64,000 bases of DNA from an uncultured Gammaproteobacteria bacterium. Its GTDB lineage: Bacteria; Patescibacteriota; Patescibacteriia; Magasanikbacterales; UBA922. The translations under genes were made by a program, and so were the position numbers. This document shows positions 1 through 64,000 of the stretch, in pieces. Every line of letters starts with the position of its first letter. Position 1 is the first letter of the stretch. Below the pieces are notes generated by a model, which was not told where the DNA came from, ran no database searches, and saw nothing but the letters and a program-made list of their open reading frames with translations. The stretch is taken from NCBI GenBank assembly GCA_965231005.1, contig OZ246405.1:610709-674708 (forward strand). The letters are read 5' to 3'.

Positions 1-7981: not shown

Positions 7982-8530
7982 TTATTGTTTTGCGATAATT
8001 GCAGTTACTTTATTCCCTTGTCGTGTGATTTCCTGGTCATATCTCAAAGACATATTTTCCTTTATACTAACGACAAAATCCTGGATAACTTCGTTTGCTA
8101 TATGAGTTTTAGCTCGTTCTCTTCCACGAAGGATAATTTCAATCTTTACCTTGTCTCCTCGATTGAGGAATTTTTCTGCTTGTGCTTTTCGGACATCTTT
8201 GTCATGTTGACCTATACGGATAGAAAGACGCACACCTTTTAAATCACTCACTTTAGATTTTGTTCGTTGTTTTCTGACTTCTTTTTCTTTTTGATATTTG
8301 AAATGCTTAAAATCTGTAATCTTTGCTACTGGAGGATTTGCTTTTGGATTTATTTCTACCAAATCAACTTCTTGTTCACGTGCAAGCTCAAGTGCTTTTT
8401 CTTTTGGCATGACACCAAGATTTGTATCATCACTATCAATAACTCGCAATTCAGGTGCTTGAATACGCTCGTTCAAATTAAAACGAGGTATGATTGGTGA
8501 TGGTTTTCTTTTTTTGCGGGATATTCTCAT
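7982..8530 (-). CDS. infC: translation initiation factor IF-3
   Basis: The motifs RFNLNERIQAPELRVIDSDDTNLGVMPKEKALELAREQEVDLVEI... and KVKIEIILRGRERAKTHIANEV are typical of IF-3. Start placed at ATG 8530, because the ORF-track start at 8578 would run into the tmRNA. Confidence 0.9.
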   Translation of the reverse strand: MRISRKKRKPSPIIPRFNLNERIQAPELRVIDSDDTNLGVMPKEKALELAREQEVDLVEINPKANPPVAKITDFKHFKYQKEKEVRKQRTKSKVSDLKGVRLSIRIGQHDKDVRKAQAEKFLNRGDKVKIEIILRGRERAKTHIANEVIQDFVVSIKENMSLRYDQEITRQGNKVTAIIAKQ

Positions 8531-8532
8531 AG

Positions 8533-8929
8533 TGGAGATGCCGGGAATTGAACCCGGGTCTAGACGGGTTAGCGTCATAATCTACATGCATAGCTGCTTT
8601 GTTGTTTCATATGATGCTAAAAAAGCAACAAAATAACATCATACTAAGCCTGAATTACTTCAGACAGCATTGTCAGGCAACAATGTTGTCCTACACTCGA
8701 AAAGTTGAGACCGCCGATCCACTATCGAGTATTATGGGGGCGATCGCCGTGGCACTTAAGCTACAGCAGTTGCGAGTGCTGGAGTGCTGAATGCGTTAGC
8801 AATAGCGCTCTTTACTCGATTGACTAAGTTTGCACTTATGTCTTGCCTTTGGGTATTTACGAGAACAAAGACATTCTCGACATGCATATGTACGATAACA
8901 AGATCCATCTATCGAATCCTGTCATCCCC
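8533..8929 (-). ncRNA. ssrA: tmRNA (SsrA)
   Basis: On the minus strand the 5' end is GGGGATGACAGGATTCGA. The 3' end is CCCGGGTTCAATTCCCGGCATCTCCA, a tRNA-Ala-like T-arm. The acceptor pairs GGGGATG/CATCTCC with the G3:U wobble. The internal tag reading frame ends ...GCA CTC GCA ACT GCT GTA GCT TAA (..ALATAVA*). smpB lies immediately upstream. Confidence 0.92.
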
Positions 8930-9048
8930 TTAAAAGTGATGTTTGTAGAACACCACCGGAGCGTCACGTAAAATCCCGACGTTGTCGGGATCACATGACG
9001 AATCGGTGAAGTTCCAATCGTGCCATTTTCACAGAGATTTGTATCTTA

Positions 9049-9068
9049 CCTGCCTGCCGGCAGGCAGG
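9049..9068. repeat. perfect 20-nt palindrome CCTGCCTGCCGGCAGGCAGG (terminator-like hairpin after smpB)
   Basis: The sequence is self-complementary and sits 12 nt downstream of the smpB stop. The 16-nt core CCTGCCTGCCGGCAGG recurs at 34777-34792. Confidence 0.7.
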
Positions 9069-9079
9069 TGTCTTTCTAT

Positions 9080-9529
9080 TTATGATATTTCCTTTATAGA
9101 TCTTTGTGCCTCTCGTTCAATATCTCTTCTTTTCTTTGTTTCTTTTTTGTCATACTTCTTTTTTCCTTTTCCTACACCAATTTCAACCTTTATCCGGCGG
9201 CCCTTAGTATATACTGAAAGTGGGACGATTGTCAAGCCCTTTTCCTGCGATTTTCCTTGTAAATAAGCGATTTGTTTGGCTTTTAAGAGTAATTTTCTGC
9301 TTTTTGTAGGATCGTAAGAATCAAGGTTTCCAGCATTTTTATACTTGCTAATATGTGCATTTGTAAGCAATGCTTCATTCTTATGAAAGGTGACAAAGGC
9401 TCCTTTTAGGTTTATTTGTCCATTTCGTACTGATTTTACTTCTGCTCCAGACAATACTAAGCCAGCCTCAAGTGTATCAAGGATGTCATAATCAAATAGC
9501 GCTTTTTTGTTCTTTGCGTACGTTGGCAT
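9080..9529 (-). CDS. smpB: SsrA-binding protein SmpB
   Basis: The motifs KKALFDYDILDTLEAGLVLSGAEVKSVRNGQINLKGAFV... and RKLLLKAKQI... and a basic C-terminal tail are typical of SmpB. 149 aa. Confidence 0.93.
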   Translation of the reverse strand: MPTYAKNKKALFDYDILDTLEAGLVLSGAEVKSVRNGQINLKGAFVTFHKNEALLTNAHISKYKNAGNLDSYDPTKSRKLLLKAKQIAYLQGKSQEKGLTIVPLSVYTKGRRIKVEIGVGKGKKKYDKKETKKRRDIEREAQRSIKEIS

Positions 9530-9600
9530 ATGTTACGTTATAATCATTGTACTACGAAAGATCTTTAGTGTATACTAAAATTGCTCTAATTTCAAGCCTT

Positions 9601-10644
9601 ATGCAAGAGGTCAAATTTACGATTAGCACAAAATCCTTATTTAAAATATTGGGTTTTATTTTATTTGTTTATGTAATTTATCTTATTTGGAATATTCTTT
9701 TACTGCTTTTCATCGCATTGATTCTTGCAGCACTTATAGATCCATTTGCAAGTTGGTTTCAAAAAAGAAAGATTCCTCGTTCCTTAGCAGTATTGATTAT
9801 CTATATAGTCGTCTTTGGATTAGTCAGTTTATCAATAATAGTAATTTCTCCTGTTGTCGTGCAGGACGCTCCGCAACTTGCTGACAATGTGATGAAGCTT
9901 GTTGAAGATTTACAACAAAATCCAACCATACAAAGTATTTGGGCAGGAGCACAAAATATTCCGCAAGCACTTGGTTTTGAAAACCAATCAAGTGCGCAAG
10001 TAGTAACAACACCTTCTACTGTTGCTCCAACAATTTCTGGTGTATTTTCAACAGTCTCAGGATTTTTTGGTGGGGTTTTTTCTGTTGTTCTTGTGCTTGT
10101 TATGACATTTTATATGGTGGCACAAGAAGATCCACTTAAAAAAATATTTCGAAATGTTGTTCCAGATGAATACGTTCCATATCTGACACAACTATTTAAA
10201 AAAATGCGTGACAAACTTGGAGCCTGGATGCGTGGACAAATTGTATTGAGTCTTATTATGGCAGCGCTTGTGTTTGTCGGTTTGGTTCTTTTAGATGTAC
10301 GATATGCAGCCGTACTTGCTCTTCTTGCAGCATTAACAGAATTTGTTCCATATCTTGGGCCAGTTTTTTCTGGATTACCAGCCCTCTTGCTTGCTTTCTC
10401 AGATGGTGGTATGGTGAAGTTCGCTATGGTACTGGTCATGTATGTTATTATTCATCAGTTTGAAAATCATGTCCTTGTTCCAAAGGTAATGCAACGGGCT
10501 GTTGGCCTGAATCCAATAGTCAGTATCACAGCTCTTTTAATAGGTGCACAGCTTGCTGGTTTTGTTGGAGTGCTTTTGGCAATTCCAGTTGCTACGGCTG
10601 GAAGTGTCTTTTTAAAAGATATATTTAGAAAACAAAAGGGATAA
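9601..10644 (+). CDS. AI-2E family transporter (PerM/UPF0118-like permease)
   Basis: Polytopic membrane protein with family-typical segments (LILAALIDPFASWFQKRKIPRSLAVL, FVPYLGPVFSGLPA, HQFENHVLVPKVM). Start chosen at ATG 9601. Confidence 0.8.
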   Translation: MQEVKFTISTKSLFKILGFILFVYVIYLIWNILLLLFIALILAALIDPFASWFQKRKIPRSLAVLIIYIVVFGLVSLSIIVISPVVVQDAPQLADNVMKLVEDLQQNPTIQSIWAGAQNIPQALGFENQSSAQVVTTPSTVAPTISGVFSTVSGFFGGVFSVVLVLVMTFYMVAQEDPLKKIFRNVVPDEYVPYLTQLFKKMRDKLGAWMRGQIVLSLIMAALVFVGLVLLDVRYAAVLALLAALTEFVPYLGPVFSGLPALLLAFSDGGMVKFAMVLVMYVIIHQFENHVLVPKVMQRAVGLNPIVSITALLIGAQLAGFVGVLLAIPVATAGSVFLKDIFRKQKG

Positions 10645-10648
10645 TTGC

Positions 10649-11416
10649 ATGGCAAATATTGTACATAGATCAATTGGTGTAGGAGTAGGAATATTTACTG
10701 TTCTTGCACTATTTCTTATTGTGAAGTTCCCAATTTGGTGGGTTCTTCTTTTAGTATTTATCATTTGGTTACTTATTATTCGTGGTTTCCAACATATCTT
10801 AAGAAAAATTATTTTTAGAAAGGATATCCAAATTCTCACGGTAGTAACCATGCTTGCCTTTATTGGTCTTCTTTTATTTGTTGAATGGAATTTGTTGCGA
10901 TCACTTTTGGTATTGCTTGGTGGAACAGTCATTGCGTTATTGCATTCATGGTCTGTCCCTTCCAGTGGATATACAACACATATAGAAAAGTCATACAGGC
11001 GAATTTTAATGATGCTTTGGGTGTTTGACACATATGGTATTCTTACAACATTGTTTGCTATAGATGTGTTTTTCCAAGGCTTTTCGTTTTGGCTTCTTAG
11101 TATTTTTTCAGGAGCATTATTTGCATTTGTGTCTTTTATGATTTGGAGAATGTATTATGATATTAGTTTTCGTCGAGCAACTATTTGGATGTCGTGTATT
11201 GGATTTATAGGAATTGAGCTGGTGTGGGTATTCCGATTGCTCCCGCTTGGATACACTGCCCTTGGACTATTTGTAACGTGGATATGGTATATTGTACAAC
11301 TCTTGTTTCGTTTTCATTTTAGTAAGGCAGGCGTGCAATGGAAACGACAAAGAATATTCCTTGGAGTTAATTTAATATTGTTTGTGGCACTTATGTTTGT
11401 TGTCTCATGGATTTAA
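10649..11416 (+). CDS. polytopic membrane protein, function unknown
   Basis: 255-aa ORF with about 7 hydrophobic helices. It begins 5 nt after the upstream gene. Confidence 0.6.
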   Translation: MANIVHRSIGVGVGIFTVLALFLIVKFPIWWVLLLVFIIWLLIIRGFQHILRKIIFRKDIQILTVVTMLAFIGLLLFVEWNLLRSLLVLLGGTVIALLHSWSVPSSGYTTHIEKSYRRILMMLWVFDTYGILTTLFAIDVFFQGFSFWLLSIFSGALFAFVSFMIWRMYYDISFRRATIWMSCIGFIGIELVWVFRLLPLGYTALGLFVTWIWYIVQLLFRFHFSKAGVQWKRQRIFLGVNLILFVALMFVVSWI

Positions 11417-11418
11417 AA

Positions 11419-11636
11419 CAATTAACAACTAACAATTATCAATTACCAACTTAGTATAGGGTGTTTTTGGCAGAAAGGAATTAGTTATTAGTTACTAGTT
11501 ACTAGTTATTAGCTAACTAAGTCTAGATCTTTCTTGTATTGACTATTAACTATTAGCTAATAGCTAGTAATACCATTCTCAATATAAAGAGTCTTTCTGT
11601 ACTATTTTGCTAATTGTTAATTGCTAATTGTTAATT
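11419..11636. repeat. ~218-bp AT-rich intergenic element, copy B (inverted relative to copy A at 3691-3906)
   Basis: It aligns end to end with the reverse complement of 3691-3906. Example: CTTAGTATAGGGTGTTTTTGGCAGAAAGGAATTAGTTATTAG here versus CTTAGTATAGGGTGATTTTGGTAGAAAGAAATTAGTTATTAG there. It fills the whole spacer up to the ATG at 11637. Confidence 0.85.
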
Positions 11637-12701
11637 ATGAATGAATCACCACATCTTCCACCAAAAACCTGTCATGTTTCTTGGTATAGCCGTGTACAGT
11701 CCTTGCCAGGATTTTTTATTATTCTAGTAATTGCTGTTATTGCTGGTGCAAGTGCTGCACTCATTGCAACCAGTTGGATGCTTCCATCATTCCTCCCAGA
11801 GGAATCAGTTCGTGTTTACAATAAAGATGTGTTAAAAGACAAACAGATTGTTGATCCATTTATTGTAAGGCATGCAAACGAAAGAACAATTAAGATCTTT
11901 GATAAAAGAAGAAAAGTAGGACAAACATTTTATTCAGATGATGCATTAATTTTAGAGACGTCACTTCTTAGTTCAGATGGATGGGCAGTTGGAGCATACC
12001 CTTCGTATCTTTCAGGAGAAGAATGGTCTTGGGAAGCTGTTGATAGTGAAGGAAATGTATATGATATTGAGAAAAAAATATTTGATAGAACAACAGGTCT
12101 TCTTTATATAAAATATGAGGGGAGTGGATTTAGAATTTTTTCTTTTTTCCAATGGGATAATTTTCCAGATCATTTATTTGTTTGGGGATTAAAAAATAAA
12201 AGTGTCGCGCAAACATTTCTCCGAGATATAAAGAAAACAACTACAAATCGAATTTATTCCATTTCTGGGCAGCATTTTTTTTACAACACAGAATCATTTG
12301 TTAGTGGCGCAACTGTTCTTGATGAGCAGGGAGCACTTGTTGGGTTTGTAGGAAAGAATGGGAAAATTATTCCAAGTTTTTGGATAGAGAATCATCTCCC
12401 TGCAATTTTAAGTGGATCATCTATTAACCTAAAGGGGTTGCCTGTAACTGGTTCTTATATAGATGTTGGTTTACAAGATAAAGAAAATCAACGAACAGGC
12501 GATATAAGCGGTTTTTATGTCAGCCATAGAGGCTCTACACCACTAAGAACTGGTGATGTGATTATTTCTATAAATGATAAGAACATCCATTCAGTATTTA
12601 CGCCGTATCACATATTAGATGCACCAGACGATTTCTCATTGTCAGTACTTCGTGGCGGTAAGGAAATTGAACTTTCTGTAGACAAGACTTTCCTAAGATA
12701 G
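11637..12701 (+). CDS. membrane-anchored PDZ-domain protein (possibly a degenerate HtrA-like protease)
   Basis: N-terminal TM helix (FFIILVIAVIAGASAALIATSWML). The C-terminal PDZ-like segment is GFYVSHRGSTPLRTGDVIISINDKNIHSV...LSVLRGGKEIELSV. No clear Ser-His-Asp triad was recognised. Confidence 0.55.
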   Translation: MNESPHLPPKTCHVSWYSRVQSLPGFFIILVIAVIAGASAALIATSWMLPSFLPEESVRVYNKDVLKDKQIVDPFIVRHANERTIKIFDKRRKVGQTFYSDDALILETSLLSSDGWAVGAYPSYLSGEEWSWEAVDSEGNVYDIEKKIFDRTTGLLYIKYEGSGFRIFSFFQWDNFPDHLFVWGLKNKSVAQTFLRDIKKTTTNRIYSISGQHFFYNTESFVSGATVLDEQGALVGFVGKNGKIIPSFWIENHLPAILSGSSINLKGLPVTGSYIDVGLQDKENQRTGDISGFYVSHRGSTPLRTGDVIISINDKNIHSVFTPYHILDAPDDFSLSVLRGGKEIELSVDKTFLR

Positions 12702-12837
12702 GTCCTTCATTTAATTGGGGAAATCAGCTATACTATAGTTAATTAGTTAATTGGTTGACTAGCAAATTAGGCTATAAAATTTTTGCTTGAAAATTAATTG
12801 ACTAATTACCATTTTACAAATTAACAGATTAACCAAT

Positions 12838-13437
12838 ATGTTTCATCGTCCTTTGAGTAACATAACAAAACATTGGAAATTACTACTTCTCCTTGGTATT
12901 GCAACGGCACTTGTTGTATCGTTGATTACACTTATATTTCCTCGTGAATATCGTGCAGATGCAGACGTGCTGATTATTTCTAAATCAAGATATGGAGTTG
13001 ATCCGTACACTGTTGTAAAATCTGCAGAACGTATTGGTGAAAACGTTGCGCAGGTTATGCAAACAAATGATTTTTTTGAAAAAGTCATGAGTCAGCCAGG
13101 ATACTCTATAGACCAGGCTCGATTCCAATATATCCCTGAGCGGAAAAAAAGAAAAAGATGGAATAAAGCACTACAGCCATCAATCGTATATGGAACCGGT
13201 GTGTTACACATTAGTGCATATAGTTTACAACCAGACCAAGCAGCACAATTGGCTGGCGCAAGTGCAGACGCCTTGGTTACTCATGGTTGGGAATATGTTG
13301 GCGGTGATGTTTCAATGAAAATTGTAAATCCTCCTGTTGTAACACAGTGGCCAGTACGTCCAAATATTATTATGAATGGAATTGCTGCATTTTTCATTAG
13401 CATTGGTCTTATGGGAGCAGTCATTGCAAGAAAATAG
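12838..13437 (+). CDS. Wzz-like polysaccharide chain-length determinant family protein
   Basis: 199 aa with one TM helix at each end and a soluble middle. The N-terminal pattern (LLLLGIATALVVSLITLIFPREYRADADVLI) is typical of Wzz/CapA-type proteins. Confidence 0.5.
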   Translation: MFHRPLSNITKHWKLLLLLGIATALVVSLITLIFPREYRADADVLIISKSRYGVDPYTVVKSAERIGENVAQVMQTNDFFEKVMSQPGYSIDQARFQYIPERKKRKRWNKALQPSIVYGTGVLHISAYSLQPDQAAQLAGASADALVTHGWEYVGGDVSMKIVNPPVVTQWPVRPNIIMNGIAAFFISIGLMGAVIARK

Positions 13438-13538
13438 TTTAGTTAAATGGTTGATTGGTTAATTAGTTGATTAGTAAGAAGAATCATTACAATATCCCCA
13501 ATAAACCAATTAACAAATACACAAATTAACCAGTACGT

Positions 13539-13865
13539 ATGTCGAAAAATCAAACTCCTTTTCTTGAAGAATTTATCATAAATGTTCTCGAAGAAAACGG
13601 CATTAAAGATTTAACTCAAGAACAAAAGAATGTATACATTCCAGAATTTTCTTTGCGTGTGTATAGAAGAATGGGGGACACGCTTATTTCAGAATTGGAC
13701 GACAAACAACTTGATCAACTTTCAGATTTACTCAGCGATCCAAAAGCAACGCCAGAAACATGGTATCAGTTTTGGCAAGCAAGCATTGATGATTTTACAA
13801 AGCAGTTTATGAATGTCCTTATGGAATTCAGATCTGATGTTAGTTCAGCATTGGTGGCAGCATAG
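13539..13865 (+). CDS. hypothetical acidic protein
   Basis: 108-aa ORF of host-like composition. No recognisable motif. Confidence 0.5.
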   Translation: MSKNQTPFLEEFIINVLEENGIKDLTQEQKNVYIPEFSLRVYRRMGDTLISELDDKQLDQLSDLLSDPKATPETWYQFWQASIDDFTKQFMNVLMEFRSDVSSALVAA

Positions 13866-13869
13866 ATAT

Positions 13870-14067
13870 ATGTCCACAACAGTTCATCCAAAAGATAAAG
13901 ATACTAACAAACGTAATAAACGTTTGAATATTTTGATTGATGAATTACACAAAGAATTACGAGCAGTCCAAAAAGATGCGATTAGTCTCAGAATGAGTGC
14001 ACAAAAAGTTGTAGACAAGCAAAACATGAAGCACGTATTAGAGAAATTATTAGACAATGGTTCATAG
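13870..14067 (+). CDS. small coiled-coil hypothetical protein
   Basis: Start chosen at ATG 13870 (MSTTVHPKDKDTNKRNKRLNILIDELHKELRAVQKD...). The ORF-track start at 13813 would overlap the previous gene. Confidence 0.4.
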   Translation: MSTTVHPKDKDTNKRNKRLNILIDELHKELRAVQKDAISLRMSAQKVVDKQNMKHVLEKLLDNGS

Positions 14068-14083
14068 AATCATTCTTTTAACT

Positions 14084-17000
14084 ATGAGTCCAGATGCAAA
14101 CAATGTAGTCGAGTTATTTCCTGAAAATGAATATGGTCCTGATCGAGGACCTGTTAGTGATGAACAAAAAGAAGCCAATCGTAAGGCAAAAGGTGAGCTT
14201 GGTGATATTTTGAGAAAACTAGAAGATCTCCAATCATTGCGCGATAAAGTTGAAACAACACTTATTGAAGATGTTGAAGCACTTATTCAGCATATTAATA
14301 ATAAGGAATATCACGATGAAGTTGTTGTTCAAGTAAAAGAACTTCGAGAAAAACTCGACGAAATTAATAAAAAAATGGAAGGGGTTTCAAAGTCGATTGA
14401 AACACGAGAAGTGCGAAAGCAACGAGAGAGTTTTGAGTTTACAGTGTCAGATGTTCTTGATGTCGTCGGAAGAGATAAGCTGCGAAATATTATGGTTCAT
14501 TTTCCTGATATGAATGCAGGCGAGCGGCAGCAGGTGTTTACAGGACTTTTTGATCACCTGGATGAAGAACAATCCAAAAATTTAAATAGAGTAAGAAGAA
14601 AAAAAGCGTTCGAGGTGTTTGAACCTTTTTTTCAAACTGCAAAACAAAAAAAAGCATTGGACGAAGCAAAGCGCGCACCAAATGATCAAGTGAGAGTGAA
14701 ACTATTTGAAGCAGCAGGGCTTATTGAAGATGAGACTGACAGAGAAAACGTGCTTCATACACTTTCAGAAATTTCTTTTTCTGATGATGACAATAAAGCA
14801 TTTATTAAAACATGGAAAGATAATATGGCCTTGCAAGCGCTTGATTCTGTTGAGTTTTATGAATATGGTGCTGCAGAGCAAAAAGTATTAGAACTTGCAG
14901 CTATAGAGGCAAAAAAAGGAAAAAAGAAAAAGAAATATAAACAAACCAGTCTAAAACAAAAGTTTGTAAATCTTGGAAAAGGAATAAAAAATTTGGCAGT
15001 TGCAGCTGGACAGCATGTTAAAAAAGAGTGGTGGGCTATGGCTCCAGCTGCGACATTGGGTCTTGTTGCAAGACACGCTGCATTGTCAACAACTCCTGAT
15101 TTTTATGCAAAGGCACTTGAATTAACAGGGGATGAATCTCAGTCTGCATTTTTAGCAGCTGGTGGTGCAGCAGCACTTGGGACATATGCACTTGCAGAAC
15201 ATGGGATTCGAGCATTGAAAACTCGTCTTTCCGTAAAGCCTGACAAAGCATTTGCAGAAGTTTCTGGTTTGGCAAAAGACATGTACGTCTCTGATCAGAA
15301 AAAGGGTGGAGAATGGGTCCTTGCAGGACATATTAGTCATATATTGCAACATGGAGGAAAAGAAGGACAGCAAACACATGAACGGCATGTAGAAGTCCTC
15401 AAAGTAATTGCAAAAGAATTGAGAAAAAATGGAGAAAAAGTTGAAGCAAATAGTGAGTTTATGAAAGCAGCACTACTTGCTATTGATGTAAAGGATAGAA
15501 AACGTGGTGGACAGTCAATTCTTTCAGAAAAATACCAGTCTCTTGGATTTATTCGTCGGACTATTGCAGAGGTTCGCGATCAATTTTATACAAAAAAGTG
15601 GAAAGACATTGGTGTTGGTGGTTCTGCGTTACAATGGATGTCCGGTGCTGCATTACATACATTACACAAAGGCTTGATTGGTGGAACAATTGCATGGCCA
15701 ATGCAGCGACCAGAAATTTTTGGTTTGTTTAGTGAGCGATTGGCAGCACGCTTTGGTGCAGCTGCAGTACCTGGCTGGTTACAAGAATTAGCAACAAAAA
15801 GAGGGGAACAAAAAGAAGATAAATGGGAAATTGAGAGAAAACGTCTTGAAAAAGCAGTAAGTCCTGAAGCATATGGAAAATTAACTTTATATAAAGCAAC
15901 AAAAGTTTCAGAAGATCAATTGTTAGATATTCAAAGAGAAATCACAGAATTGAATTATTACATTAGCACCTGGAGTGATGTAAGCTCTCTCTCATCAGAT
16001 GGGAATAAATTAAAGCGTGCTGGAAGAAAAATTACAACCAATGTGCGTAAACAATTTCAAAGTGATTTGCTCGATGTGTGGCCACGGTATAAAACTGCTG
16101 CACTTGGTTTGCATCAAGAATATGAACGACTATATGAAGAAAAAAGACAGGAACTGATTGAAAAACAGTTAGCAAAAGTTTCCAAAAGTTTGTCAGAGGC
16201 AGGCAAAACAAAGCAAAGAGAAAAAATGCAAGAAGCCTTGCCGGAAAAATTGAAGAAACGAGAGAAAAAGAGAAATAAGAATATTCCGAAAAAGACATTT
16301 GACATGAAATTGCCAGATGAAAAAACACCAACAGAGCGATTGTTAGGAAATTCAAAAGTTGAGGTTGCTGATAGAAGAAAAACATTAGTACAAGGGTTGA
16401 AAATGGGAATGCTTGCTGCAGCATTTGGAAAGGCATTTGATATGGCACGAGTTCATTTTCCACATATTTTTGATAGACCACCAGAAGTCATTCCGCATGG
16501 CGCGTTTGCAGGTTGGGATGAAGATCCATTTATTGATCATGATCGGTATGACCAATATGGAAATGAAATTTTTCCAGACGATGCGTATCCGTCACAAGGA
16601 GAAGAAGCATCTCCGCCTGCTGAAACACCACAAGAACCAACTGTTCCAAAAAGAGATAGGACAAAAGAAGAAATTCGACGTCTTGCAGGTTTGGGTGGTC
16701 GTTCTGGTCGAGTTGAAGATATTCCAGTGCAGGGCGAAGACGCACTCGTGACAGAAAAAGACGAAGTTGCAAAAGGAACAGGACTTGATTCAAGTAAGGA
16801 TGGAAGTGCTGCACTCATTGGTGAACCAAAAGAACCAACATGGGAAGAAAAGATTGCAGAGCGTGGAAGTCCTGCAGAATCACTTTCAAAAACAGAACAG
16901 TACATGAAATATTTGATGAGAGAAGAACCTAAAAAATATTCAAAAGCAGATTTTAAATTATTTCAACACATGCAATCTATTTTGGAAAAACAAAATGAAT

Positions 17001-17332
17001 TTGTTGGAATTCGAGGAGTTCAATTGGATTCGTATCTCAGAGGAAAGGGGATAGATATGTCACTTCCTGAGGTGAGAGAACAATTTGAAAAAGTAGTCAC
17101 ACAGCACTATGATACTGTTCAAACATTTGAAAAGGGGATTATGCGTGGAAATACTATGAATACGCTAGAGAAGAAAATGAGAGAAATTATGCTTGGTTCA
17201 GAAGCTCTTAGCACAGATACTGATTTGTCTCGTTTTACTGGTTGGTTTGAAAGGGAAGTCCTTCCTCTATTCAAAAAGGCTGTTCATGCTGCTGAAGTCC
17301 GAAAGAGTAAGGCTGCTTTTCCACTAGAATAA
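14084..17332 (+). CDS. large (about 1080 aa) coiled-coil/membrane-associated hypothetical protein
   Basis: Long ORF with charged Lys/Glu-rich coiled-coil stretches and central hydrophobic segments (WWAMAPAATLGLVARHAALS, FLAAGGAAALGTYALAEHGI). No NTPase or enzymatic motif was recognised. The start at 14084 or 14057 is ambiguous. Confidence 0.65.
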   Translation: MSPDANNVVELFPENEYGPDRGPVSDEQKEANRKAKGELGDILRKLEDLQSLRDKVETTLIEDVEALIQHINNKEYHDEVVVQVKELREKLDEINKKMEGVSKSIETREVRKQRESFEFTVSDVLDVVGRDKLRNIMVHFPDMNAGERQQVFTGLFDHLDEEQSKNLNRVRRKKAFEVFEPFFQTAKQKKALDEAKRAPNDQVRVKLFEAAGLIEDETDRENVLHTLSEISFSDDDNKAFIKTWKDNMALQALDSVEFYEYGAAEQKVLELAAIEAKKGKKKKKYKQTSLKQKFVNLGKGIKNLAVAAGQHVKKEWWAMAPAATLGLVARHAALSTTPDFYAKALELTGDESQSAFLAAGGAAALGTYALAEHGIRALKTRLSVKPDKAFAEVSGLAKDMYVSDQKKGGEWVLAGHISHILQHGGKEGQQTHERHVEVLKVIAKELRKNGEKVEANSEFMKAALLAIDVKDRKRGGQSILSEKYQSLGFIRRTIAEVRDQFYTKKWKDIGVGGSALQWMSGAALHTLHKGLIGGTIAWPMQRPEIFGLFSERLAARFGAAAVPGWLQELATKRGEQKEDKWEIERKRLEKAVSPEAYGKLTLYKATKVSEDQLLDIQREITELNYYISTWSDVSSLSSDGNKLKRAGRKITTNVRKQFQSDLLDVWPRYKTAALGLHQEYERLYEEKRQELIEKQLAKVSKSLSEAGKTKQREKMQEALPEKLKKREKKRNKNIPKKTFDMKLPDEKTPTERLLGNSKVEVADRRKTLVQGLKMGMLAAAFGKAFDMARVHFPHIFDRPPEVIPHGAFAGWDEDPFIDHDRYDQYGNEIFPDDAYPSQGEEASPPAETPQEPTVPKRDRTKEEIRRLAGLGGRSGRVEDIPVQGEDALVTEKDEVAKGTGLDSSKDGSAALIGEPKEPTWEEKIAERGSPAESLSKTEQYMKYLMREEPKKYSKADFKLFQHMQSILEKQNEFVGIRGVQLDSYLRGKGIDMSLPEVREQFEKVVTQHYDTVQTFEKGIMRGNTMNTLEKKMREIMLGSEALSTDTDLSRFTGWFEREVLPLFKKAVHAAEVRKSKAAFPLE

Positions 17333-17539
17333 AAAATTAGCCCTTTGACTCGTCACTTCGTTCCTCGCTAAGGACAAGCAAAAAACAAAGAACAAAAAAC
17401 AAGTATTTTAATTGGTATTATTCTTGAAAAAAATTACTAAAATGGCTTAAATAAGTCATTTTTTTCATTTCTTTATGTTTCTTACCTTTTTACTTTTTAG
17501 CATTTTCGCTTTTTTGCATTTTTAGTGATTGCAAAGTAC

Positions 17540-17568
17540 TTGACAAAATGGTAAAAATATGGTACAGT
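17540..17568 (+). promoter_or_regulatory. sigma70-type promoter (TTGACA-N17-TGgTACAGT) of the first G+C-rich operon
   Basis: TTGACA at 17540-17545 and TACAGT at 17563-17568, with a preceding TG. The 34-nt block 17537-17570 is 32/34 identical to 21721-21754. Confidence 0.65.
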
Positions 17569-17791
17569 TTGCTGTTTACAGTGCCCATATTGTGTATGAG
17601 CAGCATTTGTTGTGATCTCTTAGATTGTGACAGTTGCCAAGCAATATTTTTTCGCTGAAGTAAGCTAAAAAGTGCTGTAAAAAAATGCACATTACAAATA
17701 CATGATGCACCTATGTGTATTGGATTAGTCAATCAATGGATATTCTTTTTGCTGTCTTTTGATTGACTAACCCAATCAAGGAGGTGCAGTC

Positions 17792-19882
17792 ATGTCACCA
17801 GATCAGAAAAAACCTGATGGTGGTGCACATGGTAGTGCACCGCCGAAACGATCAACACTCGAACTTCATGCTGACAAGATCGTCAGCTTGGTCCAACAAG
17901 ACGGGCCAGAGGAGAACCCCATGACCGACAAGAAGACTGATACAACAACGCCGGGTCATGAGGTTCATGATTCGAATTCTGAAACCCCACCCCCGCTGCC
18001 AAGTGTGCTCGACTCGCTTGCTCCTGAGGACATAGCAAGAATAATAAGAGGAGAATCACAACCACTGCGAAGTGAATTGGTGCGATGTCCGAACTGTGGT
18101 GCTGTCTACCCTATGGATCAGGGAAAGGTCCAGGGTGGTTCTGAAAAGGATCAACAGTGTGTGTTGTGCCTTCATGAATTCACCCTCGGTGATGACAATG
18201 AAGCACAAGCAACAGCACAGTCTGAAACCCCACCACCAGTGCCTTCTTCGAACGTTCCGGCGGACAATGAGAAAATCCAATGTCCGAACTGCAAAACCAC
18301 ATTTCGGTCCATTGAAATCCTGCTTTGGGATCGCAATTACAAGTACGTCGTCTGCAGCCACGGATTCACCATCGATAACGACACTGAAGCACAAGCAACA
18401 GCACAGTCTGAAACCCCACCCCCACCCCCACTTCCGCTTCTCATTGGGGACAATGCCCCAGGTGGGAAGAACGTGACTTGCCCAAACTGCGATAAGGTCT
18501 ATTCACTGGATCCAGCTGACTTTGTAGGTGGTTTCCCGAACGTCTTTCAGTGCGCCCTATGCAATCATTGCTTCACTATCGATGATGAAACTGACGCACA
18601 GGATGACACACCACCTGCAATTCCGACCGCGCAGCAGCGTGCAGACAGAACAGGACTGACTGAGCCGTACAAGCCACTCGCCGACATCAAAGATCCAGAT
18701 GCTGATACGTCCACGATTCGTGAAACCATGCCAAGTCACCCGGGCCAAGCTCGTCGCGCTGAAAGCGATCACTACACGCAGGATGAACTTCCTCGCGTGG
18801 AAGATGAACGTGAAACACGGCAAGACCTTCCTGTTGTCACTGGCGATGATCAAGACACCAAGCCTGACATGGACGTTGTCAAAGCCGAAGACCTCGATGA
18901 AGACGATGCTGCTGAACTGGAAAAGGATGATGGCAAGGAAGCTGAAGAGCTGCCCCCGCCGATTTCAAGTCCCATGTTCAGTCCGGAACTGCGCAAACCA
19001 AACCCTGGTTTTCAGCTGCCTCCTCATCTCGAAGAGGTCGTTCGACTCTCTGCTGCTTCAACTCCCGATTCTCTTGCTTCCGGCGATGACGATCCATTCG
19101 GCGACGGCGGAGATCCCTTTGCTGGCCCAGGCACGAATCCCTTTGCTGTTGACGCAGATGATCCCTTCGGTGCTGAAGTTCCGTTCGGTCCAGGAGATGA
19201 TCTTGGGATGAAGGACGAAGACTACGGTGGTCCGAATGATTCTGTCGACGATGGTGATGAATTGCCTCCTGTCATGCCGGCTGATTCCAGTAAGGCGGCT
19301 CCCAAGCCGTCGCTGATTACTGGTTCCAGACCAAGGTTTCGTCCGACTGGACCTGTGCCTTCGGTTCACGATCAAGACGACAAAAGTGGCCCCCCGCCTC
19401 CTCGTCGTCAAGATCATCGAAAGACAATCCGAGTTCCACGTCATCGGCCGACTGCTCGTCCAGTGCCACCACCACCTCCTGGCCCGGCTCCCATTCGAAC
19501 GCCGACGCCTAGTGGTGGTTCACCCATTCCTGCATCTGCACCTGTTTCTACTCCGCCTCCGGCTGCGAGTACAACAGGACCGTCTGCTGCACCAACCCAG
19601 GCTGCTGCGGCTCCGCCCGCACAGTCACAACCGCCGGCTCCAACTGGGCCAGTGGTTGGTCCGACGGCATCAAGTGGCAGTGCTACTACACCGGTCAAGA
19701 CCAACAAGACCGTTGTGTGGATCATCGCCATTCTGATTGTTGCATGCCTGGCTCTCAATGCCTTTAGCGTGTGGCAAAGCAGAAACATCAGAAAGAACGT
19801 CATCGCGGTTCTGAAACATCGCGCTGGCATCCAAAAGGTCATTCAGGCTCCAATGCCGAAGACCAAGGGGGAAGAGAAATGA
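17792..19882 (+). CDS. G+C-rich tail-anchored protein with three MJ0042-like zinc-ribbon repeats and a long Pro/Asp-rich disordered region
   Basis: ATG at 17792 is preceded by AAGGAGGTG. There are three CPNC...(C/H)xxC units (aa 99-270). Long acidic and Pro-rich low-complexity stretches follow. A single C-terminal TM helix is VVWIIAILIVACLALNAFSVW. The stop overlaps the next start (ATGA at 19879-19882). Confidence 0.75.
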   Translation: MSPDQKKPDGGAHGSAPPKRSTLELHADKIVSLVQQDGPEENPMTDKKTDTTTPGHEVHDSNSETPPPLPSVLDSLAPEDIARIIRGESQPLRSELVRCPNCGAVYPMDQGKVQGGSEKDQQCVLCLHEFTLGDDNEAQATAQSETPPPVPSSNVPADNEKIQCPNCKTTFRSIEILLWDRNYKYVVCSHGFTIDNDTEAQATAQSETPPPPPLPLLIGDNAPGGKNVTCPNCDKVYSLDPADFVGGFPNVFQCALCNHCFTIDDETDAQDDTPPAIPTAQQRADRTGLTEPYKPLADIKDPDADTSTIRETMPSHPGQARRAESDHYTQDELPRVEDERETRQDLPVVTGDDQDTKPDMDVVKAEDLDEDDAAELEKDDGKEAEELPPPISSPMFSPELRKPNPGFQLPPHLEEVVRLSAASTPDSLASGDDDPFGDGGDPFAGPGTNPFAVDADDPFGAEVPFGPGDDLGMKDEDYGGPNDSVDDGDELPPVMPADSSKAAPKPSLITGSRPRFRPTGPVPSVHDQDDKSGPPPPRRQDHRKTIRVPRHRPTARPVPPPPPGPAPIRTPTPSGGSPIPASAPVSTPPPAASTTGPSAAPTQAAAAPPAQSQPPAPTGPVVGPTASSGSATTPVKTNKTVVWIIAILIVACLALNAFSVWQSRNIRKNVIAVLKHRAGIQKVIQAPMPKTKGEEK

Positions 19883-21558
19883 ATACGTTTATCAAGGTGC
19901 TACTCGCCATTCTCATCGGGGTTGTGGTCGCTGTGTCCGGCTACTTCGCATGGGAAACCATGAACACGAACAAGGCGCTCCTCGCTGAACTGAACAAGAC
20001 CGACAACGGTGCCCAGGAGGACACCAAGGTCAAGCCGGCGCCGAAGAAGTCGGCTGTCAAGAAAGCTGACAAGGCTTCCACGTCCCAGGCCAAGACGGCC
20101 GGCGACAAGAACGACCCCAAGAAGGTCGAGGAAGCTGCGAAGGCTGCCGAAGCCAAGAAGAAGGCCGAGGCCGAAGCTGCTGCCAAGGCTGCTGAAGCGA
20201 AGAAGAAGGCTGACGAAGCTCGCAACGACTGGGATGAAATCAACTCCCGTGGCGACGACCAACTCAGAGCTGAGAAGTTCGACGAAGCGTTCAAGACCTT
20301 CAAATCCTTGATCGGACACGAGCATCAGAATCATGGACTGGCTTACTACAACATCGCCTGCCTGTTCTCGGTGCAGTCTGTGTCAGACAAGCTCAAGGGC
20401 AAGAAGAAGGCGATTCGCAAGAGCAAGAAGCAAGCCCTCCACTACCTGGCTCAGGCCTGGGTAGCCGGCTACGACGACCTCGAATGGATGGAGAAAGACG
20501 AGGATCTCGATTCGATCCGCAAGACCCGCGGCTACAAAGAGATCAAGCGTCTGGCAGTGGAAAAGGGACTGGTTCGGCTCCCTGCGCCGGCCACCGAAGA
20601 CGTCGCCAAGAAGGCCAAGGATGAGCAGAAGGAACCCACGCCCAAGCTGACCGGCATCCACGCCCTGCGTGCCATGCCGATCAAGGGAGTTGCCGATTCT
20701 GACGAAGCCAGCAAGGCTGACAAGGACGCCAAGCGCATCGCCAACGCCAACGCCAAGAAGGTCAAGGGCAAGAAGGTTCGCAAAGGCAGCCGCGGCATCT
20801 CGTTCCTGGCCAAGGCTCGAGCCGAAGCCAAGCGGATGTACGCCAAGCTCCACAAGGACCAGAAGGCTCGTCGTGCAGCGCTCAACCGTGCGATCGCCCG
20901 ACTCAAGCGTGGCTACAAGCGCAAGAGCGATCTTGACAAGCAGGACGTTGACGACGAGATCGCAGAGCTCAAGCGAAAGGAGCAGGAACAGTCCGACGAC
21001 GAGGATCGGAAAGCCAAGGAAGAGGCCGAAAGGATGCTCGCCGACGGCAAGACCCAAGACGAGGTCAAGGCTATGTACGATGCTCTGGAGCGCAAGCAAC
21101 AGGCTCGTCGTGCAGCGCTCCTCAGCAAGATCGCGGACGAGCAAAGGCAGGCACGACAGCAGCGTCAGGATGATGCAGTCGACCTTCGCGATGAGATCGC
21201 CAAGCTGCGCGAAGCCGACAAAAAGGCTGACACGCAGTCCGCGGCAGCTGCCAAGGATCACGTGCAAGCCTTGTTCGACAAAGCGCAAGCCGCGACCAAC
21301 CGCGCCAACGCAAAGCGCGCGCGTCAACAGCGTCAGCGTGCGGCAGCGCCCTCGCGTCCGAGCTCGCCGCCCAGCCGTCCGGCTTCGGGTGGTTCGTCCA
21401 GCCTCGCACATGCGCCTGCGGCAGTTTCCAGCTGTCCGTATGGTGGAGACGAGGCCAACTGCGTCAAGAAGACGGTCGCGTACTTGACCAAGTTCGGTAC
21501 GCCCCTGGCCGATGCCAAGGGGAGTGCCAAGGCCAAGTGCAGCGCGCGCTGTCTGTAG
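19879..21558 (+). CDS. G+C-rich N-terminally anchored Lys/Ala-rich coiled-coil protein with a TPR-like segment and a C-terminal 4-Cys module
   Basis: Start ATG 19879 (MNTFIKVLLAILIGVVVAVSGYF is a TM anchor). A TPR-like block is YYNIACLFS...ALHYLAQAWVAGYDDLEWMEKDEDLDSIR. The C-terminus is CPYGGDEANCVKKTVAYLTKFGTPLADAKGSAKAKCSARCL. Confidence 0.72.
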   Translation: MNTFIKVLLAILIGVVVAVSGYFAWETMNTNKALLAELNKTDNGAQEDTKVKPAPKKSAVKKADKASTSQAKTAGDKNDPKKVEEAAKAAEAKKKAEAEAAAKAAEAKKKADEARNDWDEINSRGDDQLRAEKFDEAFKTFKSLIGHEHQNHGLAYYNIACLFSVQSVSDKLKGKKKAIRKSKKQALHYLAQAWVAGYDDLEWMEKDEDLDSIRKTRGYKEIKRLAVEKGLVRLPAPATEDVAKKAKDEQKEPTPKLTGIHALRAMPIKGVADSDEASKADKDAKRIANANAKKVKGKKVRKGSRGISFLAKARAEAKRMYAKLHKDQKARRAALNRAIARLKRGYKRKSDLDKQDVDDEIAELKRKEQEQSDDEDRKAKEEAERMLADGKTQDEVKAMYDALERKQQARRAALLSKIADEQRQARQQRQDDAVDLRDEIAKLREADKKADTQSAAAAKDHVQALFDKAQAATNRANAKRARQQRQRAAAPSRPSSPPSRPASGGSSSLAHAPAAVSSCPYGGDEANCVKKTVAYLTKFGTPLADAKGSAKAKCSARCL

Positions 21559-21578
21559 TCTGATCTGGTGAGAACCTG

Positions 21579-21660
21579 GCTTCCCGGTGCTCGTACGTTT
21601 ATTCGTACTTGCATCGGGAAGCCTCCTCACTTTCTTCTTTTTCTTGAAAAGAGGGGAAAG
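21579..21660 (+). terminator. 3' cassette module: G+C-rich hairpin followed by a CT/AG hairpin
   Basis: GGCTTCCCGGTGC...GCATCGGGAAGCC spans 21579-21623. CTTTCTTCTTTTTCTTGAAAAGAGGGGAAAG spans 21631-21660. Confidence 0.5.
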
Positions 21661-21723
21661 CAGGGAAAATACCTTATTTAAGCCAAAAAAGATAAGTTTT
21701 TATGGTCTATAAAGCCTAAATAC

Positions 21724-21752
21724 TTGACAAAATGGTCAAAATATGGTATAGT
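21724..21752 (+). promoter_or_regulatory. sigma70-type promoter (TTGACA-N17-TGgTATAGT), near-identical copy of the 17540 promoter
   Basis: TTGACA at 21724-21729 and TATAGT at 21747-21752, with an extended -10 TG. Confidence 0.65.
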
Positions 21753-21943
21753 TTCTGGTCAAAATTGATAAAATATATACCCTTATCTATTGGCGTGCCA
21801 GTGCATAATCCATGCAATATGCAGTGCGCGCGAGTGTGATAAGGTACAGAAAATGTACATCGTACATTCTTTGTGTGTCACACCGCTTTCCAGACGTTTT
21901 AACGTCATCCAACAGGTTCATTACATTACTACATCACTACAAC

Positions 21944-22086
21944 TGTTCGATCGGTAAACAAGTTCATAATATTTGTGTACTGCTTTACCGGTCGAACATT
22001 TCACATCGCCTTTCTGACCGGGGGCACAGTTAATTCCAAGGTACGTTACCAAGGAACAAATTGACTGCGCCTGGTTTTCTGGGCGA
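21944..22086 (+). promoter_or_regulatory. conserved structured 5' leader element, copy 1 (143 nt)
   Basis: It aligns along its length with 24885-25027. The long stem is GTTCGATCGGTAAA / TTTACCGGTCGAAC. Further hairpins have conserved stems and variable loops. It lies 27 nt upstream of the ATG at 22113. Confidence 0.6.
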
Positions 22087-22112
22087 CGTGAAACAACAGA
22101 AGGAGGTGCGCA

Positions 22113-23402
22113 ATGGCGTACGCCGTTCGAAAAACCCGATCCGGGGGTGCCGGACAATACGTTTCAGTTTTTTCCGACCGTGCTGCGGTTCTCCGAAAAA
22201 TCGCGCGAGGGATGATCCGCAAGGGTGCGTTCATTCGCGTGGTTCCGGACACGGCTGCTACCAACGATGGCGAGAAGGCCGCAGTCAAGGCTGATCTGGA
22301 TAACGCGGATTTCGTGCTCATCGAGAACCATCCGCATTTCGCTGGCATCAACTTCCCGGCGCCTGCTGACGCTTCGGCTGCTGCGACTGCGGATGCTGCG
22401 GCCACCCGTGCGAATGCCAATGCTGCTGCGGCCAATGTGACCGTTGCGGAGGCTACTGCTGCTCAGGCTCAAACCGAAGCCGACGCTGCTAACGCTCGTG
22501 CCAACGCTGCTGATGCCGCCACTGCTCAGGCCAACGCCGAGGCTACTGCTGCTCAGGCTCGTGTCGACGTTGCCAACGCTGCTGCTGCTCAGGCCAACGC
22601 CGAGGCTACTGCTGCTCAGGCTGCTGGGGATGCTGACGCTCAAGTTGCTGCTGCAGAGGCTGTTGCGGAGGCTGCTGCTGCTCAGGCCGATGCTGCTCAG
22701 GCACATGCCGACGCGGTTCAGGCTGCTGCGGATGCTGCTCAGGCTGCTGCGGATGCTGCTGACGCTGCTACCCAGGCTGGTGCTGCTGCCGGTCAGGCTC
22801 TGATCGCTACCAGTCAAGCTCGGGATGCTGCTGCTGAGGCTGAGGCTGAGGCGCTCGAGGCACAGGCCGATGCGGACGATGCTGCTGCCTTTGCTCAGGC
22901 TCAGGCCGACGAGCGGGCCAATCGCCGTTCGGTTCGGTTCGTCGCGTGGCTGCGTCGCAACTGGAAGAAGGTTCTGCTGGCTCTGCTGGTTCTCCTCCTT
23001 CTCGGTTGCGTGTGGTTCTTCTGGAGCAACATCAAGGCCCTGGTCACGGGGGGTGGTGGTTCGCCGCCGCCTTCGGTGGTGAACCCGCCGACCCCACCGA
23101 CGCCGCCCGTTCCGACGCCGCCCGTTCCGCCGCCGCCGGCTGCGACTCCGGTCGTTCCGCCGCCGACGGTGACGCCTCCGCCACCGCCCGCGACTCCGCC
23201 GGTTTCGCCGACGGTCACGCCTCCGCCGACCCCGCCGACTTCGGGGGGCACGGCAGCGCCGACTGGACAGCCTGGCTGTCCGTTCGGTGTGGGGTACACG
23301 GACTGTTACACCAAGACGGTGGCCTACCTGGTCAGCCATGGTGTGGCGACTTCGGACGCGCAGGACAAGGCGCGCGAGAAGTGCGGACCGCGTTGCAGGT
23401 GA
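22113..23402 (+). CDS. G+C-rich Ala-rich repeat protein with a central TM helix, a Pro/Thr-rich linker and a C-terminal 4-Cys module
   Basis: ATG is preceded by AAGGAGGTG. Repeats of the AAAQANAEATAAQA type occur. TM helix WKKVLLALLVLLLLGCVWFFW. A PPTPPTPPVPTPPVPPPP linker follows. The C-terminus is CPFGVGYTDCYTKTVAYLVSHGVATSDAQDKAREKCGPRCR. Confidence 0.72.
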   Translation: MAYAVRKTRSGGAGQYVSVFSDRAAVLRKIARGMIRKGAFIRVVPDTAATNDGEKAAVKADLDNADFVLIENHPHFAGINFPAPADASAAATADAAATRANANAAAANVTVAEATAAQAQTEADAANARANAADAATAQANAEATAAQARVDVANAAAAQANAEATAAQAAGDADAQVAAAEAVAEAAAAQADAAQAHADAVQAAADAAQAAADAADAATQAGAAAGQALIATSQARDAAAEAEAEALEAQADADDAAAFAQAQADERANRRSVRFVAWLRRNWKKVLLALLVLLLLGCVWFFWSNIKALVTGGGGSPPPSVVNPPTPPTPPVPTPPVPPPPAATPVVPPPTVTPPPPPATPPVSPTVTPPPTPPTSGGTAAPTGQPGCPFGVGYTDCYTKTVAYLVSHGVATSDAQDKAREKCGPRCR

Positions 23403-23410
23403 TGTAGCCT

Positions 23411-23500
23411 GTTGGAGGGAAGCCCGCTACCGGCGCATGCATTCGTGTGTGTGTCCGGTAGCCCTCCAACCGCTTTCTTTTATAAAAGAGAAAGAGGTTG
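23411..23500 (+). terminator. 3' cassette module: G+C-rich hairpin plus an overlapping CT/AG hairpin
   Basis: GTTGGAGGG (23411-23419) pairs with CCCTCCAAC (23462-23470). CCAACCGCTTTCTTTT...AAAAGAGAAAGAGGTTGG (23465-23500) reuses the 3' arm, so the two structures are mutually exclusive. Confidence 0.5.
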
Positions 23501-23824
23501 GGGGAATACAAAATTAGAAATTGGAAATTAGGGATTAAGTGTATTGACATATTGAGTAATAGAGAAAAGAAATTTTCTTTAGTACTCAGGGTGTCATGTA
23601 GACATTATTGTAAAATTACAATGTGTCTCGTGTCCTGATTAGACAGGTTCATTATAATTTAGTTGAAGAATAACTATCTGGTGGGTAAAAAGATAATATA
23701 CATATGTTACTTTTTTTCTCACCAGATAGTGGCACGTGCCGCTTGTTTCTTCGTCGCCCTTGGGGCATTTCACAAATGGCCCCATCGGTGAGGAGGGGCA
23801 AGGCAACAACAACAGGAGGACGCG

Positions 23825-24724
23825 ATGAACATCCGTCTCGTTTCGTTCATGATCGTCGCATCGGTGACGGTCGGTTTCATTTCCATCAACTCATTCGCGC
23901 AGGCACCGGCCGACTACCCAGCCGTTCGCGACGATGCGCACAAGGGTGCTTCGCTCGCCGAGTCCAACGCCAAGCGCCTGACCGCCCTGGAGAAGCGGAT
24001 CAAGCGGCTCAAGCGCGCCAAGGCTGCGGCCAAGGCCAAGCACACGGCCAACCCGACCCCCGCCAACAACGTCGCTCTGAAGGCCGCGGTCCGCGCGCTC
24101 GACGAGGCCAAGAAGGCAGGTCTGTCCATGTGCGCCCTGAAGACTGGCGAGGATTTCCGGCACTGCATCGACGTCGTGGAAGGCAAGGTGTTCGAGGTGG
24201 AGAAGGACTCCATCCGGATGGCCGCGCTGCTCGCAGTCGGCTGCATCGTGAAGGAGAACAAGTCCACAGATCCTTCCAAGGGTTCGAAAAAGGGCGCATC
24301 CATCACGACCACCGAGCTCGTCTGCGACAAGGACAAGGCCAAGAAGGCGCCGCGCTGCATCCGGTTCAAGCGCTTCAGCAAGCACGCGCACACCTACTTC
24401 GACGTCGGCGGTGACAACTGCAAGGAAGAAGACAGCAACCCGCTGCCCAAGAAGCCGGCGACTCCGCCCAAGCCCAAGGCCGAACCGTGGTCCAAGGGCA
24501 AGCGTTTGCTGGCCAGCGCTGGCATGTGCCTGCTGGCCGGTGGTGTGCTCGCTGTTCCTGGTTACGTCATCGGCGACGCCATCGAGGGCGGTCACTGGGA
24601 GACCAATCCGGAGACCGGCAACGACGACTGGTATGCGCCCAAGGGTCCGCTCGGTGCTGGCATCGGCGGTCTGACCGGCTGCCTCAGCGCGTTCGCGGGC
24701 ACATGGAGTGCGACGAGCGAGTAG
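23825..24724 (+). CDS. G+C-rich secreted/membrane protein, function unknown
   Basis: ATG is preceded by AGGAGG. Signal peptide MNIRLVSFMIVASVTVGFISINSFAQA. Lys/Ala-rich helix. Several Cys residues. C-terminal hydrophobic Gly-rich segments (LLASAGMCLLAGGVLAVPGYVIG; GAGIGGLTGCLSAFAG). Confidence 0.68.
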   Translation: MNIRLVSFMIVASVTVGFISINSFAQAPADYPAVRDDAHKGASLAESNAKRLTALEKRIKRLKRAKAAAKAKHTANPTPANNVALKAAVRALDEAKKAGLSMCALKTGEDFRHCIDVVEGKVFEVEKDSIRMAALLAVGCIVKENKSTDPSKGSKKGASITTTELVCDKDKAKKAPRCIRFKRFSKHAHTYFDVGGDNCKEEDSNPLPKKPATPPKPKAEPWSKGKRLLASAGMCLLAGGVLAVPGYVIGDAIEGGHWETNPETGNDDWYAPKGPLGAGIGGLTGCLSAFAGTWSATSE

Positions 24725-24748
24725 CCTTTCTTCAACTGCTGAATCTGT

Positions 24749-24826
24749 CGGGGGTTGGTAGCATGTTCATTCATGTCTGTCAACCCCCGTCGGAATATCT
24801 TTCTCTTTGTAAAAAGGGAGAGATGA
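24749..24826 (+). terminator. 3' cassette module: G+C-rich hairpin followed by a CT/AG hairpin
   Basis: CGGGGGTTG (24749-24757) pairs with CAACCCCCG (24781-24789). ATCTTTCTCTTTGTAAAAAGGGAGAGAT spans about 24797-24826. Confidence 0.5.
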
Positions 24827-24884
24827 ACGATTATTGTTCATTACAATTGAGAAACTACTACAGAAACATCTTGAATACCTTTTG

Positions 24885-25027
24885 TGTTCGATCGGTAAAC
24901 AAGTACATAACATTTGTGTACTGCTTTACCGGTCGGACATTTCCACATCGCCTTTTTGACCGGGGGCACAGTTAATCCGTGGCGTGTTGCCGCGGACCAA
25001 ATTGACTGCGCCTGAGAAATTGGGCGA
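24885..25027 (+). promoter_or_regulatory. conserved structured 5' leader element, copy 2 (143 nt)
   Basis: Homologous to 21944-22086. The stem substitution A to G keeps pairing as G-U. One hairpin is replaced by CCGTGGC-GTGTT-GCCGCGG. It lies 44 nt upstream of the ATG at 25072. Confidence 0.6.
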
Positions 25028-25071
25028 TTGTGGAATGATTCGGGCGAGACCCGAGAAAAGAGAGGTAACTC

Positions 25072-28000
25072 ATGAACAGCAAGCTCAACACGATTTCCGT
25101 TTGTTTCGTGGCGCTGATGATCGTTTTCGGGTGCAGCCCGGACGCGAGCTACAAGCCCAACGACCCCAAGAACCCCAACCCGGCCCGCAAGGCCGATGCC
25201 AACAACAGCGACACCAGCAGCGCGGATGCGGGTTCGAGCGCGGATACCGGTCAGCCGACCGATCCGTGCGCCGATCCCAAGTTCTGCAACGATGGCAAGG
25301 TCTGCACGGCCGACACCTGCAAGGACGGCAAGTGCAAGCACACCATCGACGCGACGCTCTGTGATGACGGCAACCCCTGCACACATGACCTGTGTGACGA
25401 CCTGGGGATCTGTGTGAACAAGGCTCACGAAGGTTCGTGCCAGGACGGGAATGCCTGTACTGTGGGTGATCATTGCAAGAATGGCACCTGCCAGTCGGGA
25501 AAGAACATGCCCTGTCCCAACGAGAACTCGTGTGTCATCGCAACCTGCAACCCGAAAGAAGGCAAGTGCAACTACGAGCCCAAGAGCGGTGACTGCAACG
25601 ACGGCAACAAGTGCACGGTTGGCGATTTCTGCATCAACCAGAAGTGCAAGAGCGGTTTCAAGAAGTTGGACTGTGATGACAAGAACGTGTGCACGACTGA
25701 CAGCTGCAATCCAGAAGACGGTTGTGTTCACAAGCCGATCGACCTTCCCTGCAGCGACAACAGCTCGTGTACCATCTCGGATAAGTGCAAGGACGGAAAA
25801 TGCGTGGGCCAGGTTGTCAACTGCGACGACAAGAACCCGTGCACGACCGACTCGTGCGATCCGGCGGCGCCCCCGGGCAAGGCATGCAAGCACGTGAACA
25901 ACACCAGCGAGTGCGACGACGGCAACAAGTGCACGTCCGGCGACGTTTGCCAGGATGGTCAGTGTAAGAAGGGAACCACGTCGGTCGATTGCGACGACGG
26001 GAACCCGTGCACTACCAATTCCTGCGACGCCAAGGTCGGCTGCCAGAAGCTCAACAACAACAACTCGTGCGACGACGGCAACAACTGCACCATCAATGAC
26101 AAGTGCTTTAACGGCAAGTGCAACTCCACTACCAAGAAGTGTGGCGACAGCAACAAGTGCGTCACCAACACGTGCGACCAGGCAACTGGCGCGTGTGTGA
26201 AAAAGGAGCTGTGCGACGACGGCAAGGCCTGCACCGAAAACACGTGCGACATCAACACCGGCAAGTGCGAAAACCCTGACAAGAAGTGCGACGACGGCAA
26301 GGCCTGCACCAAGGATAGCTGCAACACCACCACGGGCAAGTGCGAGTACGAGATGATCGTTGGTGCGAACTGCTTCTGCAAGTTCGACTCCAACTGTGAC
26401 GACGGAAACGAGTGCACTGTCAGCGCATGCGATAAGGCGACTGGCAAATGCGCGCTCGCGAAGAAGTACAGCGGGACCTCGTGTGACGACGGGAACCCGT
26501 GCACCACCTCGGACAAGTGCGACCCCAAGACCGGCAAGTGCTCGTCGGCAAAGGCCACGGCCTGCGACGACGGGAACCCCTGCACGGACGACTCCTGCGA
26601 CCCCACGGTCGTTGGCGGTTGTGTGGCGGTGAAGAACAACAAGCTGTGTGACGACGGTGACGCGTGCACCAAGGGTGATATCTGCCTGGACGGCGCGTGT
26701 AACCCCGGCAAGGCCCCGGTCTGCGACGACGGCAACATCTGCACGGATGACAGCTGTGACTCGAAGCTCGGATGCAAGAACACGGCCAACTCGGCCAGCT
26801 GCTCGGATGGGAGCGCCTGCACCTCAAACGACAAGTGCGAGGGCGGGAGCTGCAAGAGCGTTGCGGTGAAATGCGACGACTCCAACCCCTGTACCGACGA
26901 TAGCTGCGACGCGAAGGTCGGCTGCAAGTACGCCAAGAACACCAAGCCGTGTAACGACGGTGACGAGTGTACCATCAGCGAGGTGTGCAAAGACGGCAAG
27001 TGTGGTTCTGGCAAGGCCAAGTCGTGCGACGACAACAAGAAGTGTACCATCGACTCGTGCGACAAGGACAAGGGCTGCCAGCACAAGCAGATTTCCTCGG
27101 CGACCTGCTGCGCTTCGGACGCTGAGTGCGACGATAAAAAGCCGTGCACGGTGGACAAGTGCGATCCGAAGGAAGGTTGCAAGAACACCAAGAAGCTCTG
27201 CTCGGACAACAACCAGTGCACCGACGACGTGTGTGATCCCCAGTCTGGAGATTGCAAGCACACGAAGTTCAGTGGACCGGCCTGCGACGACGGCAACAGT
27301 TGTACCAAATCCGAGAAGTGCGAAAAGGGCAAGTGCGAAGCTGGCTTTACCATCAAGTGCAACGACAACAAACCCTGCACCAAGGATACGTGCGACACCA
27401 AGGGCGGATGCGTCTTCACCAAGACCGTGGATCCCTGCGACGACGGGGACGCGTGTACGAATGGAGACAAGTGCGCCAATGGCGAGTGCGTGTCTGGCAA
27501 GCAGATCGTCTGCGACGACAACAAGGTCTGCACGACCGACAGCTGTGACTCCAAGAAGGGGTGCGTGTTCGCGAACAATTCGGATGCCTGTACGGACGGA
27601 AACGCCTGTACACCGAATGACGTCTGCAAGGACGGCAAGTGCTCGTCGCAGCCTGAGAACTGTGACGACGCGAACGCGTGTACCAACGACAGTTGTGACA
27701 AGAGCAAGGGCTGCAAGCACATCAACAACACCAAGGTCTGCAACGACGGCAACAAGTGTACGGACAACGGAGTCTGCAGTGGCGGCGCCTGCAAGCCGGG
27801 CAAAGCCATCAACTGCGACGACGGCAAGAAGTGCACGACGGATAGCTGTGACCCGACCACGGGCAAGTGCAAGAACGTGGCGCTGGTGTGCGATGACGAC
27901 GCCTGTACGGATGGCGATGGCAAGTGTGACGAGAGCACGGGCAAGTGTGCAGTGGGTCTTCCCAAGAACTGCACTGACACCGACGTGTGTACCAAGAATT

Positions 28001-28593
28001 TCTGCTCGGAAGGAACCTGCAAGGTCTCTCCGAACTGCGATGACGGGAACGCATGCACGGCTGATAGCTGTGACCCAAAGAAGCCCGAGAAGGATCAGTG
28101 TTCGCACGTCCCGATCTCGGGTTGCAAGTCGGTCGAGGTCAAGCTCTCCGTGGTTTTTTCTGAGATGTTCAAGATGGAAGCCGCACCCAAGGGTGGCAAC
28201 TACGTCCGGTTCTTCGTCAAGAAGTGCGAGGCCAAGGCTGCTGACGGCTCGTCCGTCATGTTGCTCAAGCCTGGCTCCTTCTACGGAGGCGCTGAGATCA
28301 AGAACAGCTCGAAGCTCGAGTACACCAATCCTGCAAAGGTCCAGGACTTCGTGCAGATCCCGAAGAATGCCTGCTGCATCAACATCGTAGGGTACCAAAG
28401 CAGTAAGATCTCCAATCCTTACGGGGACTCGAAGATCTGGGCTTTCAGTACGACTCCCAATACCAAGACCCACAACATGGAGCCGGTCCTCACGACCAGC
28501 AATGGACTGACGTACAAGTTCACGTTGAAAGACGTCCATGACAACGGTGTGGGGGGATACGACGCGTGCAACAGCGAAGTCATCTCCAAGTAG
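25072..28593 (+). CDS. G+C-rich giant Cys-rich repeat lipoprotein (CDDGNxCTxDxC-type repeats, roughly forty copies) with a distinct C-terminal domain
   Basis: The N-terminus MNSKLNTISVCFVALMIVFGC is a probable lipoprotein signal. From about aa 66 to 985 there are ~24-aa units in two alternating flavours: CDDxNxCTxDxCDxxxGCxH and CxDGNxCTxxDxCxxGxC. The last ~180 aa are non-repetitive. Confidence 0.85.
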   Translation: MNSKLNTISVCFVALMIVFGCSPDASYKPNDPKNPNPARKADANNSDTSSADAGSSADTGQPTDPCADPKFCNDGKVCTADTCKDGKCKHTIDATLCDDGNPCTHDLCDDLGICVNKAHEGSCQDGNACTVGDHCKNGTCQSGKNMPCPNENSCVIATCNPKEGKCNYEPKSGDCNDGNKCTVGDFCINQKCKSGFKKLDCDDKNVCTTDSCNPEDGCVHKPIDLPCSDNSSCTISDKCKDGKCVGQVVNCDDKNPCTTDSCDPAAPPGKACKHVNNTSECDDGNKCTSGDVCQDGQCKKGTTSVDCDDGNPCTTNSCDAKVGCQKLNNNNSCDDGNNCTINDKCFNGKCNSTTKKCGDSNKCVTNTCDQATGACVKKELCDDGKACTENTCDINTGKCENPDKKCDDGKACTKDSCNTTTGKCEYEMIVGANCFCKFDSNCDDGNECTVSACDKATGKCALAKKYSGTSCDDGNPCTTSDKCDPKTGKCSSAKATACDDGNPCTDDSCDPTVVGGCVAVKNNKLCDDGDACTKGDICLDGACNPGKAPVCDDGNICTDDSCDSKLGCKNTANSASCSDGSACTSNDKCEGGSCKSVAVKCDDSNPCTDDSCDAKVGCKYAKNTKPCNDGDECTISEVCKDGKCGSGKAKSCDDNKKCTIDSCDKDKGCQHKQISSATCCASDAECDDKKPCTVDKCDPKEGCKNTKKLCSDNNQCTDDVCDPQSGDCKHTKFSGPACDDGNSCTKSEKCEKGKCEAGFTIKCNDNKPCTKDTCDTKGGCVFTKTVDPCDDGDACTNGDKCANGECVSGKQIVCDDNKVCTTDSCDSKKGCVFANNSDACTDGNACTPNDVCKDGKCSSQPENCDDANACTNDSCDKSKGCKHINNTKVCNDGNKCTDNGVCSGGACKPGKAINCDDGKKCTTDSCDPTTGKCKNVALVCDDDACTDGDGKCDESTGKCAVGLPKNCTDTDVCTKNFCSEGTCKVSPNCDDGNACTADSCDPKKPEKDQCSHVPISGCKSVEVKLSVVFSEMFKMEAAPKGGNYVRFFVKKCEAKAADGSSVMLLKPGSFYGGAEIKNSSKLEYTNPAKVQDFVQIPKNACCINIVGYQSSKISNPYGDSKIWAFSTTPNTKTHNMEPVLTTSNGLTYKFTLKDVHDNGVGGYDACNSEVISK

Positions 28594-28640
28594 TTCTCAA
28601 GAAAATGATCACTCCCTCCTGCGCAATGTGATCTGCCGTG

Positions 28641-28712
28641 GACGGGCTCGAGCCTGAAACTCGAGTCCGTCCCGGCCGCGCAACTCCGAATATGATTCAC
28701 GTCTATTCGGAG
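28641..28712 (+). terminator. two G+C-rich hairpins closing the island
   Basis: GACGGGCTCGAG-CCTGAAA-CTCGAGTCCGTC spans 28641-28671. CTCCGAATA-...-TATTCGGAG spans 28684-28712. Confidence 0.45.
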
Positions 28713-28774
28713 CTCCCCAAGGTTCATTTTTCCTCAGAAAAGTGGACACTTGTAAGAGTTAAACATAGGTACAG

Positions 28775-28802
28775 GAAACAAGATATATATCTTGTTTTTT
28801 GT
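28775..28802 (+). terminator. rho-independent terminator (host style)
   Basis: AAACAAGATATATATCTTGTTTTTTG: an AT-rich perfect stem followed by a T-run. Confidence 0.7.
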
Positions 28803-28831
28803 TTGAATAATAGTGTTTTTTCAAGTATACT
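28803..28831 (+). promoter_or_regulatory. sigma70-type promoter (TTGAAT-N17-TATACT), probably giving a leaderless or near-leaderless mRNA
   Basis: The -35 is at 28803-28808 and the -10 at 28826-28831. The ATG at 28838 lies only 7 nt after the -10 box. Confidence 0.55.
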
Positions 28832-28837
28832 GTGAAT

Positions 28838-30271
28838 ATGAAATCGCCAAATTTCTTATCTTATTTTTCACACAACCAGCTTAAAAAAACACATGTACTT
28901 GGTGTCTCTTTTATTATTATAATAATGACAGCCGCCCTTTTACTATTTTGGGATATATATCCTCTAGCAATTATATTCCTCATAGGATTAGTAGGAATAT
29001 CCACATTTGCTCTAAAACCAGAGTGGGGATTGTACAGTGTTCTCTTTCTTGGACTATTTCATGGATGGGTCATAGATTTTTCTACATATCAGAGCGTCAA
29101 ACATATTCCATATCTTCCTCAGATCAATGCTCCTTTGGTTGATTTCTTTGCGATTGTTTTATTCATTGGAGTTTTTCTTTTATATTTATTTCAATTTCAA
29201 AAATTAGCTATTTTGAAACGTCTAAGACACATCAAAACAGGAATAGTTATATATATTCTTTTTCTTATCACAGCACTTGCAGCTGTTTTTTTTGCATTTA
29301 ATAATTTTTTTACACCAAGTATAAAATATTTTATGCGACCGCTGGTGTTTGTGTTTGTTTTGTATTGGCTCTTGCCAATTATTCTTATTAGAACAAAAAA
29401 ACAATTTTCATCTGTAATGAAACTATGGTTCTGGACTGGTATTGGCATTGCAATATTTGGTTTGATATCTTTATTTGTTCTTGGGCAAACAGGATGGATT
29501 CGTGTTGTTCCATTTGGCATAAAAGGGTTTGCCCCACTTGGATACAATCATAATCAACTTGCAGAAGTATTAATTTCTTTATTTCCTGCTGGACTATTTC
29601 TTTTCTTACGAAGTTTTTCAAAAGAAGAAAAAAGATTGTATGGTTTTGGAACATTTTTTATTATTATCATTGCACTCCTAACACTTTCTCGGGCTGCTTG
29701 GGCTGCAGTACTTGTACAAGTAGGCTTTCTCTTTTGGTTTTTCCGTTCAGCAGTGCGTCCATTCATGTATAAATTTCAAAAGATAACCACGCTATTATTG
29801 ATAGCAATTATTCCAGCTATTCTTTACATGAGTGTTTTTCTTGGATCGTCCATTGTAAAAAGTTCAACAAATGCCCGAGTGGAAGCAACAAAAATCGCAT
29901 TATTTTATACTGTTCGTTCTCCAGTCGTTGGATATGGTCCTGGTATGTTTGGCTATGTTATGGATGACACGTTTTTGTACACGCTCGAATTTGGAGAGTC
30001 GCTTGATGCACATGGGTTTATTCAAAAAGTCATGTTAGAAGAAGGATTTCTTGGCTTGCTGTTCTTTGTTGGTTTTTTGGGTTGGATATTGTGGTATATA
30101 TATCAGGCAAGAGAACATGGCATGCAAAGAGATCTTGTTGAGGTATTATTTGTCATGGCAATAGGAGCAATTATTTTTCAACTATTTAATACGTCCTATT
30201 TTAATTCTGTAATGTGGTTGCCACTTGGGGTGGCCACTGCTGGAACGCTTCTTTTAAAAAATGATTCCTAG
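28838..30271 (+). CDS. O-antigen ligase/polymerase (Wzy_C) family membrane protein
   Basis: About 10-12 TM helices. It carries a Wzy_C-type loop motif (ALLTLSRAAWAAVLVQ). Confidence 0.75.
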   Translation: MKSPNFLSYFSHNQLKKTHVLGVSFIIIIMTAALLLFWDIYPLAIIFLIGLVGISTFALKPEWGLYSVLFLGLFHGWVIDFSTYQSVKHIPYLPQINAPLVDFFAIVLFIGVFLLYLFQFQKLAILKRLRHIKTGIVIYILFLITALAAVFFAFNNFFTPSIKYFMRPLVFVFVLYWLLPIILIRTKKQFSSVMKLWFWTGIGIAIFGLISLFVLGQTGWIRVVPFGIKGFAPLGYNHNQLAEVLISLFPAGLFLFLRSFSKEEKRLYGFGTFFIIIIALLTLSRAAWAAVLVQVGFLFWFFRSAVRPFMYKFQKITTLLLIAIIPAILYMSVFLGSSIVKSSTNARVEATKIALFYTVRSPVVGYGPGMFGYVMDDTFLYTLEFGESLDAHGFIQKVMLEEGFLGLLFFVGFLGWILWYIYQAREHGMQRDLVEVLFVMAIGAIIFQLFNTSYFNSVMWLPLGVATAGTLLLKNDS

Positions 30272-30281
30272 GTCTGTCATC

Positions 30282-31364
30282 ATGTCTTTAGAAAAAAAAA
30301 TACATATTGTACATATTATTCCGACACTAGATTTTGGTGGTGCTGAGCGTTTTGTCATTGATTTAGTAAATAATCTTGATTCAAAATTATTTCGATCAAC
30401 AATTATATTATTTTCAAAACATGCACCACTCCGTTCTTCTATTACAAACAAAGATGTTGATGTCCGCATTATTGAAAAAAAAGGAACACTTAGCTTTCAT
30501 CTCTTTTCTGATATAAAACAAGAATTGCAAACGTTAAAACCGGACGTTGTTCATACAAATTTATTTGGTGGAGATGTTTGGGGACGAATCGCAGCACAAA
30601 GAATGAATATTCCGATTGTGACGACTGAACATAATATCAATGTGGGTGAAGGCATGATAAAACATAAAGTGAAAAAAATGTTAAGGACATATAGCAATAT
30701 ATATACTTGTCCGTCAAAGGCAGTAAAAACATATATGCAATCAGCATACGCGATTAACAAACATATTCATGTTATTCGATATGGAATTGAATTAAAAACA
30801 TTTACATCACTTTCTTTGCCAAGGTTTCATAAACCCTTTCGTCTTCTCATTATCGGAAGGCTTGTGGAGCAAAAAGGACATATTACTGCACTACATGCAT
30901 TGTCTCAATTAAAACAGTACGACTGGACACTAGATATTGTAGGAGATGGTGAAAGTCGCCAATCAATCAAGCGAATGGTTACAGCATTAGAACTACAAGA
31001 TCGTGTAACCATGTATCCAGCAACGAGTAATACAGCCAAGGTTTACAGCAAATCTGATGTTGTCCTTGTTCCTTCTCACTGGGAAGGACTTGGAATTGTT
31101 GTTATGGAAGCAATGGCTGCTGGTCGTCTGGTTGTGGGGACAAAGACTGGTGGTATTCCTGAGATGATAGATCATAAGAAAAATGGAGTATTGGTAGATC
31201 CAAAAAGTGCACAGTCGTTGGTAAAAGGATTAGCATGGTGTTTTGATCATATAAAAGCGTGTGCGGTTCTTGCAAAAGTAGCGCGGGGAAAAGCAACACA
31301 TGAATTTGGTGTAGACGAAATGACAGTGGCGTATGAGAAAATATATACTTCTTTGGTGACGTAA
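30282..31364 (+). CDS. glycosyltransferase family 4
   Basis: N-terminus IHIVHIIPTLDFGGAERFVIDLV. C-terminal GT1/GT4 motif SHWEGLGIVVMEAMAAGRLVVGTKTGGIPEMI. Start at 30282 or 30261. Confidence 0.85.
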   Translation: MSLEKKIHIVHIIPTLDFGGAERFVIDLVNNLDSKLFRSTIILFSKHAPLRSSITNKDVDVRIIEKKGTLSFHLFSDIKQELQTLKPDVVHTNLFGGDVWGRIAAQRMNIPIVTTEHNINVGEGMIKHKVKKMLRTYSNIYTCPSKAVKTYMQSAYAINKHIHVIRYGIELKTFTSLSLPRFHKPFRLLIIGRLVEQKGHITALHALSQLKQYDWTLDIVGDGESRQSIKRMVTALELQDRVTMYPATSNTAKVYSKSDVVLVPSHWEGLGIVVMEAMAAGRLVVGTKTGGIPEMIDHKKNGVLVDPKSAQSLVKGLAWCFDHIKACAVLAKVARGKATHEFGVDEMTVAYEKIYTSLVT

Positions 31365-31365
31365 T

Positions 31366-32583
31366 ATGAAAATAATTCAAGCACATAAATTTTATTGGCA
31401 GCGAGATGGTGCTTCAAATTATGCTTTGTATCTTAGTGCATTGCTAAAAGGTGAAAATCATACGGTTATTCCTTTTGCAACAAAACAATCAGAGAGTCTT
31501 GATACACCATACAAAAAGTATTTTCCAACATATTATGATTTGTCTTCACCAAAAAAACTTTCTTTTTTAAAAAAAGTCAAAGCAGTAACAAATATATTTT
31601 ATTCTTTTGAAGCAAAAAGGAAGTTTGCAGCATTGTTAAAAAAAGAAAAAGATGTTGATGTATTGCACATTCATAATATTTATCATCATATTTCACCTTC
31701 AATACTTGCTGTTGCAAAACAGCATGGGTTAAAGATTGTCATGACGCTACATGACTATAAATTACTCAGCCCAAATTACTCTTTATTTCACCATGGTCGT
31801 ATTCACGAAGATGATGCAAACGGGTTGTATCTTTCTTGTATAAAAAATAAATGCGTAAAAAATAGTCGAGTGCAAAGTGTTGTGTCAACCGCAGAAATGA
31901 TATTGCATCACAAGATAATGAAATACTATAAGCGATATGTTGATGTATTTATTGCACCAAGTCAGTTCATGATAGACATGTGTGTTCGTCATGGCTGGGA
32001 CAGAAAAAAATTTATTCATATTCGTCACCCGATTAATACAAAAACGTATAAACCATCAAAAGATAACGGGGAATATGTCACATATATTGGAAGATTGTCA
32101 GAAGAAAAAGGTCTGGACGTGCTCTTGTCAGCAGCAAAAAATACACCAAATATCCAATACAGAATTGTTGGAACAGGACCATTGGAACTAATGTTAAAAG
32201 CAAAAATTAAAAAACAAGGGTTGTCACATGTTCAAATGATGGGATTTAAAACAGGAGCTTCATTGAAAAAAATAATTGAGCAGTCAAGCATGCTTGTTTT
32301 GCCTTCTGTGTGGTATGAAAATTATCCATTGAGTATATTAGAAGCAAAAGCATCAGGAAAAATAGTCATTGGAAGTAATATTGGTGGAATCCCTGAAATG
32401 CTTCCAAAAAGTATGCTTGCAAAATCAGGAGATCCAGGCGATCTTGCAAAGAAAATTATCTCTTGGAATAATAAAGCAACATTTGAAAAACAGAAGTGGG
32501 GGAGAGTGCTTCGGTCTCAGGTAGAAGAGGTTAATGATCCAAAGAAGCACATGAAGGAAATGTTATCAGTATACAGTCGTTGA
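31366..32583 (+). CDS. glycosyltransferase family 4
   Basis: N-terminus MKIIQAHKFYWQRDGASNY. C-terminal motif PSVWYENYPLSILEAKASGKIVIGSNIGGIPEM. Confidence 0.85.
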   Translation: MKIIQAHKFYWQRDGASNYALYLSALLKGENHTVIPFATKQSESLDTPYKKYFPTYYDLSSPKKLSFLKKVKAVTNIFYSFEAKRKFAALLKKEKDVDVLHIHNIYHHISPSILAVAKQHGLKIVMTLHDYKLLSPNYSLFHHGRIHEDDANGLYLSCIKNKCVKNSRVQSVVSTAEMILHHKIMKYYKRYVDVFIAPSQFMIDMCVRHGWDRKKFIHIRHPINTKTYKPSKDNGEYVTYIGRLSEEKGLDVLLSAAKNTPNIQYRIVGTGPLELMLKAKIKKQGLSHVQMMGFKTGASLKKIIEQSSMLVLPSVWYENYPLSILEAKASGKIVIGSNIGGIPEMLPKSMLAKSGDPGDLAKKIISWNNKATFEKQKWGRVLRSQVEEVNDPKKHMKEMLSVYSR

Positions 32584-32593
32584 TGTTTGCAGT

Positions 32594-34624
32594 ATGAAAT
32601 ACATGAAATTGATTAAAAATAATTATGTAGTGTATCTCTTGGTAACTCTTGTGACGTTCTTTGTATTAGGTATTGGTTTGAATGAGGTACGTGCATCCAA
32701 TACTGCACATCCTAAAAGAGCAAATTATTATTTGAGTTGGACATTAACAGAAACACAAGCAAGAGAGCTTGCGCGGTGGGATATGGTAATACTAGACATG
32801 GAAATTCAAGAACGCCATCCTGATTTGCTTGTAAAAATGAGACAGTGGAATCCCAATATAAAAATGTTGGTATATATCACTCCACAGGAAATCCGTCAGG
32901 ATGCACATAACTCATTTAGTATCATGAGAAAAAAATTAGCAGGCAATATTCACAGTGATTGGTACCTTACTAATATATTTAATACAAGATTGAGTTGGTG
33001 GCCAGAAACGTATTTGCTTAATGTTACAAATAAAAGTCCTCTCCGAAATGGAGGAAAACACTGGAATGATCGTCTTGTAGATTTTGTTGTAGATGATTTA
33101 CTTGCAACAGGTTATTGGGATGGTGTTTTTTATGACAATGCATGGGATAATATTACGTATTTTGTTGGGAATAACAATATTGACTTAGACAAAGATGGTG
33201 CAATTGATGCTGATGCTGACAATGAATGGAGAAAAGGAATGAAATATATTTATTCTCAGACACGGGAGAAAGCAGGGAAAGATATCATTATTATTGGGAA
33301 CGGGACAAGTCGTGAGTATCTCAAGGAATTGGATGGTCAAATGTTTGAAAATTTTCATCAATTTCCTTGGAACGATATCATGAATTGGTATGACAAGTTT
33401 TCTGATACTGAGCATCAATATAGCATTATCAATGCAAATACAGGAAATGTTGGTGACAATACATCATACAAAGATGTGCGGTTTTCTTTTGCAAGCACAT
33501 TGCTCGAAGATGGATATTATTCTTATGATTTTGGAGATAAAAGTCATGGACAACTCTGGTGGTACGATGAATATGACATGAACTTAGGACAGGCACAGGG
33601 TCCAGCTACCTCAAATTCTGGAAAACATACATATAGTCAAGATGTATGGAGAAGAAATTTCGAAAATGGGGCAGTACTTGTAAACAGTACAGCACAAAAC
33701 CAGACAGTAGATCTTGGTGCTGAGTTTGAAAAAATTCATGGGACACAAGATACAACTGTAAATGACGGTTCTATTATTTCAGAAGTCAGTGTTGCACCAT
33801 CAGATGGGATTGTTTTGTTAAAAGTTCTTTCTTCATTACAAGACGTTGTATTTCGCAATGGTGACTTTGTGCGTTTTCTTTTGCCAGATGGTTCTCGAAT
33901 AAAAAATGGTTTTTTTCTTTCTGATGCATTGTACAAAGGAGGAGATTATGTTTCAAAAATTGATCTCAATGGAGATAACCAGCGGGATGTTGTAGTGAGC
34001 TCTGGTGCTCGGCTCCGTTCATGGAGAAGTGATGGACAGCCATTCATGAACGTGTATCCATATACAGCAAACTACAGAGGCGAATTATACATAACCATTG
34101 GAGATGTAACCAATGATAATAAAAGTGAAATTATTGTGTCCCCAAGTTATGGATACAGAAATCCAATCAAAATATATAGCCATGATGGAGTACAAATACG
34201 GCCTGACTGGTATCCATTTGGAAGAGATTATAATGGTGGTTATAGTATTTCTGTCTCAGATATTCATGGAGATGGGAAGGCAAAAATCACTATAGGTGCT
34301 GGGCAGGGAAGTGAACCACTTGTTGCTATTTTTGGCAGTAACTTAGCATTTGAGCATGCATGGCATCCGTACGAAAAGAAGTTTTTAGGAGGAGCACGAC
34401 TTGCAACGGGTGATGTAACTGGAGATGGAAAAAAAGAAATTATTGTTGGTCCAGGACCAGGGAAGAAACCAATTATCAAAGTATTTGATCCATTTGGTTC
34501 TCTGCTATTTAAGCAATTTACTGCATTTACTTCTTTTCAAGACAATGGTGTACAGCTTCAGTCTGTTGATGTAAATTTTGATGGGAAAGATGATATTCTT
34601 GTATTCACAAATGATGTTCTCTAA
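32594..34624 (+). CDS. secreted glycoside-hydrolase-like domain protein with C-terminal FG-GAP/VCBS-type repeats
   Basis: N-terminal signal anchor. Five repeats of the D-x-(N/D)-G-D-x-x-x-(D/E)-I-x-V type occur (DLNGDNQRDVVV, GDVTNDNKSEIIV, SDIHGDGKAKITI, GDVTGDGKKEIIV, VDVNFDGKDDILV). The assignment of the N-terminal domain is tentative. Confidence 0.55.
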   Translation: MKYMKLIKNNYVVYLLVTLVTFFVLGIGLNEVRASNTAHPKRANYYLSWTLTETQARELARWDMVILDMEIQERHPDLLVKMRQWNPNIKMLVYITPQEIRQDAHNSFSIMRKKLAGNIHSDWYLTNIFNTRLSWWPETYLLNVTNKSPLRNGGKHWNDRLVDFVVDDLLATGYWDGVFYDNAWDNITYFVGNNNIDLDKDGAIDADADNEWRKGMKYIYSQTREKAGKDIIIIGNGTSREYLKELDGQMFENFHQFPWNDIMNWYDKFSDTEHQYSIINANTGNVGDNTSYKDVRFSFASTLLEDGYYSYDFGDKSHGQLWWYDEYDMNLGQAQGPATSNSGKHTYSQDVWRRNFENGAVLVNSTAQNQTVDLGAEFEKIHGTQDTTVNDGSIISEVSVAPSDGIVLLKVLSSLQDVVFRNGDFVRFLLPDGSRIKNGFFLSDALYKGGDYVSKIDLNGDNQRDVVVSSGARLRSWRSDGQPFMNVYPYTANYRGELYITIGDVTNDNKSEIIVSPSYGYRNPIKIYSHDGVQIRPDWYPFGRDYNGGYSISVSDIHGDGKAKITIGAGQGSEPLVAIFGSNLAFEHAWHPYEKKFLGGARLATGDVTGDGKKEIIVGPGPGKKPIIKVFDPFGSLLFKQFTAFTSFQDNGVQLQSVDVNFDGKDDILVFTNDVL

Positions 34625-34944
34625 TTTAATATTTATTATCTAATATTTATTATTTAATAGTTACGGTATAGATAGATTATAGTAATGTAGACAAAATCAA
34701 GCTATACCAAAAATTGATGAGTAAAAAAATTAAGACCGAAGTAAAATCATCAACCAAGCCATACTGTCATTGCGAGCCTGCCTGCCGGCAGGAAGCGAAT
34801 GAAGAGAGCGACGAAGCAATCTTTAGTGGTGATAAGATCGCAAGATTGCCGCGGTCGCCCGGACGGGCTCCCTTGCAACGACAGTAAAGGTTAGAAAATG
34901 CAATGCTAAAATTCTATATAATAGATATTAAATATTAGATAATA
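34625..34944. repeat. composite palindromic intergenic element (AT-rich inverted flanks around a 123-nt G+C-richer nested hairpin)
   Basis: The flanks TAATATTTATTATCTAATATTTATTATTTAATAG and CTATATAATAGATATTAAATATTAGATAATATA are inverted. In the core 34763-34885, ACTGTCATTGCGAG pairs with CTTGCAACGACAGT and GCGACGAAGCAATCT pairs with AGATTGCCGCGGTCGC. The core contains CCTGCCTGCCGGCAGG. Confidence 0.6.
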
Positions 34945-34971
34945 TAAAAACTGACCCGTAGGTCAGTTTTT
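34945..34971. terminator. bidirectional rho-independent terminator
   Basis: AAAAACTGACC-CGTA-GGTCAGTTTTT, located between convergent genes. Confidence 0.8.
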
Positions 34972-36142
34972 ATTTCGTTGCTGGAAGAATACGTCTTTCG
35001 TGCAGAGGAGTGGCAATCGGTTCTTCATAAATTGCAATAATATCTTTTACAATTTTTTTCCAGTGATAATATGTTTTGATTGTTTCTTTGTATGCAGAAG
35101 CTTGCGCAGTAAGAGTCTTTTTATCATTTGCTAACATTCGTTTTATTGTGTTTGCAAGTGAACGCGCATTTCCATGTGCAAAAAGATAATCAGGGTTGTG
35201 AATGAGTTCTCTGTGTTCTGGAATGTCAGAAAGAACCAGAGGAACTCCATAACTCATAGCTTCCAGTACATTGATTGGAAGCCCTTCTTGATCAGAAGGA
35301 TGAACCATAAATGATGCATGAGAAAAAAATTCTTGTAGTGCATCACCGGTTTGAAATCCAGTAAATACAATTTTCTGATTTTCTTCGGCCATGTCTTTTA
35401 ACTTGTGGACATATTCTTCTGTGTAGTATCCATCTCCAACAATAACAAGTTTTTTCTTTCCAAGAGTTTTTGGATATTTCTTTTGAAGATGTGTGAATGC
35501 TGCAATAAGATAATGCGCACCTTTGTGAGGGATAAGACGTGAAACCATTAAAATATATTCGTTTGGTTTTAATCCCCAGTTTTGAATGTGTTTTGTTTTT
35601 TTTGTCTTCTTTAATTCATTTACACCATTTGGAATGTAATCAGCATCTCTGTCGTATACATCACGAGCATACTGTGCAATGGTGTGTGACACAGCAATCG
35701 TGTTGTGTGCAAATGTACATGCTGCTTTTTCTCCAACTTTAAGAACAGCTCTTGCGAGAATATTCCATTTTTGATGTTTTCTATCAATAGAATGGAATGT
35801 TGAAACTACTTTAATGTGTGGTGTAAACAATCGTGGCATCCATGAAAGGAGTGATGGTCCAACACCGTGATAGTGGATCACATCATATCCTGTGTACATG
35901 GCATGAATTGTTGCCAAAAAAGTGTGCGTAATAGTATCAAGATGCTTTGTGTGAACAGAAGGAAGAATCTTTGATTTCACACCCTGAACAACCATGTTAT
36001 GTGCATCTGTATACCAAGAACGACCATACACAGTAACATTGTGGTCTTGTTTTGCCAGTCTCACACTAAGGTCATGAACATGACGTTCAACACCACCAAA
36101 GCGTGCTGGGATTCCTTTTTGTCCGATCATTGCAATATTCAT
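34970..36142 (-). CDS. glycosyltransferase family 4 (DUF1972-like N-terminus)
   Basis: N-terminus MNIAMIGQKGIPARFGGVERHVHDLSVRLAKQDHNVTVYG. C-terminal motif HPSDQEGLPINVLEAMSYGVPLVLSDIPEHRE. Confidence 0.85.
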   Translation of the reverse strand: MNIAMIGQKGIPARFGGVERHVHDLSVRLAKQDHNVTVYGRSWYTDAHNMVVQGVKSKILPSVHTKHLDTITHTFLATIHAMYTGYDVIHYHGVGPSLLSWMPRLFTPHIKVVSTFHSIDRKHQKWNILARAVLKVGEKAACTFAHNTIAVSHTIAQYARDVYDRDADYIPNGVNELKKTKKTKHIQNWGLKPNEYILMVSRLIPHKGAHYLIAAFTHLQKKYPKTLGKKKLVIVGDGYYTEEYVHKLKDMAEENQKIVFTGFQTGDALQEFFSHASFMVHPSDQEGLPINVLEAMSYGVPLVLSDIPEHRELIHNPDYLFAHGNARSLANTIKRMLANDKKTLTAQASAYKETIKTYYHWKKIVKDIIAIYEEPIATPLHERRILPATK

Positions 36143-36302
36143 GGTTTTTTACCTAAAATAAGCTAAATTAGTGTACTCATAATAACATATAATTGTACCA
36201 CATTTAAGCGTTTTTGTCAAGTCCTCGGGCTGGTCTTTGAGATATAAAAAAATGGCTTAAATAAGCTATTTTTTAAAGACTGGAAATTTACATTTTTTTG
36301 TC

Positions 36303-36551
36303 TTATCTATACCTGATCATCAAATATAATATTGAAAGGGCAAGGAGGAGACCAATGCTATTCATAAGGGCAACTGGACCATTGTCAATAATAATGGCAT
36401 AGATAATCCATAGTACAAGCCCCACACAGTATATGATGTATCTCCATAATGATAAGTCTCGGACAAGCTTAGTTTTCCAAGTTTTAATTGTTTGTGGCAG
36501 TAGCGATATAACTACTAGGATGCCTGCTATGTAACCTAAAATGTCTATCAT
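36303..36551 (-). CDS. SemiSWEET / PQ-loop sugar transporter
   Basis: 82 aa with three TM helices and the PQ motif (LLPQTIKTWKTK). Start at ATG 36551 avoids overlap with the upstream methyltransferase. Confidence 0.75.
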   Translation of the reverse strand: MIDILGYIAGILVVISLLPQTIKTWKTKLVRDLSLWRYIIYCVGLVLWIIYAIIIDNGPVALMNSIGLLLALSILYLMIRYR

Positions 36552-36570
36552 AAAAGAGTATGAAAATGTT

Positions 36571-37197
36571 TTACTTTTTAGCAAACAGCTTAATCCATCC
36601 ATATTTCGCTTCTGGCCATTCACTATCTTGAGTATAGGATTCAATAAGAGAAAAACCTGTATCTGCTACAGCTTTTTCAATATACTTTTTTTCAAAAAAA
36701 GACCAAAATTTTTTAACATCACCATATCTTTTGTCTGGTGCAATATGTTCTCCTTGCCCTTCTTTTCCTTCTTTCACAGAAGCATAAAAAATGCCATTCT
36801 TTTTTAATACTCTATGTGCCTCTTTTAGTGCGTTGGGTAAATCAGTTTTTGGAATATGCAAATAGCTTGCACTTGCCCAAATACCATCAAAATAATTATT
36901 TGGGAAATCAAGTTCTTTTAGATCCATGATTTTAAATTTTGCTTTGGGCACTCTTTTTGCAGCAGTCTCTATCATCTTTTCTGACAAGTCCACACCTATA
37001 ACATGAAAGCCTAATGCTGCAAAAATCTTTGCATCACGCCCTGGACCACATCCAAGATCTAAGATTAAAGCATTTGGTTTTAAAAATGAAAGGAATTTTT
37101 TTGCTTCTTTTGCAGGATGAAGGCTGTCAGTTTTTTGAATAAACGCATCAACGGTTTTATTGTAACTTTCAATAGTTATCTCTTGATTATTTTTCAT
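36571..37197 (-). CDS. class I SAM-dependent methyltransferase
   Basis: Motif I ILDLGCGPGRDAKIFAALGFHVIGVDLSEKMI, followed by FDGIWASASYLHI. Confidence 0.85.
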   Translation of the reverse strand: MKNNQEITIESYNKTVDAFIQKTDSLHPAKEAKKFLSFLKPNALILDLGCGPGRDAKIFAALGFHVIGVDLSEKMIETAAKRVPKAKFKIMDLKELDFPNNYFDGIWASASYLHIPKTDLPNALKEAHRVLKKNGIFYASVKEGKEGQGEHIAPDKRYGDVKKFWSFFEKKYIEKAVADTGFSLIESYTQDSEWPEAKYGWIKLFAKK

Positions 37198-37205
37198 AGA
37201 TTGAT

Positions 37206-39056
37206 CTATTTCACTTTTGTTCCTTTTTGTTGTGCCTTTTTGTCATCTTTCAAAGAAATATCAAGAGCAGTATGTTTGGATAATAAATCTTTCTGAATAT
37301 GACTGTCTTTTCCAGTGATTCGTATGTTTTCTAGAAGTGTTGGCATGCTGTTTCGTTGTGAGTCTGTTGGAGTAAGTCCAAGTTCAAAATATATACCTGG
37401 TTTTGTATGCGCTTTTAACGATGGAATTGACCAAGAAATTGTTCTTGTTTTTTCATTAAATACTGGTTTTGACCCATGACTGACACTACTTTTCCCAGTC
37501 CATTCTACATAAGAAGGAAGTGTTGCAGAAAGTTGAAATCGTTCTACATCACTTGTTGTATTTTGAATAGAAATCAATGCCCAGTATTTTGTTTGTTTTC
37601 CAACCTGTGGTGGAAGTGGACCTCTTCCTAGTTGATCACCATCAACAGTATAATATCGTGATTCGGCATTCAAAGAAAGATTTGTTCCAAGTGCAATTGA
37701 AGGTGAGTTTATTTCTCTTGAATAAATTCCCTGAGTAATATTTGGAATGGATCCAGAAAGGGTTCCATCAAGTTCCAAAAAGATATCTGAACCTTTGTGA
37801 ATCAATTTATTTGTCGGTATTGATAGAGTCAATTCAGTTGACGCACCTGGTTCAAGACTGGCAAGATTGGCAGCATGTTTTTTTGAAACAGTAAATGATC
37901 CGTTGCTGTATTCTCCCTGATTGTTTGCAATAAGTGCTTGGCTATGTACAGTGTTTGGAATATCTATTGAAACCGATAGATCAGACAAGGCGGTTGATCC
38001 ATTATTCTTAATAAATACAATAAGTGGTTGAGCGCTTCCAGGATGAATGCCTTCAGTTCCATTTTGCCAATTCATGTGTGATTCAATATTAGGGTGAACA
38101 ACAGTAAATTGCTTGGTTATAGTTTTTTGGTCATACCAATTATTGTTCACTTTTATACGAGGTGTAATATGTAGAAATGCATGTTCTTTTTTATCTCGTA
38201 TATTGATTGTGAGGGTTCCATGAAGATTTGCTTTCACTTTAGATTGTATGCTGGATATATCTATCGTCCATACATTATTTATAATTGTTCCCAAAGATGG
38301 TTGTTTTCCAGTGAAAAGGAATTCATTATTTTGAGGCAAAGGAATAGCAATTTGCTTTATGTGCTGTGTATTGTCCATCATTATTTCAATATAAATAGGT
38401 ACTTCACTTTGTCCAAGAATATGTTTTGGAACATCTGCAGAAGCTTCAAGAAGCGATCCACGAAGTGTTGTGATAATAGATACTTTTTTGCTTTCCTGCA
38501 CTGGACGATCATGCTGATAATATGAGAGCTCAGCTTGAACACGATCTTCTATTTCAGGGATCCCATAAAATGTACCAGAAATTTCAACATTACCAGTCGC
38601 ACCTGGTGGAAGATTTCCCAAATCAAATGTACGAGTTTGAGGATTAAATATCTTTGTTGGTTTTGTATCTTGTAGGACAAATCCTTGTGGAAGGTGAAAA
38701 CTTAGATTCACACCTTTTATCTCTTCATGGTTTGTATTTCCATATGAGACAATGTAGGTTATATTTTCTCCTGATGCAATGCGCTGTTCTGATGCATCAA
38801 TAGAAAGAGTAATCTTATCTACAATTGATGGGTCATAAAGAAACCAAGCTGCTGTGATTGCTGACAATACAAATACTGACAACACAAGAAGAATATCAAA
38901 GAAGAAGAGTTTTTTCGCATGAACAAACGTAAGGTGGTATCTCTTTTTATAACGCATCTCACAAAAGTGAATAGGGGAGGAGAGAAACGCAAAAAACCAC
39001 TTGTGAGGTGCTTTGAAAAAATGATGTTTGTTCAAATAATCTTCAACGATTTTCAT
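37206..39056 (-). CDS. membrane-anchored large beta-rich protein, function unknown (possibly DUF11/CARDB-like repeats)
   Basis: 616 aa. It has an N-terminal TM helix (FFFDILLVLSVFVLSAITAAWFLY) followed by a Thr/Ser/Asn/Gly-rich extracytoplasmic region. Confidence 0.55.
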   Translation of the reverse strand: MKIVEDYLNKHHFFKAPHKWFFAFLSSPIHFCEMRYKKRYHLTFVHAKKLFFFDILLVLSVFVLSAITAAWFLYDPSIVDKITLSIDASEQRIASGENITYIVSYGNTNHEEIKGVNLSFHLPQGFVLQDTKPTKIFNPQTRTFDLGNLPPGATGNVEISGTFYGIPEIEDRVQAELSYYQHDRPVQESKKVSIITTLRGSLLEASADVPKHILGQSEVPIYIEIMMDNTQHIKQIAIPLPQNNEFLFTGKQPSLGTIINNVWTIDISSIQSKVKANLHGTLTINIRDKKEHAFLHITPRIKVNNNWYDQKTITKQFTVVHPNIESHMNWQNGTEGIHPGSAQPLIVFIKNNGSTALSDLSVSIDIPNTVHSQALIANNQGEYSNGSFTVSKKHAANLASLEPGASTELTLSIPTNKLIHKGSDIFLELDGTLSGSIPNITQGIYSREINSPSIALGTNLSLNAESRYYTVDGDQLGRGPLPPQVGKQTKYWALISIQNTTSDVERFQLSATLPSYVEWTGKSSVSHGSKPVFNEKTRTISWSIPSLKAHTKPGIYFELGLTPTDSQRNSMPTLLENIRITGKDSHIQKDLLSKHTALDISLKDDKKAQQKGTKVK

Positions 39057-39081
39057 ATCGTGGTGGTCTGGATTTGATATG

Positions 39082-39444
39082 CTAATTTTTTAAAAGGTCA
39101 GCAGCCCGTAGGAGAAGCTGTGTTGTTGGATTGATTGCTATAGTTTTCTCTAGCTTTCTCATTATTGTTCTATTTTTGCGATGAATGTATGTCCACTCCA
39201 ATACAAGTTTCTCTTGCCCTTTAGATCGAATAAGACTTACCACTTTCTCAACATCCATACTTGGATCAACAATGATTCCTCGAATTCGCATCAGTTTTCT
39301 CATGTTGCCTTCATGCGAGAGGAGTTTGTTAAATTCATCTTCAGATGTAGGCATCTCCTCTTTGGGGATATCTATTGTATAGCCACTTTGATCAAGAAAT
39401 TTGTCTTCATCACTCCGTTGGTCATGTTTTCCGTTTTCCTTCAT
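39082..39444 (-). CDS. hypothetical protein
   Basis: 120-aa ORF of host composition. No recognisable motif. Confidence 0.5.
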   Translation of the reverse strand: MKENGKHDQRSDEDKFLDQSGYTIDIPKEEMPTSEDEFNKLLSHEGNMRKLMRIRGIIVDPSMDVEKVVSLIRSKGQEKLVLEWTYIHRKNRTIMRKLEKTIAINPTTQLLLRAADLLKN

Positions 39445-39565
39445 ATTCTTATATTTATTTAAATAAAATTTGCATTAGACAAATGAAATGCTGCTTAGCT
39501 ATATGGTATCATTTTTTTTAGTGCAGTTCCATACAAAAAAAGGGCCTATGCCCTTTTTAATATCT

Positions 39566-39910
39566 TTATTGATTGTCTGTGTCTTCCTTATCTGGCTTAG
39601 CAATACTTTTCTTGCTTGGGGAATACAGCGTATTATTGATTTTCCACTTTCCAACATATTGGCCAATACCATGGGTATTGGACTTATTCTTTACAGTAGT
39701 TTTTGCTTGAGACCACTTTACAAGGCTTTCAAAGTTTATCTTATATCTTCCAGCAACAACAATATAGGTAATTTCTTGGTTTTTAATCGCTCTTCGGATT
39801 GTTTGTGCATTTACACCAAACAATCGAGCTGCCTCAGAAACAGAAACTCTTACCATTTGTTTTCCTTGTTGTTGGTCATTATTCATATTTGTATACAATT
39901 GTATATACAA
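39566..39910 (-). CDS. helix-turn-helix DNA-binding protein (excisionase/MerR-like HTH_17 type)
   Basis: VSVSEAARLFGVNAQTIRRAIKNQEITYIVVAGRYKINFESLVKW is a typical HTH_17 pattern. The true start may be an internal ATG (MNNDQQ or MVRVS). Confidence 0.65.
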   Translation of the reverse strand: MYIQLYTNMNNDQQQGKQMVRVSVSEAARLFGVNAQTIRRAIKNQEITYIVVAGRYKINFESLVKWSQAKTTVKNKSNTHGIGQYVGKWKINNTLYSPSKKSIAKPDKEDTDNQ

Positions 39911-40362
39911 AATATACCAAATAAGCAGTAATTTGTCAAGGTAGTCATTATTCTCTTTTTTTGTGCCTTTTATCCTGATAAATGAGCATATTTGTATAGA
40001 CTAGTGTACACAAAATTTAGCATTCATATTTATTTATATTAAGGCAAAAACTTATAAAAAAGTATAGACTAGTCTATACAAATTTATCTCATTCTAAGGA
40101 CAGGAAGAGAGCAGCTACTTATTGATTTGAGCCTTTTTGCCTTTTCGCTTTTTTGCGTTTTCAGATATTGACTTTTTTGTAATAATAGTGTTAAATATTG
40201 CACGATTATGGGATATCTTGGTTGTTTTTTGTCTATGATTCTGTTATACTCTTCCCGTATAAAAAGATATCTCTATTGGTTTTAGTGGTATTTTCAGTTT
40301 TTGATCAATATAACTCTAAATTTCGCGGGTGTAACATTTTTGTTATTTGCTCGTCTTCTTAT

Positions 40363-40920
40363 ATGAAGGAAAGACTTACTGAAAAATTTTTGCTCTATCA
40401 AGTTCAGGTCAAGAAGAATCCAGATTCATTTGGACACCTGTATGATAGATATATAGATAAGATATATCGCTTTGTTTATCTCAAGCTCTCCAATAAGCAC
40501 GAGGCAGAAGATGTAACAAGTGAAGTCTTCCTTAAGACATGGAACTATCTTACTGATAATTCAAAAGTCCATGTAAAAAGTTTTAGCGGCCTCATATATA
40601 AGATTGCAAGAAATGCAGTCATTGATATTTATAGAAGTCGTGCAAGAAATAAAGAAACCTCTTTGGAAGCAATGCCTGAACTGCCTCAAGACACAAGTAT
40701 TATAGATTCCATACATATCAATCAAGAAGTTCAAGCCCTTCTTCGTCAGGTAAAGAAAATGAAGAATGAATATCAAGAAGTGGTTGTACTCAGATATGTG
40801 GACAATTTACCAATTTCAGAAATAGCGCAGATTCTTGGAAAAAAGAAAACAAATGTGCGTGTTACCCTTCATCGGGCACTCAAAGTTCTAAAAAAATTGA
40901 CAGGGGAATCTCATGAGTAA
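40363..40920 (+). CDS. RNA polymerase sigma-70 family factor (ECF-like, regions 2 and 4)
   Basis: Start at ATG 40363. Region 2 is FGHLYDRYIDKIYRFVYLKLSNKHEAEDVTSEVFLKTW. Region 4 is EYQEVVVLRYVDNLPISEIAQILGKKKTNVRVTLHRALKVLK. Confidence 0.85.
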   Translation: MKERLTEKFLLYQVQVKKNPDSFGHLYDRYIDKIYRFVYLKLSNKHEAEDVTSEVFLKTWNYLTDNSKVHVKSFSGLIYKIARNAVIDIYRSRARNKETSLEAMPELPQDTSIIDSIHINQEVQALLRQVKKMKNEYQEVVVLRYVDNLPISEIAQILGKKKTNVRVTLHRALKVLKKLTGESHE

Positions 40921-42199
40921 AAAACTCATCCAACAACTCAAATCATTTGAATATGACGGTCGGATCAATCCAGACCGTGTTTGGGTTTCAGAGACAAAAA
41001 AGGATCTAATGATGAGAATTAGAAATTCAGGTTCACAAAAAGTATCAAGAAAAATCCAACCAATGAAATTTGCAACATGGTTTATGCCTTCAAATATGGC
41101 ATATTTCACACGACCAGCTATGGCTCTTTTCATTATTGCAACACTAACTGTTGGTGGTTGGATTGCAGGTGTAAATGCATCATACAACAGTTTGCCAGGA
41201 GATACGTTGTATGGAGTAAAACTTGCAGCTGAAAAAACACAGGTTGCTTTTGCCGTTGTAACTCGAGATAAGCAAGTTGAAACACAATTACATCTTGAAT
41301 TTGCTTCACGTCGTTCAAAAGAAGCAAAAGATGTTATTGCAAATAATCCTCAAGCAAAAGAACAAGCACAAGTTGCAGTGAAGAAAATTAAAAAATCAAT
41401 TGACTCAGCAAAAAGTGCTATTGAAAAGGTTGGACAAAAAGATCTTGTAAAAGCTGTTGCTTTAGCAAAAGATATTAACACAACAAAAAAAGAAATCATT
41501 TCTGATCTAAAAGATTTATCAGAAGACGTTACATTGGCAAAGGAAGTTGTTGATGCAACATCTGCAGTAAACGATGCTGCACTTGATACAGTTGAAGATA
41601 TTGTAGAAAAGATTGTAGAAGACGATGCAAAAGAAGTTGTAGAAGAAAAGAAAGAGGAAAAAGAAAAAGTCGCAAAAGAAGTTGTAGAGTTAGTTACAGG
41701 TGTTATTGATGGAGCTACTGATGAAACAAAAGAAAATTTGGAAACAGGGGCAATTGATTTGAAAGAATTGTCAGATACTGTGCAATCTGAGACATTTGCT
41801 TCTTCAACAAAGGCTATTGATCCAAAAAAGACAGATACAACAGCTCTTATAAATGTTTCAGATGTGACATCAACTCCTCAAGTTGCAGAAAAAGTTGTGA
41901 AAGAAGCTGAGCAGCAAGTTGATGCAGCAACTGAATTGGTTGATGACATTTTAGAAGAAGCAAGAGATTTGGTTGAAGGACAACAGCTTGTTGAGGCAAT
42001 TAAAAAAGTTAAACAAGCAACTGAAGTGAATAAAGAAGCTGCAGAAGTCGTTGTAAAAACAAAAGAAGTTGTTCAAAAGGCGCAAGAAAATATTAAAGAT
42101 GTTTCAGAAGATGAACCTGCAGCAACTGATGCAACAGATGAGGACGAGGAAAAAAAGATAGAGACGAAAGATAATAGTAAACAAGAAATTTCAGAGTAA
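40913..42199 (+). CDS. membrane protein partner of the sigma factor (putative anti-sigma, DUF5667-like), Lys/Glu-rich
   Basis: It overlaps the sigma gene by 8 nt. A single TM helix is present (AMALFIIATLTVGGWIAG). The extracytoplasmic segment LPGDTLYGVKLAAEKTQVAF... is typical of partners found next to such sigma genes. Confidence 0.55.
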   Translation: MSKKLIQQLKSFEYDGRINPDRVWVSETKKDLMMRIRNSGSQKVSRKIQPMKFATWFMPSNMAYFTRPAMALFIIATLTVGGWIAGVNASYNSLPGDTLYGVKLAAEKTQVAFAVVTRDKQVETQLHLEFASRRSKEAKDVIANNPQAKEQAQVAVKKIKKSIDSAKSAIEKVGQKDLVKAVALAKDINTTKKEIISDLKDLSEDVTLAKEVVDATSAVNDAALDTVEDIVEKIVEDDAKEVVEEKKEEKEKVAKEVVELVTGVIDGATDETKENLETGAIDLKELSDTVQSETFASSTKAIDPKKTDTTALINVSDVTSTPQVAEKVVKEAEQQVDAATELVDDILEEARDLVEGQQLVEAIKKVKQATEVNKEAAEVVVKTKEVVQKAQENIKDVSEDEPAATDATDEDEEKKIETKDNSKQEISE

Positions 42200-42584
42200 T
42201 CTTGAAGGCAGTGTTTTTTTCTCTAGCACTAACAGTAGAGAAAAGAACTGTGCCTTCTGTAGAATGCACAAGCAGTATATGAATATTAATTACCTATACT
42301 GTATGGCTCATGCCCTGAACTCTACCGCAAGTCGAGGGTAGTTCAGGGCAGAATGCCATATAGTATGACCGTTCGCGGTCTGTTATAGCTTTTGCTATAG
42401 CATGGGAACTCCGACGCAGTCGGAATGCCATTTTGCCTTTATAAAAGGTAATTGTGGCGTGTATATAGTCCAAGGTCGAGGCTCGATCCGAGTCGCTATA
42501 TACTTGTAGATAATAGTTTTATCTGTAGACACTTTCTTGCAACGCAGGAAAGGCGCGTTACGGATAAGACGAAAGAATGTATTT

Positions 42585-45500
42585 ATGAGTAATGTATTAC
42601 GCTTAACAAAAGATGCGTTTACATGGTCAGTTGTTGTATTGACAATCCTCTGGAGCATGGGTGTAGCTGCACTCGTTCCATTGGTAGCACAAGCAGCAAC
42701 ATGTCCTACACTGAATGCTGGTGACTTGTTCAAAGTTTCTGGAAATTCAGCTGTATATCTGGTTAACCCAGACATGAAACGCATGTACTTCCCAAACAGT
42801 GAAGTTTACCACTCATGGTATGAAAACTTCTCTGGAGTACAAACAATTGCCAACACATGTGTTGACAATTATCCAAGTGGTGGTGGTGTAAACTACCGTC
42901 CAGGTTCACAATTGATCAAAGTTGTTATTTCTCCAAATGTTTACGCAGTTGGACCAGACAACATGAAGCATAAAATTGCTAGCGAAGCAGTTGCAAAAGA
43001 TCTCTACGGAGCTGACTGGGCAAAACTTGTCCGTGATCTTCCAGATGTATTCGATGCAAACTACAGCGTTGGTGCTGAATTGAAAGATGCAACACCTCAC
43101 AATGGTCAATTGGTAAAGAAATCAGGTGATTCAAAAACTTACCATGTTGTAGGTGGAAAACTAACAGAAGTTAGTGGATCACTTTCAAAAGCTGCAAGCG
43201 GTGATGTTCGAACACTCTCAGCTACAACATTTGCAAAATTAGAAAAAGCAAGTGGTACAGCAACAGCAGCAAGTGTTCTTTCAAACCCTTCACAAAAAGC
43301 AGGCGGAAGTAGTTCTACTACTAAACCAACAGGTCCTGCAACTTCACCAGGTGCTGTAACAGTTGCTTTGGCAGCTGACACACCAGCAGCAGGATATGCT
43401 TTGAAGAATGCAACACGTGTTGGATTCACAAAGTTTAACTTGACAGCAGGTAGTGATCCTGTAACAATCAAATCTTTGAAGATTGAACGTACAGGTTCTC
43501 CTGCAAGTGATGGTGCATTTACAGGTGTTAACATCATGAAACCAAATGGTGACCTATTGAGTTCTTCATACAAGACATTGAACTCAGATCACCAAGCAAC
43601 CTTTACAGAAGATATTGTGGTTCCTGCAAACTCAACAGTATCTTACACATTGGTTGGTAAAATTGTTGACAACACAACATACAGTGGTGAAGTTCCAACA
43701 TTGACATTGGTATCATTGGATACAGATGCAACAGTGAGTGGTTCTCTTCCACTTGTAGGTAATGCACAAACAATTAACACAACAGTTAATGTTGCAGATC
43801 TTACAGTTGCTGAAGGAACAGACGTTGGTGCTAACACAGAAGAGGTTGGTACAGTCGGATATGACTTCACAGCAGTGAAATTGACAAACAGTGCATCAAA
43901 TGCTGACCTTCAAATTGAATCTATTAAGTTCAACAATGCTGGTTCAGCAGATGATGGAGACATTGATAATGCATCTTTGGTTATTGATGGTGAAGCAGTT
44001 GCCACAGCAAGCATGGATAAAAACTACATCTACTTTGACCTTTCAAAATGTGGTGACAAATGTAAGATTGAAGCTGGAAAGAATGAAACATTCACACTTC
44101 GTGCAGACATTATTGGTGGTTCAGGAAGAACTCTTGACTTTGACATTAAGAGAGCAGACGACATTGTCGCAAAAGATCTCTTAAACAATGTCTACGTTAC
44201 ACCAAGTGGAGCACTTAATGCTGGAAACATCATTACAGTTTCACGAGGTACATTGACAGTTAGCAAGACAAACACAGTTGCTGCTTCAAACATTCCATCA
44301 GACACAACTGATCTTGAGTTGGGTTCTTGGAATTTTAAAGTAGAAGGTGAGCCTATCACAGTTAGCACAATTAAGTTTGATATTGATGTAACAAACACTG
44401 TGTCTTCTTCAGACTTTACAAGTTTGAAACTTTATAACAAGACAACAGGTGCTACACTTACTGGTGGAACAGATGGTGCAGATGCAAGCACAAGTTCTAA
44501 AGATGGTAGTGTTTCATTTACAGATTCTTTCACACTTCCAATTGGTAATAATGAAATTATCCTTAAAGGTAACTTGAGCAGCGATGCTGCTTCAGATGAT
44601 ACTGTACAGTTCGCAGTTGACTTTACTGCTGCTTCTACAGATAACTTGGATGCAACTGGTAATGTAACAGGTGATGCAATTGCACTTAGTGCAACTGCAG
44701 CTGATAACTATGCAAATCCTTACGGATCAGAAGTTGATGCTAACCTTCTTACAGTGAAAGGACTTTCACTTGATGTTGTAACATTGTCTAACCCAGCAGC
44801 TCAAACAATCGCAGCTGGTTCAGCTGGTGTACACTTCAGCACAGTTTCCTTCGATGCTACAGATTCTTCTGAAGACATCAAGGTAACACAGTTCCACATC
44901 AATGTAACAACTACAGGTGCTGCTGCAAACGAATTACAGAACATTAAGTTCCAAGTAAATGATAAAGCAGACGGAAGTTACAGAGAATTGGGTATTTCAA
45001 AGAATGGTACTGATTCAACTTCTGGAAGTGACGAACGAATCAACGTTGCTTTGACTGGTAGTGATCAATTTATAGTCAAGAAAGGCACAAAGCTTAACTT
45101 GAAAGTATATGTTGATCTTAGCGCAAGCGCTACAGCAAACGGCACATTCCAAATCCAAATCAATAATGTAGCAAACAGTGACAGTGATACAACCACAGTA
45201 ACATCTCAAGGTGTTGTTAGTGGAAACGATATTACTGAAACATATGACGCTGCAACAGGTAGTGTTATGACAGTTGGTACAGCAGGTGGTAACCTAGAAG
45301 TTAGCCTTGACTCTTCCAACCCAACAGCACGATTGTTCGCAGCTGGTACAGAAGTTACATTGGGTGCATTCAACTTCTATGCTTCAAATACTGAAGACAT
45401 TGAACTTGATTACATGTACTTGACACAAGTTGTAACAACAGCTGGTTCATCATCATTCAAGGATTATGATGAAATCTGGTTTGTAGACGAAGCTGGTAAA

Positions 45501-46379
45501 GAAATTGCCGGAACAAGAACAAACCCAACAAGTACAGTTCCAAAAGTTGACTTCTCTGATGACGCATTTATCGTCAACATTGATGATACTGACGGAGAAA
45601 CACTCTACTTGAAGGCAAAATTAGCTGCAATTGGAAATGGTAAAAATGGTACTGCTGGAAATTACCTTGGATACAAGGTGAATGCTAAAGCAGACGTTGT
45701 TGCTAAAGGTAACCTAACAGGTAGTGGTACATATGAATTCCTTGGTTCTAGTGCAAATGCTCCAACAGGAAATACGCACTATGGATACAAAGGATACCCA
45801 GTTGTCACAATCAAGGATCTTACAAGCAAGACACTAACAGCCGGTGACTTTGAAATCTTTAGATTTGAAGTTGCTGCTGTCAACAGTGACATTGCATTGT
45901 ATGGATTCACCTTTGATGTTGCTACTACAGTTGTTACTGTAAGAGATCTACAATTGTACAAGATTGAAACAAACAAAGCAGAAACAATTGTTAATGACTC
46001 AAAGGGTGATGTAGGTCCTGATAAGACCTGGCAAACTGTTGGTACAGATTGGACATCCAACTTTGCATCAAGTGAAATCAACGTTTCAAAATCAACACCA
46101 GTTACCTTCTCATTGAAGGGTAACGTTAGTGCCCTAGCTAGTGGTGCTGCTGTTACAGTAAAACTTGCTGGTGATGCAGCTCACTTGCACGTAACAGGTG
46201 TAAATACTGTTATGGGTACTGCTGCGAATGTTGATGCTGATGTAAACGATGACTTTATCTGGTCAGACAAGAGTGCTGACGGTCATTCTACATCAAAGAC
46301 TGACTGGACAAACGGATTCCTCGTTTCAGGACTTCCAGCTACATCAAGTACTCCAAAGTCAGCATCATACACTACATAG
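42585..46379 (+). CDS. S-layer-like major surface protein (1264 aa)
   Basis: Signal peptide MSNVLRLTKDAFTWSVVVLTILWSMGVAALVPLVAQAA. The composition is extremely Thr/Ser/Ala/Val/Asn/Gly-rich and almost Cys-free, with strongly biased codons. A long structured leader precedes it and a strong hairpin follows it. Confidence 0.7.
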   Translation: MSNVLRLTKDAFTWSVVVLTILWSMGVAALVPLVAQAATCPTLNAGDLFKVSGNSAVYLVNPDMKRMYFPNSEVYHSWYENFSGVQTIANTCVDNYPSGGGVNYRPGSQLIKVVISPNVYAVGPDNMKHKIASEAVAKDLYGADWAKLVRDLPDVFDANYSVGAELKDATPHNGQLVKKSGDSKTYHVVGGKLTEVSGSLSKAASGDVRTLSATTFAKLEKASGTATAASVLSNPSQKAGGSSSTTKPTGPATSPGAVTVALAADTPAAGYALKNATRVGFTKFNLTAGSDPVTIKSLKIERTGSPASDGAFTGVNIMKPNGDLLSSSYKTLNSDHQATFTEDIVVPANSTVSYTLVGKIVDNTTYSGEVPTLTLVSLDTDATVSGSLPLVGNAQTINTTVNVADLTVAEGTDVGANTEEVGTVGYDFTAVKLTNSASNADLQIESIKFNNAGSADDGDIDNASLVIDGEAVATASMDKNYIYFDLSKCGDKCKIEAGKNETFTLRADIIGGSGRTLDFDIKRADDIVAKDLLNNVYVTPSGALNAGNIITVSRGTLTVSKTNTVAASNIPSDTTDLELGSWNFKVEGEPITVSTIKFDIDVTNTVSSSDFTSLKLYNKTTGATLTGGTDGADASTSSKDGSVSFTDSFTLPIGNNEIILKGNLSSDAASDDTVQFAVDFTAASTDNLDATGNVTGDAIALSATAADNYANPYGSEVDANLLTVKGLSLDVVTLSNPAAQTIAAGSAGVHFSTVSFDATDSSEDIKVTQFHINVTTTGAAANELQNIKFQVNDKADGSYRELGISKNGTDSTSGSDERINVALTGSDQFIVKKGTKLNLKVYVDLSASATANGTFQIQINNVANSDSDTTTVTSQGVVSGNDITETYDAATGSVMTVGTAGGNLEVSLDSSNPTARLFAAGTEVTLGAFNFYASNTEDIELDYMYLTQVVTTAGSSSFKDYDEIWFVDEAGKEIAGTRTNPTSTVPKVDFSDDAFIVNIDDTDGETLYLKAKLAAIGNGKNGTAGNYLGYKVNAKADVVAKGNLTGSGTYEFLGSSANAPTGNTHYGYKGYPVVTIKDLTSKTLTAGDFEIFRFEVAAVNSDIALYGFTFDVATTVVTVRDLQLYKIETNKAETIVNDSKGDVGPDKTWQTVGTDWTSNFASSEINVSKSTPVTFSLKGNVSALASGAAVTVKLAGDAAHLHVTGVNTVMGTAANVDADVNDDFIWSDKSADGHSTSKTDWTNGFLVSGLPATSSTPKSASYTT

Positions 46380-46467
46380 TCTACGGAATTATATTTAGCA
46401 ATAATCTTATTGCCTAACATAACCCGTGTAGTGGTAAAGTAAGTACTATACTATCTTTATCAGACGT

Positions 46468-46506
46468 GCAAAGAGCCCGGCCATTTGGCCGGGCTCTTGC
46501 TGTATT
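46468..46506 (+). terminator. terminator hairpin after the surface-protein gene
   Basis: GCAAAGAGCCCGGCC-ATTT-GGCCGGGCTCTTGC, followed by TGTATTTG. Confidence 0.65.
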
Positions 46507-46588
46507 TGCAAATTTTTTGCTATTGATGCATTGCCTTTTTTGTGATAAAGTGGATAAAGAGTATTTGTAATCTTTCCATTTTTGTTAT

Positions 46589-47281
46589 ATGAAAAAGAAG
46601 CATATCATAAGCATTTCTGCAATTCTTGGTTTTGCTATTTTACTTATTTTTTTCTTTGTGCAGATTGAAAAAACCAAGACGTTTAATATTGAAAAGTGGA
46701 ACAATGAAGAGTGGGTGTTTGATATTTCAGCACCAGAAAGTTTTTCTGAATATCAAAAAGAGCGATATGAAGAAAAACTCTCACAATCAAAAGAGTTGTT
46801 CAGAGAAGATAATCAAGATAATTGGACTTGGTTTGTTATAGGAAATTTGTATGAATACATCCATGACTATGAGCGCGCAGCTGTTTTTTATAAAAGAGCT
46901 ATAGAAGTAAATGAGCATGACCTAGCCTCATATATAAATCTTGCTACAATATATCAAAATTATCTTCATGATTATCATGAAGCCGAAAAAAATTACATGG
47001 AATTTCTATCTCGGAAAACTGCTGATCCTGACGTATATATTCGTCTAGCTCGACTTTACAATCACAAAATGAATAGACTCAATGATGTAGAGAAAATTCT
47101 TTTAGACGGAATTGAAAAATCAGGGAATTATCCAGAGTTATTTGTTGAACTCATTTTATTGTATGAGAAGCAAGAAGGTGAGTTGTATAATGAGAAGAAG
47201 ATTAAAACAATAAAAAGAATGCTTGAACTCCATCCTGATAATGAGTTGTTGCAAAAAAAATACGGAAAGTTTTTAGAGTAG
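46589..47281 (+). CDS. membrane-anchored TPR-repeat protein
   Basis: N-terminal TM helix (ISISAILGFAILLIFFFV). TPR-like helices follow (WFVIGNLYEYIHDYERAAVFYKRAIEVNEHD...). Confidence 0.65.
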   Translation: MKKKHIISISAILGFAILLIFFFVQIEKTKTFNIEKWNNEEWVFDISAPESFSEYQKERYEEKLSQSKELFREDNQDNWTWFVIGNLYEYIHDYERAAVFYKRAIEVNEHDLASYINLATIYQNYLHDYHEAEKNYMEFLSRKTADPDVYIRLARLYNHKMNRLNDVEKILLDGIEKSGNYPELFVELILLYEKQEGELYNEKKIKTIKRMLELHPDNELLQKKYGKFLE

Positions 47282-47290
47282 AAAAAATAT

Positions 47291-49459
47291 ATGCTAGATA
47301 AATACGCTGAAAAATTTTTATACTGGGGACTTGGTCTTGTCCTTTTTATGCCTATATTATTGGGACGACGTCTTATTTTTCCACTTATAACCACCAAGAC
47401 GTACTTTTTTTATATTTTGGTAGATATTCTTTTCATCATCTATCTTTTCTTACTTACAAAAAAGAAGCTTTATCCTAAAAAGTCAACTTTGCTGTATATG
47501 TTTTTGGGTCTTTCAGGAGTCAAGTTGATTATTGATTTGTTTGGGATAAACGCATTGAATAGTTTTTGGGGAAATTACGAGCGTATGATGGGAGGGTATA
47601 CATTAATTCATCTGACAATATATTTGTGGATGCTTCTTGCTGTTTACAACACACCGAAAAAGTATATTCGTCTTTTGGATGTCAGTGTATTTGTGAGTTT
47701 TTTGATGAGCATATACGCGCTACTAGAAAAGTTTCAAGTCAGTATTCCTTATGTAATCCAGTCGTTTGATGCTCGTGTGCAGGGGACACTTGGAAATGCG
47801 GCTTTTCTTGCAAGCTTTTTATTGATTCATGTCTTTTTGTCAGCTTTTTTGCTTGCGAAAAGAAAAGATTCATATTGGTCAATTTGGTATGGGATTGTAT
47901 GTATACTCAATCTCACAGTGCTATTTTTTACAGGAACAAGAGGAGCACTTGTGGGTCTGTTTTTTGGATTAATTGGAATGGTTTCCCTTATACTGTTTAG
48001 GTCAAAAAATAAAAAAGTCGGCCTATTAGCGGCCGGTGTTGTCGGTCTTGTTCTTTTGTCTGCTATTTCGTTATTTTCAATGAAAGACAGTTCTTTTGTG
48101 CAAAGCAGTGAATTGTTGAGAAGAGTCAGTTCTTTCAGTATTTCAGAAGGAACTGGGTATAATAGGTTGCTTCTTTGGAAGATGAGTATTGGTGCAATGA
48201 AAGACAGGCCTCTTTTGGGATATGGTGGAAATAATATAAGAATCCCTTTGGACAAGCATCATGATTATCGGCTTGAAGAAGAGTGGTATGATAGTTCACA
48301 TAGTCAATTTTTTGATGAATTACTAGCTCATGGCGTTGTTGGTTTTTTGTTTTATATTTCATTCTTGGTTTTATTGATGAAGAACATCGTACAAGCGTAT
48401 CATAAGAATCCCATGTTCAGTATTTTTTTCACAGGACTATTTACTTCTTATATTATTCAAAGTTTTTTCATTTTTGATTCTATTGCCGTAAGTTTTATTT
48501 TCTTTTCTGTGTTGGGGTTTGTGTTGGTTACTATTGAAACGGACACAGATACAATAAAACGCTTGCTTCCAAAATATGTTTCTTATCCGTTAATGGTGCT
48601 ATTAGTCATGTTTTTAAGTGTTGTATATTTACGAAGTATCCCTGTTGCAGCAAAGGTCTTAGATGGGTACAGGTTGGTGAGTACAAATCCTGATGCAGCA
48701 ACAGAAACATTTTTAGATGCAGATCAACAGGCAATTTTTGGATATGATATTATCGCTCCTTCAATGGCTGAGGGATATGTAGAAGTATTTAAACAAAGGC
48801 AAAAATTTTCAAAGGAACAATTCATAACGTACATTGAAGCGATTGAAAAAATTTACAAGCATGCAGAGGAAAAATCCAATGGATATTCTAAGTTTCAAAT
48901 GAATTTGGCAAAGATGTATCAGCTCGCTGGTTTTGTAAGTCCAGAGTACTCAGAAAAATCTACTGCCATTCTAGAAGAGCTCATTGAAACTGCGCCTACA
49001 AGAGTAGATCCATATTATGCACTTGCGCAGGAATACTACAACAAAGATGATTTCGCGACTGCTGAAAAAATTATGGTGGATGCATTGAAGTTTGAAGCAA
49101 AGCATGGGCGCACCTATAGAAATCTAGCTCAAATGAGACTTGGGAAAGGTGATCCTATATTGGCAGCAGACAATATTATCAAAGCGCATAGTCTGGGTGG
49201 TATGCAAGATACTGATTATGGTTTGCTAGAAAAATTTTCAAAAATGCTAGTAGAAAAAGAAGACTGGGACCGTTTGCTGCAGGTACTATTTATTATGAAT
49301 GACGTGTATCCGGAAACGCCGTATGTATATTCAAACATAAGTGTGACATACAAAAAAATGGGTAACGAGGAATTGAACAAAGAATGGAAAGAAAAAACAA
49401 AAAGTCTTATTCAAAAAAGGGGAGGAAAAGAAAAAAGAACTAATTTTCTAGATTTATGA
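47291..49459 (+). CDS. O-antigen ligase-like (Wzy_C) polytopic protein fused to C-terminal TPR repeats
   Basis: The polytopic N-terminal half carries FTGTRGALVGLFFGLIG and SHSQFFDELLAHG. The C-terminal ~270 aa is TPR-like (YYALAQEYYNKDDFATAEKIM...). Confidence 0.75.
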   Translation: MLDKYAEKFLYWGLGLVLFMPILLGRRLIFPLITTKTYFFYILVDILFIIYLFLLTKKKLYPKKSTLLYMFLGLSGVKLIIDLFGINALNSFWGNYERMMGGYTLIHLTIYLWMLLAVYNTPKKYIRLLDVSVFVSFLMSIYALLEKFQVSIPYVIQSFDARVQGTLGNAAFLASFLLIHVFLSAFLLAKRKDSYWSIWYGIVCILNLTVLFFTGTRGALVGLFFGLIGMVSLILFRSKNKKVGLLAAGVVGLVLLSAISLFSMKDSSFVQSSELLRRVSSFSISEGTGYNRLLLWKMSIGAMKDRPLLGYGGNNIRIPLDKHHDYRLEEEWYDSSHSQFFDELLAHGVVGFLFYISFLVLLMKNIVQAYHKNPMFSIFFTGLFTSYIIQSFFIFDSIAVSFIFFSVLGFVLVTIETDTDTIKRLLPKYVSYPLMVLLVMFLSVVYLRSIPVAAKVLDGYRLVSTNPDAATETFLDADQQAIFGYDIIAPSMAEGYVEVFKQRQKFSKEQFITYIEAIEKIYKHAEEKSNGYSKFQMNLAKMYQLAGFVSPEYSEKSTAILEELIETAPTRVDPYYALAQEYYNKDDFATAEKIMVDALKFEAKHGRTYRNLAQMRLGKGDPILAADNIIKAHSLGGMQDTDYGLLEKFSKMLVEKEDWDRLLQVLFIMNDVYPETPYVYSNISVTYKKMGNEELNKEWKEKTKSLIQKRGGKEKRTNFLDL

Positions 49460-51483
49460 CGAATCGAATAAAGTTTATAATTAAATGTCTTACAGGCGCA
49501 ACGTTTCTTGCTCCTTTGGTGTTATTACCACAACATTTTGTCTTTCCATTCATTGTCGGGAAGATTTTTTTGTTTCGTTCAATTGTGTTATTAATGCTTG
49601 GTACATACATTGTCCTCTTTTTGAATGACCCAGATCGTTATAAGATTCGTCTAAATCCAGTACATATCGCTGTTATCCTTTTTTTGGTAAGTTTTACAGT
49701 TTCGTCCTTTGTAGGGGTTGATTGGTACAAAAGTTTTTGGGATAGTCATGAGCGTATGCTTGGTCTATTTACTATTATTCATTATATTATTTATTATTTC
49801 ATTATTTCCACGGTACTGTCTGGATGGAAGGACTGGCATTGGATGTTTCGGATCTTTTTGTTTCTCGGTGGAATTGTCATGGTTTTGGGTATTTGGCAAA
49901 AAGTTGTTGATCCACAAGCATTTCTCAATAATGGAAATAACAGGGTCTCTTCAACACTTGGTAATCCTATATATTTTAGTGGATACGGTTTGTTTTTATT
50001 CTTCAGCGGTTTATTATCTACCTTTTTAGAAGAAAAAAAATCTTGGAAATTTTACTCATTACTCGTATGTTTTCTTGGTTTTTTGGGAATTTTCTTAGGT
50101 GGGACAAGAGGAACATTGATTGGTTTGATTGCTGGAATTGTCGCAGCAGGGGTTGGTTATTTTTTTGGTTTGAAAAAAAATAAGATGGTGAGAAGATCTT
50201 TAATTACAGTTGGAGTTTTGGTTTTAGTAGTGGCTGGTTTGTTATTTTCGTTTAGAAAAACAAATGTTGTAAACAACATCCCGACTATTGGAAGGCTGCT
50301 GAATAGCTCGATAATTGAAGGTACTGGTAGTACACGTCTTATGGCATGGAGTATCGCAATTGATGCGTGGAAAGAAAAACCGATATTTGGTTCAGGTCCT
50401 AATAATTTTTATTATAGTTTTAATAAATTTTATAATCCGAAGTTCTTGGAGTATGGGATAGGGGAGACATGGTTTGATAATGCACATAGCGCACTTCTCA
50501 ATACCCTTGCTGTCCAAGGAGTGTTGGGCTTTGTTACATATATTGGTTTATTTTTTTCTGCCGTACTTGTATTGTGGAGGAAAACAAAACAAGGTGATTT
50601 TCTGTTAAACATTCATATTATAAGTATATCTTCGGGATTTTTGATTGCTCATTTTTTCCACAATGCATTTGTGTTTGAAAATCCTACGTCGTTTTTATAT
50701 TTTTTCTTTTTCTTAGCTTTTGTCAGTAGCATTACTTCAAAAGATATTGCTGTTGAAAAAAACAAGAAAACAAAAAATGTAACATTAAGTTTTGTTTCTA
50801 TTGTTGCTATTATCATTCTTTTACTGATATATACGACAAACGTCAATCCAGCAAGGGCTAATAATAGAACATTAGATATGATACGAAATGCCTACAGTGG
50901 TGGAGACGTGACATTGCTTTATGAGGATATGATAGGTATTCCTTCACCTCATATAGATGATATGCGAATTGATTTTAGCAGAACCGTGTATAGGATTATA
51001 CCTGAATTGGTTAAGCGAGGTCGCTCTGAAGAAGCAAAAAAAATATTTGAACTTGCGTATAACGAGTTAGGAAAAAATTTAGACCTTCACCCGCTAGATA
51101 TTAGGGTACATATTTTAAGATCACAATTGGCAGAGGCTGTTGCAGATCTGACAAAGAGTGTGCCACTTTTGATTGAGTCAGAAAAAATGTTAGAGCAAGC
51201 GTTGGTGCATTCACCAAAGAGACAGCAAATCCAATATATGCTTTCCATTATTAAGTTAAAGTTACAAAAATTTGACGAAGCCATCGTCTTGTTAGAGACA
51301 ACAATAAATAATAATGAAGTGTTAGGTGAGGGGTGGTGGAGACTTGCTCTTATCTATAGAGAGTTGGGAGATGAAGAAAAAGCAAGATCTATAATTGAAA
51401 AAGCAGTTGAGCGTAATGTGTTCTTTGATTATGGAATTGGTAGGCAAATTGCAGAAGAAATTTTACCAGGTTCTACTCAGTAA
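49456..51483 (+). CDS. O-antigen ligase-like (Wzy_C) polytopic protein fused to C-terminal TPR repeats (paralog)
   Basis: Same architecture as 47291-49459 (LGGTRGTLIGLIAGIV, NAHSALLNTLAVQG; C-terminal WWRLALIYRELGDEEKA). Its start overlaps the previous stop (ATGA). Confidence 0.75.
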   Translation: MTNRIKFIIKCLTGATFLAPLVLLPQHFVFPFIVGKIFLFRSIVLLMLGTYIVLFLNDPDRYKIRLNPVHIAVILFLVSFTVSSFVGVDWYKSFWDSHERMLGLFTIIHYIIYYFIISTVLSGWKDWHWMFRIFLFLGGIVMVLGIWQKVVDPQAFLNNGNNRVSSTLGNPIYFSGYGLFLFFSGLLSTFLEEKKSWKFYSLLVCFLGFLGIFLGGTRGTLIGLIAGIVAAGVGYFFGLKKNKMVRRSLITVGVLVLVVAGLLFSFRKTNVVNNIPTIGRLLNSSIIEGTGSTRLMAWSIAIDAWKEKPIFGSGPNNFYYSFNKFYNPKFLEYGIGETWFDNAHSALLNTLAVQGVLGFVTYIGLFFSAVLVLWRKTKQGDFLLNIHIISISSGFLIAHFFHNAFVFENPTSFLYFFFFLAFVSSITSKDIAVEKNKKTKNVTLSFVSIVAIIILLLIYTTNVNPARANNRTLDMIRNAYSGGDVTLLYEDMIGIPSPHIDDMRIDFSRTVYRIIPELVKRGRSEEAKKIFELAYNELGKNLDLHPLDIRVHILRSQLAEAVADLTKSVPLLIESEKMLEQALVHSPKRQQIQYMLSIIKLKLQKFDEAIVLLETTINNNEVLGEGWWRLALIYRELGDEEKARSIIEKAVERNVFFDYGIGRQIAEEILPGSTQ

Positions 51484-52504
51484 GGTATATTTTTTCGGTT
51501 GAAATTATCATTTTTTCAAGAGAATATGCTTGCACATCCTTGTATGCTTGGGATGCCAAGGTCTCCAAGGTTTTTTTGTGCTCAATTGCGTATATAATAT
51601 TTTTTGATAAATGTTCAATATCTTGAGATTTGGTCAGTAGACCATTTTTTTTGTCTTTTACCAAAGAACTGACTCCTCCTACATCTGAAGCAATAACTGG
51701 AATATGTGAAGACATGGCTTCTAGAATCACATAGGGAAGTCCTTCTTTTCTAGATGGAAGAATAAAGAGGTCAAATGAGGGGAGCAAATTTGCAGCATTA
51801 TCGATATTTCCAGTAAGGTGGACAATCTGCGTTAGCCCTTTTTGTAATATTATTTTTTCAAGTTTCTTTCGATGGGGTCCATCTCCAATAATGATACATT
51901 GGATTTTTTCCTTTGTTTTTTTGTCTAATTTGGCAATTGCATAAAGTAATATATCCACCCCCTTTGTATTATAGAAATTTGCAATTGTTCCGAGCCAGAT
52001 TTTTTGGATGTCTACATGTTGTTTAGTATATTTGGACAGTTCTTTTTTTGCATCATCTTGATTTAGGATGGTTTTTTCATTAATCATTGATATTCCAAGG
52101 GGGACCAGGTGTATTTTTTTTGTACTAATACGGAGTTTTTTTTGTGCGTCTTTTTCGTCTTGTGGAGATAGTACAATAACAGCATCTTTTAGTTTTGATG
52201 TTATGTATTCTAAAAATATATATGTGCTTTTCAATAATGTACTGATTTGTTCGTTAAAGACCCATCCATGAGCTGTATAGACGATTTTTAATGGTTTTCT
52301 ATAGAATATTTTTACAAGAGAACCAAGCACGCCTGCTTTAGAGCTATTAAGATGAATGATATTTGGTTGAATCTTTCTACATAGCAATATTATTTCTACA
52401 AGTGCAAGAAGATCGTTACTAGGGGATAGTCTTCTAAGAAGAAAATTTAGCTTAAATAAGGAGATTTTTGTCTTTTTTTCTTTATTGGAGTGCATGATTT
52501 TCAT
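51473..52504 (-). CDS. glycosyltransferase family 4 whose conserved N-terminal segment lies upstream of the first canonical start codon
   Basis: C-terminal motif PSRKEGLPYVILEAMSSHIPVIASDVGGVSSLV. The frame stays open upstream to 52687. There it encodes LKILYIITQDTWGGAQRYVFDTAIHL, the normal GT4 N-terminus, without any ATG, GTG or TTG. Confidence 0.6.
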   Translation of the reverse strand: MKIMHSNKEKKTKISLFKLNFLLRRLSPSNDLLALVEIILLCRKIQPNIIHLNSSKAGVLGSLVKIFYRKPLKIVYTAHGWVFNEQISTLLKSTYIFLEYITSKLKDAVIVLSPQDEKDAQKKLRISTKKIHLVPLGISMINEKTILNQDDAKKELSKYTKQHVDIQKIWLGTIANFYNTKGVDILLYAIAKLDKKTKEKIQCIIIGDGPHRKKLEKIILQKGLTQIVHLTGNIDNAANLLPSFDLFILPSRKEGLPYVILEAMSSHIPVIASDVGGVSSLVKDKKNGLLTKSQDIEHLSKNIIYAIEHKKTLETLASQAYKDVQAYSLEKMIISTEKIYLTE

Positions 52505-52878
52505 TGAAAGGTCTCCTTTTTTCCCTTTTTTTCCAAATGCAACAAAGATTTTATGCTCTCTTTTGGAGAGATGAATTGCAGTATCAAAAACATATCTCTG
52601 GGCACCTCCCCAGGTATCTTGCGTTATAATATATAGAATTTTTAGCGTGTTGTCTTTTTTGATATTTTTATTTAAACACTTTTTTCGCTAAATGTAGTAT
52701 AGTATGGTTGCAAGAAATTTTCAAATTCAGCAAGAATCTGTAGATATAGGCTTAGTTATCCACATATGGTGCACTATTAGTGCAAAAGTATAGATAGTGT
52801 GGTATAATTTATGTATGAACTGTACGCAGTCCATATTTGTGTAATGCAGTCATAGTTTTTAAAAAGAAGAATTACGTT

Positions 52879-53337
52879 ATGAAGAAACAAAAGAGTGGTG
52901 CATTAGTTGAGAACGAAACCTTGCTTAAAATAATAGCAGGTTTACTAGTGGTAATTACTTTAATTGTACTTTGGTATGCATTTGATTTTTCACCAAACTC
53001 AGATGATGTGGATGGGGGTCAGATTCAACCAGGTTTAGGTCAGGAAATAGGAAGTGTTTCTTCAGGAGACAAAAGTGACAAGAAAGCAGCAGTTGGTCAA
53101 AATAATAATGAAGCAGATATGATTGTCAAAGCTGTGCGGAAACACATGCTTCTTCCAAAGGGAGCAGTCAAAGTATCAAATGTTGTAGATCCTGTCCCAC
53201 TTCAAAATGAAAATCCTCTTGCTTTTCAATATTTGAAAAAAGATCATAAATTGTTGTACTACCCCAATGGATTGATCATTTATGATATGAGTCTTGATAG
53301 AATTGTTGATGTAATTCGGGCTCCGGTATTTAACTAA
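52879..53337 (+). CDS. membrane-anchored hypothetical protein
   Basis: Start at ATG 52879. TM helix LLKIIAGLLVVITLIVLWYAF. Confidence 0.55.
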   Translation: MKKQKSGALVENETLLKIIAGLLVVITLIVLWYAFDFSPNSDDVDGGQIQPGLGQEIGSVSSGDKSDKKAAVGQNNNEADMIVKAVRKHMLLPKGAVKVSNVVDPVPLQNENPLAFQYLKKDHKLLYYPNGLIIYDMSLDRIVDVIRAPVFN

Positions 53338-53456
53338 AAATTATTAATTATTTTATTTATTTTTGAAATATTTCTTTCCTCAGAAGTAAGGAGGTTTTGC
53401 AGGAGACCCCACTGGTATTTTTGAGAAAGTAATATTTTCTAATTTAACATTTAAGT

Positions 53457-54524
53457 ATGATAAATTCCAAAGCATTGGAAAATAGCAGAAAGAGCATCTT
53501 GTCCGCTTTCTACTGTTTTCTTTTAGCCATGGCAGTGGCACTAATACTGTTTGTTCCTACGAGTTTTGCCTCAGCAGCCTCAACATTCGGAAACAATGTC
53601 TCGATAGGTGGGACTCTTACCCAGACAGGAGCAGCAACATTTGACGGAGTAATTCAACCAGCGTCAAACAATGGTGAAGACATTGGAGCATATGGTGCAG
53701 CATGGAGTGAAGTGTTTGCATCAGGAACAGTTCACATTGGTGAAGTAACAAGCGCAAATGAATCTACAACAGCAGGAGATGTAAACATTGGTGGACAGCT
53801 TGTCGTAGACGATGAAATTTTTGCAAGTAGTACGATTACAGTACAAACATCTATTCTTCCATATTCACACGATGGAGCTGACATTGGTACAAATGGTACA
53901 GCAGCATGGAATGACCTGTACACATCAGGAACAGCATTCATAGGTGATGTAAATAGTTCCAATCAGGCAACAACAGCAGGAGATGTGAATATTGGTGGAC
54001 AACTTGTAGTAGATGATGAGATTTATGCAAGTAGTACAATTACCGTACAAACATCAATTTTGCCATATTCACATGATGGAGCTGACATTGGTACAAATGG
54101 AACAGCAGCATGGAATGACCTGTACACATCAGGAACAGCATTCATAGGTGATGTAAATAGTTCCAATCAGGCAACAACAGCAGGAGATGTGAATATTGGT
54201 GGACAACTTGTAGTAGATGATGAGATTTATGCAAGTAGTACAATTACCGTACAAACATCAATTTTGCCATATTCACATGATGGAGTTGACGTTGGTGGAT
54301 GGACTCAGGCATTTAACGATGTATTTGCATCAGGAACTATGAGGAATGCAACTAGCACGACACATAATACAACTGGATCAAGTACATTGTACATAAAGAG
54401 TGGTTTAGCTAATGTGGGCGGAAGGATAGTTATTGAGGATCTTGATGGAGCCGGCTGTAGTCAACTTATGGTTTTGAACGGAACACTTACAACAAGATCA
54501 GTTACATGTCCTGATGATAAGTAA
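53457..54524 (+). CDS. secreted repeat protein (three 67-68-aa tandem units)
   Basis: Signal peptide (LSAFYCFLLAMAVALILFVPTSFASA). The repeated unit is GT.FIGDVNSSNQATTAGDVNIGGQLVVDDEIYASSTITVQTSILPYSHDGADIGTNGTAAWNDLYTS. The C-terminus has two Cys. Confidence 0.7.
   Translation: MINSKALENSRKSILSAFYCFLLAMAVALILFVPTSFASAASTFGNNVSIGGTLTQTGAATFDGVIQPASNNGEDIGAYGAAWSEVFASGTVHIGEVTSANESTTAGDVNIGGQLVVDDEIFASSTITVQTSILPYSHDGADIGTNGTAAWNDLYTSGTAFIGDVNSSNQATTAGDVNIGGQLVVDDEIYASSTITVQTSILPYSHDGADIGTNGTAAWNDLYTSGTAFIGDVNSSNQATTAGDVNIGGQLVVDDEIYASSTITVQTSILPYSHDGVDVGGWTQAFNDVFASGTMRNATSTTHNTTGSSTLYIKSGLANVGGRIVIEDLDGAGCSQLMVLNGTLTTRSVTCPDDK
53724..54332 (+). repeat. tandem direct repeat, period 204 bp, three copies (copies 2 and 3 nearly identical)
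   Basis: AGCAGGAGATGT recurs at 53771, 53975 and 54179. Copies 2 and 3 are identical over most of their length. Confidence 0.9.
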
Positions 54525-54642
54525 TCAGCACTTAATTAATTTGTTGAACCATCCTTACTAAACTAATGTTAGTACCTATGAAAAGTTTACACATTATAAT
54601 TTTAAAGATGATCAACAGTCAATTATCTAAATTAACAAATCT

Positions 54643-56040
54643 ATGATGAACAAACTAAAGCATTATATAGTCTTGTTCTCAGTTCTAGTGCTGGTGGTTC
54701 CTGCTGTTACACTATCCGCGAATGATGTCACCTTTGAGAGTGGTGCCTCCATTCAGCTATCTGGGGATTCGTCTAATTATATCGTTGGTACAGACACGAC
54801 TTTTCAGTCCATGACCGCAAATCCAACAAATTTCAGCTTTGTTGTTGTGGGAAGCTCGTATATTGATCTAACATCTTCTGATAAAAGATCTTTTACAGTT
54901 ACGGGAAATACAAGCTGTGCGTTAGTTCGTACTTGTGGTGAATCAAGTTCACAAATAACGCTCGATTGTCCAGGTAGTATATCTGAGACTACGATAACTG
55001 TGACACCTGGGGAAACCTGTGTTCAAGGTACATCAGGAAGTTATACTGATCCTGCACCTGCACCTTCGTCTTCTGGATCATCATCTGGTTCAACTTCATC
55101 TGGCAGTTCAGCAACAAAAAAAGATGAGCCAAAGAAAACAGAGACCAAAACAACAGAGACAAAAACAACAAATGTTGTGAGACAAACATACTCAACAGGA
55201 TCAAGCACAAAGACGACTATTGCAAACACAACACATACTGTGAAAGTTATCACAGCTGGTACAAATGAAGCCACAGTTTCTATTCAGTCTGATCCAATAA
55301 CATTGGAGCTTATCAAAAATATTGCACAAGATATCGATACTGATGGTAATGGAATGAATGATCTTCGTGTAACATATTTTGGTCTTGTTGATGGCAAAGC
55401 AGACATTAAACTTGAAGCCATTACAGAAAAACCAGGTGATACAGCAAAAAGCACTGTCTGTCCATTGCAAGAGAAAAAAGCCTATAAGCATCCTGGATCT
55501 AGAGCAGTATATTTTGTAACAGCAAAGTGTACAAAGCGAGCATTTAAGAATCCAAATATTTTCTTCTCATACTTTACGTCATGGAAGGATGTTCGTGGTG
55601 CAACAAAAGCAACACTAGACAAGATTCCAAATGATGCATTGTCATTTATGCCATGGGGTCCAAAATATGATCCACAGTATGGAGCACTAGTAAAGATTAC
55701 TTCTGATCCAAAAGTATACTTACTGCTTGGAACTGAAAAATATTGGATTACTTCAGAGTCAGTATTTAATGCTCTAAAATATTCATGGAATTGGATAGAA
55801 GATGTAGCAGAAGATCTTTTGGATAAATACACAACTGGATCTGAGATCACTGATACAAGCAAACATCCAAATCACACACTCATTAAATATGCAGATAGTC
55901 CAAAAGTTTACAAACTTATGGACGGCAAGAAACGGCATATTAAGAATGAGGCTGCATTCAACAAGTTGAAATATAGATGGGATAGAATAGTTACGATTGA
56001 TAAGTCAGAGACATATCCAGATGGAGCAGAGTTGAAGTAG
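54643..56040 (+). CDS. secreted protein with a Ser/Thr-rich linker and a C-terminal domain related to the N-terminal domain of the S-layer-like protein
   Basis: Signal peptide MMNKLKHYIVLFSVLVLVVPAVTLSA. Linker PAPAPSSSGSSSGSTSSGSSATKKDEPKKTETKTTETKTT. The C-terminal pattern (CP..., VY-V, F-N, SW, G-LVK-DPKVYLL-G-K-I-SE-VF...Y) resembles aa 40-170 of the 42585 product. Confidence 0.65.
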   Translation: MMNKLKHYIVLFSVLVLVVPAVTLSANDVTFESGASIQLSGDSSNYIVGTDTTFQSMTANPTNFSFVVVGSSYIDLTSSDKRSFTVTGNTSCALVRTCGESSSQITLDCPGSISETTITVTPGETCVQGTSGSYTDPAPAPSSSGSSSGSTSSGSSATKKDEPKKTETKTTETKTTNVVRQTYSTGSSTKTTIANTTHTVKVITAGTNEATVSIQSDPITLELIKNIAQDIDTDGNGMNDLRVTYFGLVDGKADIKLEAITEKPGDTAKSTVCPLQEKKAYKHPGSRAVYFVTAKCTKRAFKNPNIFFSYFTSWKDVRGATKATLDKIPNDALSFMPWGPKYDPQYGALVKITSDPKVYLLLGTEKYWITSESVFNALKYSWNWIEDVAEDLLDKYTTGSEITDTSKHPNHTLIKYADSPKVYKLMDGKKRHIKNEAAFNKLKYRWDRIVTIDKSETYPDGAELK

Positions 56041-56144
56041 TAAAACCTGTATATAAAAAACCCGACCAAACGGTCGGGTTTTTCTTTTGACAAATTGACA
56101 AATATGATGTATGATACAGCAAAAAGACAATATTTTGCTAAAAT

Positions 56145-57098
56145 ATGCAAAAAAAGAAGACAATTTTAGTCACAGGTGGCGCAGGATTTATTGGATCTCA
56201 TTTATGTGATTCTTTACTGGAAAAAGGTCATGATGTAATTTGTGTTGACAATTTTTTTACTGGATCAAGAGACAACATTTCTCACCTTCTTGAAAGATCA
56301 GATTTTACATTTGTTGAACATGATATTATTGATCCATTTTTTATAGATAAAAAAGTAGACCAGGTCTACAATCTTGCTTGCCCTGCAAGTCCAATTCATT
56401 ATCAAGTAAATCCAGTTAGGACAATTAAGGCAAACACAATAGGAATGATTAATGTCCTTGGGCTTGCGCGAAAGCATGATGCTAGAATACTCCAAGCATC
56501 TACTTCTGAAGTATATGGTGATCCCAAAGTTCATCCTCAGGCAGAAGATTATAAAGGAAGTGTTAGTACTACTGGACCGCGAGCATGTTATGACGAAGGA
56601 AAGCGATGTGCAGAAACACTTTGTTTTGATTATCATCGCATGCATGGAATGGAAATAAAAGTTGTAAGAATTTTTAATACCTATGGACCACGAATGGCTT
56701 TTGATGATGGTAGAGTTGTTTCAAATTTTATTCTTCAAGCCTTGCAAGGAGAGAACATAACAATGTATGGAGATGGTAGTCAGACACGAAGTTTTTGTTA
56801 TGTAGATGATTTGGTTCGCGGGTTAATTGCAATGATGAATAGTGAGGCTGCGTTTATGGGTCCAGTTAATCTTGGAAATCCAGATGAATATTCTATGCTT
56901 CAGCTTGCTGAAAAAATACTAGCGCTTTCAAATTCCTCTAGTAGCCTTGTTTACAAACCACTTCCAGAAGATGATCCAAAAAGACGAAAACCAGACATTA
57001 CTCTCGCAAAGAAAATTCTTAGCTGGGAACCAACAATTTTACTTGAAGAAGGATTAAAGAAAACAATTGAAAATTTCAGAGCTAGACTGAATGTATGA
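56145..57098 (+). CDS. uxs: UDP-glucuronate decarboxylase (UDP-xylose synthase), SDR family
   Basis: [89 protein letters not shown] and [10 protein letters not shown] are near-canonical UXS blocks. Confidence 0.9.
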
Positions 57099-58240
57099 AG
57101 CGGATACTAATTTTTTCCACTGCCTATATTCCATTTATTGGAGGGGCAGAGGTTGCTGTTAAAGAAATTACTGATCGTATTGAATCATATTCATTCGACA
57201 TGATAACAGCAAAAATGGATAGAGCACTTCCTGCTCACGAACGAGTTGGAAATATAGATGTATATCGTATCGGTATTGGAATTCCAATTATCGATAAATT
57301 TTTTTTAGCATTATTTGGTCATCGAAAAGCGTTGCAACTTCACAAGAAAAATCACTATGATCTTGTATGGTCCATTATGGCAAGTTATAGTGGTTTTGCA
57401 GCATCAACTTTTAAGAAAAAAAGTGGCGTAAAATTGTTGCTAACGCTTCAAGAAGGAGATCCATTTGAATATATTCTAAAGAAAGTTCGTTTTGTAAGAA
57501 AACGATTTGATGACATTTTTGGTCGTGCAGATGGCTTGCAAGCAATTAGTAATTATCTTATGAAGTGGGGGAAAGAGATGGGGTTTACAGGAAGTATTGC
57601 ACAGGTTGTTCCAAATGGTGTTGACGTAAAAAGGTTTCGTGTTGAAATATCAAAAGAACAAATAGCGACGCAGCGGCAAGGATTTGGTTTTGATGACAAT
57701 GCGTATATTCTTGTAACTGCTTCACGATTAGTAAAGAAAAATGGTGTTGAGCATGTTATCCAATCACTTGAACAACTTCCAACTCATGTTTGTTTTGTTG
57801 TTTGCGGTACAGGAGAACTACAACCTCAATTAGAAACATTGGTTAGAAAATTAAATCTTTCATCTCGCGTTTTGTTTTTGGGAAATGTTTCACATAAGAA
57901 TCTTCCAACAATTTTAAAGGCAAGTGATGTCTTTATTCGCCCTTCGCTCAGTGAAGGATTGGGAAATGCCTTTCTTGAGGGAATGGCTGCGGGGCTTCCA
58001 ACAATTGGCACACCAGTCGGGGGTATTCCTGATTTTCTTGAAGACAGAAAAACAGGATTTTTATGTAAACCTGAAAATCCAGAGTCAATTGTGAATGCAG
58101 TTAAAAATATTATGAGTCTTTCAGCACAAGAATGGGAACAGATTCAACAAAATGCATTTCAGACTATTGAAGAAGCATATACATGGGCATCTGTTCATAA
58201 CAAAATGAAACAAATATTTAATACTATATGCGCCTCTTAA
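57095..58240 (+). CDS. glycosyltransferase family 4
   Basis: N-terminus [26 protein letters not shown]-terminal motif [33 protein letters not shown]. The ATGA overlaps the uxs stop. Confidence 0.85.
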
Positions 58241-59364
58241 TTGCTGCTGACATTTTTCCTCCGCAAAGTGGTGGACCAGCAACATATTCTGTTGCGATGG
58301 CCAATGCCTTTGAAAAAGAAGGTGCGCCTGTTAAGATTGTTTCTTTGAATAAGGATTCAGACACGAGTTTAGTACAGTGTCCTATTTTTCCTGTGAAATA
58401 TGGCAATAAAATACTTCGCTATATTCACTTTGCATATTTATTAATTAGACATGCTAGTGATGTAGATGTTATATATGCAATGGGGCCAGTAAATGCTGGA
58501 TTTCCTGGATTATTTGCCGCAAAGCTAAGAGGAAAAAAATTTACTACAAAAGTTGTTGGCGATTATGCATGGGAACAGGGGAAACAGCGTTTTGGTGTGA
58601 AAGAAATGATTGATGAGTTTCAAAAGCGAAGTGATTATAGTTGGAAGGTAAAGATTCTAAAGAAAATTGAGTCATTTGTTGTGCGAAATGCAGACAAAGT
58701 AATAGTTCCAAGTAAATATTTAAAAGGAATTGTCCATGGGTGGGGAGCAGAAAAACAATCGATTGATGTTGTGTACAATGCAATTAAATTCAAGTCAGTT
58801 GAATCTGCGAAAAAAAATCATGAAGAAAAGTGGATTGTGTCTGTTGCTCGTCTTGTTCCTTGGAAGGGGATGGATACACTAATTGATGTTGCATCAAAAT
58901 TATCTAAAACAGACCCGTCTATTCGCCTCAAAATTGTCGGAGATGGACCTGAATTTAATCATTTAGAAAAAAAGGTAAAGGATCTAGGACTTGAACACAT
59001 GGTTGAGTTAACTGGGAAACTTCCAAGAGAGAAGACACTGTCATATATTGCTGGTGCAAGTGTTTTCGTTCTTAATAGTGGGTATGAAGGACTTCCACAT
59101 GTAGTACTTGAGGCAATGAGTTATTCTGTCCCAGTAATTGCAAGTGATGCAGGAGGAAATTCAGAAATCGCACAGCCATATAAAACAGGACTTCTTTTTG
59201 AGTATGACAATGCAAGCGATATTGAAGAAAAATTAAAAACAGTTCTTTATACTGATGCAGTTATTAATCCAATCTTACATTCTGCAGAAAAAGATGAGTG
59301 GTTGAATAATTTTACATTTGAAACAATGTTTTCAAGAACAAAAAAAGTACTAGAAGAGCTATGA
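58228..59364 (+). CDS. glycosyltransferase family 4
   Basis: N-terminus [25 protein letters not shown]-terminal motif LNSGYEGLPHVVLEAMSYSVPVIASDAGGNSEI. Confidence 0.85.
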   Translation: MRLLIAADIFPPQSGGPATYSVAMANAFEKEGAPVKIVSLNKDSDTSLVQCPIFPVKYGNKILRYIHFAYLLIRHASDVDVIYAMGPVNAGFPGLFAAKLRGKKFTTKVVGDYAWEQGKQRFGVKEMIDEFQKRSDYSWKVKILKKIESFVVRNADKVIVPSKYLKGIVHGWGAEKQSIDVVYNAIKFKSVESAKKNHEEKWIVSVARLVPWKGMDTLIDVASKLSKTDPSIRLKIVGDGPEFNHLEKKVKDLGLEHMVELTGKLPREKTLSYIAGASVFVLNSGYEGLPHVVLEAMSYSVPVIASDAGGNSEIAQPYKTGLLFEYDNASDIEEKLKTVLYTDAVINPILHSAEKDEWLNNFTFETMFSRTKKVLEEL

Positions 59365-60353
59365 AAAAGTTGATGATTAGTTTGGACAAAAAGATGTTAG
59401 ATAAGGAGTCACGCGTTGCAAAACGTATGATTGAGTATGGAAAAGAAGATGAATTATTCATTTTAATCCCTTCATCAGAAAAAAAATCCGTTGAATTGAG
59501 CAACACAGTTCATGTTCAGAGTACTGGAGGAAATAAATTGCAGCAGTATTTTCGTTTGAAAAAAGAAGCTTTGAAAGTAATAAAAAAGAACAAAATTATA
59601 TCTATCACTGTTCAAGATCCATTCTTTACTGCAAATATTGGAATTTGGCTTAAGAAAAAAACAGGATCAGTATTAGAAATTCAGGTCCATGGAGATTTTT
59701 TTGGTTCTCGGTTTTACAAGACAAAAAGTCTGAAACATATTGTTAAATTTTTTATTGGAAAAAGAAATGTACTTTCTGCAGATTCGGTTCGTGTTGTTGG
59801 GATGCGGATTGCTGAAAGCCTAAAGAAAATTGGAGTAGAGAAATCAAAAATTTATATAAAATCAATTGATTCTTTCTTAAGTGAGGGATCTATTATTGCA
59901 AACGATTCAATTAATTTAAAAAAAGAATATAATGCAGAAAGGATATTTGTCTGGGCTGGAAGAATGGAGCCAGTAAAGAATTTATCTTGGTTAATTGACA
60001 TTTTTTCTGAGGTAGCTAAAAAAGAACCAACATTCAAATTGCTCCTGATTGGAAATGGTTCAGAAAAATTAACTCTTGTGCGTAAGGTAAAGCAACTACA
60101 CATTGGAAAGCAAGTACACATTCTTTCATGGAAAGAAGATGTCATTTCATACTTAGCAGATGCTGATTGCATACTCTTTCCAAGTTTGAGTGAAGGATAT
60201 GGTTTAGTCCCGATGGAGGCTCATGAAGTAGGAACATGCATTATTATGAATGACGTTGGTGTTGCTAATTATGAGTTGCAACCATCAAAAAACGTACAGA
60301 TTATTCCTGTTTCAAATAGGCAAAAGTGGATTGATGCAATACTACATATATGA
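59361..60353 (+). CDS. glycosyltransferase family 4-like
   Basis: C-terminal motif FPSLSEGYGLVPMEAHEVGTCIIMNDVG. The start overlaps the previous stop (ATGA). Confidence 0.7.
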   Translation: MKKLMISLDKKMLDKESRVAKRMIEYGKEDELFILIPSSEKKSVELSNTVHVQSTGGNKLQQYFRLKKEALKVIKKNKIISITVQDPFFTANIGIWLKKKTGSVLEIQVHGDFFGSRFYKTKSLKHIVKFFIGKRNVLSADSVRVVGMRIAESLKKIGVEKSKIYIKSIDSFLSEGSIIANDSINLKKEYNAERIFVWAGRMEPVKNLSWLIDIFSEVAKKEPTFKLLLIGNGSEKLTLVRKVKQLHIGKQVHILSWKEDVISYLADADCILFPSLSEGYGLVPMEAHEVGTCIIMNDVGVANYELQPSKNVQIIPVSNRQKWIDAILHI

Positions 60354-61393
60354 AATTACTCATCCTTACACAAAAAGTAAATCAGGACGATGATGTCCTT
60401 GGTTTTTTTCATGGTTGGATAAAGGAATTTGCAACGCACTGTGATTCTATTCTCGTTGTTTGTTTGCAACAGGGAAGTTTTGATTTGCCAGAGAATGTAA
60501 AAGTAAAAAGTCTAGGAAAGGAAAAAAATGTATCTAAATTTGCATATATAAGAAATTTTTATAAATATATTTGGAAAGAAAAAAATGAGTACGACACTGT
60601 TTTTGTTCATATGAATCCGGAGTATGTTGTTTTAGGTGGATTGCTCTGGAGACTTATGAAAAAACGTGTATCGCTTTGGTATGTTCATAGACAAGTAAAT
60701 ATAAAGCTAAGAATTGCCAGCATGTTTGCTCATGACATTTTTACTGCGGCCAAGGAAAGTTTTAGACTAAAAAGTAAAAAACTTCATATTGTAGGACATG
60801 GGATTGATACAGAATTGTTTCGTTGTAGAGAAAAAAAGAAAAATCAAGATTTAACAAAAATTATATCTGTTGGGCGAATAACAAAGATAAAGAATCTAGA
60901 TACATTGATTCATGCTGCTGCAAAATTAAAAAATTTGACGAAGCAGAAATTTTCTATTGATATTATTGGCTCTCCTACAAGTGATGAAGATAAAGAGTAT
61001 TTTAGCTATCTTCAAAAAGAGATTCGAGATAAAAAAGTCAAAGATGTTATCCATTTTGTTGGCTCTGTTTCACATAAGGAAATTGTTGATATATATTGTC
61101 AGAGTGATTTTTCTGTAAATCTTACTCCAACTGGCGGCATTGACAAAGCAGTCCTTGAGTCCATGTCCTGCGGTGTTCCTGCTCTTGTTTCAAATAGAGC
61201 ATTTGAGAGCATATTAGGAGAATATGCTGGGAATTTATTATTTTCTTTTCAAGATTCTAGTGATCTTGCTAAAAAAATGGATCATCTTATAGGGAGCAGT
61301 GCTGATAGTCTATCTTCCCAGCTGAGAACAATAGTATCTCAGCAGTTTGATTATCGTGTGTTGATAAACGAAATTGTCCTAATTCTACGATAA
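60350..61393 (+). CDS. glycosyltransferase family 4-like
   Basis: C-terminal motif NLTPTGGIDKAVLESMSCGVPALVSNRAF. The start overlaps the previous stop. Confidence 0.7.
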   Translation: MKLLILTQKVNQDDDVLGFFHGWIKEFATHCDSILVVCLQQGSFDLPENVKVKSLGKEKNVSKFAYIRNFYKYIWKEKNEYDTVFVHMNPEYVVLGGLLWRLMKKRVSLWYVHRQVNIKLRIASMFAHDIFTAAKESFRLKSKKLHIVGHGIDTELFRCREKKKNQDLTKIISVGRITKIKNLDTLIHAAAKLKNLTKQKFSIDIIGSPTSDEDKEYFSYLQKEIRDKKVKDVIHFVGSVSHKEIVDIYCQSDFSVNLTPTGGIDKAVLESMSCGVPALVSNRAFESILGEYAGNLLFSFQDSSDLAKKMDHLIGSSADSLSSQLRTIVSQQFDYRVLINEIVLILR

Positions 61394-61476
61394 AATTCTG
61401 GTTATCATTTTCTTGAAAAGTAAGCGAATTTGTGGTAATCTATGATCTAGTCTACATTTAAATTATTCTGAAATAT

Positions 61477-61707
61477 ATGAAGCAATATCTTGTAAAAGCA
61501 AAGAAAAAGTGGATGAAATTTGTTTATATTCTTGGAGAAGTAAATAGTAAAGTTATTTTTACTATTCTGTTTTACCTTATGTTCGGAATATATGCTATTA
61601 TTACGAAAATCATAAAATTCTTTTTTAGAAAAGCCTCTCCTGATTCTTTTTGGATAGAAAAAAAATATACTGATCCAGACATTGAATTTCTTAAAAGACA
61701 GTTTTAA
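61477..61707 (+). CDS. small membrane protein adjacent to the carbamoyltransferase (possibly SxtJ-like)
   Basis: 76 aa with one or two hydrophobic helices (VIFTILFYLMFGIYAIITKII). The call rests mainly on position directly upstream of the carbamoyltransferase. Confidence 0.4.
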   Translation: MKQYLVKAKKKWMKFVYILGEVNSKVIFTILFYLMFGIYAIITKIIKFFFRKASPDSFWIEKKYTDPDIEFLKRQF

Positions 61708-61709
61708 AT

Positions 61710-63497
61710 ATGGAAAACAAAAAAAGAACAATTATTCTTGGCATCTCATGTTTTTATCATGATTCTGCAGCAGCCTTGTTAGTTGATGGAAAGATTGTGG
61801 TCTCTGCTCAAGAGGAGCGTTTTACAAGAAAGAAACATGATTCAGATTTTCCAGAAAACGCTGTAAAGTACTGCTTTGATGAATTTGGTATCACAATAAA
61901 AGATGTAGATCATGTAGTATTTTATGATAAGCCAATTTTAAAATTTGAACGCTTGCTCCAAACATATGTGAATGTTTGGCCGAAAGGTCTGAAATCATTT
62001 CTAATGGCAATGAAAAGTTTTTTCAAGGAGAAGCTATGGATAGAAAGTATTATTTCAAAAAATTTAGATTTTGATGGCGATGTATTATTTACCCAACATC
62101 ATTATTCACATGCTGCTAGTGCATATTATTGTTCAAATTTTGATGATGCTGTGGTTGTTACTATGGATGGAGTAGGGGAATGGGAGACGACTACTATTGG
62201 ATATGGAAAAGATAATAGTCTCAAGTTAACGCACGCAATTCATTTTCCACATTCTCTTGGACTTTTGTATTCTGCGTTGACGTATTATTTGGGTTTCAAG
62301 GTAAATAGTGCGGAATACAAGGTGATGGGATTATCTCCATATGGCAATCCAGATTTATTTTATGACAAGATTCTTGAATTGATAACCATTGAAGAGGACG
62401 GAAGTTTTACATTGAATATGGATTATTTTGCTTATGAGTATGATTTAAAAATGACAAGCAAAAAATTTGAAGAATTGTTTGGTGCACCGCCAAGACAGCC
62501 AGAATCAAAGATTAGTCAGCGAGAAATGGATATTGCAGCAGCCTTGCAAAGAGTTATAGAAGAAGTTGTTTCTAAAATTGTTCGACATGCACACAAACTT
62601 CATCCTTCAAAAAATCTTTGTCTTGCAGGAGGTGTTGCTCTAAATTGTGTTTCTAATGGTAAACTCCTAAAAGAAGGTCTTTTTGAAAATATATATATTC
62701 AACCAGCTTCAGGAGACTGTGGAGGTGCTGTTGGTGCAGCATGTTATGTGTATTTTGATGCGTTAAAGAATGAAAGGACTAAAGATGTGATGAAAAGCAT
62801 ATATCTTGGTCCAGAGTTTTCAAATGAATCAATAAAAAAGTTTTTAGATAGTTCTTCAGAACATCTCGGTGTAAAAGATTTAACATATCATTACTTTGGT
62901 GATAATGATATTTTTGGTCACATCGCAAGACTTATTGCTGATAACCATGTGATTGGACTTTTTCAAGGTAAAATGGAGTTTGGCCCTCGTGCCTTGGGTA
63001 ATAGATCTATTATTGCAGACGCAAGAAATAAAGAGAATTGGCAGCGAGTAAATTTAAAAATAAAGTTTAGAGAGAGTTTTAGACCCTTTGCTCCAAGTGT
63101 TCTTGAAGATAATGCGCAAGAGTATTTTGATCTTGAAGGAGCTGCCAGCCCTCATATGTTGCTTGTTGCACAAGTAAAAAAAGATACTGTACCTGCAGTT
63201 ACACATGTAGATAATTCTGCTCGTATACAAACTGTCACAGAAGAACAAAATTCTCGCTATTATAATATTATAAAAGAATTTTCAAATTTGACAGGTTGTC
63301 CTGTGATAATAAATACATCGTTTAATGTAAGAGGGGAGCCTATTGTTTGTTCACCGGAAGATGCATTCAATTGTTTCATTAATACAGATATGGATTATCT
63401 TATTCTACAAAATTATATTATTTCAAAGAAAGACAACCCAGCTCTTGCAGATATTAAAGATACAAATATGTACTTAACTAATTTTACACTTGATTAG
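61710..63497 (+). CDS. carbamoyltransferase (NodU/CmcH family)
   Basis: N-terminal block ILGISCFYHDSAAALLVDGKIVVSAQEERFTRKKHDSDFP. The blocks LAGGVALNCVSNG, FGPRALGNRSI and NTSFNVRGEPIV are canonical for this family. Confidence 0.92.
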   Translation: MENKKRTIILGISCFYHDSAAALLVDGKIVVSAQEERFTRKKHDSDFPENAVKYCFDEFGITIKDVDHVVFYDKPILKFERLLQTYVNVWPKGLKSFLMAMKSFFKEKLWIESIISKNLDFDGDVLFTQHHYSHAASAYYCSNFDDAVVVTMDGVGEWETTTIGYGKDNSLKLTHAIHFPHSLGLLYSALTYYLGFKVNSAEYKVMGLSPYGNPDLFYDKILELITIEEDGSFTLNMDYFAYEYDLKMTSKKFEELFGAPPRQPESKISQREMDIAAALQRVIEEVVSKIVRHAHKLHPSKNLCLAGGVALNCVSNGKLLKEGLFENIYIQPASGDCGGAVGAACYVYFDALKNERTKDVMKSIYLGPEFSNESIKKFLDSSSEHLGVKDLTYHYFGDNDIFGHIARLIADNHVIGLFQGKMEFGPRALGNRSIIADARNKENWQRVNLKIKFRESFRPFAPSVLEDNAQEYFDLEGAASPHMLLVAQVKKDTVPAVTHVDNSARIQTVTEEQNSRYYNIIKEFSNLTGCPVIINTSFNVRGEPIVCSPEDAFNCFINTDMDYLILQNYIISKKDNPALADIKDTNMYLTNFTLD

Positions 63498-63524
63498 TTA
63501 GCTTTACTATTAATATTTATCTCT

Positions 63525-63689
63525 ATGGCAAAATCAAAATTTCGAGTTTTTGGACAAATGTGGCAATTTCTTAAAGTAAATAAAAAGTTTTGGCTTTTGC
63601 CAATGATGGTAGTATTAATTTTGTTTGGGATTTTATTGGCTGTGGCACAGGGCTCAGCATTTGCTCCATTTATTTATGCAATTTTTTAA
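63525..63689 (+). CDS. DUF5989-like small membrane protein
   Basis: Below the ORF-track cutoff. The translation is MAKSKFRVFGQMWQFLKVNKKFWLLPMMVVLILFGILLAVAQGSAFAPFIYAIF. This matches the typical small protein found after NodU-type carbamoyltransferases. Confidence 0.6.
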   Translation: MAKSKFRVFGQMWQFLKVNKKFWLLPMMVVLILFGILLAVAQGSAFAPFIYAIF

Positions 63690-63734
63690 TTAGTTTTTTA
63701 GAGGATTGTGATTTTTTGTTGCTAGAATGGGCCT

Positions 63735-64000
63735 ATGGAAAAGATACAATGTTCAGTACCGATTTTAACATTGAATTCAGAAAAATTTTTAGCTCGATGT
63801 TTAGAAAGTGTCAGAAATTTTGATGATGTTTTTTTGTTTGATGGAAATAGCACAGATAGAACATTAGAGATTGCAAAAGAGTACGGTATTCCTGTTTTTA
63901 GTCAGACAGATACAGAAGAAAAAAATGTTGAGATTAAAAATTTTACAGAAGTTCGCATAAAATCTATTGAACGATGCAAACATGATTGGATTTTTTTTCT
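63735..64000 (+). CDS. glycosyltransferase family 2, N-terminal part (3' end outside the window)
   Basis: The frame is open to the window end. MEKIQCSVPILTLNSEKFLARCLESVRNFDDVFLFDGNSTDRTLEIAKEYGIPVF is a typical GT2 N-terminus. Confidence 0.7.
   Translation, partial: MEKIQCSVPILTLNSEKFLARCLESVRNFDDVFLFDGNSTDRTLEIAKEYGIPVFSQTDTEEKNVEIKNFTEVRIKSIERCKHDWIFF

Follow-up and report, generated by a model that had tools for sequence, protein, structure and literature searches.

The antigenic-variation locus vls of Borrelia encodes surface antigens and is GC-rich although the genome around it is AT-rich. Genes for S-layer and other abundant envelope proteins have strong promoters and long, stable 5' leaders. 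Horizontally acquired islands are marked by atypical composition and codon use, as captured in the concept of amelioration (Lawrence and Ochman 1997). In the CPR group Peribacteria, large Cys-rich extracellular proteins encoded in clusters have been proposed to mediate attachment (Anantharaman et al. 2016, PMC4736985).

The locus described here comprises five genes, g1 to g5, in a 64,000-nt stretch of DNA (the window) whose host belongs to the Patescibacteria and resembles Candidatus Magasanikbacteria (Table 1). The segment would be this genome's copy of an envelope-protein locus common to the clade of such Patescibacteria, situated between a Wzz-like block (p255-p357-p199) and a Wzy/GT4 surface-polysaccharide cluster. 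On balance, it is probable that this is an ancestral, fast-evolving envelope-display locus made up of putatively strong expression cassettes, whose ORFs are either held at high G+C by a putative force or repeatedly replaced.

Table 1. Features of the island and its two landmarks (positions in the window; fold z-scores for spacers were computed against dinucleotide shuffles)
Feature	Coordinates	Strand	GC	GC3	Description
p199	12838..13437	+			Left landmark, Wzz-like membrane protein; last gene of p255-p357-p199 block
P1	17540..17568	+			Candidate promoter TTGACAAAATGGTAAAAATATGGTACAGT; extended -10, 17-nt spacer; upstream of g1
g1 structured leader	17576..17791	+			Inner hairpin 17719-17776; fold z = -5.65; inverted repeat
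g1	17792..19882	+	0.540	0.45	696 aa, tail-anchored; 3 or 4 MJ0042-type zinc ribbons
g2	19879..21558	+	0.601	0.75	559 aa; start overlaps g1 stop (ATGA)
g2 3' hairpins	21559..21723	+			Palindrome 21578-21623, then pyrimidine/purine hairpin ~21633-21663
P2	21724..21752	+			Candidate promoter TTGACAAAATGGTCAAAATATGGTATAGT; TTGACA-17-TATAGT with TG, 11/12 matches
g3 structured leader	21753..22112	+			360 nt; fold z = -7.45
g3	22113..23402	+	0.656	0.60	429 aa, bitopic; central TM helix ~285-307 (hydropathy scan)
g3-g4 spacer	23403..23824	+			Hairpins 23426-23462, 23463-23504, ~23545-23595, 23673-23730; fold z = -13.1
g4	23825..24724	+	0.638	0.84	299 aa; signal peptide; second hydrophobic segment 227-253 (hydropathy scan)
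g4-g5 spacer	24725..25071	+			Hairpins 24744-24794, 24797-24824, long hairpin 24885-24939; fold z = -9.55
g5	25072..28593	+	0.581	0.82	1173-aa lipoprotein; signal ends VFGC; 13% Cys
g5 3' region	28594..28831	+			GC-rich hairpins; perfect-arm palindrome 28771-28802, then T-run
Weak promoter for Wzy gene	28803-28831	+			Within g5 3' region
Wzy_C	28832..30271	+			Right landmark, O-antigen ligase/polymerase-like; then GT4 glycosyltransferases

All five products were predicted to be membrane-tethered: a zinc-ribbon protein (g1), two bitopic proteins (g2 and g3), a signal-peptide protein (g4) and a Cys-repeat lipoprotein (g5). A hydropathy scan agreed with the tail anchor, N-terminal anchor, central TM helix, signal peptide and lipoprotein proposed in a first-pass annotation of this DNA, and domains and predicted topology bear out its description of the genes as an envelope/secreted-protein module. 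The g1 protein, which matched Zn_ribbon_4 (1.1e-12) and MJ0042_CXXC (6.8e-7), has an acidic, Pro-rich low-complexity region and, in the hydropathy scan, a C-terminal TM helix at residues ~641-661 of 696. In g2, an N-terminal anchor is followed by a stalk rich in Lys and Ala, a TPR_END_plus domain and, at the C terminus, a 4-Cys domain. The latter is common to g3, where it is preceded by a cytoplasmic N-domain, Ala-rich repeats, the TM helix and a Pro-rich stalk, and in both proteins its predicted position is extracellular, at the tip of a long low-complexity stalk. In g4, residues ~45-103 form a confidently predicted helical coiled coil, and the C terminus is hydrophobic and rich in Gly. Dicty_CTDC matched g5 in 19 stretches (1.5e-92), and the protein has at least 19 of these repeats; its C-terminal domain of ~150 aa had no counterpart in either of the two hits with the best coverage. 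Two structure predictions were made, and both were unusable (pLDDT 38 and 51). Topology and domains point to a surface role, in which the products would form a display or adhesion layer for attachment to other cells, deployed jointly with the neighbouring polysaccharide.

An assembly or binning chimera, with GC-rich DNA of another organism fused to a Patescibacteria contig, could give the same picture. Short-read assemblies do break inside the island (L002 to L004 end there and L001 begins there), L005 stops within a g5-like gene, and the first base of L161 is 316 nt from Wzy. However, 100% identical contigs were present in two separate ENA run assemblies (ERR2281800 and ERR2281801), with the left junction and the g2-g3 spacer spanned by L003 and L004, positions 23501-24722 covered by L002, and the right junction (27851-34571) covered by L001. 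Because independent assemblies thus bridge both outer junctions and two inner spacers, a chimera is excluded for practical purposes. Furthermore, g1 and g2 also occur on a 1,232,850-bp NCBI contig, the same arrangement is found in unrelated projects, including contigs of 914 kb and 984 kb, and the island itself contains AT-rich spacers that carry promoters of the host type.

The composition shift is at the codon level, like that of a high-GC genome. Between 18 and 28 kb, G+C was 0.52-0.62 per kb, compared to 0.31-0.41 for nearly all of the remaining window. The jump in coding DNA between 17792 and 28593 seen at first pass was recovered in the five genes (G+C, 54 to 66%; GC3, 0.45-0.84), whereas host genes had a G+C of ~36% and a GC3 of 0.23-0.31 (n = 8). 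The earlier figure of 30-40% G+C elsewhere holds apart from a second GC-rich gene (positions 4593-5423; GC, 0.59; GC3, 0.70), which sits behind a promoter of the island type. The proposed use of G/C-ending codons was evident in the codon tables of g2, g4 and g5, in which every amino-acid family favours them (AAG share, 0.90-0.97; CAG, 0.69-1.0; no TTA). Of the claim that all six frames are open, what was seen is that long island ORFs are open in several frames.

The G+C excess might simply follow from the amino acids encoded (repeats of Ala, Pro, Gly and Cys) and have no separate cause, and GC1/GC2 are indeed high in g1 (0.66/0.51) and g3 (0.75/0.62), which mirrors their Pro/Ala-rich low complexity. 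However, g5 has an ordinary GC1 (0.44) yet a GC3 of 0.82, g4 reaches 0.84, and the G/C-ending synonymous choice extends to all codon families. GC3 and codon tables rule out this account for g2, g4 and g5, and for the island as a whole it is most improbable.

The G+C effect is bound to the ORFs and not to the region. In 200-nt windows the step is sharp at ORF ends, falling after g3 from 0.585 to 0.30 within 200 nt. The spacers, reported at first pass to return to AT-rich sequence, have a GC of 0.32-0.45; with a mean of 0.40 compared to 0.34 for host intergenic DNA, they are nearer to host composition but not fully there. Island codon use differs from the host optimal set (GC3 of 0.22-0.28 in the ribosomal protein genes L20 and L35 and in the IF3 gene). 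Because GC-ending codons are rare in the host, ordinary translational selection is unlikely.

The expression signals appear suited to high expression. P1 and P2, which are 92% identical over 37 nt, are both near-consensus extended -10 sigma-70 candidates; P1 would drive g1 and g2, and P2 would drive g3 and probably also g4 and g5. P2, which contains the inverted repeat TTGAC-N6-GTCAA, is the TTGACA-N17 promoter already recognized in the first spacer, and P1 is an additional one absent from the first-pass annotation. No promoter of P1/P2 quality was found before g4 or g5, in agreement with the lack of a confident candidate reported for the other two spacers. The promoter class TTGACAAAA-N13-TGNTAnnnT also precedes some host genes, consistent with the suggestion that the island genes are under native promoters.

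Long, very strongly folded 5' leaders and hairpins after each stop codon are predicted throughout the locus. The spacer hairpins noted at first pass were confirmed as folds far stronger than those of dinucleotide shuffles (z, -5.7 to -13.1). In the predicted fold of the g1 leader, the Shine-Dalgarno sequence and AUG are paired, and a box variant, CACATTACAAA, lies at ~17688. The box is GTTCATTACAT in the g3 leader (21916-21926), GTTCATTATAA in the g3-g4 spacer (23647-23657) and GTTCATTACAA in the g4-g5 spacer (24836-24846), and the motif CCTTATTTAAGCC is located upstream of P2 (21666-21685). The g3 leader also contains a long hairpin (21941-22001), and an element of 131 nt (21944-22073) in this leader recurs before g5 (24885-25014) with 88.5% identity. 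Within the g4-g5 spacer, 71 nt are 80% identical to a spacer of L005. ORF transcripts compared with synonymous-codon shuffles had fold z-scores of +0.5 to -3.4 (host genes, 0 to -2). Since the ORFs fold no better than such shuffles, there is no sign of selection for particular ORF structures beyond composition.

At least seven other related genomes carry, at the matching site, a GC-rich island that encodes lipoproteins and membrane-anchored proteins (L005, L007, L072, L120/L144/L069, L096, L162 and L163, with L160 a weak case), and the hosts are AT-rich and mid-GC Magasanikbacteria-like genomes. The p255-p357-p199 block was found upstream of islands in relatives, with p199 orthologues adjoining the islands of L005 (56% identity), L007 (33%), L072 (34%) and L163. 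Its Wzz-like identity is suggested by a weak PF02706 Wzz match in the L160 orthologue and a weak TIGR03007 chain-length-determinant match. On the other side, Wzy orthologues flank the islands of L072, L120, L160, L162 and L163, and the named Wzy homologues are from Candidatus Magasanikbacteria. One relative, L164, carries the Wzy cluster but lacks an adjacent island. The full order SmpB-p255-p357-p199, island, Wzy is present in L163 (914-kb contig), where host GC is ~0.47 and island windows are mostly 0.59-0.68 with a spacer dip to 0.51. Island ORFs of L072 have a GC of 0.64-0.70 and a GC3 of 0.88-0.91, compared to 0.48-0.50 and 0.42-0.53 for its host genes; in L120/L144 the island, which adjoins Wzy-GT4, has a GC3 of 0.88-0.94. 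The excess in the slot is modest in L160, a 984-kb Magasanikbacteria contig (GC3, 0.39-0.52 versus 0.23; range given for L160, 0.23-0.52).

In L005, which has a 71% identical AI-2E neighbour, GC3 is 0.51-0.75 in island genes versus 0.23-0.28 in the host, and the island order is g3-like, g4-like, g5-like, with g1 and g2 absent. Orthology of g3 and g4 with L005 is weakly indicated by position, architecture and weak matches, namely, an N-terminal BLASTP match for g3 (E, 6e-5) and a barely alignable positional counterpart for g4 (E, 0.06). The C-terminal end of the g3-like protein, read directly from the sequence, is similar (CPF...C...AY...C..C). The g5-like gene lies at the contig end in L005, and in L162 a gene of this kind immediately precedes Wzy. 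The gene order 511-224-673-991 in L072 corresponds to 486-230-559-740 in L120/L144. Near-identical P2 promoters lie inside the islands of L005, L072, L120 and L096, the P2 type recurs within the islands of five genomes, including its non-consensus spacer, and two different promoter variants are kept in matching spacers of related islands. Synteny marks the locus as ancestral to the clade and as moving with its flanks.

This distribution bears on the earlier proposal of one recent transfer of several genes from a high-GC donor, for instance a Myxococcota host or prey, followed by placement under native promoters. ORF composition looks foreign, g1 carries MJ0042-type ribbons, and the named relatives of the g5 repeats, as anticipated for the Cys repeats at first pass, are mainly Myxococcales and Deltaproteobacteria MAGs, with the best match in a 70% GC contig. 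However, that match is 44% identical and derives from the repeats, g4 had no detectable relatives and the g2/g3 4-Cys domain matched only itself in the large databases searched, and no close donor-like homologue was found for any of g1 to g5 among 5.8 and 1.84 billion sequences. No integrase, transposase, phage match, recombinase, recombination site, tRNA gene or flanking direct repeat was found at the island. Because the locus is old, shared across related AT-rich and mid-GC species with its promoter variants conserved, and long G+C-rich, recent import is not supported and seems decidedly improbable. High-GC bacteria may have been the original source of the domain families, though not in recent times.

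Island orthologues were 33-41% identical, compared to 64% for the Wzy flank (BLASTP), and the island proteins evidently change faster than those of the flanks. At conserved four-fold codons, identity of the third base was 0.56-0.68 in the islands (0.50-0.60 expected at saturation) and 0.36 in the flank (0.27 expected). Although the four-fold sites of the orthologues have reached saturation, GC3 remains close to 0.9, and it is evidently the ORFs, not the spacers, that remain G+C-rich despite synonymous saturation between species. The repeat family in the lipoprotein slot differs between sub-clades: Dicty_CTDC in the window, Cu-binding_MopE in L072 and L120, and TSP_3 in L160.

It is possible, though rather doubtful, that an ancestral scaffold of promoters, leaders and hairpins serves as a landing pad, in which ORFs are replaced at times from high-GC bacteria, possibly the organisms to which the episymbionts attach, each ORF ameliorating towards host composition until the next replacement. 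Different Cys/Asp-rich repeat families occupy equivalent slots, the ORFs behind an orthologous P2-type promoter are unrelated between sub-clades (g3 in one, a MopE lipoprotein in the other), L005 lacks the g1 and g2 found in the window, and the GC3 gradient of 0.45-0.84 and the weak L160 excess look like different ages. For every amino acid the codon choice mirrors that of a high-GC genome, Myxococcales MAGs commonly contain the domain families, and the isolated GC-rich gene at 4593-5423 lies behind the same promoter type. However, the very large databases held no donor-like homologue for any ORF, no recombinase or recognizable recombination site was found, and no mechanism is known here by which an ORF could be swapped precisely between leader and hairpin. 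Within sub-clades, gene order and orthology persist with GC3 near 0.9 despite saturation, which would need parallel replacement in each lineage.

We therefore favour, as the probable explanation, an ancestral envelope-display locus whose ORFs would be kept at high G+C by a putative force. Candidates for this force are selection on transcript or codon composition and GC-biased gene conversion at a recombination-prone surface-antigen locus; repeated ORF replacement is the alternative to a maintaining force. The repeat-family swaps, the g1/g2 gap in L005, the spread of GC3 and the weak L160 excess count against the favoured explanation to the extent that they also fit turnover with amelioration. 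Also weighing against it are ORF transcripts that fold no better than shuffles, the scarcity of GC-ending codons in the host, the weak matches behind g3 and g4 orthology with L005, and the island-less Wzy cluster of L164. An ultimately foreign origin, or repeated replacement of ORFs, is possible.

Like horizontally acquired islands, the locus has atypical composition and codon use within an accessory surface-gene block. Unlike them, it occurs clade-wide at the same site with no integrase, tRNA gene or flanking repeat found, and its composition is un-ameliorated though synonymous sites are saturated. Same-strand ORFs, hairpin-forming spacers and variable content in relatives recall integron cassette arrays, but an integrase was looked for and not found, the spacers measure 350-550 nt and contain promoters, so that the cassettes are not promoterless, and no attC-like GTTRRRY core was recognized, the conserved box being GTTCATTACAA. 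As in Borrelia vls, a surface-protein locus is far richer in G+C than its AT-rich genome and is repetitive, and leader repeats (88.5% identity here and 96% inside L120) hint at within-locus exchange. However, there is no silent-cassette array, expression site or strong GC skew, and the products are several proteins unrelated to one another, whose genes each have their own expression signals. Near-consensus promoters, folded leaders of 200-360 nt and 3' hairpins resemble those of S-layer genes, but no S-layer domain or homology was found, and the products are TM- or lipid-anchored and not a self-assembling lattice.

The Cys-rich clusters of Peribacteria differ in that those genomes are 58.5% GC overall, so that no compositional island was reported, and in that the paper describes neither promoter/folded-leader/hairpin cassettes nor a Wzz-like/Wzy slot (PMC4736985). 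In both cases, clustered genes for secreted or membrane-associated Cys-rich proteins occur in ultra-small CPR genomes, have a weak likeness to Myxococcus Cys-rich repeat proteins, and vary between strains, and attachment to other cells is the proposed role (PMC4736985).

Between 18 and 28 kb the G+C content per kilobase was 0.52 to 0.62, compared to 0.31 to 0.41 across nearly all of the remaining window, and in 200-nt windows the composition switched at open reading frame (ORF) boundaries within ~200 nt. The GC-rich island reported in the first-pass annotation was thus confirmed by the per-kilobase G+C, and also by the GC3 (G+C at third codon positions) of its five genes, g1 to g5, and by their codon tables. 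Host genes had a G+C of ~0.36 and a GC3 of 0.23 to 0.31 (n = 8), and GC3 was 0.22 to 0.28 in the host genes for ribosomal proteins and IF3. In g2, g4, and g5, codons ending in G or C were favored in all amino acid families, with a usage like that of a 70% GC gene, and thus the G+C excess is not an amino acid effect; the codon usage of the island is also unlike that preferred by the host itself. The spacers, which had been described as AT rich, had a G+C of 0.32 to 0.45 (mean, 0.40), intermediate between the island ORFs and host intergenic DNA (0.34). Within g3, GC3 was 0.59 in the cytoplasmic N-terminal domain, 0.47 in the GCT-rich Ala repeats, and 0.78 in the transmembrane and extracellular part. 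The lowest GC3 in the island was that of g1, the bulk of which is predicted to be cytoplasmic.

Coordinates and composition of features of the island and its surroundings (window positions unless another contig is named)
Feature	Position	GC	GC3	Remark
g1, zinc-ribbon protein	17792-19882	0.54	0.45	
g2, bitopic, 4-Cys domain	19879-21558	0.60	0.75	
g3, bitopic, 4-Cys domain	22113-23402	0.66	0.60	
g4, signal-peptide protein	23825-24724	0.64	0.84	
g5, Cys-repeat lipoprotein	25072-28593	0.58	0.82	
Isolated GC-rich gene	4593-5423	0.59	0.70	276 aa; promoter TTGACAAAAGGGGTTTTTTGTGCTATACT at 4484
1091-aa ORF	14057-17332			AT rich; directly 5' of island
Promoter P1	17540-17568			ahead of g1
Promoter P2	21724-21752			ahead of g3
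Box (G)TTCATTACAA	21916, 23647, 24836			variant at 17688
Box (G)TTCATTACAA, L005	15631, 16881, 18406			
Motif CCTTATTTWAGC	21666-21685, 17443-17462			second copy inverted
Motif CCTTATTTWAGC, L005	~15280, ~15420			
131-nt leader element	21944-22073, 24885-25014			before g3 and before g5
120-nt leader element, L120	spacers 414-230 and 559-740			reverse strand
83-nt direct repeat in g1	18156-18238, 18342-18424			
tRNA-Asp(GTC)	6726-6799			minus strand
tmRNA	8530-8929			tag ANLVNRVKSAIANAFSTPALATAVA
Sigma factor/DUF5667/~1280-aa trio	40198-46379			L160, 16502-21434
Identical contig L002	23501-24722			
Identical contig L001	27851-34571			crosses right junction
GC-rich single ORF, L164	186-653			
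GC-rich single ORF, L120	1500-2162			
GC-rich single ORFs, L007	2475-2948, 4000-5172			

A second GC-rich gene stands by itself directly 3' of a promoter of the island class. Its product has no transmembrane segment, which is at odds with a simple link between GC3 and export, and it had no match in Pfam, NCBIfam, PHROGs, or plasmid searches. No GC-rich region was seen in the counterpart of this stretch in a relative's contig, L005, between PPDK and a tRNA gene. Single ORFs richer in G+C than their surroundings were also present in three other relatives' contigs (L164, L120, and L007), so GC-rich ORFs may be a phenomenon that extends beyond one locus, and other isolated GC-rich genes behind an island-type promoter may belong to the same class. 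Outside the island, two small peaks of G+C corresponded to the tmRNA and the tRNA-Asp gene.

A chimeric assembly across the junctions was excluded by contigs 100% identical to the window from two sequencing runs (ERR2281800 and ERR2281801) that had been assembled separately. Two of these (L003 and L004) span the left junction and the g2-g3 spacer, and two others (L001 and L002) cover the right junction and an internal stretch. Furthermore, g1 and g2 are recorded on an NCBI contig of 1,232,850 bp, and the two run assemblies together with this contig rule out an assembly artifact; exact-sequence look-ups returned no record for g3 or g5. Short-read contigs started or stopped inside the island or at its edge (L001 to L004, the 3' end of L005, and the 5' ends of L161 and L162), and the breaks inside the island probably reflect repeats.

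The gene for an AI-2E transporter beside the island matched Patescibacteria only, with the best matches in L005 (71% identity) and in a metagenome-assembled genome (MAG) of Candidatus Magasanikbacteria (62%). The downstream Wzy_C protein had more than 100 homologues, and those with names were mostly from Candidatus Magasanikbacteria. L005 (CAZTEU010000006.1) and L007 (CAYYFM010000010.1) are titled "uncultured Gammaproteobacteria," but in gene content and best matches they resemble Patescibacteria/Magasanikbacteria, and by this measure the labels look wrong. The window is largely an envelope polysaccharide region with three Wzy_C genes, many GT4 glycosyltransferase genes, an epimerase gene, and a carbamoyltransferase gene. 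It also holds a gene for an ECF-type sigma factor, paired with one for a DUF5667 protein and grouped with one for a ~1280-aa protein without a Pfam match; this trio is kept 3' of the Wzy/GT4 cluster in relatives, including L161, L162, and L163. The 1091-aa ORF had no Pfam or NCBIfam match and, as a synteny probe, no relative in the genome collection. At its place L005 has two smaller unrelated ORFs of 158 and 389 aa.

The first-pass annotation had interpreted the island as a recent multigene acquisition from a high-GC donor, domesticated under native promoters as a surface module. The foreign-looking composition, the native promoters, and the envelope character of the genes were supported, but the recent acquisition was not. 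The slot that follows the conserved p255-p357-p199 block, the last gene of which is Wzz-like, and precedes the Wzy-GT4 cluster was also GC rich in L005, L007, L072, L120, L162, and L163, and weakly so in L160. In L005 (host GC3, 0.23 to 0.28), genes like g3 and g4 are followed by the start of a gene for a Dicty-repeat lipoprotein like g5, with a GC3 of 0.51 to 0.75; the g3-like gene resembles g3 in its N-terminal domain and Cys-rich C-terminal end, the g4-like gene has the architecture of g4, and g1 and g2 are absent from this island. L162 has a g5-like gene (G+C, 0.60) directly 5' of Wzy. In a mid-GC subclade (L072, L120/L144/L069, L096, L163, and L007; host, ~0.47 to 0.50), the islands had a G+C of 0.61 to 0.70 and a GC3 of 0.72 to 0.94. 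The G+C excess was only moderate in L160, a 984-kb Magasanikbacteria contig (host GC3, 0.23) with five slot genes, of which one had a GC3 of 0.23 and the others 0.39 to 0.52. These genes are of the same architectural types: two transmembrane proteins with a common C-terminal Cys motif, one signal-peptide protein, and two Cys/Asp-repeat lipoproteins. In L164, the Wzy cluster is present but no island adjoins it. A metagenome scan with the promoter pattern yielded 87 loci. Unrelated AT-rich promoters made up most of these; L069, L072, L096, L120, and L144 were the only informative ones, and L140 was rejected because it was GC rich throughout and unrelated. The same scan of a viral collection gave five matches, none informative.

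Comparison of these relatives indicated that the spacers are better conserved than the ORFs. L120 and L096 are 81 to 93% identical in their spacers and 65 to 70% identical in their ORFs, and the window and L005 share 71 spacer nucleotides at 80% identity where g3 and g4 barely align. The P2-type promoter, including its nonconsensus spacer and a TTGAC-N6-GTCAA inverted repeat, was found within the islands of the window, L005, L072, L120, and L096. Thus, the promoter and spacer scaffold is ancestral, and the island did not arise as a recent private acquisition. L072 and L120/L144 have an identical gene order, and two different promoter variants are kept at corresponding positions in their matching spacers. 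Their island proteins are 33 to 41% identical (BLASTP), and the flanking Wzy is 64% identical. At conserved 4-fold codons, third-base identity was 0.56 to 0.68 in the island compared to 0.50 to 0.60 expected at saturation and 0.36 in the flank compared to 0.27 expected; these values imply that the separation of the two lineages is old enough for synonymous sites to have been randomized. Island GC3 was nevertheless ~0.9 in both.

Homologue searches gave no donor that could be named and no close homologue in a plausible donor lineage. The thousands of matches to g5 were at the level of its repeats, those with names being mostly from Myxococcales and Deltaproteobacteria MAGs. The best was 44% identical, repeat driven, and located in a 70% GC contig, and of the two best-covering matches compared, neither had a counterpart of the last 150 aa of g5. 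No relatives of g4 were found, and an exhaustive profile search of 1.84 billion representatives with the 4-Cys domain of g2 and g3 returned only g2 itself and low-complexity noise. The marks of a recent mobile island were also missing: no recombinase, transposase, or phage genes were detected when the ORFs of the window were scanned with Pfam and PHROGs, no direct repeats flanking the island were found, and 11 kb separate the island from the nearest tRNA gene.

The clade may, at what we consider somewhat less than an even chance, have kept a vertically inherited surface locus at a GC3 of ~0.75 to 0.9, with other genes at 0.23 to 0.5, for long enough to reach synonymous saturation. The main rival is repeated replacement of ORFs (gene turnover) within the ancestral scaffold, under which the scaffold persists and its contents do not. 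This fits the unequal GC3 of the island genes, the absence of g1 and g2 from some relatives' islands, and the repeat family in the lipoprotein slot, which varies by subclade (Dicty_CTDC, MopE-type, or TSP_3); the shared gene order and common GC3 of L072 and L120/L144 speak for vertical maintenance.

If the locus has been maintained vertically, an ORF-specific force not yet described for bacteria at such strength would be needed. Regional mutation bias fits poorly because the composition changes sharply at ORF ends, and ordinary translational selection fits poorly because the codons of the island are rare in host ribosomal protein genes. Comparison with synonymous shuffles was negative for selected mRNA structure inside the island ORFs; the island transcripts nevertheless have a much higher intrinsic stability (−90 to −126 kcal/mol per 300 nt, compared to −53 to −66 for host genes). 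One candidate force would be selection, in exported proteins, for G/C-ending codons that are rare in the host or for transcripts rich in G+C. The other, GC-biased gene conversion that would be very strong and restricted to a recombining antigen locus, stays in play because leader repeats suggest exchange within the locus. The two copies of the 131-nt leader element are 88.5% identical, and those of a 120-nt element in L120 are 96% identical, a level that points to recent duplication or to gene conversion from one spacer to another.

The TTGACA-type promoter with an extended −10 TG that had been proposed ahead of g3 (P2) was verified with 11 of 12 consensus matches, and P1, ahead of g1, is a near-copy of it; the two match the consensus at 10 to 11 of 12 positions, plus the TG, and are of the TTGACAAAA/TGN class. 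The g1 and g2 genes overlap (ATGA) and both lie behind P1, and g3 lies behind P2. The promoter scan detected no strong promoter before g4 or g5, and both lie downstream of hairpin chains; thus, they may be transcribed by read-through from P2 or from weaker signals. The leaders of g1 and g3 are 220 to 360 nt long (fold z, −5.7 and −7.5), the spacers fold far more stably than shuffled controls (z, −5.7 to −13.1), and the predicted g1 leader fold has both the Shine-Dalgarno sequence and the start codon base paired. As far as can be judged from sequence, the island thus appears to have the strong promoters and long stable 5' leaders of an S-layer-type expression unit. Every island gene with its own leader has the (G)TTCATTACAA box 100 to 260 nt 5' of its start codon. 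This box, confined to the window/L005 subclade apart from one variant in L072, might serve as an operator, a site of processing, or an alternative promoter element. When a consensus fold was sought for seven leaders, neither a common structure nor covariation support for a shared RNA motif emerged, because only the box aligns. Rfam at gathering thresholds detected only the tmRNA and tRNA, with two chance-level matches in the island at E values up to 1. The CCTTATTTWAGC motif, 40 to 100 nt 5' of island promoters, and the TTGAC-N6-GTCAA repeat, kept across species in P2-type promoters, may be regulator-binding sites.

The domains assigned to g1 and g5 in the first-pass annotation held. The zinc ribbon of g1 matched PF13717 (Zn_ribbon_4; 48.1 bits versus a cutoff of 30.3, three stretches) and TIGR02098 (MJ0042-type; 28.9 bits versus 20.9), and g5 matched Dicty_CTDC (PF00526) over 19 stretches (303 bits versus a gathering cutoff of 27; E value, 1.5e-92). 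NCBIfam added only TPR_END_plus in g2. A weak PHROGs match of the transmembrane/Pro-rich part of g3 to Zot-like proteins was judged compositional, and there was no other PHROGs match. The 83-nt repeat in g1 (81% identity) duplicates a zinc-ribbon end and its "EAQATAQSETPPP" linker, evidence of a recent duplication of a domain within the gene. The hydropathy scan agreed with the proposed topologies of the five envelope proteins and showed that the island proteins are membrane tethered; in g5, hydropathy and inspection of the N terminus (MNSKLNTISVCFVALMIVFGC) revealed a hydrophobic core followed by VFG-C. Most of g2, g4, and g5, together with the C-terminal part of g3, is predicted to be extracellular, and the bulk of g1 intracellular. 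AlphaFold2 gave pLDDT values of 38 for the C-terminal domain of g5 and 51 for g4, too low for use in fold comparison, and the Pfam scan detected no S-layer domains. The island products might form a surface display or adhesion layer that acts with the adjacent polysaccharide genes. Such a role would agree with the function in attachment that has been proposed for extracellular Cys-rich proteins of CPR Peribacteria (PMC4736985).

Atypical composition is routinely taken as evidence of recent transfer, and binning tools drop such regions. The textbook-looking foreign island described here is a conserved syntenic locus whose composition was kept through deep divergence, and therefore composition-based transfer calls in CPR genomes can be wrong. 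The recurrent contig breaks make it likely that the locus is underrepresented or lost in many MAGs and composition-based bins, so that many MAGs probably lack the proteins through which these episymbionts most likely contact their hosts. The locus provides candidates for the attachment surface of Magasanikbacteria, namely a 4-Cys domain, borne on long stalks and without detectable relatives, and Cys-repeat lipoproteins, and a defined set of promoters and leaders for expression studies. If an active force maintains its G+C, it would be a tractable natural system in which to separate codon or transcript selection from biased gene conversion.

Nothing was found in the literature on GC-rich islands in Magasanikbacteria or Patescibacteria, nor for PRJEB17505. 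An integron cassette array was rejected, as no IntI or recombinase domain was present in the scanned ORFs of at least 150 aa in the 64-kb window or in the recorded flanks of L160 and L163. Integron attC sites have a GTTRRRY core and their cassettes are promoterless, whereas the island has sigma-70 promoters in its spacers and its box GTTCATTACAA does not fit GTTRRRY. A vls-like antigenic variation locus was rejected in the absence of a silent cassette array, repeats occurring only within genes (g3 and g5) or leaders, and a prophage because no phage gene was found in the window. The island is a variation on known surface protein islands, from which it is distinguished by its clade-wide conservation, its cassette-like expression architecture, and its nonameliorated composition.

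Follow-up and report, generated by a model that had tools for sequence, protein, structure and literature searches.

Two transcription units of a GC-rich gene island in an uncultured, small-genome bacterium are preceded by near-identical 34-nt promoters, here called P34a and P34b, which are paralogous copies of one promoter. It seems reasonably probable that the island received, by duplication or recombination, a terminator-plus-promoter spacer of the recipient type, that selection then kept the promoter alone, and that the two paralogous promoters now drive foreign genes. All coordinates below refer to the window, meaning the entire 64-kb stretch of DNA that was analysed, out of a genome of about 1.23 Mb.

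Two copies of one promoter

P34a occupies positions 17537–17570 and P34b positions 21721–21754, both on the + strand. As the initial annotation had reported, the two are nearly identical: 32 of 34 positions match (94%), and the 2 differences are A/C at 17553/21737 and C/T at 17565/21749. In P34a, the -35 element TTGACA (17540–17545) is separated by a 17-nt spacer from the -10 element TACAGT (17563–17568), which is preceded by TGg (17560–17562). The equivalent elements of P34b are TTGACA (21724–21729), TGg (21744–21746), and TATAGT (21747–21752). A second, independent assembly from ENA (L036) contains both promoters with the same two differences, and L037 contains P34a as well.

This resemblance is well beyond that expected by chance. 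No further copy with three or fewer mismatches exists in the window, and no match arose in 100 dinucleotide-preserving shuffles. When the 11 promoter-like sites of the window were aligned at the -35 element and compared in pairs, P34a and P34b scored 32/34, and the other 54 pairs had a mean of 17.7 and a maximum of 27.

The boundaries of the repeat are sharp. In-register identity falls to background (1–5 of 10 positions) directly upstream of the 34-mer and within about 6 nt downstream from it, and the limits of the repeat coincide with the functional limits of the promoter, from 3 nt before the -35 element to 2 nt after the -10 element. The surrounding genes are likewise unrelated, both downstream (gene 1 versus gene 3, E = 1.3) and upstream (the host gene at 14057–17332 versus gene 2, E = 3.6). 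The flanks had earlier been described as otherwise dissimilar, which holds for the in-register sequence but overlooks an exact 13-mer, TGGCTTAAATAAG, located upstream of both copies. As to the accompanying proposal that the promoter was copied as a unit, the presence of this palindromic 13-mer beside both copies makes a unit of just 34 nt uncertain.

Promoter class and native counterparts

Each copy conforms to TTGACA-N17-TGn-TAnnnT and is a near-consensus sigma70-type promoter (TATGg, TAYAGT) of the extended -10 kind named in the initial annotation. Scored against the consensus hexamers, P34a (TTGACA-17-TACAGT) reaches 10/12 and P34b (TTGACA-17-TATAGT) 11/12, both with the TG element, and they are the two top-scoring + strand promoter-like sites within 13–31 kb. 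Both are intergenic and correctly oriented on the same strand as the downstream gene, with 222 nt (P34a) and 359 nt (P34b) between the 3' end of the 34-mer and the start codon. On the + strand, the interval from each copy to its gene contained no predicted terminator-like site; the leaders fold, but without a GC hairpin followed by a T-run. Judging from their consensus elements, we infer that P34a and P34b are strong housekeeping-sigma (sigma70/sigmaA-type) promoters.

The sigma70-family promoters with an extended -10 element (TGn, or the Gram-positive “TRTG” -16 region) share with P34 a perfect -35 element, a 17-bp spacer, T-A-T-G-g next to the -10 element, and a -10 element in which positions 1, 2, and 6 are T, A, and T. 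We take TATGg to be equivalent to the TRTG -16 motif of B. subtilis-type promoters. P34 has no structural difference from this family, and is unusual in forming a near-identical pair and in preceding long (215–355 nt) structured leaders.

Similar promoters serve native genes. The -35 context CTTGACAAAA, which had been noted at native promoters, is indeed present at 4483–4492 (+ strand) and around 7876–7867 (- strand). Native promoters with the P34 pattern precede tRNA-Asp, rpmI, tmRNA, and other genes, and have cTTGACAaa...tgGTAnnnT in common with P34. Because the sigma70 consensus is near-universal, the hexamers alone cannot distinguish a recipient-type promoter from a donor-type promoter. 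Promoter spacers are normally free to vary, and in the native pair 4484+/7209- the hexamers are kept and the spacer is not.

A compositionally foreign island

The island extends from 17.8 to 28.7 kb (right end about 28720) within a surface-polysaccharide locus, where its neighbors are a 1091-aa host gene (14057–17332) and a Wzy-like gene. Its GC content is about 58%, compared with about 35% for the genome, and GC3 values of its genes range from 0.45 to 0.84, compared with a median of about 0.25 for host genes (mostly 0.2–0.3). The P34 patches have 20–35% GC, as opposed to 55–70% in the neighboring island coding sequence. The idea that an assembly chimera produced the jump in GC was rejected because independent assemblies reproduce both junctions. 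The junctions are real, as is the contrast in composition between island and host.

Gene 5 encodes the only island protein with relatives, which are Dicty_CTDC repeat proteins of 34–45% identity; those with a source name derive mostly from Myxococcales/Deltaproteobacteria MAGs. Genes 2 and 4 are orphans that have no homologs among 5.8 billion proteins. The island genes were probably acquired horizontally from a high-GC, Myxococcota-like lineage. Two sampled contigs that carry gene 5 homologs have 71–73% GC, and the regions upstream of these homologs, at about 70% GC, have no similar leader or promoter. This GC content indicates that AT-rich promoter patches are not a trait of the donor lineage.

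Hallmarks of mobility were sought at the island and were not found: neither boundary has a tRNA, no integrase is present, and Pfam and NCBIfam scans of genes 1–5 and the scanned flanking genes detected no integrase, recombinase, or transposase domain. Searches of viral contigs and plasmids gave no matches to the promoter, leader, or island, and an origin from phage or plasmid was rejected. The view that host-type promoters were recruited for foreign ORFs is upheld in part, in that the native pattern is shared and the downstream genes are compositionally foreign; promoter activity itself is predicted from the consensus.

Transcription units and their leaders

P34a would initiate transcription at a predicted start near 17575, and the RNA would begin with a predicted structured leader of about 215 nt (17575–17791, + strand; z -5.8). 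Within this leader, GCACCT (about 17710–17715) can pair with the AGGTGC Shine-Dalgarno region. The leader would be followed by TU1 (17792–21558, + strand), in which genes 1 and 2 have an ATGA stop/start overlap and are translationally coupled. Gene 1 (17792–19882, + strand; GC3 0.45) codes for a Zn-ribbon/Pro-rich membrane protein, and gene 2 (19879–21558, + strand; GC3 about 0.72) for a protein with a transmembrane segment, a TPR-end, and a coiled coil. Transcription of TU1 would end at two very stable hairpins (21578–21664, + strand; z -8.0), a GC-rich stem and then a CUUUCUU..AAAGAG stem. This double hairpin insulates TU1 from TU2.

P34b lies 57 nt past these hairpins and would initiate at a predicted start near 21759. 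The resulting TU2 transcript is expected to carry a leader of about 355 nt, which includes a 143-nt structured module (21944–22086, + strand), and to encode gene 3 (22113–23402, + strand), an Ala/Pro-rich transmembrane protein whose C-terminal 4-Cys domain is common to gene 2. A second 143-nt copy of the leader module (24885–25027, + strand) is located before gene 5; the segments 21944–22086 and 24885–25014 are 88.6% identical over 131 nt. Searches of the leaders with Rfam covariance models identified no family at gathering score, and returned two chance-level matches at E ≤ 1.

The remaining units are TU3, comprising gene 4, which encodes a secreted orphan (23825–24724, + strand; GC3 0.84), and TU4, comprising gene 5, which encodes a lipoprotein with 18 Cys-rich Dicty_CTDC repeats (25072–28593, + strand; GC3 0.82). 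Neither has a comparable P34-type promoter upstream, and the island is therefore not uniformly served by the P34 module. Double hairpin terminators follow gene 3 (23426–23504, + strand; z -6.9) and gene 4 (24744–24825, + strand; z -6.6), and hairpins follow gene 5 (28620–28712, + strand). The motif GGTTCATTAYA recurs in IG2 to IG5. It was rejected as a second promoter or cassette boundary because it lacks a -35 element and occurs 8 times window-wide where 7.3 occurrences are expected.

A shared palindrome and a native relative

The 13-mer TGGCTTAAATAAG is found exactly three times in the intergenic DNA of the window, each time upstream of a P34-like promoter. It is 75 nt from the -35 element at P34a (+ strand), 38 nt at P34b (- strand), and 28 nt at a native locus near 36.2 kb, and its orientation is opposite at P34a. 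At two host gene ends it forms part of a folding terminator, and beside P34b it is a non-folding relic. The palindrome preceding P34a is AT-rich, AAAATGGCTTAAATAAGTCATTTTTT, with a U7 tail (17439–17464, + strand; dG -7.6 kcal/mol, z -4.8), and is likely the host intrinsic terminator of the gene at 14057–17332. The relic upstream of P34b (21666–21685, - strand) matches the 36.2-kb copy at 19 of 20 positions, and its orientation with respect to the promoter is that of the native locus.

The native relative of the module (36185–36274, - strand) consists of a terminator palindrome (36274–36249), a -35 element (36220–36215), and the -10 element TACAAT (36197–36192). Its palindrome comes after a small membrane ORF that ends at about 36305, and its promoter precedes a glycosyltransferase gene (36142–34970). 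Among native promoters this one is closest to P34 (25/34 and 24/34), and a MAFFT alignment between the palindrome and promoter anchors gave an identity of only about 60%. Because the palindrome accompanies both P34 copies and the native 36.2-kb spacer, a larger host intergenic module may have been the source, which suggests that the patch carrying P34b derives from a host terminator-plus-promoter spacer. The differing distances and the flipped orientation at P34a make this module-level homology suggestive rather than proven.

In the most likely history, a recipient-type spacer of this kind entered the island by duplication or recombination, and selection subsequently preserved only the promoter itself. 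The P34 patches resemble recipient intergenic DNA in having both the native promoter pattern and the native 13-mer terminator palindrome, and the promoters they carry would drive GC-rich genes that encode repeat proteins, secreted or in the membrane, and come from a high-GC lineage. We infer a host origin for the AT-rich patches, as well as the direction and mechanism of copying; to our knowledge, no mechanism copies exactly 34 bp. There is a slim chance that P34 and the TGGCTTAAATAAG palindrome constitute a portable “terminator-plus-promoter” cassette, repeatedly copied in front of newly acquired GC-rich genes in this small-genome, probably CPR/Patescibacteria-like bacterium. If so, one would have to assume an active mechanism of copying, or else a dedicated regulator, in place of a one-off duplication.

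Look-alikes and alternative explanations

The core TTGACAAAATGGT-N6-ATGGTA is found as a promoter in 34 unrelated genomes, always continuing into a TATAAT-like -10 element, and some of these foreign matches equal P34 over 25–29 nt (e.g., L018, L004, L006, and L019). The pattern used to select them from 596 Gb itself fixes 19 bases. The 34 matches and 4 others are single-copy, and their contexts are unrelated; among these are an RNase P-like RNA and apparent tandem stable-RNA promoters. A dispersed repeat or mobile cassette that crosses taxa was rejected on these grounds and because the downstream genes and leaders are unrelated; the near-identical 25–29-mers are independent promoters, not a mobile element. 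That unrelated bacteria carry identical strings of this length means that selection alone pushes promoters toward the P34 sequence. The closest look-alikes seemed always to precede higher-GC genes, which is a weak impression.

Such look-alikes raise the possibility that P34a and P34b reached the same optimal sequence separately, without shared ancestry, particularly since promoter spacers are A-rich in general. We consider this very unlikely. The foreign matches were preselected from an enormous sample, and the additional spacer match xAAAAT is only mildly enriched among them (6 observed versus 2.1 expected from their own column frequencies), an apparent excess that shrank once the A-rich composition of spacers was used. 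Moreover, no other promoter pair in the window exceeds 27/34, and P34a and P34b are neighbors in one island with a second common block, the 13-mer. A shared operator, in which a regulator binding in or next to the 34-mer conserves the spacer, does not conflict with the promoter reading and would account for the kept spacer positions, of which 16 of 17 are identical, unlike those of the native pair 4484+/7209-. Candidate sites are ATGGTA/C-N5-ATGGTA, a direct repeat with a period of one helical turn, and the upstream TGGCTTA..TAAGCCA palindrome, whose 13-mer is kept exactly, loop bases included, at all three promoters and is absent from other intergenic DNA of the window. On this reading, TU1, TU2, and the glycosyltransferase gene at 36.2 kb would belong to a single regulon for surface structures. 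We regard this as rather unlikely, given that neither the island nor its neighbors yielded a DNA-binding protein, the three palindrome distances define no single fixed activator position, a role as terminator behind a stop codon explains the palindrome well at two sites, and recent duplication accounts equally well for the spacer identity.

Two further alternatives invoke DNA rearrangement. The 34-mers are direct repeats with sharp edges that exactly bracket one complete unit, as might be expected if they were attL/attR-like scars left when a 4.15-kb segment (leader, gene 1, gene 2, and terminators) integrated at a pre-existing promoter by homologous or site-specific recombination. The low GC3 of gene 1, unlike that of the rest of the island, is consistent with separate acquisition. 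This explanation is nonetheless quite unlikely: the scanned island and flanking proteins lack integrase, recombinase, and transposase domains, the independent assemblies include no variant free of the island or segment, and selection explains why the limits of the repeat are those of a functional promoter whereas recombination does not. It is more improbable still that a small non-autonomous element (a MITE or IS remnant) inserted twice, with the 34-mer as its promoter facing outward or inward. A weak 27-nt inverted repeat (70% complementary, with AGATAAG and CTTATCT cores) does flank P34b (21687–21713 and 21765–21791), but this level of complementarity in AT-rich DNA is near that expected by chance, P34a has no equivalent, the two copies have unrelated flanks, and neither a transposase nor a match in viral contigs or plasmids was found.

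Relation to known systems and significance

Putative mobile promoters, or promoter reuse in prokaryotes, have been described as similar noncoding stretches upstream of non-homologous genes, and have been read as a means of switching on or rewiring genes that are silent or were newly acquired (Matus-Garcia, Nijveen & van Passel 2012, PMC3488235; PMC3575422). Most such families have two members at about 92% identity, much like the two P34 copies at 94% upstream of non-homologous genes. The published definition requires an alignment of at least 50 nt at ≥80% identity (PMC3488235). P34 agrees with it in having non-homologous coding sequences upstream and downstream, but its conserved block is only 34 nt, located 222–392 nt upstream of start codons and with flanks at background, and falls outside the definition in both length and position. 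The 143-nt leader module (IG2/IG4) would qualify. Because genome-wide descriptions of promoter reuse before unrelated genes go back to 2012, P34 reveals no new kind of element; the pair would be a clean but unsurprising case of recipient-style promoter reuse for foreign genes, with its activity predicted.

Experimental evolution in model bacteria has reportedly yielded promoters that activate horizontally transferred genes through point mutations, duplications, and IS insertions (PMC6614815, PMC11111574). As at P34, foreign coding sequences come to have a recipient-type promoter upstream. Those were laboratory events, in contrast to the P34 promoters, which are natural and already fixed in an uncultured small-genome bacterium, and whose foreign units also carry strong terminators of their own.

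The locus bears on the question of how genes gained by horizontal transfer come to be expressed by their new host, and we know of almost no promoter-level information on uncultured, reduced-genome bacteria. It offers a clear natural example, with foreign GC-rich genes fenced by strong terminators and two units under near-identical recipient-style promoters. It also yields start-site predictions and a set of parts comprising the promoter, the 143-nt structured leader, and the double terminators. If P34 and its palindrome did prove to be a portable cassette, then together with the duplicated leaders and double terminators they would amount to a modular, insulated expression architecture by which this bacterium domesticates foreign surface proteins.

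Promoter architecture

The 34-nt sequences P34a (TACTTGACAAAATGGTAAAAATATGGTACAGTTT, 17537-17570, + strand) and P34b (TACTTGACAAAATGGTCAAAATATGGTATAGTTT, 21721-21754, + strand) differ at 2 of 34 positions, exactly as the initial annotation had reported. The same 34-mers are present in metagenome assemblies made independently from two PRJEB17505 runs: L036 carries both copies with the identical two differences, and L037 carries copy 1. No further copy with three or fewer mismatches occurs in the 64-kb window, and 100 shuffled windows gave 0 matches. When 11 promoter-like sites in the window were aligned at the -35, P34a and P34b agreed at 32 of 34 positions; the remaining 54 pairs, aligned in the same way, had a mean of 17.7/34 and a maximum of 27/34.

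Both copies have the proposed TTGACA-N17-TGg-TA(C/T)AGT extended -10 form, and they rank first and second among the + strand promoter-like sites at 13-31 kb. Each begins with a perfect -35 hexamer (17540-17545 and 21724-21729, +), followed after 17 nt by TACAGT (P34a) or TATAGT (P34b) with TGg abutting the -10. Native promoters in the window, named here by -35 position and strand, share the pattern (c)TTGACA(aa)...tgGTAnnnT. These include 7056(-) before a small ORF and tRNA-Asp, 7875(-) before rpmI-rplT, 9235(-) before tmRNA, and the sites 36220(-), 39939(-), 4484(+) and 56087(+). Because native promoters use the same pattern, "host-type" is a fair label for the 34-mers, and the -35 context previously noted at native promoters is indeed matched by 7875(-) and 4484(+).

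A T-rich phased tract, TTTTnGCnTTTTCGCTTTTTTGCnTTTT (17495-17531, +), lies upstream of P34a and is 84% identical to 40126-40170 (+), which precedes a native promoter-like site (TTGACT at 40169). This tract may be a UP-element-like or curved-DNA motif of this genome.

A foreign island with host-like promoter patches

The window is ~35% GC, compared with ~58% in the island at 17.8-28.7 kb. Host genes mostly have a GC3 of 0.2-0.3 (median ~0.25), and the values for + strand island genes 1-5 are 0.45, 0.72, 0.60, 0.84 and 0.82. An assembly chimera was ruled out as the source of the GC jump because both junctions recur in separate assemblies at 99.99-100% identity, the left in L036 and L037 and the right in L043, L044 and L045. 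On one side of the island is a host gene of 1091 aa and on the other a Wzy-like gene; Wzz/Wzy and glycosyltransferase genes are abundant in this locus. Neither a tRNA nor an integrase was found at its edges, and the island has no plasmid match. Together with the small, AT-rich genome, the gene content hints at a CPR/Patescibacteria-like organism.

The predicted products of all five genes are repeat proteins that are secreted or membrane-bound. In the product of gene 1 (17792-19882, +), Pro-rich tracts accompany MJ0042-type zinc ribbons and a membrane helix at the C-terminus; the end of this gene overlaps the start of gene 2 (19879-21558, +) in the sequence ATGA. The gene 2 protein has coiled coils and a TPR-end domain in addition to a helix at its N-terminus. 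Gene 3 (22113-23402, +) encodes a protein rich in Ala and Pro, gene 4 (23825-24724, +) a secreted orphan, and gene 5 (25072-28593, +) a lipoprotein that carries 18 Cys-rich repeats of the Dicty_CTDC type. The otherwise unrelated genes 2 and 3 have in common a C-terminal four-Cys domain of 47 residues (CP[YF]G..C..KTVAYL...KC..RC; 21511-21555 and 23356-23399; 43% identity, E 1e-9) that matches no Pfam or NCBIfam family. A search of 5.8 billion proteins gave no homologue of gene 2 or gene 4. For gene 5 there are thousands of matching Dicty_CTDC proteins, at 34-45% identity, and where a source is named it is mostly a MAG labelled as Myxococcales or Deltaproteobacteria.

In fine-scale GC profiles, P34a and P34b fall within patches of 20-35% GC, and the coding sequence around them has 55-70% GC. 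Amelioration, the gradual shift of acquired DNA to host composition, cannot account for these patches, since island GC3 is still 0.6-0.84. Two gene 5 relatives reside on contigs of 71-73% GC; their upstream regions are ~70% GC and lack comparable AT-rich patches, and nothing similar to the island leaders or promoter was found near them. Because amelioration cannot explain the patches and donor-like genomes lack them, these observations argue for recipient-derived DNA. The proposal that host-type promoters were recruited for foreign ORFs agrees with the native pattern, the AT-rich patches and the foreign GC3, with promoter activity itself predicted from sequence.

Transcription units and leaders

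Two very stable hairpins follow each of genes 2, 3 and 4 (21578-21664, z -8.0; 23426-23504, z -6.9; 24744-24825, z -6.6; all +), and further hairpins follow gene 5 (28620-28712, +). Each pair consists of a GC-rich stem and then a U-rich tract whose U-run pairs with an A-run; the second hairpin is similar at each unit end (CTTTCTYTTT...AAAGRGRAAAG). The island therefore comprises four separate units: TU1 (genes 1 and 2), TU2 (gene 3), TU3 (gene 4) and TU4 (gene 5). P34b starts 57 nt past the TU1 hairpins, and so TU2 needs its own promoter. No promoter comparable to P34 was found for TU3 or TU4. ENA assemblies break at the unit-end hairpins, with contig ends at 23501 and 24722/24731.

From the predicted transcription starts near 17575 and 21759, the leaders would span ~215 nt (TU1) and ~355 nt (TU2); each folds far better than shuffled sequences (z -5.8 and -7.4, respectively). 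In the TU1 leader, GCACCU can pair with AGGUGC of the ribosome-binding site. A leader module of ~143 nt precedes both gene 3 (21944-22086, +) and gene 5 (24885-25027, +), with 88.6% identity over 131 nt. The copies share a two-domain fold (z -7.4 and -10.0) in which stems are conserved and loops differ, and the hairpin at 22035-22057 / 24975-24997 contains one or more compensatory pairs. The module has no Rfam match and is a candidate for a new cis-regulatory or stabilizing 5' UTR element.

The sequence (ACA)GGTTCATTAYA occurs once in each of the intergenic regions IG2-IG5 (21912-21925, 23643-23656, 24835-24845 and 28720-28731, +), followed in IG2-IG4 by a -10-like TAYAAT/TACATT without a -35. 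The motif shows no window-wide enrichment (8 observed, 7.3 expected), and could be an ancestral cassette-start remnant or a weak second promoter.

A palindrome beside the promoters

In-register identity between the copies is at background (1-5/10) immediately upstream of the 34-mer and within ~6 nt of its downstream end, as expected from the earlier description of otherwise dissimilar flanks. That description overlooked an exact 13-mer, TGGCTTAAATAAG, upstream of both. The shared 13-mer makes it uncertain that the promoter was copied as a unit of 34 nt, and suggests that the copied unit was drawn too narrowly.

Sensitive self-comparison found three copies of the 13-mer in the window (17443-17455, +; 21673-21685, -; 36253-36265, +), where by our rough estimate ~0.01 exact copies are expected; with up to two mismatches, the only setting at which shuffles were used, 6 were found and 2.6 expected. 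Its palindromic core, CTTA-W3-TAAG, is confined to these three sites in the window's intergenic DNA. All three lie upstream of a P34-like promoter, at 75 nt from the -35 of P34a, 38 nt from P34b and 28 nt from 36220(-), the native promoter closest to P34 (25/34 and 24/34).

At 17439-17464 (dG -7.6 kcal/mol, z -4.8) and 36274-36249 (dG -5.5 kcal/mol, z -2.8), the palindrome is part of an A-run/hairpin/U7 fold ~30-110 nt past a host stop codon, which makes AT-rich intrinsic terminators a plausible modelled reading. The copy beside P34b has the orientation seen at 36.2 kb and folds on neither strand. Such a non-functional relic is a sign of ancestry, not selection, and suggests that the AT-rich patch with P34b descends from a host terminator-plus-promoter spacer. 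Because the sequence between the palindrome and promoter anchors aligns weakly, this descent is something we infer. Candidate roles for TGGCTTAAATAAG are terminator, operator or repeat-family core.

A second promoter pair and neighboring features

A variant of the 13-mer, CCTTATTTTAGCAA (4453-4465), lies 18 nt upstream of 4484(+), which has an inverted near-copy, 7209(-) (4480-4519, + and 7174-7213, -; CCCCTTGACA...TGTGCTATACTGTnTTGT; 27/34 in register, spacer not conserved). Downstream of 4484(+) is a lone 275-aa ORF (4596-5423, +; GC ~0.59) without a Pfam match, which looks like a second small, single-gene foreign insert putatively driven by this promoter. Promoter near-duplicates before foreign genes would thus occur twice per 64 kb.

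After 7209(-) comes a long GC-rich hairpin of ~95 nt with a T-run at its end (~7170-7075, -). It contains no ORF, has no Rfam match at the gathering threshold, and could encode a small RNA ahead of the small basic ORF and tRNA-Asp. An inverted repeat of 128 nt (3780-3907 / 11418-11545; 90% complementary, with TAGTTA/TAGCTA-type short units) encloses 7.5 kb containing the GC-rich ORF, tRNA-Asp, rplT-rpmI-infC, tmRNA and smpB, and might mark an invertible or rearranged segment. For the tmRNA (8530-8929, -), the predicted tag peptide, ANLVNRVKSAIANAFSTPALATAVA, is unusually long. Elsewhere, three tandem 204-nt repeats (53697-54308, +; 77-83% identity) lie within host gene 53457-54524, so that its product is a surface protein with internal repeats.

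Origin of the promoter pair

A scan of 185,579 species genomes with the core TTGACAAAATGGT-N6-ATGGTA returned 34 single matches in Clostridia, Patescibacteria, 'Gammaproteobacteria' MAGs and others, and all 34 run into a TATAAT-like -10. Several are identical to P34 across 25-29 nt (L018, L004, L006 and L019). Match contexts vary, some resembling RNase P RNA or tandem stable-RNA promoters, and the downstream genes and leaders are unrelated to each other and to the island. With a stricter core, viral contigs gave no match and JGI metagenomes gave 4 unrelated ones. The A-rich spacer recurs among the hits (6 observed vs 2.1 expected from their own column frequencies, P~0.02), and is only mildly over-represented. 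Single matches in unrelated contexts lead us to reject a transferable element, and likewise a dispersed repeat shared across taxa; the 34-mer is therefore near a general promoter optimum reached independently by many bacteria.

The P34-identical stretches in L018 (7140-7170 of Candidatus Magasanikbacteria MAG JACPGS010000001.1), L004 and L006 belong to unrelated Patescibacteria and other MAGs, and are judged to reflect convergence on this optimum. Such promoters seem mostly to precede small secreted or membrane protein genes with GC3 above that of their neighbors.

We favor, with moderate confidence, the reading that P34a and P34b are paralogous, putatively active housekeeping-sigma promoters from recipient-type intergenic DNA. 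TU1 and TU2 would then be transcribed at similarly high levels, and only the promoter proper would have been preserved by selection. Near-optimum status weakens, without removing, the case for common descent, which is retained because of the neighboring positions, the rank as top window pair and the shared second 13-mer block; pure convergence of the two copies is very improbable. An operator in the spacer or at the palindrome, creating a small surface-protein regulon, is compatible with the promoter reading and is an unlikely addition to it. It is improbable that the 34-mers are direct repeats from a 4.15-kb TU1 segment integrating at a pre-existing promoter, given that no recombinase was found and the limits of the repeats match those of the promoter. 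Around copy 2 there is only a weak 70% inverted repeat, with none around copy 1, and we regard carriage by a MITE-like element as extremely improbable.

Promoter propagation, or reuse, is documented for >4000 families with near-identical sequences upstream of non-homologous genes, mostly pairs of ~92% identity (PMC3488235; PMC3575422). The P34 pair resembles these cases in preceding non-homologous genes, but is shorter than the ≥50-nt threshold and lies beyond 150 nt from the start codon (PMC3488235). It would thus work like a reused promoter outside the published count, whereas the 143-nt leader module would qualify as a 'mobile promoter' under the same definition. Experimental routes to promoter gain by transferred genes, as reported in two studies (PMC6614815, PMC11111574), offer a mechanistic parallel.

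The reuse reading of the 34-mers is largely right, with their activity as promoters predicted, and the pair represents a further case of already known promoter reuse. The duplicated structured leader, the double terminators and the association between palindrome and promoter are the parts of this locus of greatest further interest.

Follow-up and report, generated by a model that had tools for sequence, protein, structure and literature searches.

Strong Shine-Dalgarno sites precede GC-rich, probably imported genes in a Magasanikbacteria genome that largely initiates without them

Six GC-rich genes in a 64,000-nucleotide stretch of genomic DNA (the window) are each led by a strong Shine-Dalgarno (SD) site, whereas the native genes around them lack one; the contrast is real and strong. 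The window is part of a Candidatus Magasanikbacteria (CPR/Patescibacteria) genome of ~35% GC, whose FtsZ shares 70-73% identity with proteins of named Magasanikbacteria. Its GC content is 31-40%, save for 17.8-28.6 kb (52-62%) and ~4.5-5.5 kb, where the GC-rich genes g1 to g5 (17792-28593, the island) and gX (4596-5423) are located (Table 1). All six have membrane, secreted or lipoprotein-type products and are probably imported.

Table 1. Features of the GC-rich genes and selected native initiation regions (positions in the window; SD energies in kcal/mol against the canonical anti-SD).
Feature	Position	Strand	Description
gX promoter	4484..4512	+	TTGACA-17-TATACT, TG extension, native type
gX SD	4583..4587	+	GGAGG, 8 nt before ATG; -9.5
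gX	4596..5423	+	275 aa, GC-rich orphan; GC 0.61, GC3 0.70
Hairpins after gX	5438..5526	+	two, terminator-like, with a T-run after the second; fold -45.6 kcal/mol
g1 promoter	17540..17568	+	TTGACAAAATGGTAAAAATATGGTACAGT; near-identical to g3 promoter
g1 anti-TIR segment	17700..17712	+	ACAUGAUGCACCU; predicted pairing with SD 3' half and AUG (~17782-17795), closing over hairpin 17719-17776
g1 SD	17778..17786	+	AAGGAGGTG; -12.7
g1	17792..19882	+	696 aa; three zinc-ribbon repeats, Pro-rich region, C-terminal TM segment; GC3 0.45 (intermediate)
g2 SD-like site	19867..19876	+	GGGGGAAGAG, within g1 3' end; ATGA overlap, translational coupling; -10.5
g2	19879..21558	+	559 aa; N-terminal TM, Lys/Ala/Glu-rich coiled region, TPR end domain; GC3 0.72
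Hairpin after g2	21578..21624	+	GC-rich, then T-rich tract, terminator-like
g3 promoter	21724..21752	+	TTGACAAAATGGTCAAAATATGGTATAGT; 11/12 consensus, TG extension; followed by ~355-nt leader
Structured leader element, g3 copy	21945..22095	+	two long hairpins, z=-8.1; other copy at g5
g3 SD	22100..22108	+	AAGGAGGTG; -13.0
g3	22113..23402	+	429 aa; Ala-rich repeats, TM, Pro-rich linker, Cys C-terminal module; GC3 0.60
Hairpin after g3	23405..23470	+	GC-rich, terminator-like
g4 SD	23814..23819	+	AGGAGG; -10.3; predicted to pair in part with 23585-23587 or 23716-23720
g4	23825..24724	+	299 aa; N-terminal signal-like segment; GC3 0.84
Hairpins after g4	24744..24826	+	two, terminator-like
Structured leader element, g5 copy	24886..25040	+	second copy; z=-8.5
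g5 SD-like site	25059..25066	+	AGAGAGGT; -9.1
g5	25072..28593	+	1173 aa, lipoprotein-like; Cys-rich CxDGNxCTxDxC repeats (Pfam Dicty_CTDC, 1.5e-92); GC3 0.82
Native leaderless candidate	28803..28840	+	TTGAAT-17-TATACT at 28803-28831, 6 nt, ATG 28838 of Wzy_C gene
Only strong SD at a native-composition gene	52513..52518	-	AAGGAG; GT4 gene, start 52504; -8.7

Initiation signals of native and GC-rich genes

SD strength was scored as the duplex energy of positions -20 to -3 with the canonical anti-SD ACCUCCUUA, a tail that may not be that of the host. The 47 native genes scored (those of the window and of a further 10 kb of the same genome) had a median of +0.2 kcal/mol, with 1/47 at or below -8 and 2/47 at or below -6, the same rates as in random windows of native sequence (1.0% and 4.3%). 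The SD frequency is at background in this set, rpmI, rplT and infC included, and likewise in 62 neighbour genes of three related genomes, which bears out the proposal of a preliminary description of this DNA that the host largely initiates without SD; every native start listed there as devoid of an SD does lack one. Wrong start calls were rejected as a cause, as the best of all candidate starts within the first ~60 codons still yielded almost no SDs, and none of the alternative upstream motifs tested was enriched in native genes. The description erred in regarding native exceptions as weak at best, having missed the AAGGAG before the GT4 gene. The first called gene of L010, one of the related genomes, also has native composition and a well-spaced SD.

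U is found at -1 in 81% of the native starts of this genome and, with four genomes pooled, at 82/109 native vs 1/9 GC-rich starts (p=2e-4), compared with 22-25% of arbitrary ATGs; A at -3 occurs in only 36% of native starts. Native leaders, in housekeeping and envelope genes, are short (0-45 nt), A/U-rich, G-poor and weakly folded, or absent, and the suggestion that the gene starting at 28838 is leaderless is plausible by its promoter pattern.

The six GC-rich genes are completely separated from the 47 native ones (Mann-Whitney U=0, p=4e-5): an SD of -8 or lower is found in 6/6 vs 1/47, and in 9/9 vs 3/109 when four genomes are pooled (Fisher p=2e-11). Since only 1.8% of random plus-strand windows in the GC-rich block reach -9, the SD in 6/6 genes is no composition artefact. 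All motifs quoted in the preliminary description exist and are canonically spaced from the ATG; GGAGG at 4583 and GGGGGAAGAG at 19867 had been placed exactly, whereas four coordinates were 2-5 nt off (AAGGAGGTG sits at 17778 and 22100 rather than 17774 and 22095, AGGAGG at 23814 rather than 23812, and AGAGAGGT at 25059 rather than 25056). Folding of the region from -30 to +30 is stronger in the GC-rich genes (-5.9 to -13.9 kcal/mol; native median -4.3; p=3e-4).

Origin and layout of the GC-rich genes

The evidence supports the earlier view that the GC-rich genes are of foreign composition. Native GC3 is about 0.17-0.33 (~0.23), and codon usage in the GC-rich genes is inverted, with AAG making up ~90% of Lys codons (native 28%), ATC ~90% of Ile codons (native 10%) and TTA never used. 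Their relatives show that g5 and gX were, in all likelihood, acquired from G+C-rich, SD-using donors: among the best 120 matches of g5, every named relative belongs to the Myxococcales, Deltaproteobacteria, Binatia or similar groups, the top match lies on a contig of 70.6% GC, and the closest gX relative (46% identity) is found on a contig of uniformly 59% GC whose genes carry GGAGG sites. Domain types hint at an import of g1 and g2, and by composition g1-g4 may all be imported; the homolog search with g1 returned only g1 itself. The g4 protein has no family match, three island proteins and gX have no exact-sequence entry in the protein collection, and a Cys-containing C-terminal module is common to g2 and g3.

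Each GC-rich unit is now domesticated as a cassette of a native-type (sigma-70-type) consensus promoter, a folded leader of 85-355 nt, an SD, a GC-rich coding sequence and a strong terminator of its own, and the six reading frames are all long and uninterrupted. At only 41-45%, the GC content of the island's intergenic DNA is well below that of the genes, which argues against simple en-bloc transfer. The claim that imported genes keep donor-type signals holds at least for g5 and gX, which have relatives in GC-rich, SD-using DNA; however, there is no undigested donor block, and the SD is probably no passive relic. Compositional genomic islands and the amelioration of horizontally acquired genes are described by the Lawrence and Ochman model, which the island resembles in its atypical GC and codon usage, its distant-phylum relatives and a family GC3 ranging from 0.84 down to 0.29. 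In contrast to classic islands, no integrase or other mobility genes, no flanking direct repeats and no tRNA at the island borders were found, and intergenic DNA and promoters are host-like. Each gene seems to have been domesticated on its own, and some regulatory parts are duplicated (g1/g3 promoters, g3/g5 leaders).

Assembly chimerism or contaminant DNA fused to a CPR contig is a very improbable source of the block and was rejected: although same-population metagenome assemblies break within the GC-rich genes (~4826-4833, 20466, 22781, 27851), the breaks fall at internal repeats, and the native-to-GC-rich junctions on both sides are spanned by contigs of two separate sequencing runs at 99.99-100% identity. 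Moreover, the block is flanked by native DNA on both sides and has native-type promoters inside, and four different samples each gave an independent assembly of the homologous arrangement (L010-L013).

The gX family

Only 12 members of the gX family were found among 1.84 billion representative proteins, and the gX structure model (pLDDT 77) has no PDB fold match. Homologs with 37-40% identity occur in three other SD-poor genomes (L008, L010 and L014), one of which is a named Magasanikbacterium; a gX homolog is found in L019, a named Magasanikbacterium. In these three genomes, the homologs are again GC-rich and SD-led, with GC3 values of 0.69, 0.84 and 0.76 vs 0.14-0.50 for most neighbours and SDs of -10.8, -9.1 and -8.6, respectively, each being the sole SD or among very few. 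The L018 homolog is compositionally ameliorated (GC3 0.29) and keeps a weak SD, GGAG (-6.6). The gX promoter architecture recurs upstream of the homologs in L008, L010, L014 and L018.

The gX family also bears on a quite unlikely alternative, in which selection acts jointly on high GC, SD, folded 5' leader and strong 3' hairpin in a small, maintained class of genes, e.g., for very stable mRNAs or switchable translation, and the lineage holds GC against its own A/T mutation pressure. As GC3 within the gX family varies without regard to host GC (0.84 in a 34% GC host) and 5/7 examined contexts are SD-poor, CPR-like genomes, GC-richness could be maintained rather than donor-inherited; the restriction of GC-richness to coding sequences (in each of the four CPR contexts, the flanks have 29-45% GC), the small family and the conserved cassette architecture fit with this. 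However, the closest gX relative resides in uniformly GC-rich, SD-using DNA, the L018 copy has lost its high GC3, the g5 relatives come from GC-rich phyla, and neither feature is seen in ribosomal protein genes. Furthermore, the enrichment extends to both G-ending and C-ending codons, and the choice of amino acids differs too, with Arg favoured over Lys in gX, a pattern that looks like mutation-bias ancestry and not like tRNA-matched optimisation.

Folded leaders

Long leaders of very high stability run up to the SDs, a feature that the first reading had overlooked. The g1 leader is predicted to fold with z=-8.0, placing the AUG (P(unpaired) 0.00) in a 13-bp anti-TIR stem, and in g1, g4 and g5 both the SD and the AUG have a low predicted P(unpaired); UACCUUUU (24877-24883), upstream of the g5 leader element, is predicted to pair with the g5 SD. 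Comparison of the g3 and g5 elements, two copies only, revealed 1 compensatory, 3 one-sided and 0 broken changes in 53 pairs. The folds, and the gating that they would bring about, are thermodynamic predictions, with two copies of the shared leader for comparison.

SD-sequestering leaders are known from RNA thermometers and riboswitch expression platforms, and S-layer genes have long stabilising 5' UTRs. The leaders described here are similarly long, with very stable hairpins and envelope-protein products, and upstream pyrimidine stretches are predicted to pair with SD and AUG in g1, g4 and g5. In contrast to thermometers and riboswitches, they match no Rfam family, even at E<=1, the shared element has two copies only, and no ligand or temperature logic is readable from the sequence.

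Comparison with SD-independent bacteria

Flavobacterium johnsoniae (Bacteroidia) is SD-blind, as its anti-SD is occluded by bS21/bS18/bS6, and rpsU is a rare SD-bearing gene (PMC6847099, PMC7797042, PMC9976891). In both systems, SDs are scarce genome-wide, ribosomal protein genes included, very few genes have strong SDs, and initiation is tuned by weak structure and the nucleotides just upstream of the AUG. However, the lineage studied here belongs to the CPR, its native signal is U at -1 (75-81%) instead of A at -3/-6/-12/-13, its SD bearers are GC-rich, probably imported surface-protein genes instead of rpsU, and anti-SD occlusion was seen in Bacteroidia, whereas the mRNA side was read here. 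Enlarged forms of bS6 and bS21 have been reported for the CPR, which is a lead only.

Tsurumaki et al. 2022 (PMC9297842) described Parcubacteria lineages without a detected 16S anti-SD motif and predicted SD-independent initiation. They file Magasanikbacteria under 'Parcubacteria 1' and tie the loss of the anti-SD mainly to a uL1-lacking subgroup, with no statement that Magasanikbacteria lack the motif. The genome described here comes from the same superphylum neighbourhood, and the predicted initiation mode is visible in its native genes; that study, however, scored rRNA, not mRNA, and has nothing on SD-bearing imported genes.

Persistence of the SD

The SDs might be unreadable in this host, as only 48% of Parcubacteria had a detected anti-SD motif (PMC9297842). 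They would then be pure relics of recent imports into a host whose anti-SD is lost or occluded, and the genes would be poorly translated or decaying. The background-level SD frequency of native genes, the almost unameliorated codon usage of g2-g5 and gX, and the missing g1 homologs and exact protein matches agree with such a scenario, but we consider it unlikely: each of the six long, intact frames lies between a native consensus promoter and a strong terminator, the SD is present in 9/9 GC-rich genes of four genomes despite 37-40% protein identity, and a few native-composition genes (52513-52518; the L010 gene) have well-spaced SDs. In addition, the half-ameliorated g1 (GC3 0.45) still has a perfect AAGGAGGTG. 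Since the contrast recurs in gX homologs and the ameliorated L018 copy keeps its weak SD, the SD was probably retained because it is needed.

We propose that the GC-rich coding starts and the long leaders form stable folds, which the default route of the host, being SD-independent and structure-sensitive, would load poorly. A strong SD would provide a foothold for the 30S subunit and would therefore be kept by selection, assuming that the host 16S rRNA retains a usable CCUCC tail. In g1, g4 and g5, pairing of the leader with SD and AUG probably gates translation. Of the two options in the preliminary description, the SDs may either limit expression or grant a privileged mode of translation. 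Taken as a whole, a host that does without SDs, in which imported GC-rich genes were domesticated and their SDs preserved by selection, has in our estimation a slightly better than even chance of being correct.

Shine-Dalgarno sequences and base composition

Two classes of genes can be distinguished in the window. The native genes have a GC content at the third codon position (GC3) of approximately 0.17-0.33 (about 0.23), while six genes on the forward strand, the neighboring genes g1 to g5 and the isolated gene gX, reach a GC3 of 0.45-0.84 and an overall GC content of 0.54-0.66, compared to about 0.35 for the host. The strength of Shine-Dalgarno (SD) sequences was determined as the duplex energy of positions -20 to -3 with the canonical 16S rRNA 3' tail (anti-SD), which may not be the tail of this host. 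Measured against this canonical anti-SD, the GC-rich genes reach -9.1 to -13.0 kcal/mol. Among the 47 native genes, the median is +0.2, one gene has an energy of -8 or lower and two have an energy of -6 or lower; both classes are completely separated (U=0, p=4e-5). Random windows taken from native sequence pass these thresholds at the same rates (1.0% and 4.3%, respectively); the SD frequency of the native genes is thus at or near background, as is the case in SD-independent lineages. Within the GC-rich block, an energy of -9 is attained by only 1.8% of random forward-strand windows, and a purine-rich composition therefore does not explain the presence of an SD in all six genes.

The native start sites are computational calls, but the result is robust to the choice of start, since no hidden SDs were found when every alternative start within the first ~60 codons was allowed. 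A search for non-canonical SDs revealed no enriched k-mer upstream of the native genes except A/T-rich words. When four genomes are pooled, an SD of -8 or lower is present in 9/9 GC-rich and 3/109 native genes (p=2e-11). The contrast between GC-rich and native genes, which the preliminary description had drawn from individual motifs, is hence confirmed; all of the motifs it quoted exist, although four of their coordinates were off by 2-5 nt. Its statement that nearly all native genes lack an SD also holds, apart from a strong AAGGAG that had been overlooked. This motif is well spaced and precedes a GT4 gene of native composition, and in the genome of locus L010, AAAGGAG is located ahead of a native-composition gene encoding 73 amino acids. 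These two genes hint that SD pairing is not wholly unused by the host.

Features of the window and of related loci; positions refer to the window unless a locus is named, and SD energies (kcal/mol) to the canonical anti-SD
Feature	Position	Strand	GC3	SD energy	Remarks
g1	17792-19882	+	0.45
g2	19879-21558	+	0.72
g3	22113-23402	+	0.60
g4	23825-24724	+	0.84
g5	25072-28593	+	0.82
gX (isolated)	4596-5423	+	0.70
Promoter of g1	17540-17568	+
Promoter of g3	21724-21752	+
Predicted g1 stem region	17700-17795	+			5' arm ACAUGAUGCACCU at 17700-17712
Hairpin enclosed by g1 stem	17719-17776				perfect
Upstream ORF in g1 leader	17702-17728				8 codons
Leader element of g3	21945-22095	+
Leader element of g5	24886-25040	+
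C-terminal module of g2	21412-21552	+
C-terminal module of g3	23256-23396	+
Leaderless candidate, ATG 28838	28803-28831	+			TTGAAT-17-TATACT, 6 nt, ATG
AAGGAG before GT4 gene	52513-52518	-			start 52504
AAAGGAG before small gene	L010 126-140
tRNA gene	6723-6799				only tRNA of the window
tmRNA gene	8532-8929	-			adjoins smpB
Intergenic element, copy 1	3689-3912
Intergenic element, copy 2	L001 7471-7689				host genome, 10 kb next to the window
Tandem motifs before start 11637	~11600-11636
NUDIX gene and rplJ-rplL	L008 17356-19376
Distant gX-family member and two neighbors	L016 9604-11945		0.72-0.80		0.44-0.60 elsewhere
gX homolog, L017			0.70	-3.9	closest relative, 46% identity; 59% GC throughout, densely packed genes carrying GGAGG sites; energy for 26 nt upstream, start at contig edge
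gX homolog, L008			0.69	-10.8	SD-poor background, 42% GC
gX homolog, L010			0.84	-9.1	SD-poor background, 34% GC; named Magasanikbacterium (L019)
gX homolog, L014			0.76	-8.6	SD-poor background, 45% GC
gX homolog, L018			0.29 (ameliorated)	-6.6 (GGAG)	background 31% GC

The host and the integrity of the GC-rich block

The host belongs to the CPR/Patescibacteria, and its genome comprises approximately 1.2 Mb. FtsZ, encoded in the adjoining 10 kb, shares 70-73% identity with proteins of Candidatus Magasanikbacteria and 79% with one other protein; for the native PPDK protein, no relative was found among species-representative genomes. Besides PPDK, the native genes of the window include infC, rpmI, rplT, smpB, tmRNA and tRNA-Asp as well as a large cluster of glycosyltransferase, O-antigen-ligase and sugar-modification genes. 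The tag peptide predicted for the tmRNA is unusually long, with 25 amino acids (ANLVNRVKSAIANAFSTPALATAVA).

The GC content of the window is 31-40%, rising only in the block (52-62%, at 17.8-28.6 kb) and in a shorter segment at ~4.5-5.5 kb. Two separate sequencing runs within a single project yielded contigs that are 99.99-100% identical to the window and extend across the boundaries between native and GC-rich DNA at either end of the block. The block is therefore not an assembly chimera; the probability of an artefact is practically negligible, as independent contigs span the junctions. Short-read metagenome assemblies of the same strain all break within the GC-rich genes (~4826-4833, 20466, 22781 and 27851), and these break points coincide with internal repeats. 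The exact sequences of three of the five island proteins and of gX are missing from the protein collection. It is likely that such GC-rich genes are under-called and under-assembled in CPR bins, and gene callers may overlook them or mis-assign their starts if trained on the AT-rich bulk.

Initiation signature of the native genes

Translation initiation in this host is by default SD-independent and has a sequence signature of its own. A T (U in the mRNA) is found at position -1 of 38/47 native starts (81%), e.g., 567, 3910, 9601, 11637, 12838, 46589, 53457 and 56145, and this is the sole sharp upstream signal of the native genes; arbitrary ATGs are preceded by T in 22-25% of cases, and none of the 47 native starts has a G at this position. 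In the genes neighboring the gX homologs of L008, L010 and L014, the frequency of T at -1 is 67-78%. By contrast, T at -1 is absent from all six GC-rich genes of the window, and the four genomes together yield 82/109 native vs 1/9 GC-rich genes (p=2e-4). An extended interaction with the anticodon loop of the initiator tRNA has been associated with U at -1 in E. coli.

The native upstream regions are rich in A/T and poor in G (14.5% at -15 to -5 vs 20% overall). Consensus promoters of the type TTGACA-17-TAnnnT, often with a TG extension, occur nine times vs 1.1 expected and imply short, SD-free leaders of ~45 nt for rpmI, ~40 nt for the gene at 36142, ~22 nt for the gene at 56145 and ~0 nt for the gene at 28838. 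For the latter, which had been proposed to be leaderless, the promoter pattern leaves 6 nt between the -10 element and the ATG; a distance of 6-8 nt is expected if transcription starts at the A of the ATG, and the gene thus stands as a leaderless candidate. An intergenic element of ~220 nt is present in two copies with 89% identity upstream of two different genes; tandem TTGCTAATTG(T) motifs occur within it and also directly before the starts 3910 and 11637.

SD-poor lineages are well described, above all the Bacteroidia. Members of this class possess an anti-SD that is occluded by bS21/bS18/bS6, and rpsU is an SD-bearing exception (PMC7797042, PMC9976891), while Flavobacterium johnsoniae uses a Kozak-like signature with A at -3 and -6 (PMC6847099) rather than the U at -1 seen here. 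Genes for the three occluding ribosomal proteins are absent from the window, and rRNA genes were found neither there nor in any of the related loci analyzed. A Kozak-like preference for A at -3, -6, -12 or -13 was not found in the native genes, in which A accounts for 30-49% at every upstream position and 36% at -3; the host is therefore not assigned to the Bacteroidia mechanism.

Organization of the GC-rich cassettes

The genes g1 and g2 form one unit via an ATGA overlap, and each of the other GC-rich genes constitutes a cassette of its own, comprising a promoter, a folded leader, an SD, the GC-rich coding sequence and a terminator. The promoters are of the native consensus type, and those of g1 and g3 differ at only 2/29 positions. 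Predicted transcription starts lie at about 17572, 21757 and 4519. A special promoter class for the GC-rich genes was considered and rejected, as TTGACA(AAA)-17-TAnnnT also precedes tRNA-Asp, rpmI and other native genes. Each unit is closed by strong, GC-rich, terminator-like hairpins. The GC-rich genes thus combine host-type promoters with strong, correctly spaced SDs and more structured starts (folding of the region -30 to +30 is stronger than in native genes, p=3e-4), and this combination recurs in other genomes.

Judged by their sequences, the products look like envelope proteins, and the block adjoins the surface-glycan cluster. The g1 product contains zinc-ribbon repeats, a proline-rich region and a C-terminal transmembrane segment, and transmembrane segments are also found at the N-terminus of the g2 product and in the center of the g3 product. 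The g4 product has a signal-like N-terminus, and the g5 product is a lipoprotein-like protein of 1173 amino acids with cysteine-rich repeats. The g2 and g3 products share a C-terminal module of ~45 amino acids (E=3e-12) that follows a proline-rich linker and has four conserved cysteines (CP.G....C..KTVAYL...G......A..KC..RC); no family was matched by this module. The promoter similarity of g1 and g3, the leader element common to g3 and g5 and the module common to g2 and g3 show that, once the block had formed, duplications inside it affected regulatory as well as coding parts.

The leaders are ~85 nt (gX), ~220 nt (g1) and ~355 nt (g3) long and have a GC content of only 41-45%. Their structures are thermodynamic predictions. 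The leaders of g3 and g5 share an element of ~150 nt, which is predicted to form two long hairpins (z=-8.1 and -8.5); in a comparison of these two copies only, one of 53 pairs is compensatory, three are one-sided and none is broken, and the differences are located in loops or preserve the pairing. A search against Rfam gave no hit for the leaders at the gathering score or at E<=1, and no further genuine copy of the g3/g5 leader was found in the metagenome collection. Two metagenome matches to its 19-mer core were dismissed as chance, one being located in a coding region and the other on a contig of 67% GC without wider similarity.

In the predicted fold of the g1 leader (z=-8.0), a 13-bp stem joins the upstream 5' arm to the AUG and to the 3' half of the SD, and in that of g5 (z=-8.5), the SD pairs with the upstream sequence UACCUUUU. 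The 5' arm of the g1 stem is overlapped by a short upstream ORF. The predicted probabilities of the SD and the AUG being unpaired are 0.37 and 0.00 for g1, 0.34 and 0.00 for g4 and 0.16 and 0.14 for g5; the SD of g4 is predicted to be partly paired, whereas g3 is partly open and gX open. The SD and/or the AUG would hence be paired within a stable structure, as expected for SD-sequestering leaders, and these stems suggest that translation of g1, g4 and g5 may be conditional.

Origin of the GC-rich genes

Compared to the host, the codon preferences of the GC-rich genes are inverted in G-ending and C-ending codons alike, which argues for a GC-rich mutational background rather than for tRNA-matched optimization. 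At least two of the genes, g5 and gX, have donor-type relatives, that of gX being located on the L017 contig of 59% GC. For g5, thousands of relatives exist, and every named one among the best 120 belongs to the Myxococcales, Deltaproteobacteria, Binatia or similar groups; a contig of 70.6% GC, on which about half of the genes have an SD, carries the top match. The preference of g5 for lysine over arginine was discarded as a mark of long residence, as the whole protein family is rich in lysine and poor in arginine. Domain matches of g1 and g2 comprise an MJ0042-type zinc ribbon and a TPR end domain, both of which are common in Myxococcota; a homolog search with g1 returned only g1 itself.

Compositional islands and their amelioration are textbook phenomena. 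The GC-rich genes show the foreign base composition and codon usage of such islands, but not the signatures of mobility: integrase or transposase genes were not matched in Pfam, PHROG or NCBIfam, direct repeats of at least 10 nt are absent from the island borders, and the only tRNA gene of the window is separated from gX by 1.3 kb and from the island by 11 kb. A viral origin was rejected, since gX, g1, g2, g4 and the small ORFs of L017 have no PHROG match and no viral contig encodes a gX relative; g3 has one weak Zot-like PHROG match within a low-complexity region. A defense-system origin was likewise rejected, as there is no PADLOC match.

The gX family comprises 12 members among 1.84 billion representative proteins, and the AlphaFold model of gX, although confident (pLDDT 77), has no significant fold match in the PDB. 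In each CPR genome, the homolog stands alone and at a different locus. It is the GC3 outlier in L008, L010 and L014, where it carries an SD that very few or none of its 18-23 neighbors share. The homolog of L018 has kept a long leader and a promoter of the native consensus type. In L016, which belongs to an SD-using genome with 52% GC, a distant family member and two neighbors differ in GC3 from their surroundings; in that genome, too, the family may be passed on in GC-rich patches. In L008, a NUDIX gene instead of rplK-rplA precedes rplJ-rplL; this context may be relevant to anti-SD loss, which published work has tied to Parcubacteria lacking uL1.

Instead of having been imported, the GC-rich genes could represent an expression class maintained by the host itself. 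The restriction of GC-richness to the coding sequences and the CPR-centered distribution of gX speak for this explanation, which is nevertheless quite improbable given the contexts of L017 and L018 and the relatives of g5.

A proposed model for the retention of SD sequences

The GC-rich genes would have been imported from SD-using, GC-rich donors and then wired to host promoters. Their GC-rich, folded starts would be poor substrates for a structure-sensitive, SD-independent pathway, and SD pairing could supply the missing affinity, so that the SD would be kept. The SD has persisted in g1, which is half-ameliorated, and in the ameliorated homolog of L018; this speaks for selection on the SD and, by implication, for a usable anti-SD in these hosts. 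The whole model, i.e., import, wiring to host promoters, SDs kept for folded starts and conditional translation, is proposed with moderate confidence. The preliminary description had proposed that imported genes keep donor-type signals in a host initiating largely without SDs; this interpretation is partly supported, namely by the SD-independent default and by the donor-type relatives of at least two genes.

Alternatively, the SDs could be pure relics that the host is unable to use. The anti-SD motif was detected less often in a subgroup of Parcubacteria and in only 48% of Parcubacteria overall (PMC9297842), which would fit such a scenario; the cassettes are intact, however, and the combination of an SD with GC-richness recurs, which makes it unlikely. 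A further reading would be that Magasanikbacteria operate two initiation regimes per cell, an SD-independent "U-1 AUG" default for essentially all housekeeping genes and an SD-dependent, leader-gated class whose SD and AUG are locked in a stable leader until a signal arrives; this is rather unlikely. It is just as tentatively that the gated class is envisaged as a small set of GC-rich surface, adhesin-like and orphan genes, imported, recruited and kept, and equally speculative that the opening signal might be temperature, contact with the host or an altered ribosome composition, such as the loss of bS21.

Significance

CPR bacteria are uncultured episymbionts, and the rules of their gene expression are almost unknown. 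New aspects are the mRNA-level picture of initiation in a Magasanikbacterium with its U at -1 signature, and the finding that the SD-bearing minority consists of recurrent GC-rich, domesticated envelope or adhesin-type and orphan genes that are predicted to be leader-gated. This provides an mRNA-level view of nearly SD-free initiation in one CPR lineage, at which rRNA had only hinted before. If the SDs are functional, they would represent a natural case of two initiation modes within one minimal cell, yield a rule for which transferred foreign genes an SD-poor host can express and provide a shortlist of probable host-interaction proteins.

Follow-up and report, generated by a model that had tools for sequence, protein, structure and literature searches.

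The question raised by this locus is what a 41-residue, four-cysteine tail is doing at the C-termini of two otherwise unrelated envelope proteins, p559 and p429, encoded by neighboring genes in the window (the whole 64,000-nucleotide stretch analyzed here).

Two matching C-terminal tails

The genes and their tails, which we refer to as the module, are positioned as follows:

19879..21558 (+), p559 (559 aa): N-terminal signal-anchor, Lys/Ala/Glu-rich region, TPR end-of-group domain, Pro/Ser linker, C-terminal module
21433..21558 (+), module copy 1, 41 aa plus stop (codons 21433-21555): C-x8-C-x25-C-x3-C; helices predicted at module residues 8-21 and 26-40
22113..23402 (+), p429 (429 aa): N-terminal ~90-aa region, Ala-rich repeats, TM helix, Pro-rich spacer, C-terminal module
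23277..23402 (+), module copy 2, 41 aa plus stop (codons 23277-23399): helices predicted at module residues 8-21 and 26-41

The C-terminal end of p559 is ...CPYGGDEANCVKKTVAYLTKFGTPLADAKGSAKAKCSARCL and that of p429 is ...CPFGVGYTDCYTKTVAYLVSHGVATSDAQDKAREKCGPRCR; the 41-residue tails quoted in the original prediction exactly matched both ORF translations. Aligned without gaps, the 41-mers are identical at 18 of 41 positions, all four Cys among them, compared to a maximum of 12 identities in 200,000 shuffles of the ungapped 41-mer. The proteins had been described as unrelated apart from these tails, and BLASTP of the full-length sequences bore this out, giving a single significant HSP, in which the last 47 aa align at 43% identity without gaps (E=1e-9), with the next best at E=2. 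A six-frame HMM scan found only these two copies in the window. In addition to the four Cys, both modules keep the KTVAYL core, Gly23, Asp28, Ala29, Ala33, Lys36 and Arg40, and they are of equal length, with the stop codon directly after the module, one residue past the last Cys.

The nucleotide sequences of the two copies are much less alike, with 55% identity, agreement at 17 of 41 third codon positions and different codons at 9 of the 18 conserved residues. For this comparison, which rests on two sequences, dS is about 1.7, dN about 0.53 and dN/dS about 0.3. The low nucleotide identity, unmatched third positions, differing codons and dS/dN values together indicate that the module is conserved as a protein, in this frame. 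Given that synonymous sites are saturated (dS about 1.7 versus dN about 0.5), the duplication is old and has been maintained at the protein level. In our interpretation, this ancient event gave two envelope proteins of one foreign island, otherwise unrelated, a common mini-domain of about 41 residues.

The island and the search for relatives

The island spans 11 kb and comprises five envelope genes (p696, p559, p429, p299 and p1173). Their GC3 values of 0.45-0.84 contrast with 0.23-0.25 for the host, whose genome is 35% GC, and this foreign island is Myxococcota-like in appearance. AT-rich, strong sigma-70 promoters stand between the GC-rich genes. The features around p559 and p429 are:

17540..17568 (+), strong sigma-70-like promoter ahead of the p696/p559 operon: TTGACA-17-TACAGT, the -10 preceded by TG
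17792..19882 (+), p696: three MJ0042-type zinc ribbons, Pro-rich region, C-terminal TM helix
21580..21621 (+), GC-rich hairpin, then T-rich tract, as read from the sequence: probable terminator of the p696/p559 operon
21724..21752 (+), second promoter copy, TTGACA-17-TATAGT with TG, upstream of p429
21945..22095 (+), structured leader of ~150 nt before p429, ~90% identical to the p1173 leader at 24885-25040
23825..24724 (+), p299: signal peptide, 8 Cys, C-terminal hydrophobic segment, module absent
25072..28593 (+), p1173: lipoprotein-like signal (..VFGC), 21 Dicty_CTDC Cys-rich repeats, 156 Cys, module absent

The 25-nt promoter core has only two occurrences, at 17540 and 21724. The p696 stop and the p559 start overlap (ATGA), and p429 is preceded by the SD sequence GAAGGAGG. 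The probable terminator hairpin was not called by a simple terminator scan, and the leader shared by p429 and p1173 had no match in Rfam. Chimeric assembly as the source of the GC-rich island was ruled out, as the composition switches back and forth several times, GC-rich in the ORFs and AT-rich in the spacers; the left island junction is also spanned, at 100% identity, by a separate ENA contig.

While p559 is identical to P0001 of the public protein collection, p429, p299 and p1173 have no exact sequence there, indicating that gene calls in GC-rich islands are unreliable. Several of the GC-rich island genes appear to have been missed or mis-called in public annotation, and private island domains are therefore easily overlooked in protein-based surveys. 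The setting, a 35%-GC genome with ORF-sized GC-rich genes under consensus AT-rich promoters, is the more general point.

The module had not been recognized in the original prediction and indeed matches no known family in Pfam, NCBIfam or PDB. When 1.84 billion representative proteins were searched with a profile, nine matches were obtained at E<=1e-3, one of which is the protein itself. The other eight were rejected as ankyrin, TPR-like, Ig-like or other repeat proteins for which many partial matches are summed; none of the eight matches covers the four Cys. P0006, which has a repeated VAYLxx[IF]Gx4DAK, differs in Cys spacing and was judged to match by chance, its score being raised by the presence of six near-identical repeats. 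The search with full-length p559 returned only p559, and a word-index search with the two-module alignment gave no candidates, the query being so short that the protein itself also was missed.

At the DNA level, back-translated module patterns yielded no tblastn-confirmed relative in GTDB genomes or JGI metagenomes. A degenerate core pattern had one match in the JGI data, a transposase contig whose in-frame stops mark it as a chance match, and none among viral contigs. Searches by tblastn of the module against plasmids and phages gave only matches at E>=9, PDB sequences and folds contained no module relative (Foldseek matches were weak), and a synteny-guided search showed the module to be absent from the contigs that carry the two nearest relatives of p1173 (GC 0.69-0.71). 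Hence, the wider family that profile searches might have revealed was not recovered beyond p559 and p429 in the representative proteins or the DNA scans. By the terms that the original prediction set for its own refutation, the module does not qualify as a family. It is real but lineage-private, a duplication confined to one island, and is classed as a domain of unknown function.

Predicted fold, cysteines and topology

The structure prediction called for at the outset gave a confident, compact fold for both copies. AF2 predicted the same two-helix hairpin, H8-21 with H26-40/41, at pLDDT 86.3 for p559 and 89.5 for p429 (86 and 90 when rounded), from an input of a 42-residue peptide and a two-row alignment, which can give overconfident helical hairpins. 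The most likely fold of the module is an antiparallel hairpin of two helices, with two putative disulfides clamping the open end. In the numbering of the models, the antiparallel register would bring Cys11 and Cys37 opposite each other (11+37 about 21+26), Cys37 and Cys41 would be separated by one helical turn, and the positions of the four Cys would allow them to close off the open end as a clamp. Read from the helix register, the inner disulfide would be Cys11-Cys37; the outer pair would be Cys2, in the N-terminal CP(Y/F)G coil, and Cys41, an assignment made only by elimination. The C-x8-C pair is not wholly within helix 1, as Cys2 lies in the coil before it. Only one Cys is found outside the module in each protein, that of p429 inside the TM helix, so the four module Cys constitute a self-contained even set. 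Given the 156 Cys of p1173 in extracellular-type repeats behind a lipoprotein-like signal, the island products are expected to fold in an oxidizing compartment.

The segments that would present the module are:

19885..19941 (+), p559 TM helix/signal-anchor, residues 3-21, hydropathy 2.43
20410..20544 (+), p559 TPR_END_plus domain, residues 178-222 (NF047558, 37.9 bits versus a cut-off of 32, E=1.2e-9)
21340..21432 (+), p559 Pro/Ser-rich linker, residues ~488-518, read from the sequence
22971..23027 (+), p429 TM helix, residues 287-305, with 6 K/R in the 15 residues before and 1 after
23028..23276 (+), p429 Pro/Thr/Val-rich spacer, ~83 aa (family D13), from sequence

A TM anchor followed by a long Pro/Ser/Thr-rich linker had been proposed for both proteins. 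This layout holds for p429, with TM helix 287-305 and a ~83-aa Pro-rich linker, but not for p559, in which TM helix 3-21 is followed by ~465 Lys/Ala/Glu-rich residues, including the TPR-end domain, the Pro/Ser linker that leads into the module being only ~30 aa long. The accompanying proposal that the module is displayed outside the cell at the end of a flexible stalk agrees with the extracytoplasmic topology predicted for both copies, from the N-terminal signal-anchor of p559 and from the charge bias of p429, where 6 K/R before the TM helix versus 1 after place the C-terminus outside by the positive-inside rule. Both copies would sit at the far end of a stalk, beyond the cytoplasmic membrane, carried by what may be a TonB-like polyproline spacer in p429 and a TolA-like Lys/Ala/Glu-rich region plus short Pro/Ser linker in p559.

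In TonB, one TM helix is followed by an extended, rigid spacer rich in Pro, which presents a small C-terminal domain away from the membrane. The p429 protein is similar in that TM helix 287-305 is followed by a Pro/Thr/Val-rich stretch of ~83 residues and then by a small domain at the C-terminus, but differs in the about 285 cytoplasmic residues that precede its TM helix and in its shorter tip (41 aa, against about 90 aa in TonB). No Pfam match to TonB_C was found in p429 or the tail alone, and the window has no identified ExbBD-like genes. For TolA, an N-terminal TM anchor is followed by a long Lys/Ala/Glu-rich region and a small C-terminal domain. The p559 protein shares the N-terminal TM anchor, the long Lys/Ala/Glu-rich region (predicted to be helical) and the small C-terminal domain but, unlike TolA, carries an additional TPR end-of-group domain. 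Pfam detected no TolA C-terminal domain III in p559, and no tol-pal genes were identified nearby.

Possible roles of the module

Since p559 and p429 belong to neighboring transcription units whose strong promoters are nearly identical, which points to co-regulation, our reading of the hairpin is that of a docking tip common to both. Such a tip might allow two different stalks to engage one partner, which could be each other, an island product such as Cys-rich p1173, or the surface of another cell. Our tentative interpretation, which we regard as a serious possibility short of a probable one, is that the module is a lineage-private, disulfide-clamped, C-terminal helical hairpin displayed outside the cytoplasm on two stalks as this shared tip. 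A more elaborate version strikes us as distinctly unlikely: the module could be a plug common to both stalks in an apparatus for contact with host or prey, built by a small-genome, low-GC bacterium from genes captured from a GC-rich, Myxococcota-like organism and each refitted with a strong native promoter, and both stalks would offer the disulfide-stapled hairpin to one partner-cell receptor or to the Cys-rich p1173 adhesin.

The four invariant Cys, grouped at one end of the predicted hairpin, might instead hold it together through a Cys4 site for Zn or a similar metal, giving a small knuckle that possibly senses redox state or metal. The CPxG turn does resemble zinc-knuckle turns, and the first gene of the island, p696, encodes genuine zinc ribbons. 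However, the tails are predicted to lie outside the cytoplasm, a location in which structural Zn(Cys)4 sites are uncommon, their spacing (C-x8-C...C-x3-C) includes no CxxC or CPxCG pair like those of zinc ribbons and knuckles, and zinc-finger models gave no match even at E<=10, leaving a metal site unlikely. We give a similarly low chance to a dimerization or cross-linking element, in which two hairpins would form a four-helix bundle or intermolecular Cys2/Cys41 disulfides, tying p559 to p429 or generating homo-oligomers at the stalk tips. That adjacent, similarly promoted genes bear the same tail is consistent with such an element, as is the little monomer core that the conserved small-residue face of helix 2 (Ala29/Ala33) and the V16/Y18/L19 face of helix 1 would leave, although the AF2 monomer is already predicted with confidence.

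The similarity also could be that of a functionless passenger, with a 3´ gene end and its terminator copied between genes by recombination. The 3´ flanks of three island genes are alike (a GC hairpin, then a CTTTCTT...AAAAGAG hairpin) and no homologue was found elsewhere, as a passenger might predict, but 18 of 41 residues and the four Cys have been kept despite saturated synonymous sites (dN/dS about 0.3), both copies have identical lengths with the stop one residue past the last Cys, and the confidently predicted fold is retained in both, all of which make a passenger improbable. Least probable of all is a C-terminal sorting or processing signal that, like MYXO-CTERM, PEP-CTERM or LPXTG, has an enzyme of its own to recognize it, or a peptide released by proteolysis like the plant alpha-hairpinins. 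The strictly C-terminal position behind a low-complexity linker, the Myxococcota-like flavor of the island and the alpha-hairpinin-like shape fit this option. Nevertheless, the last 41 residues have neither a hydrophobic helix nor a basic tail, do not conform to MYXO-CTERM, PEP-CTERM, LPXTG or GlyGly-CTERM signals and match no sorting-signal model in NCBIfam or Pfam; sortase, exosortase and rhombosortase families were unmatched among the window ORFs scanned against Pfam; and, with a single CXXXC, the tail lacks the alpha-hairpinin Cys motif. The sorting domain offered in the original prediction as one role for the module is thus not supported. A CaaX/prenylation motif was ruled out as well, because the Cys are at -2 and -6 from the end, not at -4.

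If the docking-tip reading is correct, the module would be a very small, self-contained extracellular docking domain (41 residues, two disulfides), without database relatives and carried on two stalk types, of interest for cell-surface display studies and the engineering of mini-protein scaffolds. If the contact-apparatus version were true, it would be a new, minimal cell-surface docking domain. The practical weight is limited by the occurrence in one lineage only, with no phenotype tied to the module. As a putative variant of disulfide-stapled helix-loop-helix mini-domains, its novelty is modest.

Among such mini-domains, the CHCH/twin-CX9C and twin-CX3C (small Tim) proteins of the mitochondrial intermembrane space are helix-turn-helix structures with two inter-helix disulfides, formed in an oxidizing compartment. 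The module would share this hairpin-plus-two-disulfides principle but has C-x8-C and C-x3-C instead of twin CX9C or CX3C, is found in a bacterial context, and had no match to Pfam CHCH even at E<=10. Alpha-hairpinins are plant defense peptides excised from precursors, with disulfides Cys1-Cys4 and Cys2-Cys3. Like these peptides of about 35-45 residues, the module is predicted by AF2 to consist of two antiparallel helices and a short loop, with four Cys placed to staple the helices and a CXXXC in helix 2. Unlike the alpha-hairpinins, whose definition calls for a CXXXC motif in each of the two helices (PMC7191063), the module has one CXXXC only (C37-x3-C41), its first pair being C2-x8-C11 with Cys2 before helix 1; it also shows no sequence similarity to them and is the tail of bacterial membrane-anchored proteins. 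The weak Foldseek matches of the module include a walnut vicilin-derived hairpin (9q1l_C) as well as two chains of the mitoribosome small subunit (9evt_U and 7pkq_v, 127-128 residues).

Two proteins of a GC-rich island share a C-terminal module

Two proteins, termed here p559 and p429, had been predicted to end in the same four-cysteine module of 41 residues. Both are encoded in a GC-rich block of five plus-strand genes (the island), all of whose products look like envelope proteins.

Genes of the island (window coordinates, strand, product)
17792-19882, +, p696: three MJ0042-type zinc ribbons, a long Pro-rich region and a C-terminal TM helix
19879-21558, +, p559 (559 aa): hydrophobic helix at residues 3-21 (signal-anchor or signal peptide); long Lys/Ala/Glu-rich region; TPR end-of-group domain at residues 178-222 (NF047558, 37.9 bits against a cut-off of 32); Pro/Ser linker of ~30 residues; module
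22113-23402, +, p429 (429 aa): N-terminal region of ~90 residues; Ala-rich repeats over ~180 residues; TM helix at residues 287-305, with six Lys/Arg in the preceding 15 residues and one after; Pro/Thr/Val spacer of ~83 residues; module
23825-24724, +, p299: signal peptide and eight Cys
25072-28593, +, p1173: lipoprotein-like signal (..VFGC), then 21 Dicty_CTDC repeats; 156 Cys

Both ORFs end exactly in the predicted 41-residue sequences, with the stop one residue past the last Cys. Full-length BLASTP of p559 against p429 was significant only over the C-terminal 47 residues (43% identity without gaps, E = 1e-9), with E values of at least 2 everywhere else; the carriers were therefore rightly described as otherwise unrelated. 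The two 41-mers have 18 identities, compared with a maximum of 12 across 200,000 shuffles. Cys2, Pro3, Gly5, Cys11, the K14-T-V-A-Y-L19 core, Gly23, Asp28, Ala29, Ala33, Lys36, Cys37, Arg40 and Cys41 (module numbering) are invariant. The DNA of the two copies is just 55% identical, with matching third positions in 17 of 41 codons and different codons for half of the conserved residues; Nei-Gojobori estimates are ~0.53 for dN and ~1.7, a saturated value, for dS. This divergence confirms the reading frame and marks the pair as the product of an old duplication that has been kept in protein sequence. No third copy was detected in the window by a six-frame HMM scan.

The original prediction also placed the module outside the cell, behind a TM anchor plus a long Pro/Ser/Thr linker. 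By the positive-inside rule, both copies are indeed predicted to be extracytoplasmic. The anchor-and-linker description fits p429 but not p559, in which a short linker precedes the module and the anchor is ~500 residues away from it. Each protein has a single further Cys outside the module, which in p429 lies in the TM helix.

Predicted fold and search for relatives

AlphaFold2, given each copy in turn with the other as the sole alignment row, returned the same confident two-helix model for both (mean pLDDT 86.3 and 89.5): a short N-terminal coil with C-P-(Y/F)-G, then helix 8-21 and helix 26-40/41, joined by a four-residue turn around the invariant Gly23. If the helices run antiparallel through this turn, residue 11 would lie opposite residue 37, making an inner Cys11-Cys37 bridge geometrically natural; Cys41 would lie one turn past Cys37, and an outer Cys2-Cys41 bridge would follow by elimination. 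The small residues Ala29 and Ala33 of helix 2 would point to V16/Y18/L19 of helix 1, and the core appears too thin for stability without cross-links.

Two helices with two staple disulfides, as inferred here, recall plant alpha-hairpinins, mitochondrial CHCH domains and small-Tim hairpins. CHCH domains require a twin CX9C motif. Alpha-hairpinins require two CXXXC motifs (PMC7191063). The module, with the pattern C-x8-C...C-x3-C and no sequence or profile match to the alpha-hairpinins or to the CHCH/small-Tim hairpins, is a member of neither group. It would belong among disulfide-stapled helical hairpins, with a different Cys pattern.

The module had not been recognised at first sight, and neither tail matched Pfam or NCBIfam even at E<=10 or had a match among PDB sequences. 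Searched against 1.84 billion representative proteins, the two-module profile (42 positions from two sequences, hence blind to distant relatives in so large a database) recovered p559 itself (4e-21) and eight repeat proteins that score by summed partial matches, none covering the Cys pattern. One of these eight, a secreted Cys-rich protein of 743 aa, repeats the string VAYLKSIGESDKDAK, which fits the module core VAYLxx[IF]Gx4DAK and is spaced identically; the surrounding Cys spacing differs, and we judge the likeness to be due to chance, inflated by six near-identical copies of the repeat. In scans with back-translated patterns, neither GTDB species genomes nor JGI metagenome contigs yielded a confirmed relative, and searches of plasmids and phages were empty. 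The degenerate DNA pattern C-x2-K-T-[VI]-A-[YF]-x-x3-G-x4-D-A had one match in JGI contigs, judged chance, and none in viral contigs. Full-length p559 had no homologue beyond itself.

The exact products of 22113-23402, 23825-24724 and 25072-28593 are absent from a 15-billion-protein collection in which p696 and p559 are present, probably because long antisense ORFs misled gene callers in GC-rich DNA; the one opposite p429 spans 22164-23339 (391 aa). Given the absence of p429, protein-based surveys can miss module copies.

Interpretation of the shared tip

The module is real, statistically solid and structurally plausible, and occurs only in two paralogous tails of a single foreign island. The evidence best supports a private helix-loop-helix tip, stapled by disulfides and presented outside the membrane on two different stalks, a TonB-like polyproline in p429 and a TolA-like charged sequence in p559. 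These likenesses concern architecture only; the defining C-terminal domains of TonB and TolA are absent from both proteins. With p559 and p429 predicted to be expressed from similar promoters, the same tip on different stalks would most simply act as a docking surface common to both, or allow the two proteins to pair.

Other uses of the four Cys seem unlikely, whether as a Cys4 metal site in place of the disulfides or, with similarly low probability, in a module that serves as a dimerisation element or intermolecular cross-link. We disfavour, as quite improbable, a functionless passenger of a 3'-end duplication: a module dN/dS of ~0.3 and the retention of all Cys count against it. The suggestion of a sorting domain fared worst, and a sorting or processing signal is very improbable, as the module has no hydrophobic tail, no model matches it, and no cognate enzyme was found in the window.

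The island, its expression signals and its surroundings

The island (~17.8-28.6 kb, window 17750-28700, 11 kb) has a GC content of 54-66% and GC3 of 0.45-0.84, against ~35% and 0.22-0.25 in the surrounding genome. Between genes, GC drops to 32-35%, which leaves GC-rich segments the size of ORFs. Relatives of p1173 number in the thousands, the best being 34-45% identical, and those named among the best belong to Myxococcales, Deltaproteobacteria and Binatia MAGs. A Myxococcota-like donor is suggested by these relatives, the MJ0042 fingers and the TPR-end domain taken together. The module is absent from the contigs of the two best p1173 relatives (GC 69-71%). In p696, each zinc ribbon is followed by a near-identical EAQATAQSETPPP linker, marked in the DNA by an 83-nt direct repeat at 18156 and 18342. 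A chimeric assembly is opposed by the repeated GC alternation and by ENA metagenome contig ERZ930065 k127_29052, which is 100% identical to window 9879-22781 and spans the left junction. This contig ends inside the Ala-rich repeats of p429, which therefore broke that assembly.

The region's two best sigma-70-like promoters, both strong, lie in AT-rich island spacers (17540-17568 and 21724-21752). They are near-identical, carry extended -10 elements (TTGACAAAATGGTnAAAATATGGTAnAGT) and have no further copy in the window; a transcription unit holding a module gene follows each of them. Both genes have good ribosome-binding sites (GAAGGAGG before 22113 for p429, AAGGGGGA before 19879 for p559), and the p559 ATG (19879) overlaps the p696 stop as ATGA. 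A leader of ~150 nt, ~90% identical between its copies 5' of p429 (21945-22095) and p1173 (24885-25040), is predicted to be highly structured (long hairpin plus multi-stem domain, -61 kcal/mol for the pair). It matches no Rfam family, is present just twice in the window, and may be either a cis-regulatory RNA or a small repeat element. Three island genes have the same layout in their 3' flanks (21556-21660, 23400-23500, 24722-24825), where a GC-rich stem-loop precedes a T/A hairpin of the form CTTTCTT(T)...AAAAGAG(A); a simple terminator scan made no call there.

A second GC-rich insert (4486-5423, GC 58-64%) follows the pattern of the main island. Its single gene (ORF ~4593-5423; no Pfam or plasmid match) is immediately preceded by a consensus promoter, TTGACA-17-TATACT, and this promoter overlaps the terminator hairpin of the upstream gene. 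A tRNA-Asp(GTC) (6723-6799) and a standard tmRNA (8530-8929, 137.7 bits), whose predicted tag is unusually long (ANLVNRVKSAIANAFSTPALATAVA), lie ~9 kb upstream of the island rather than next to it. Host-side genes (40198-42199, 28832-30271 and 47291-51483, listed jointly) encode an ECF-type sigma factor followed by a DUF5667 protein, and three Wzy_C (O-antigen-ligase-like) proteins, one of the three with TPR repeats. DUF11 repeats also occur among the host-side genes, as do many GT4 glycosyltransferases. As a guess, these genes and a contig of 1.23 Mb could indicate a host with a small genome, of candidate-phyla type. Surface-glycan genes are abundant in the region.
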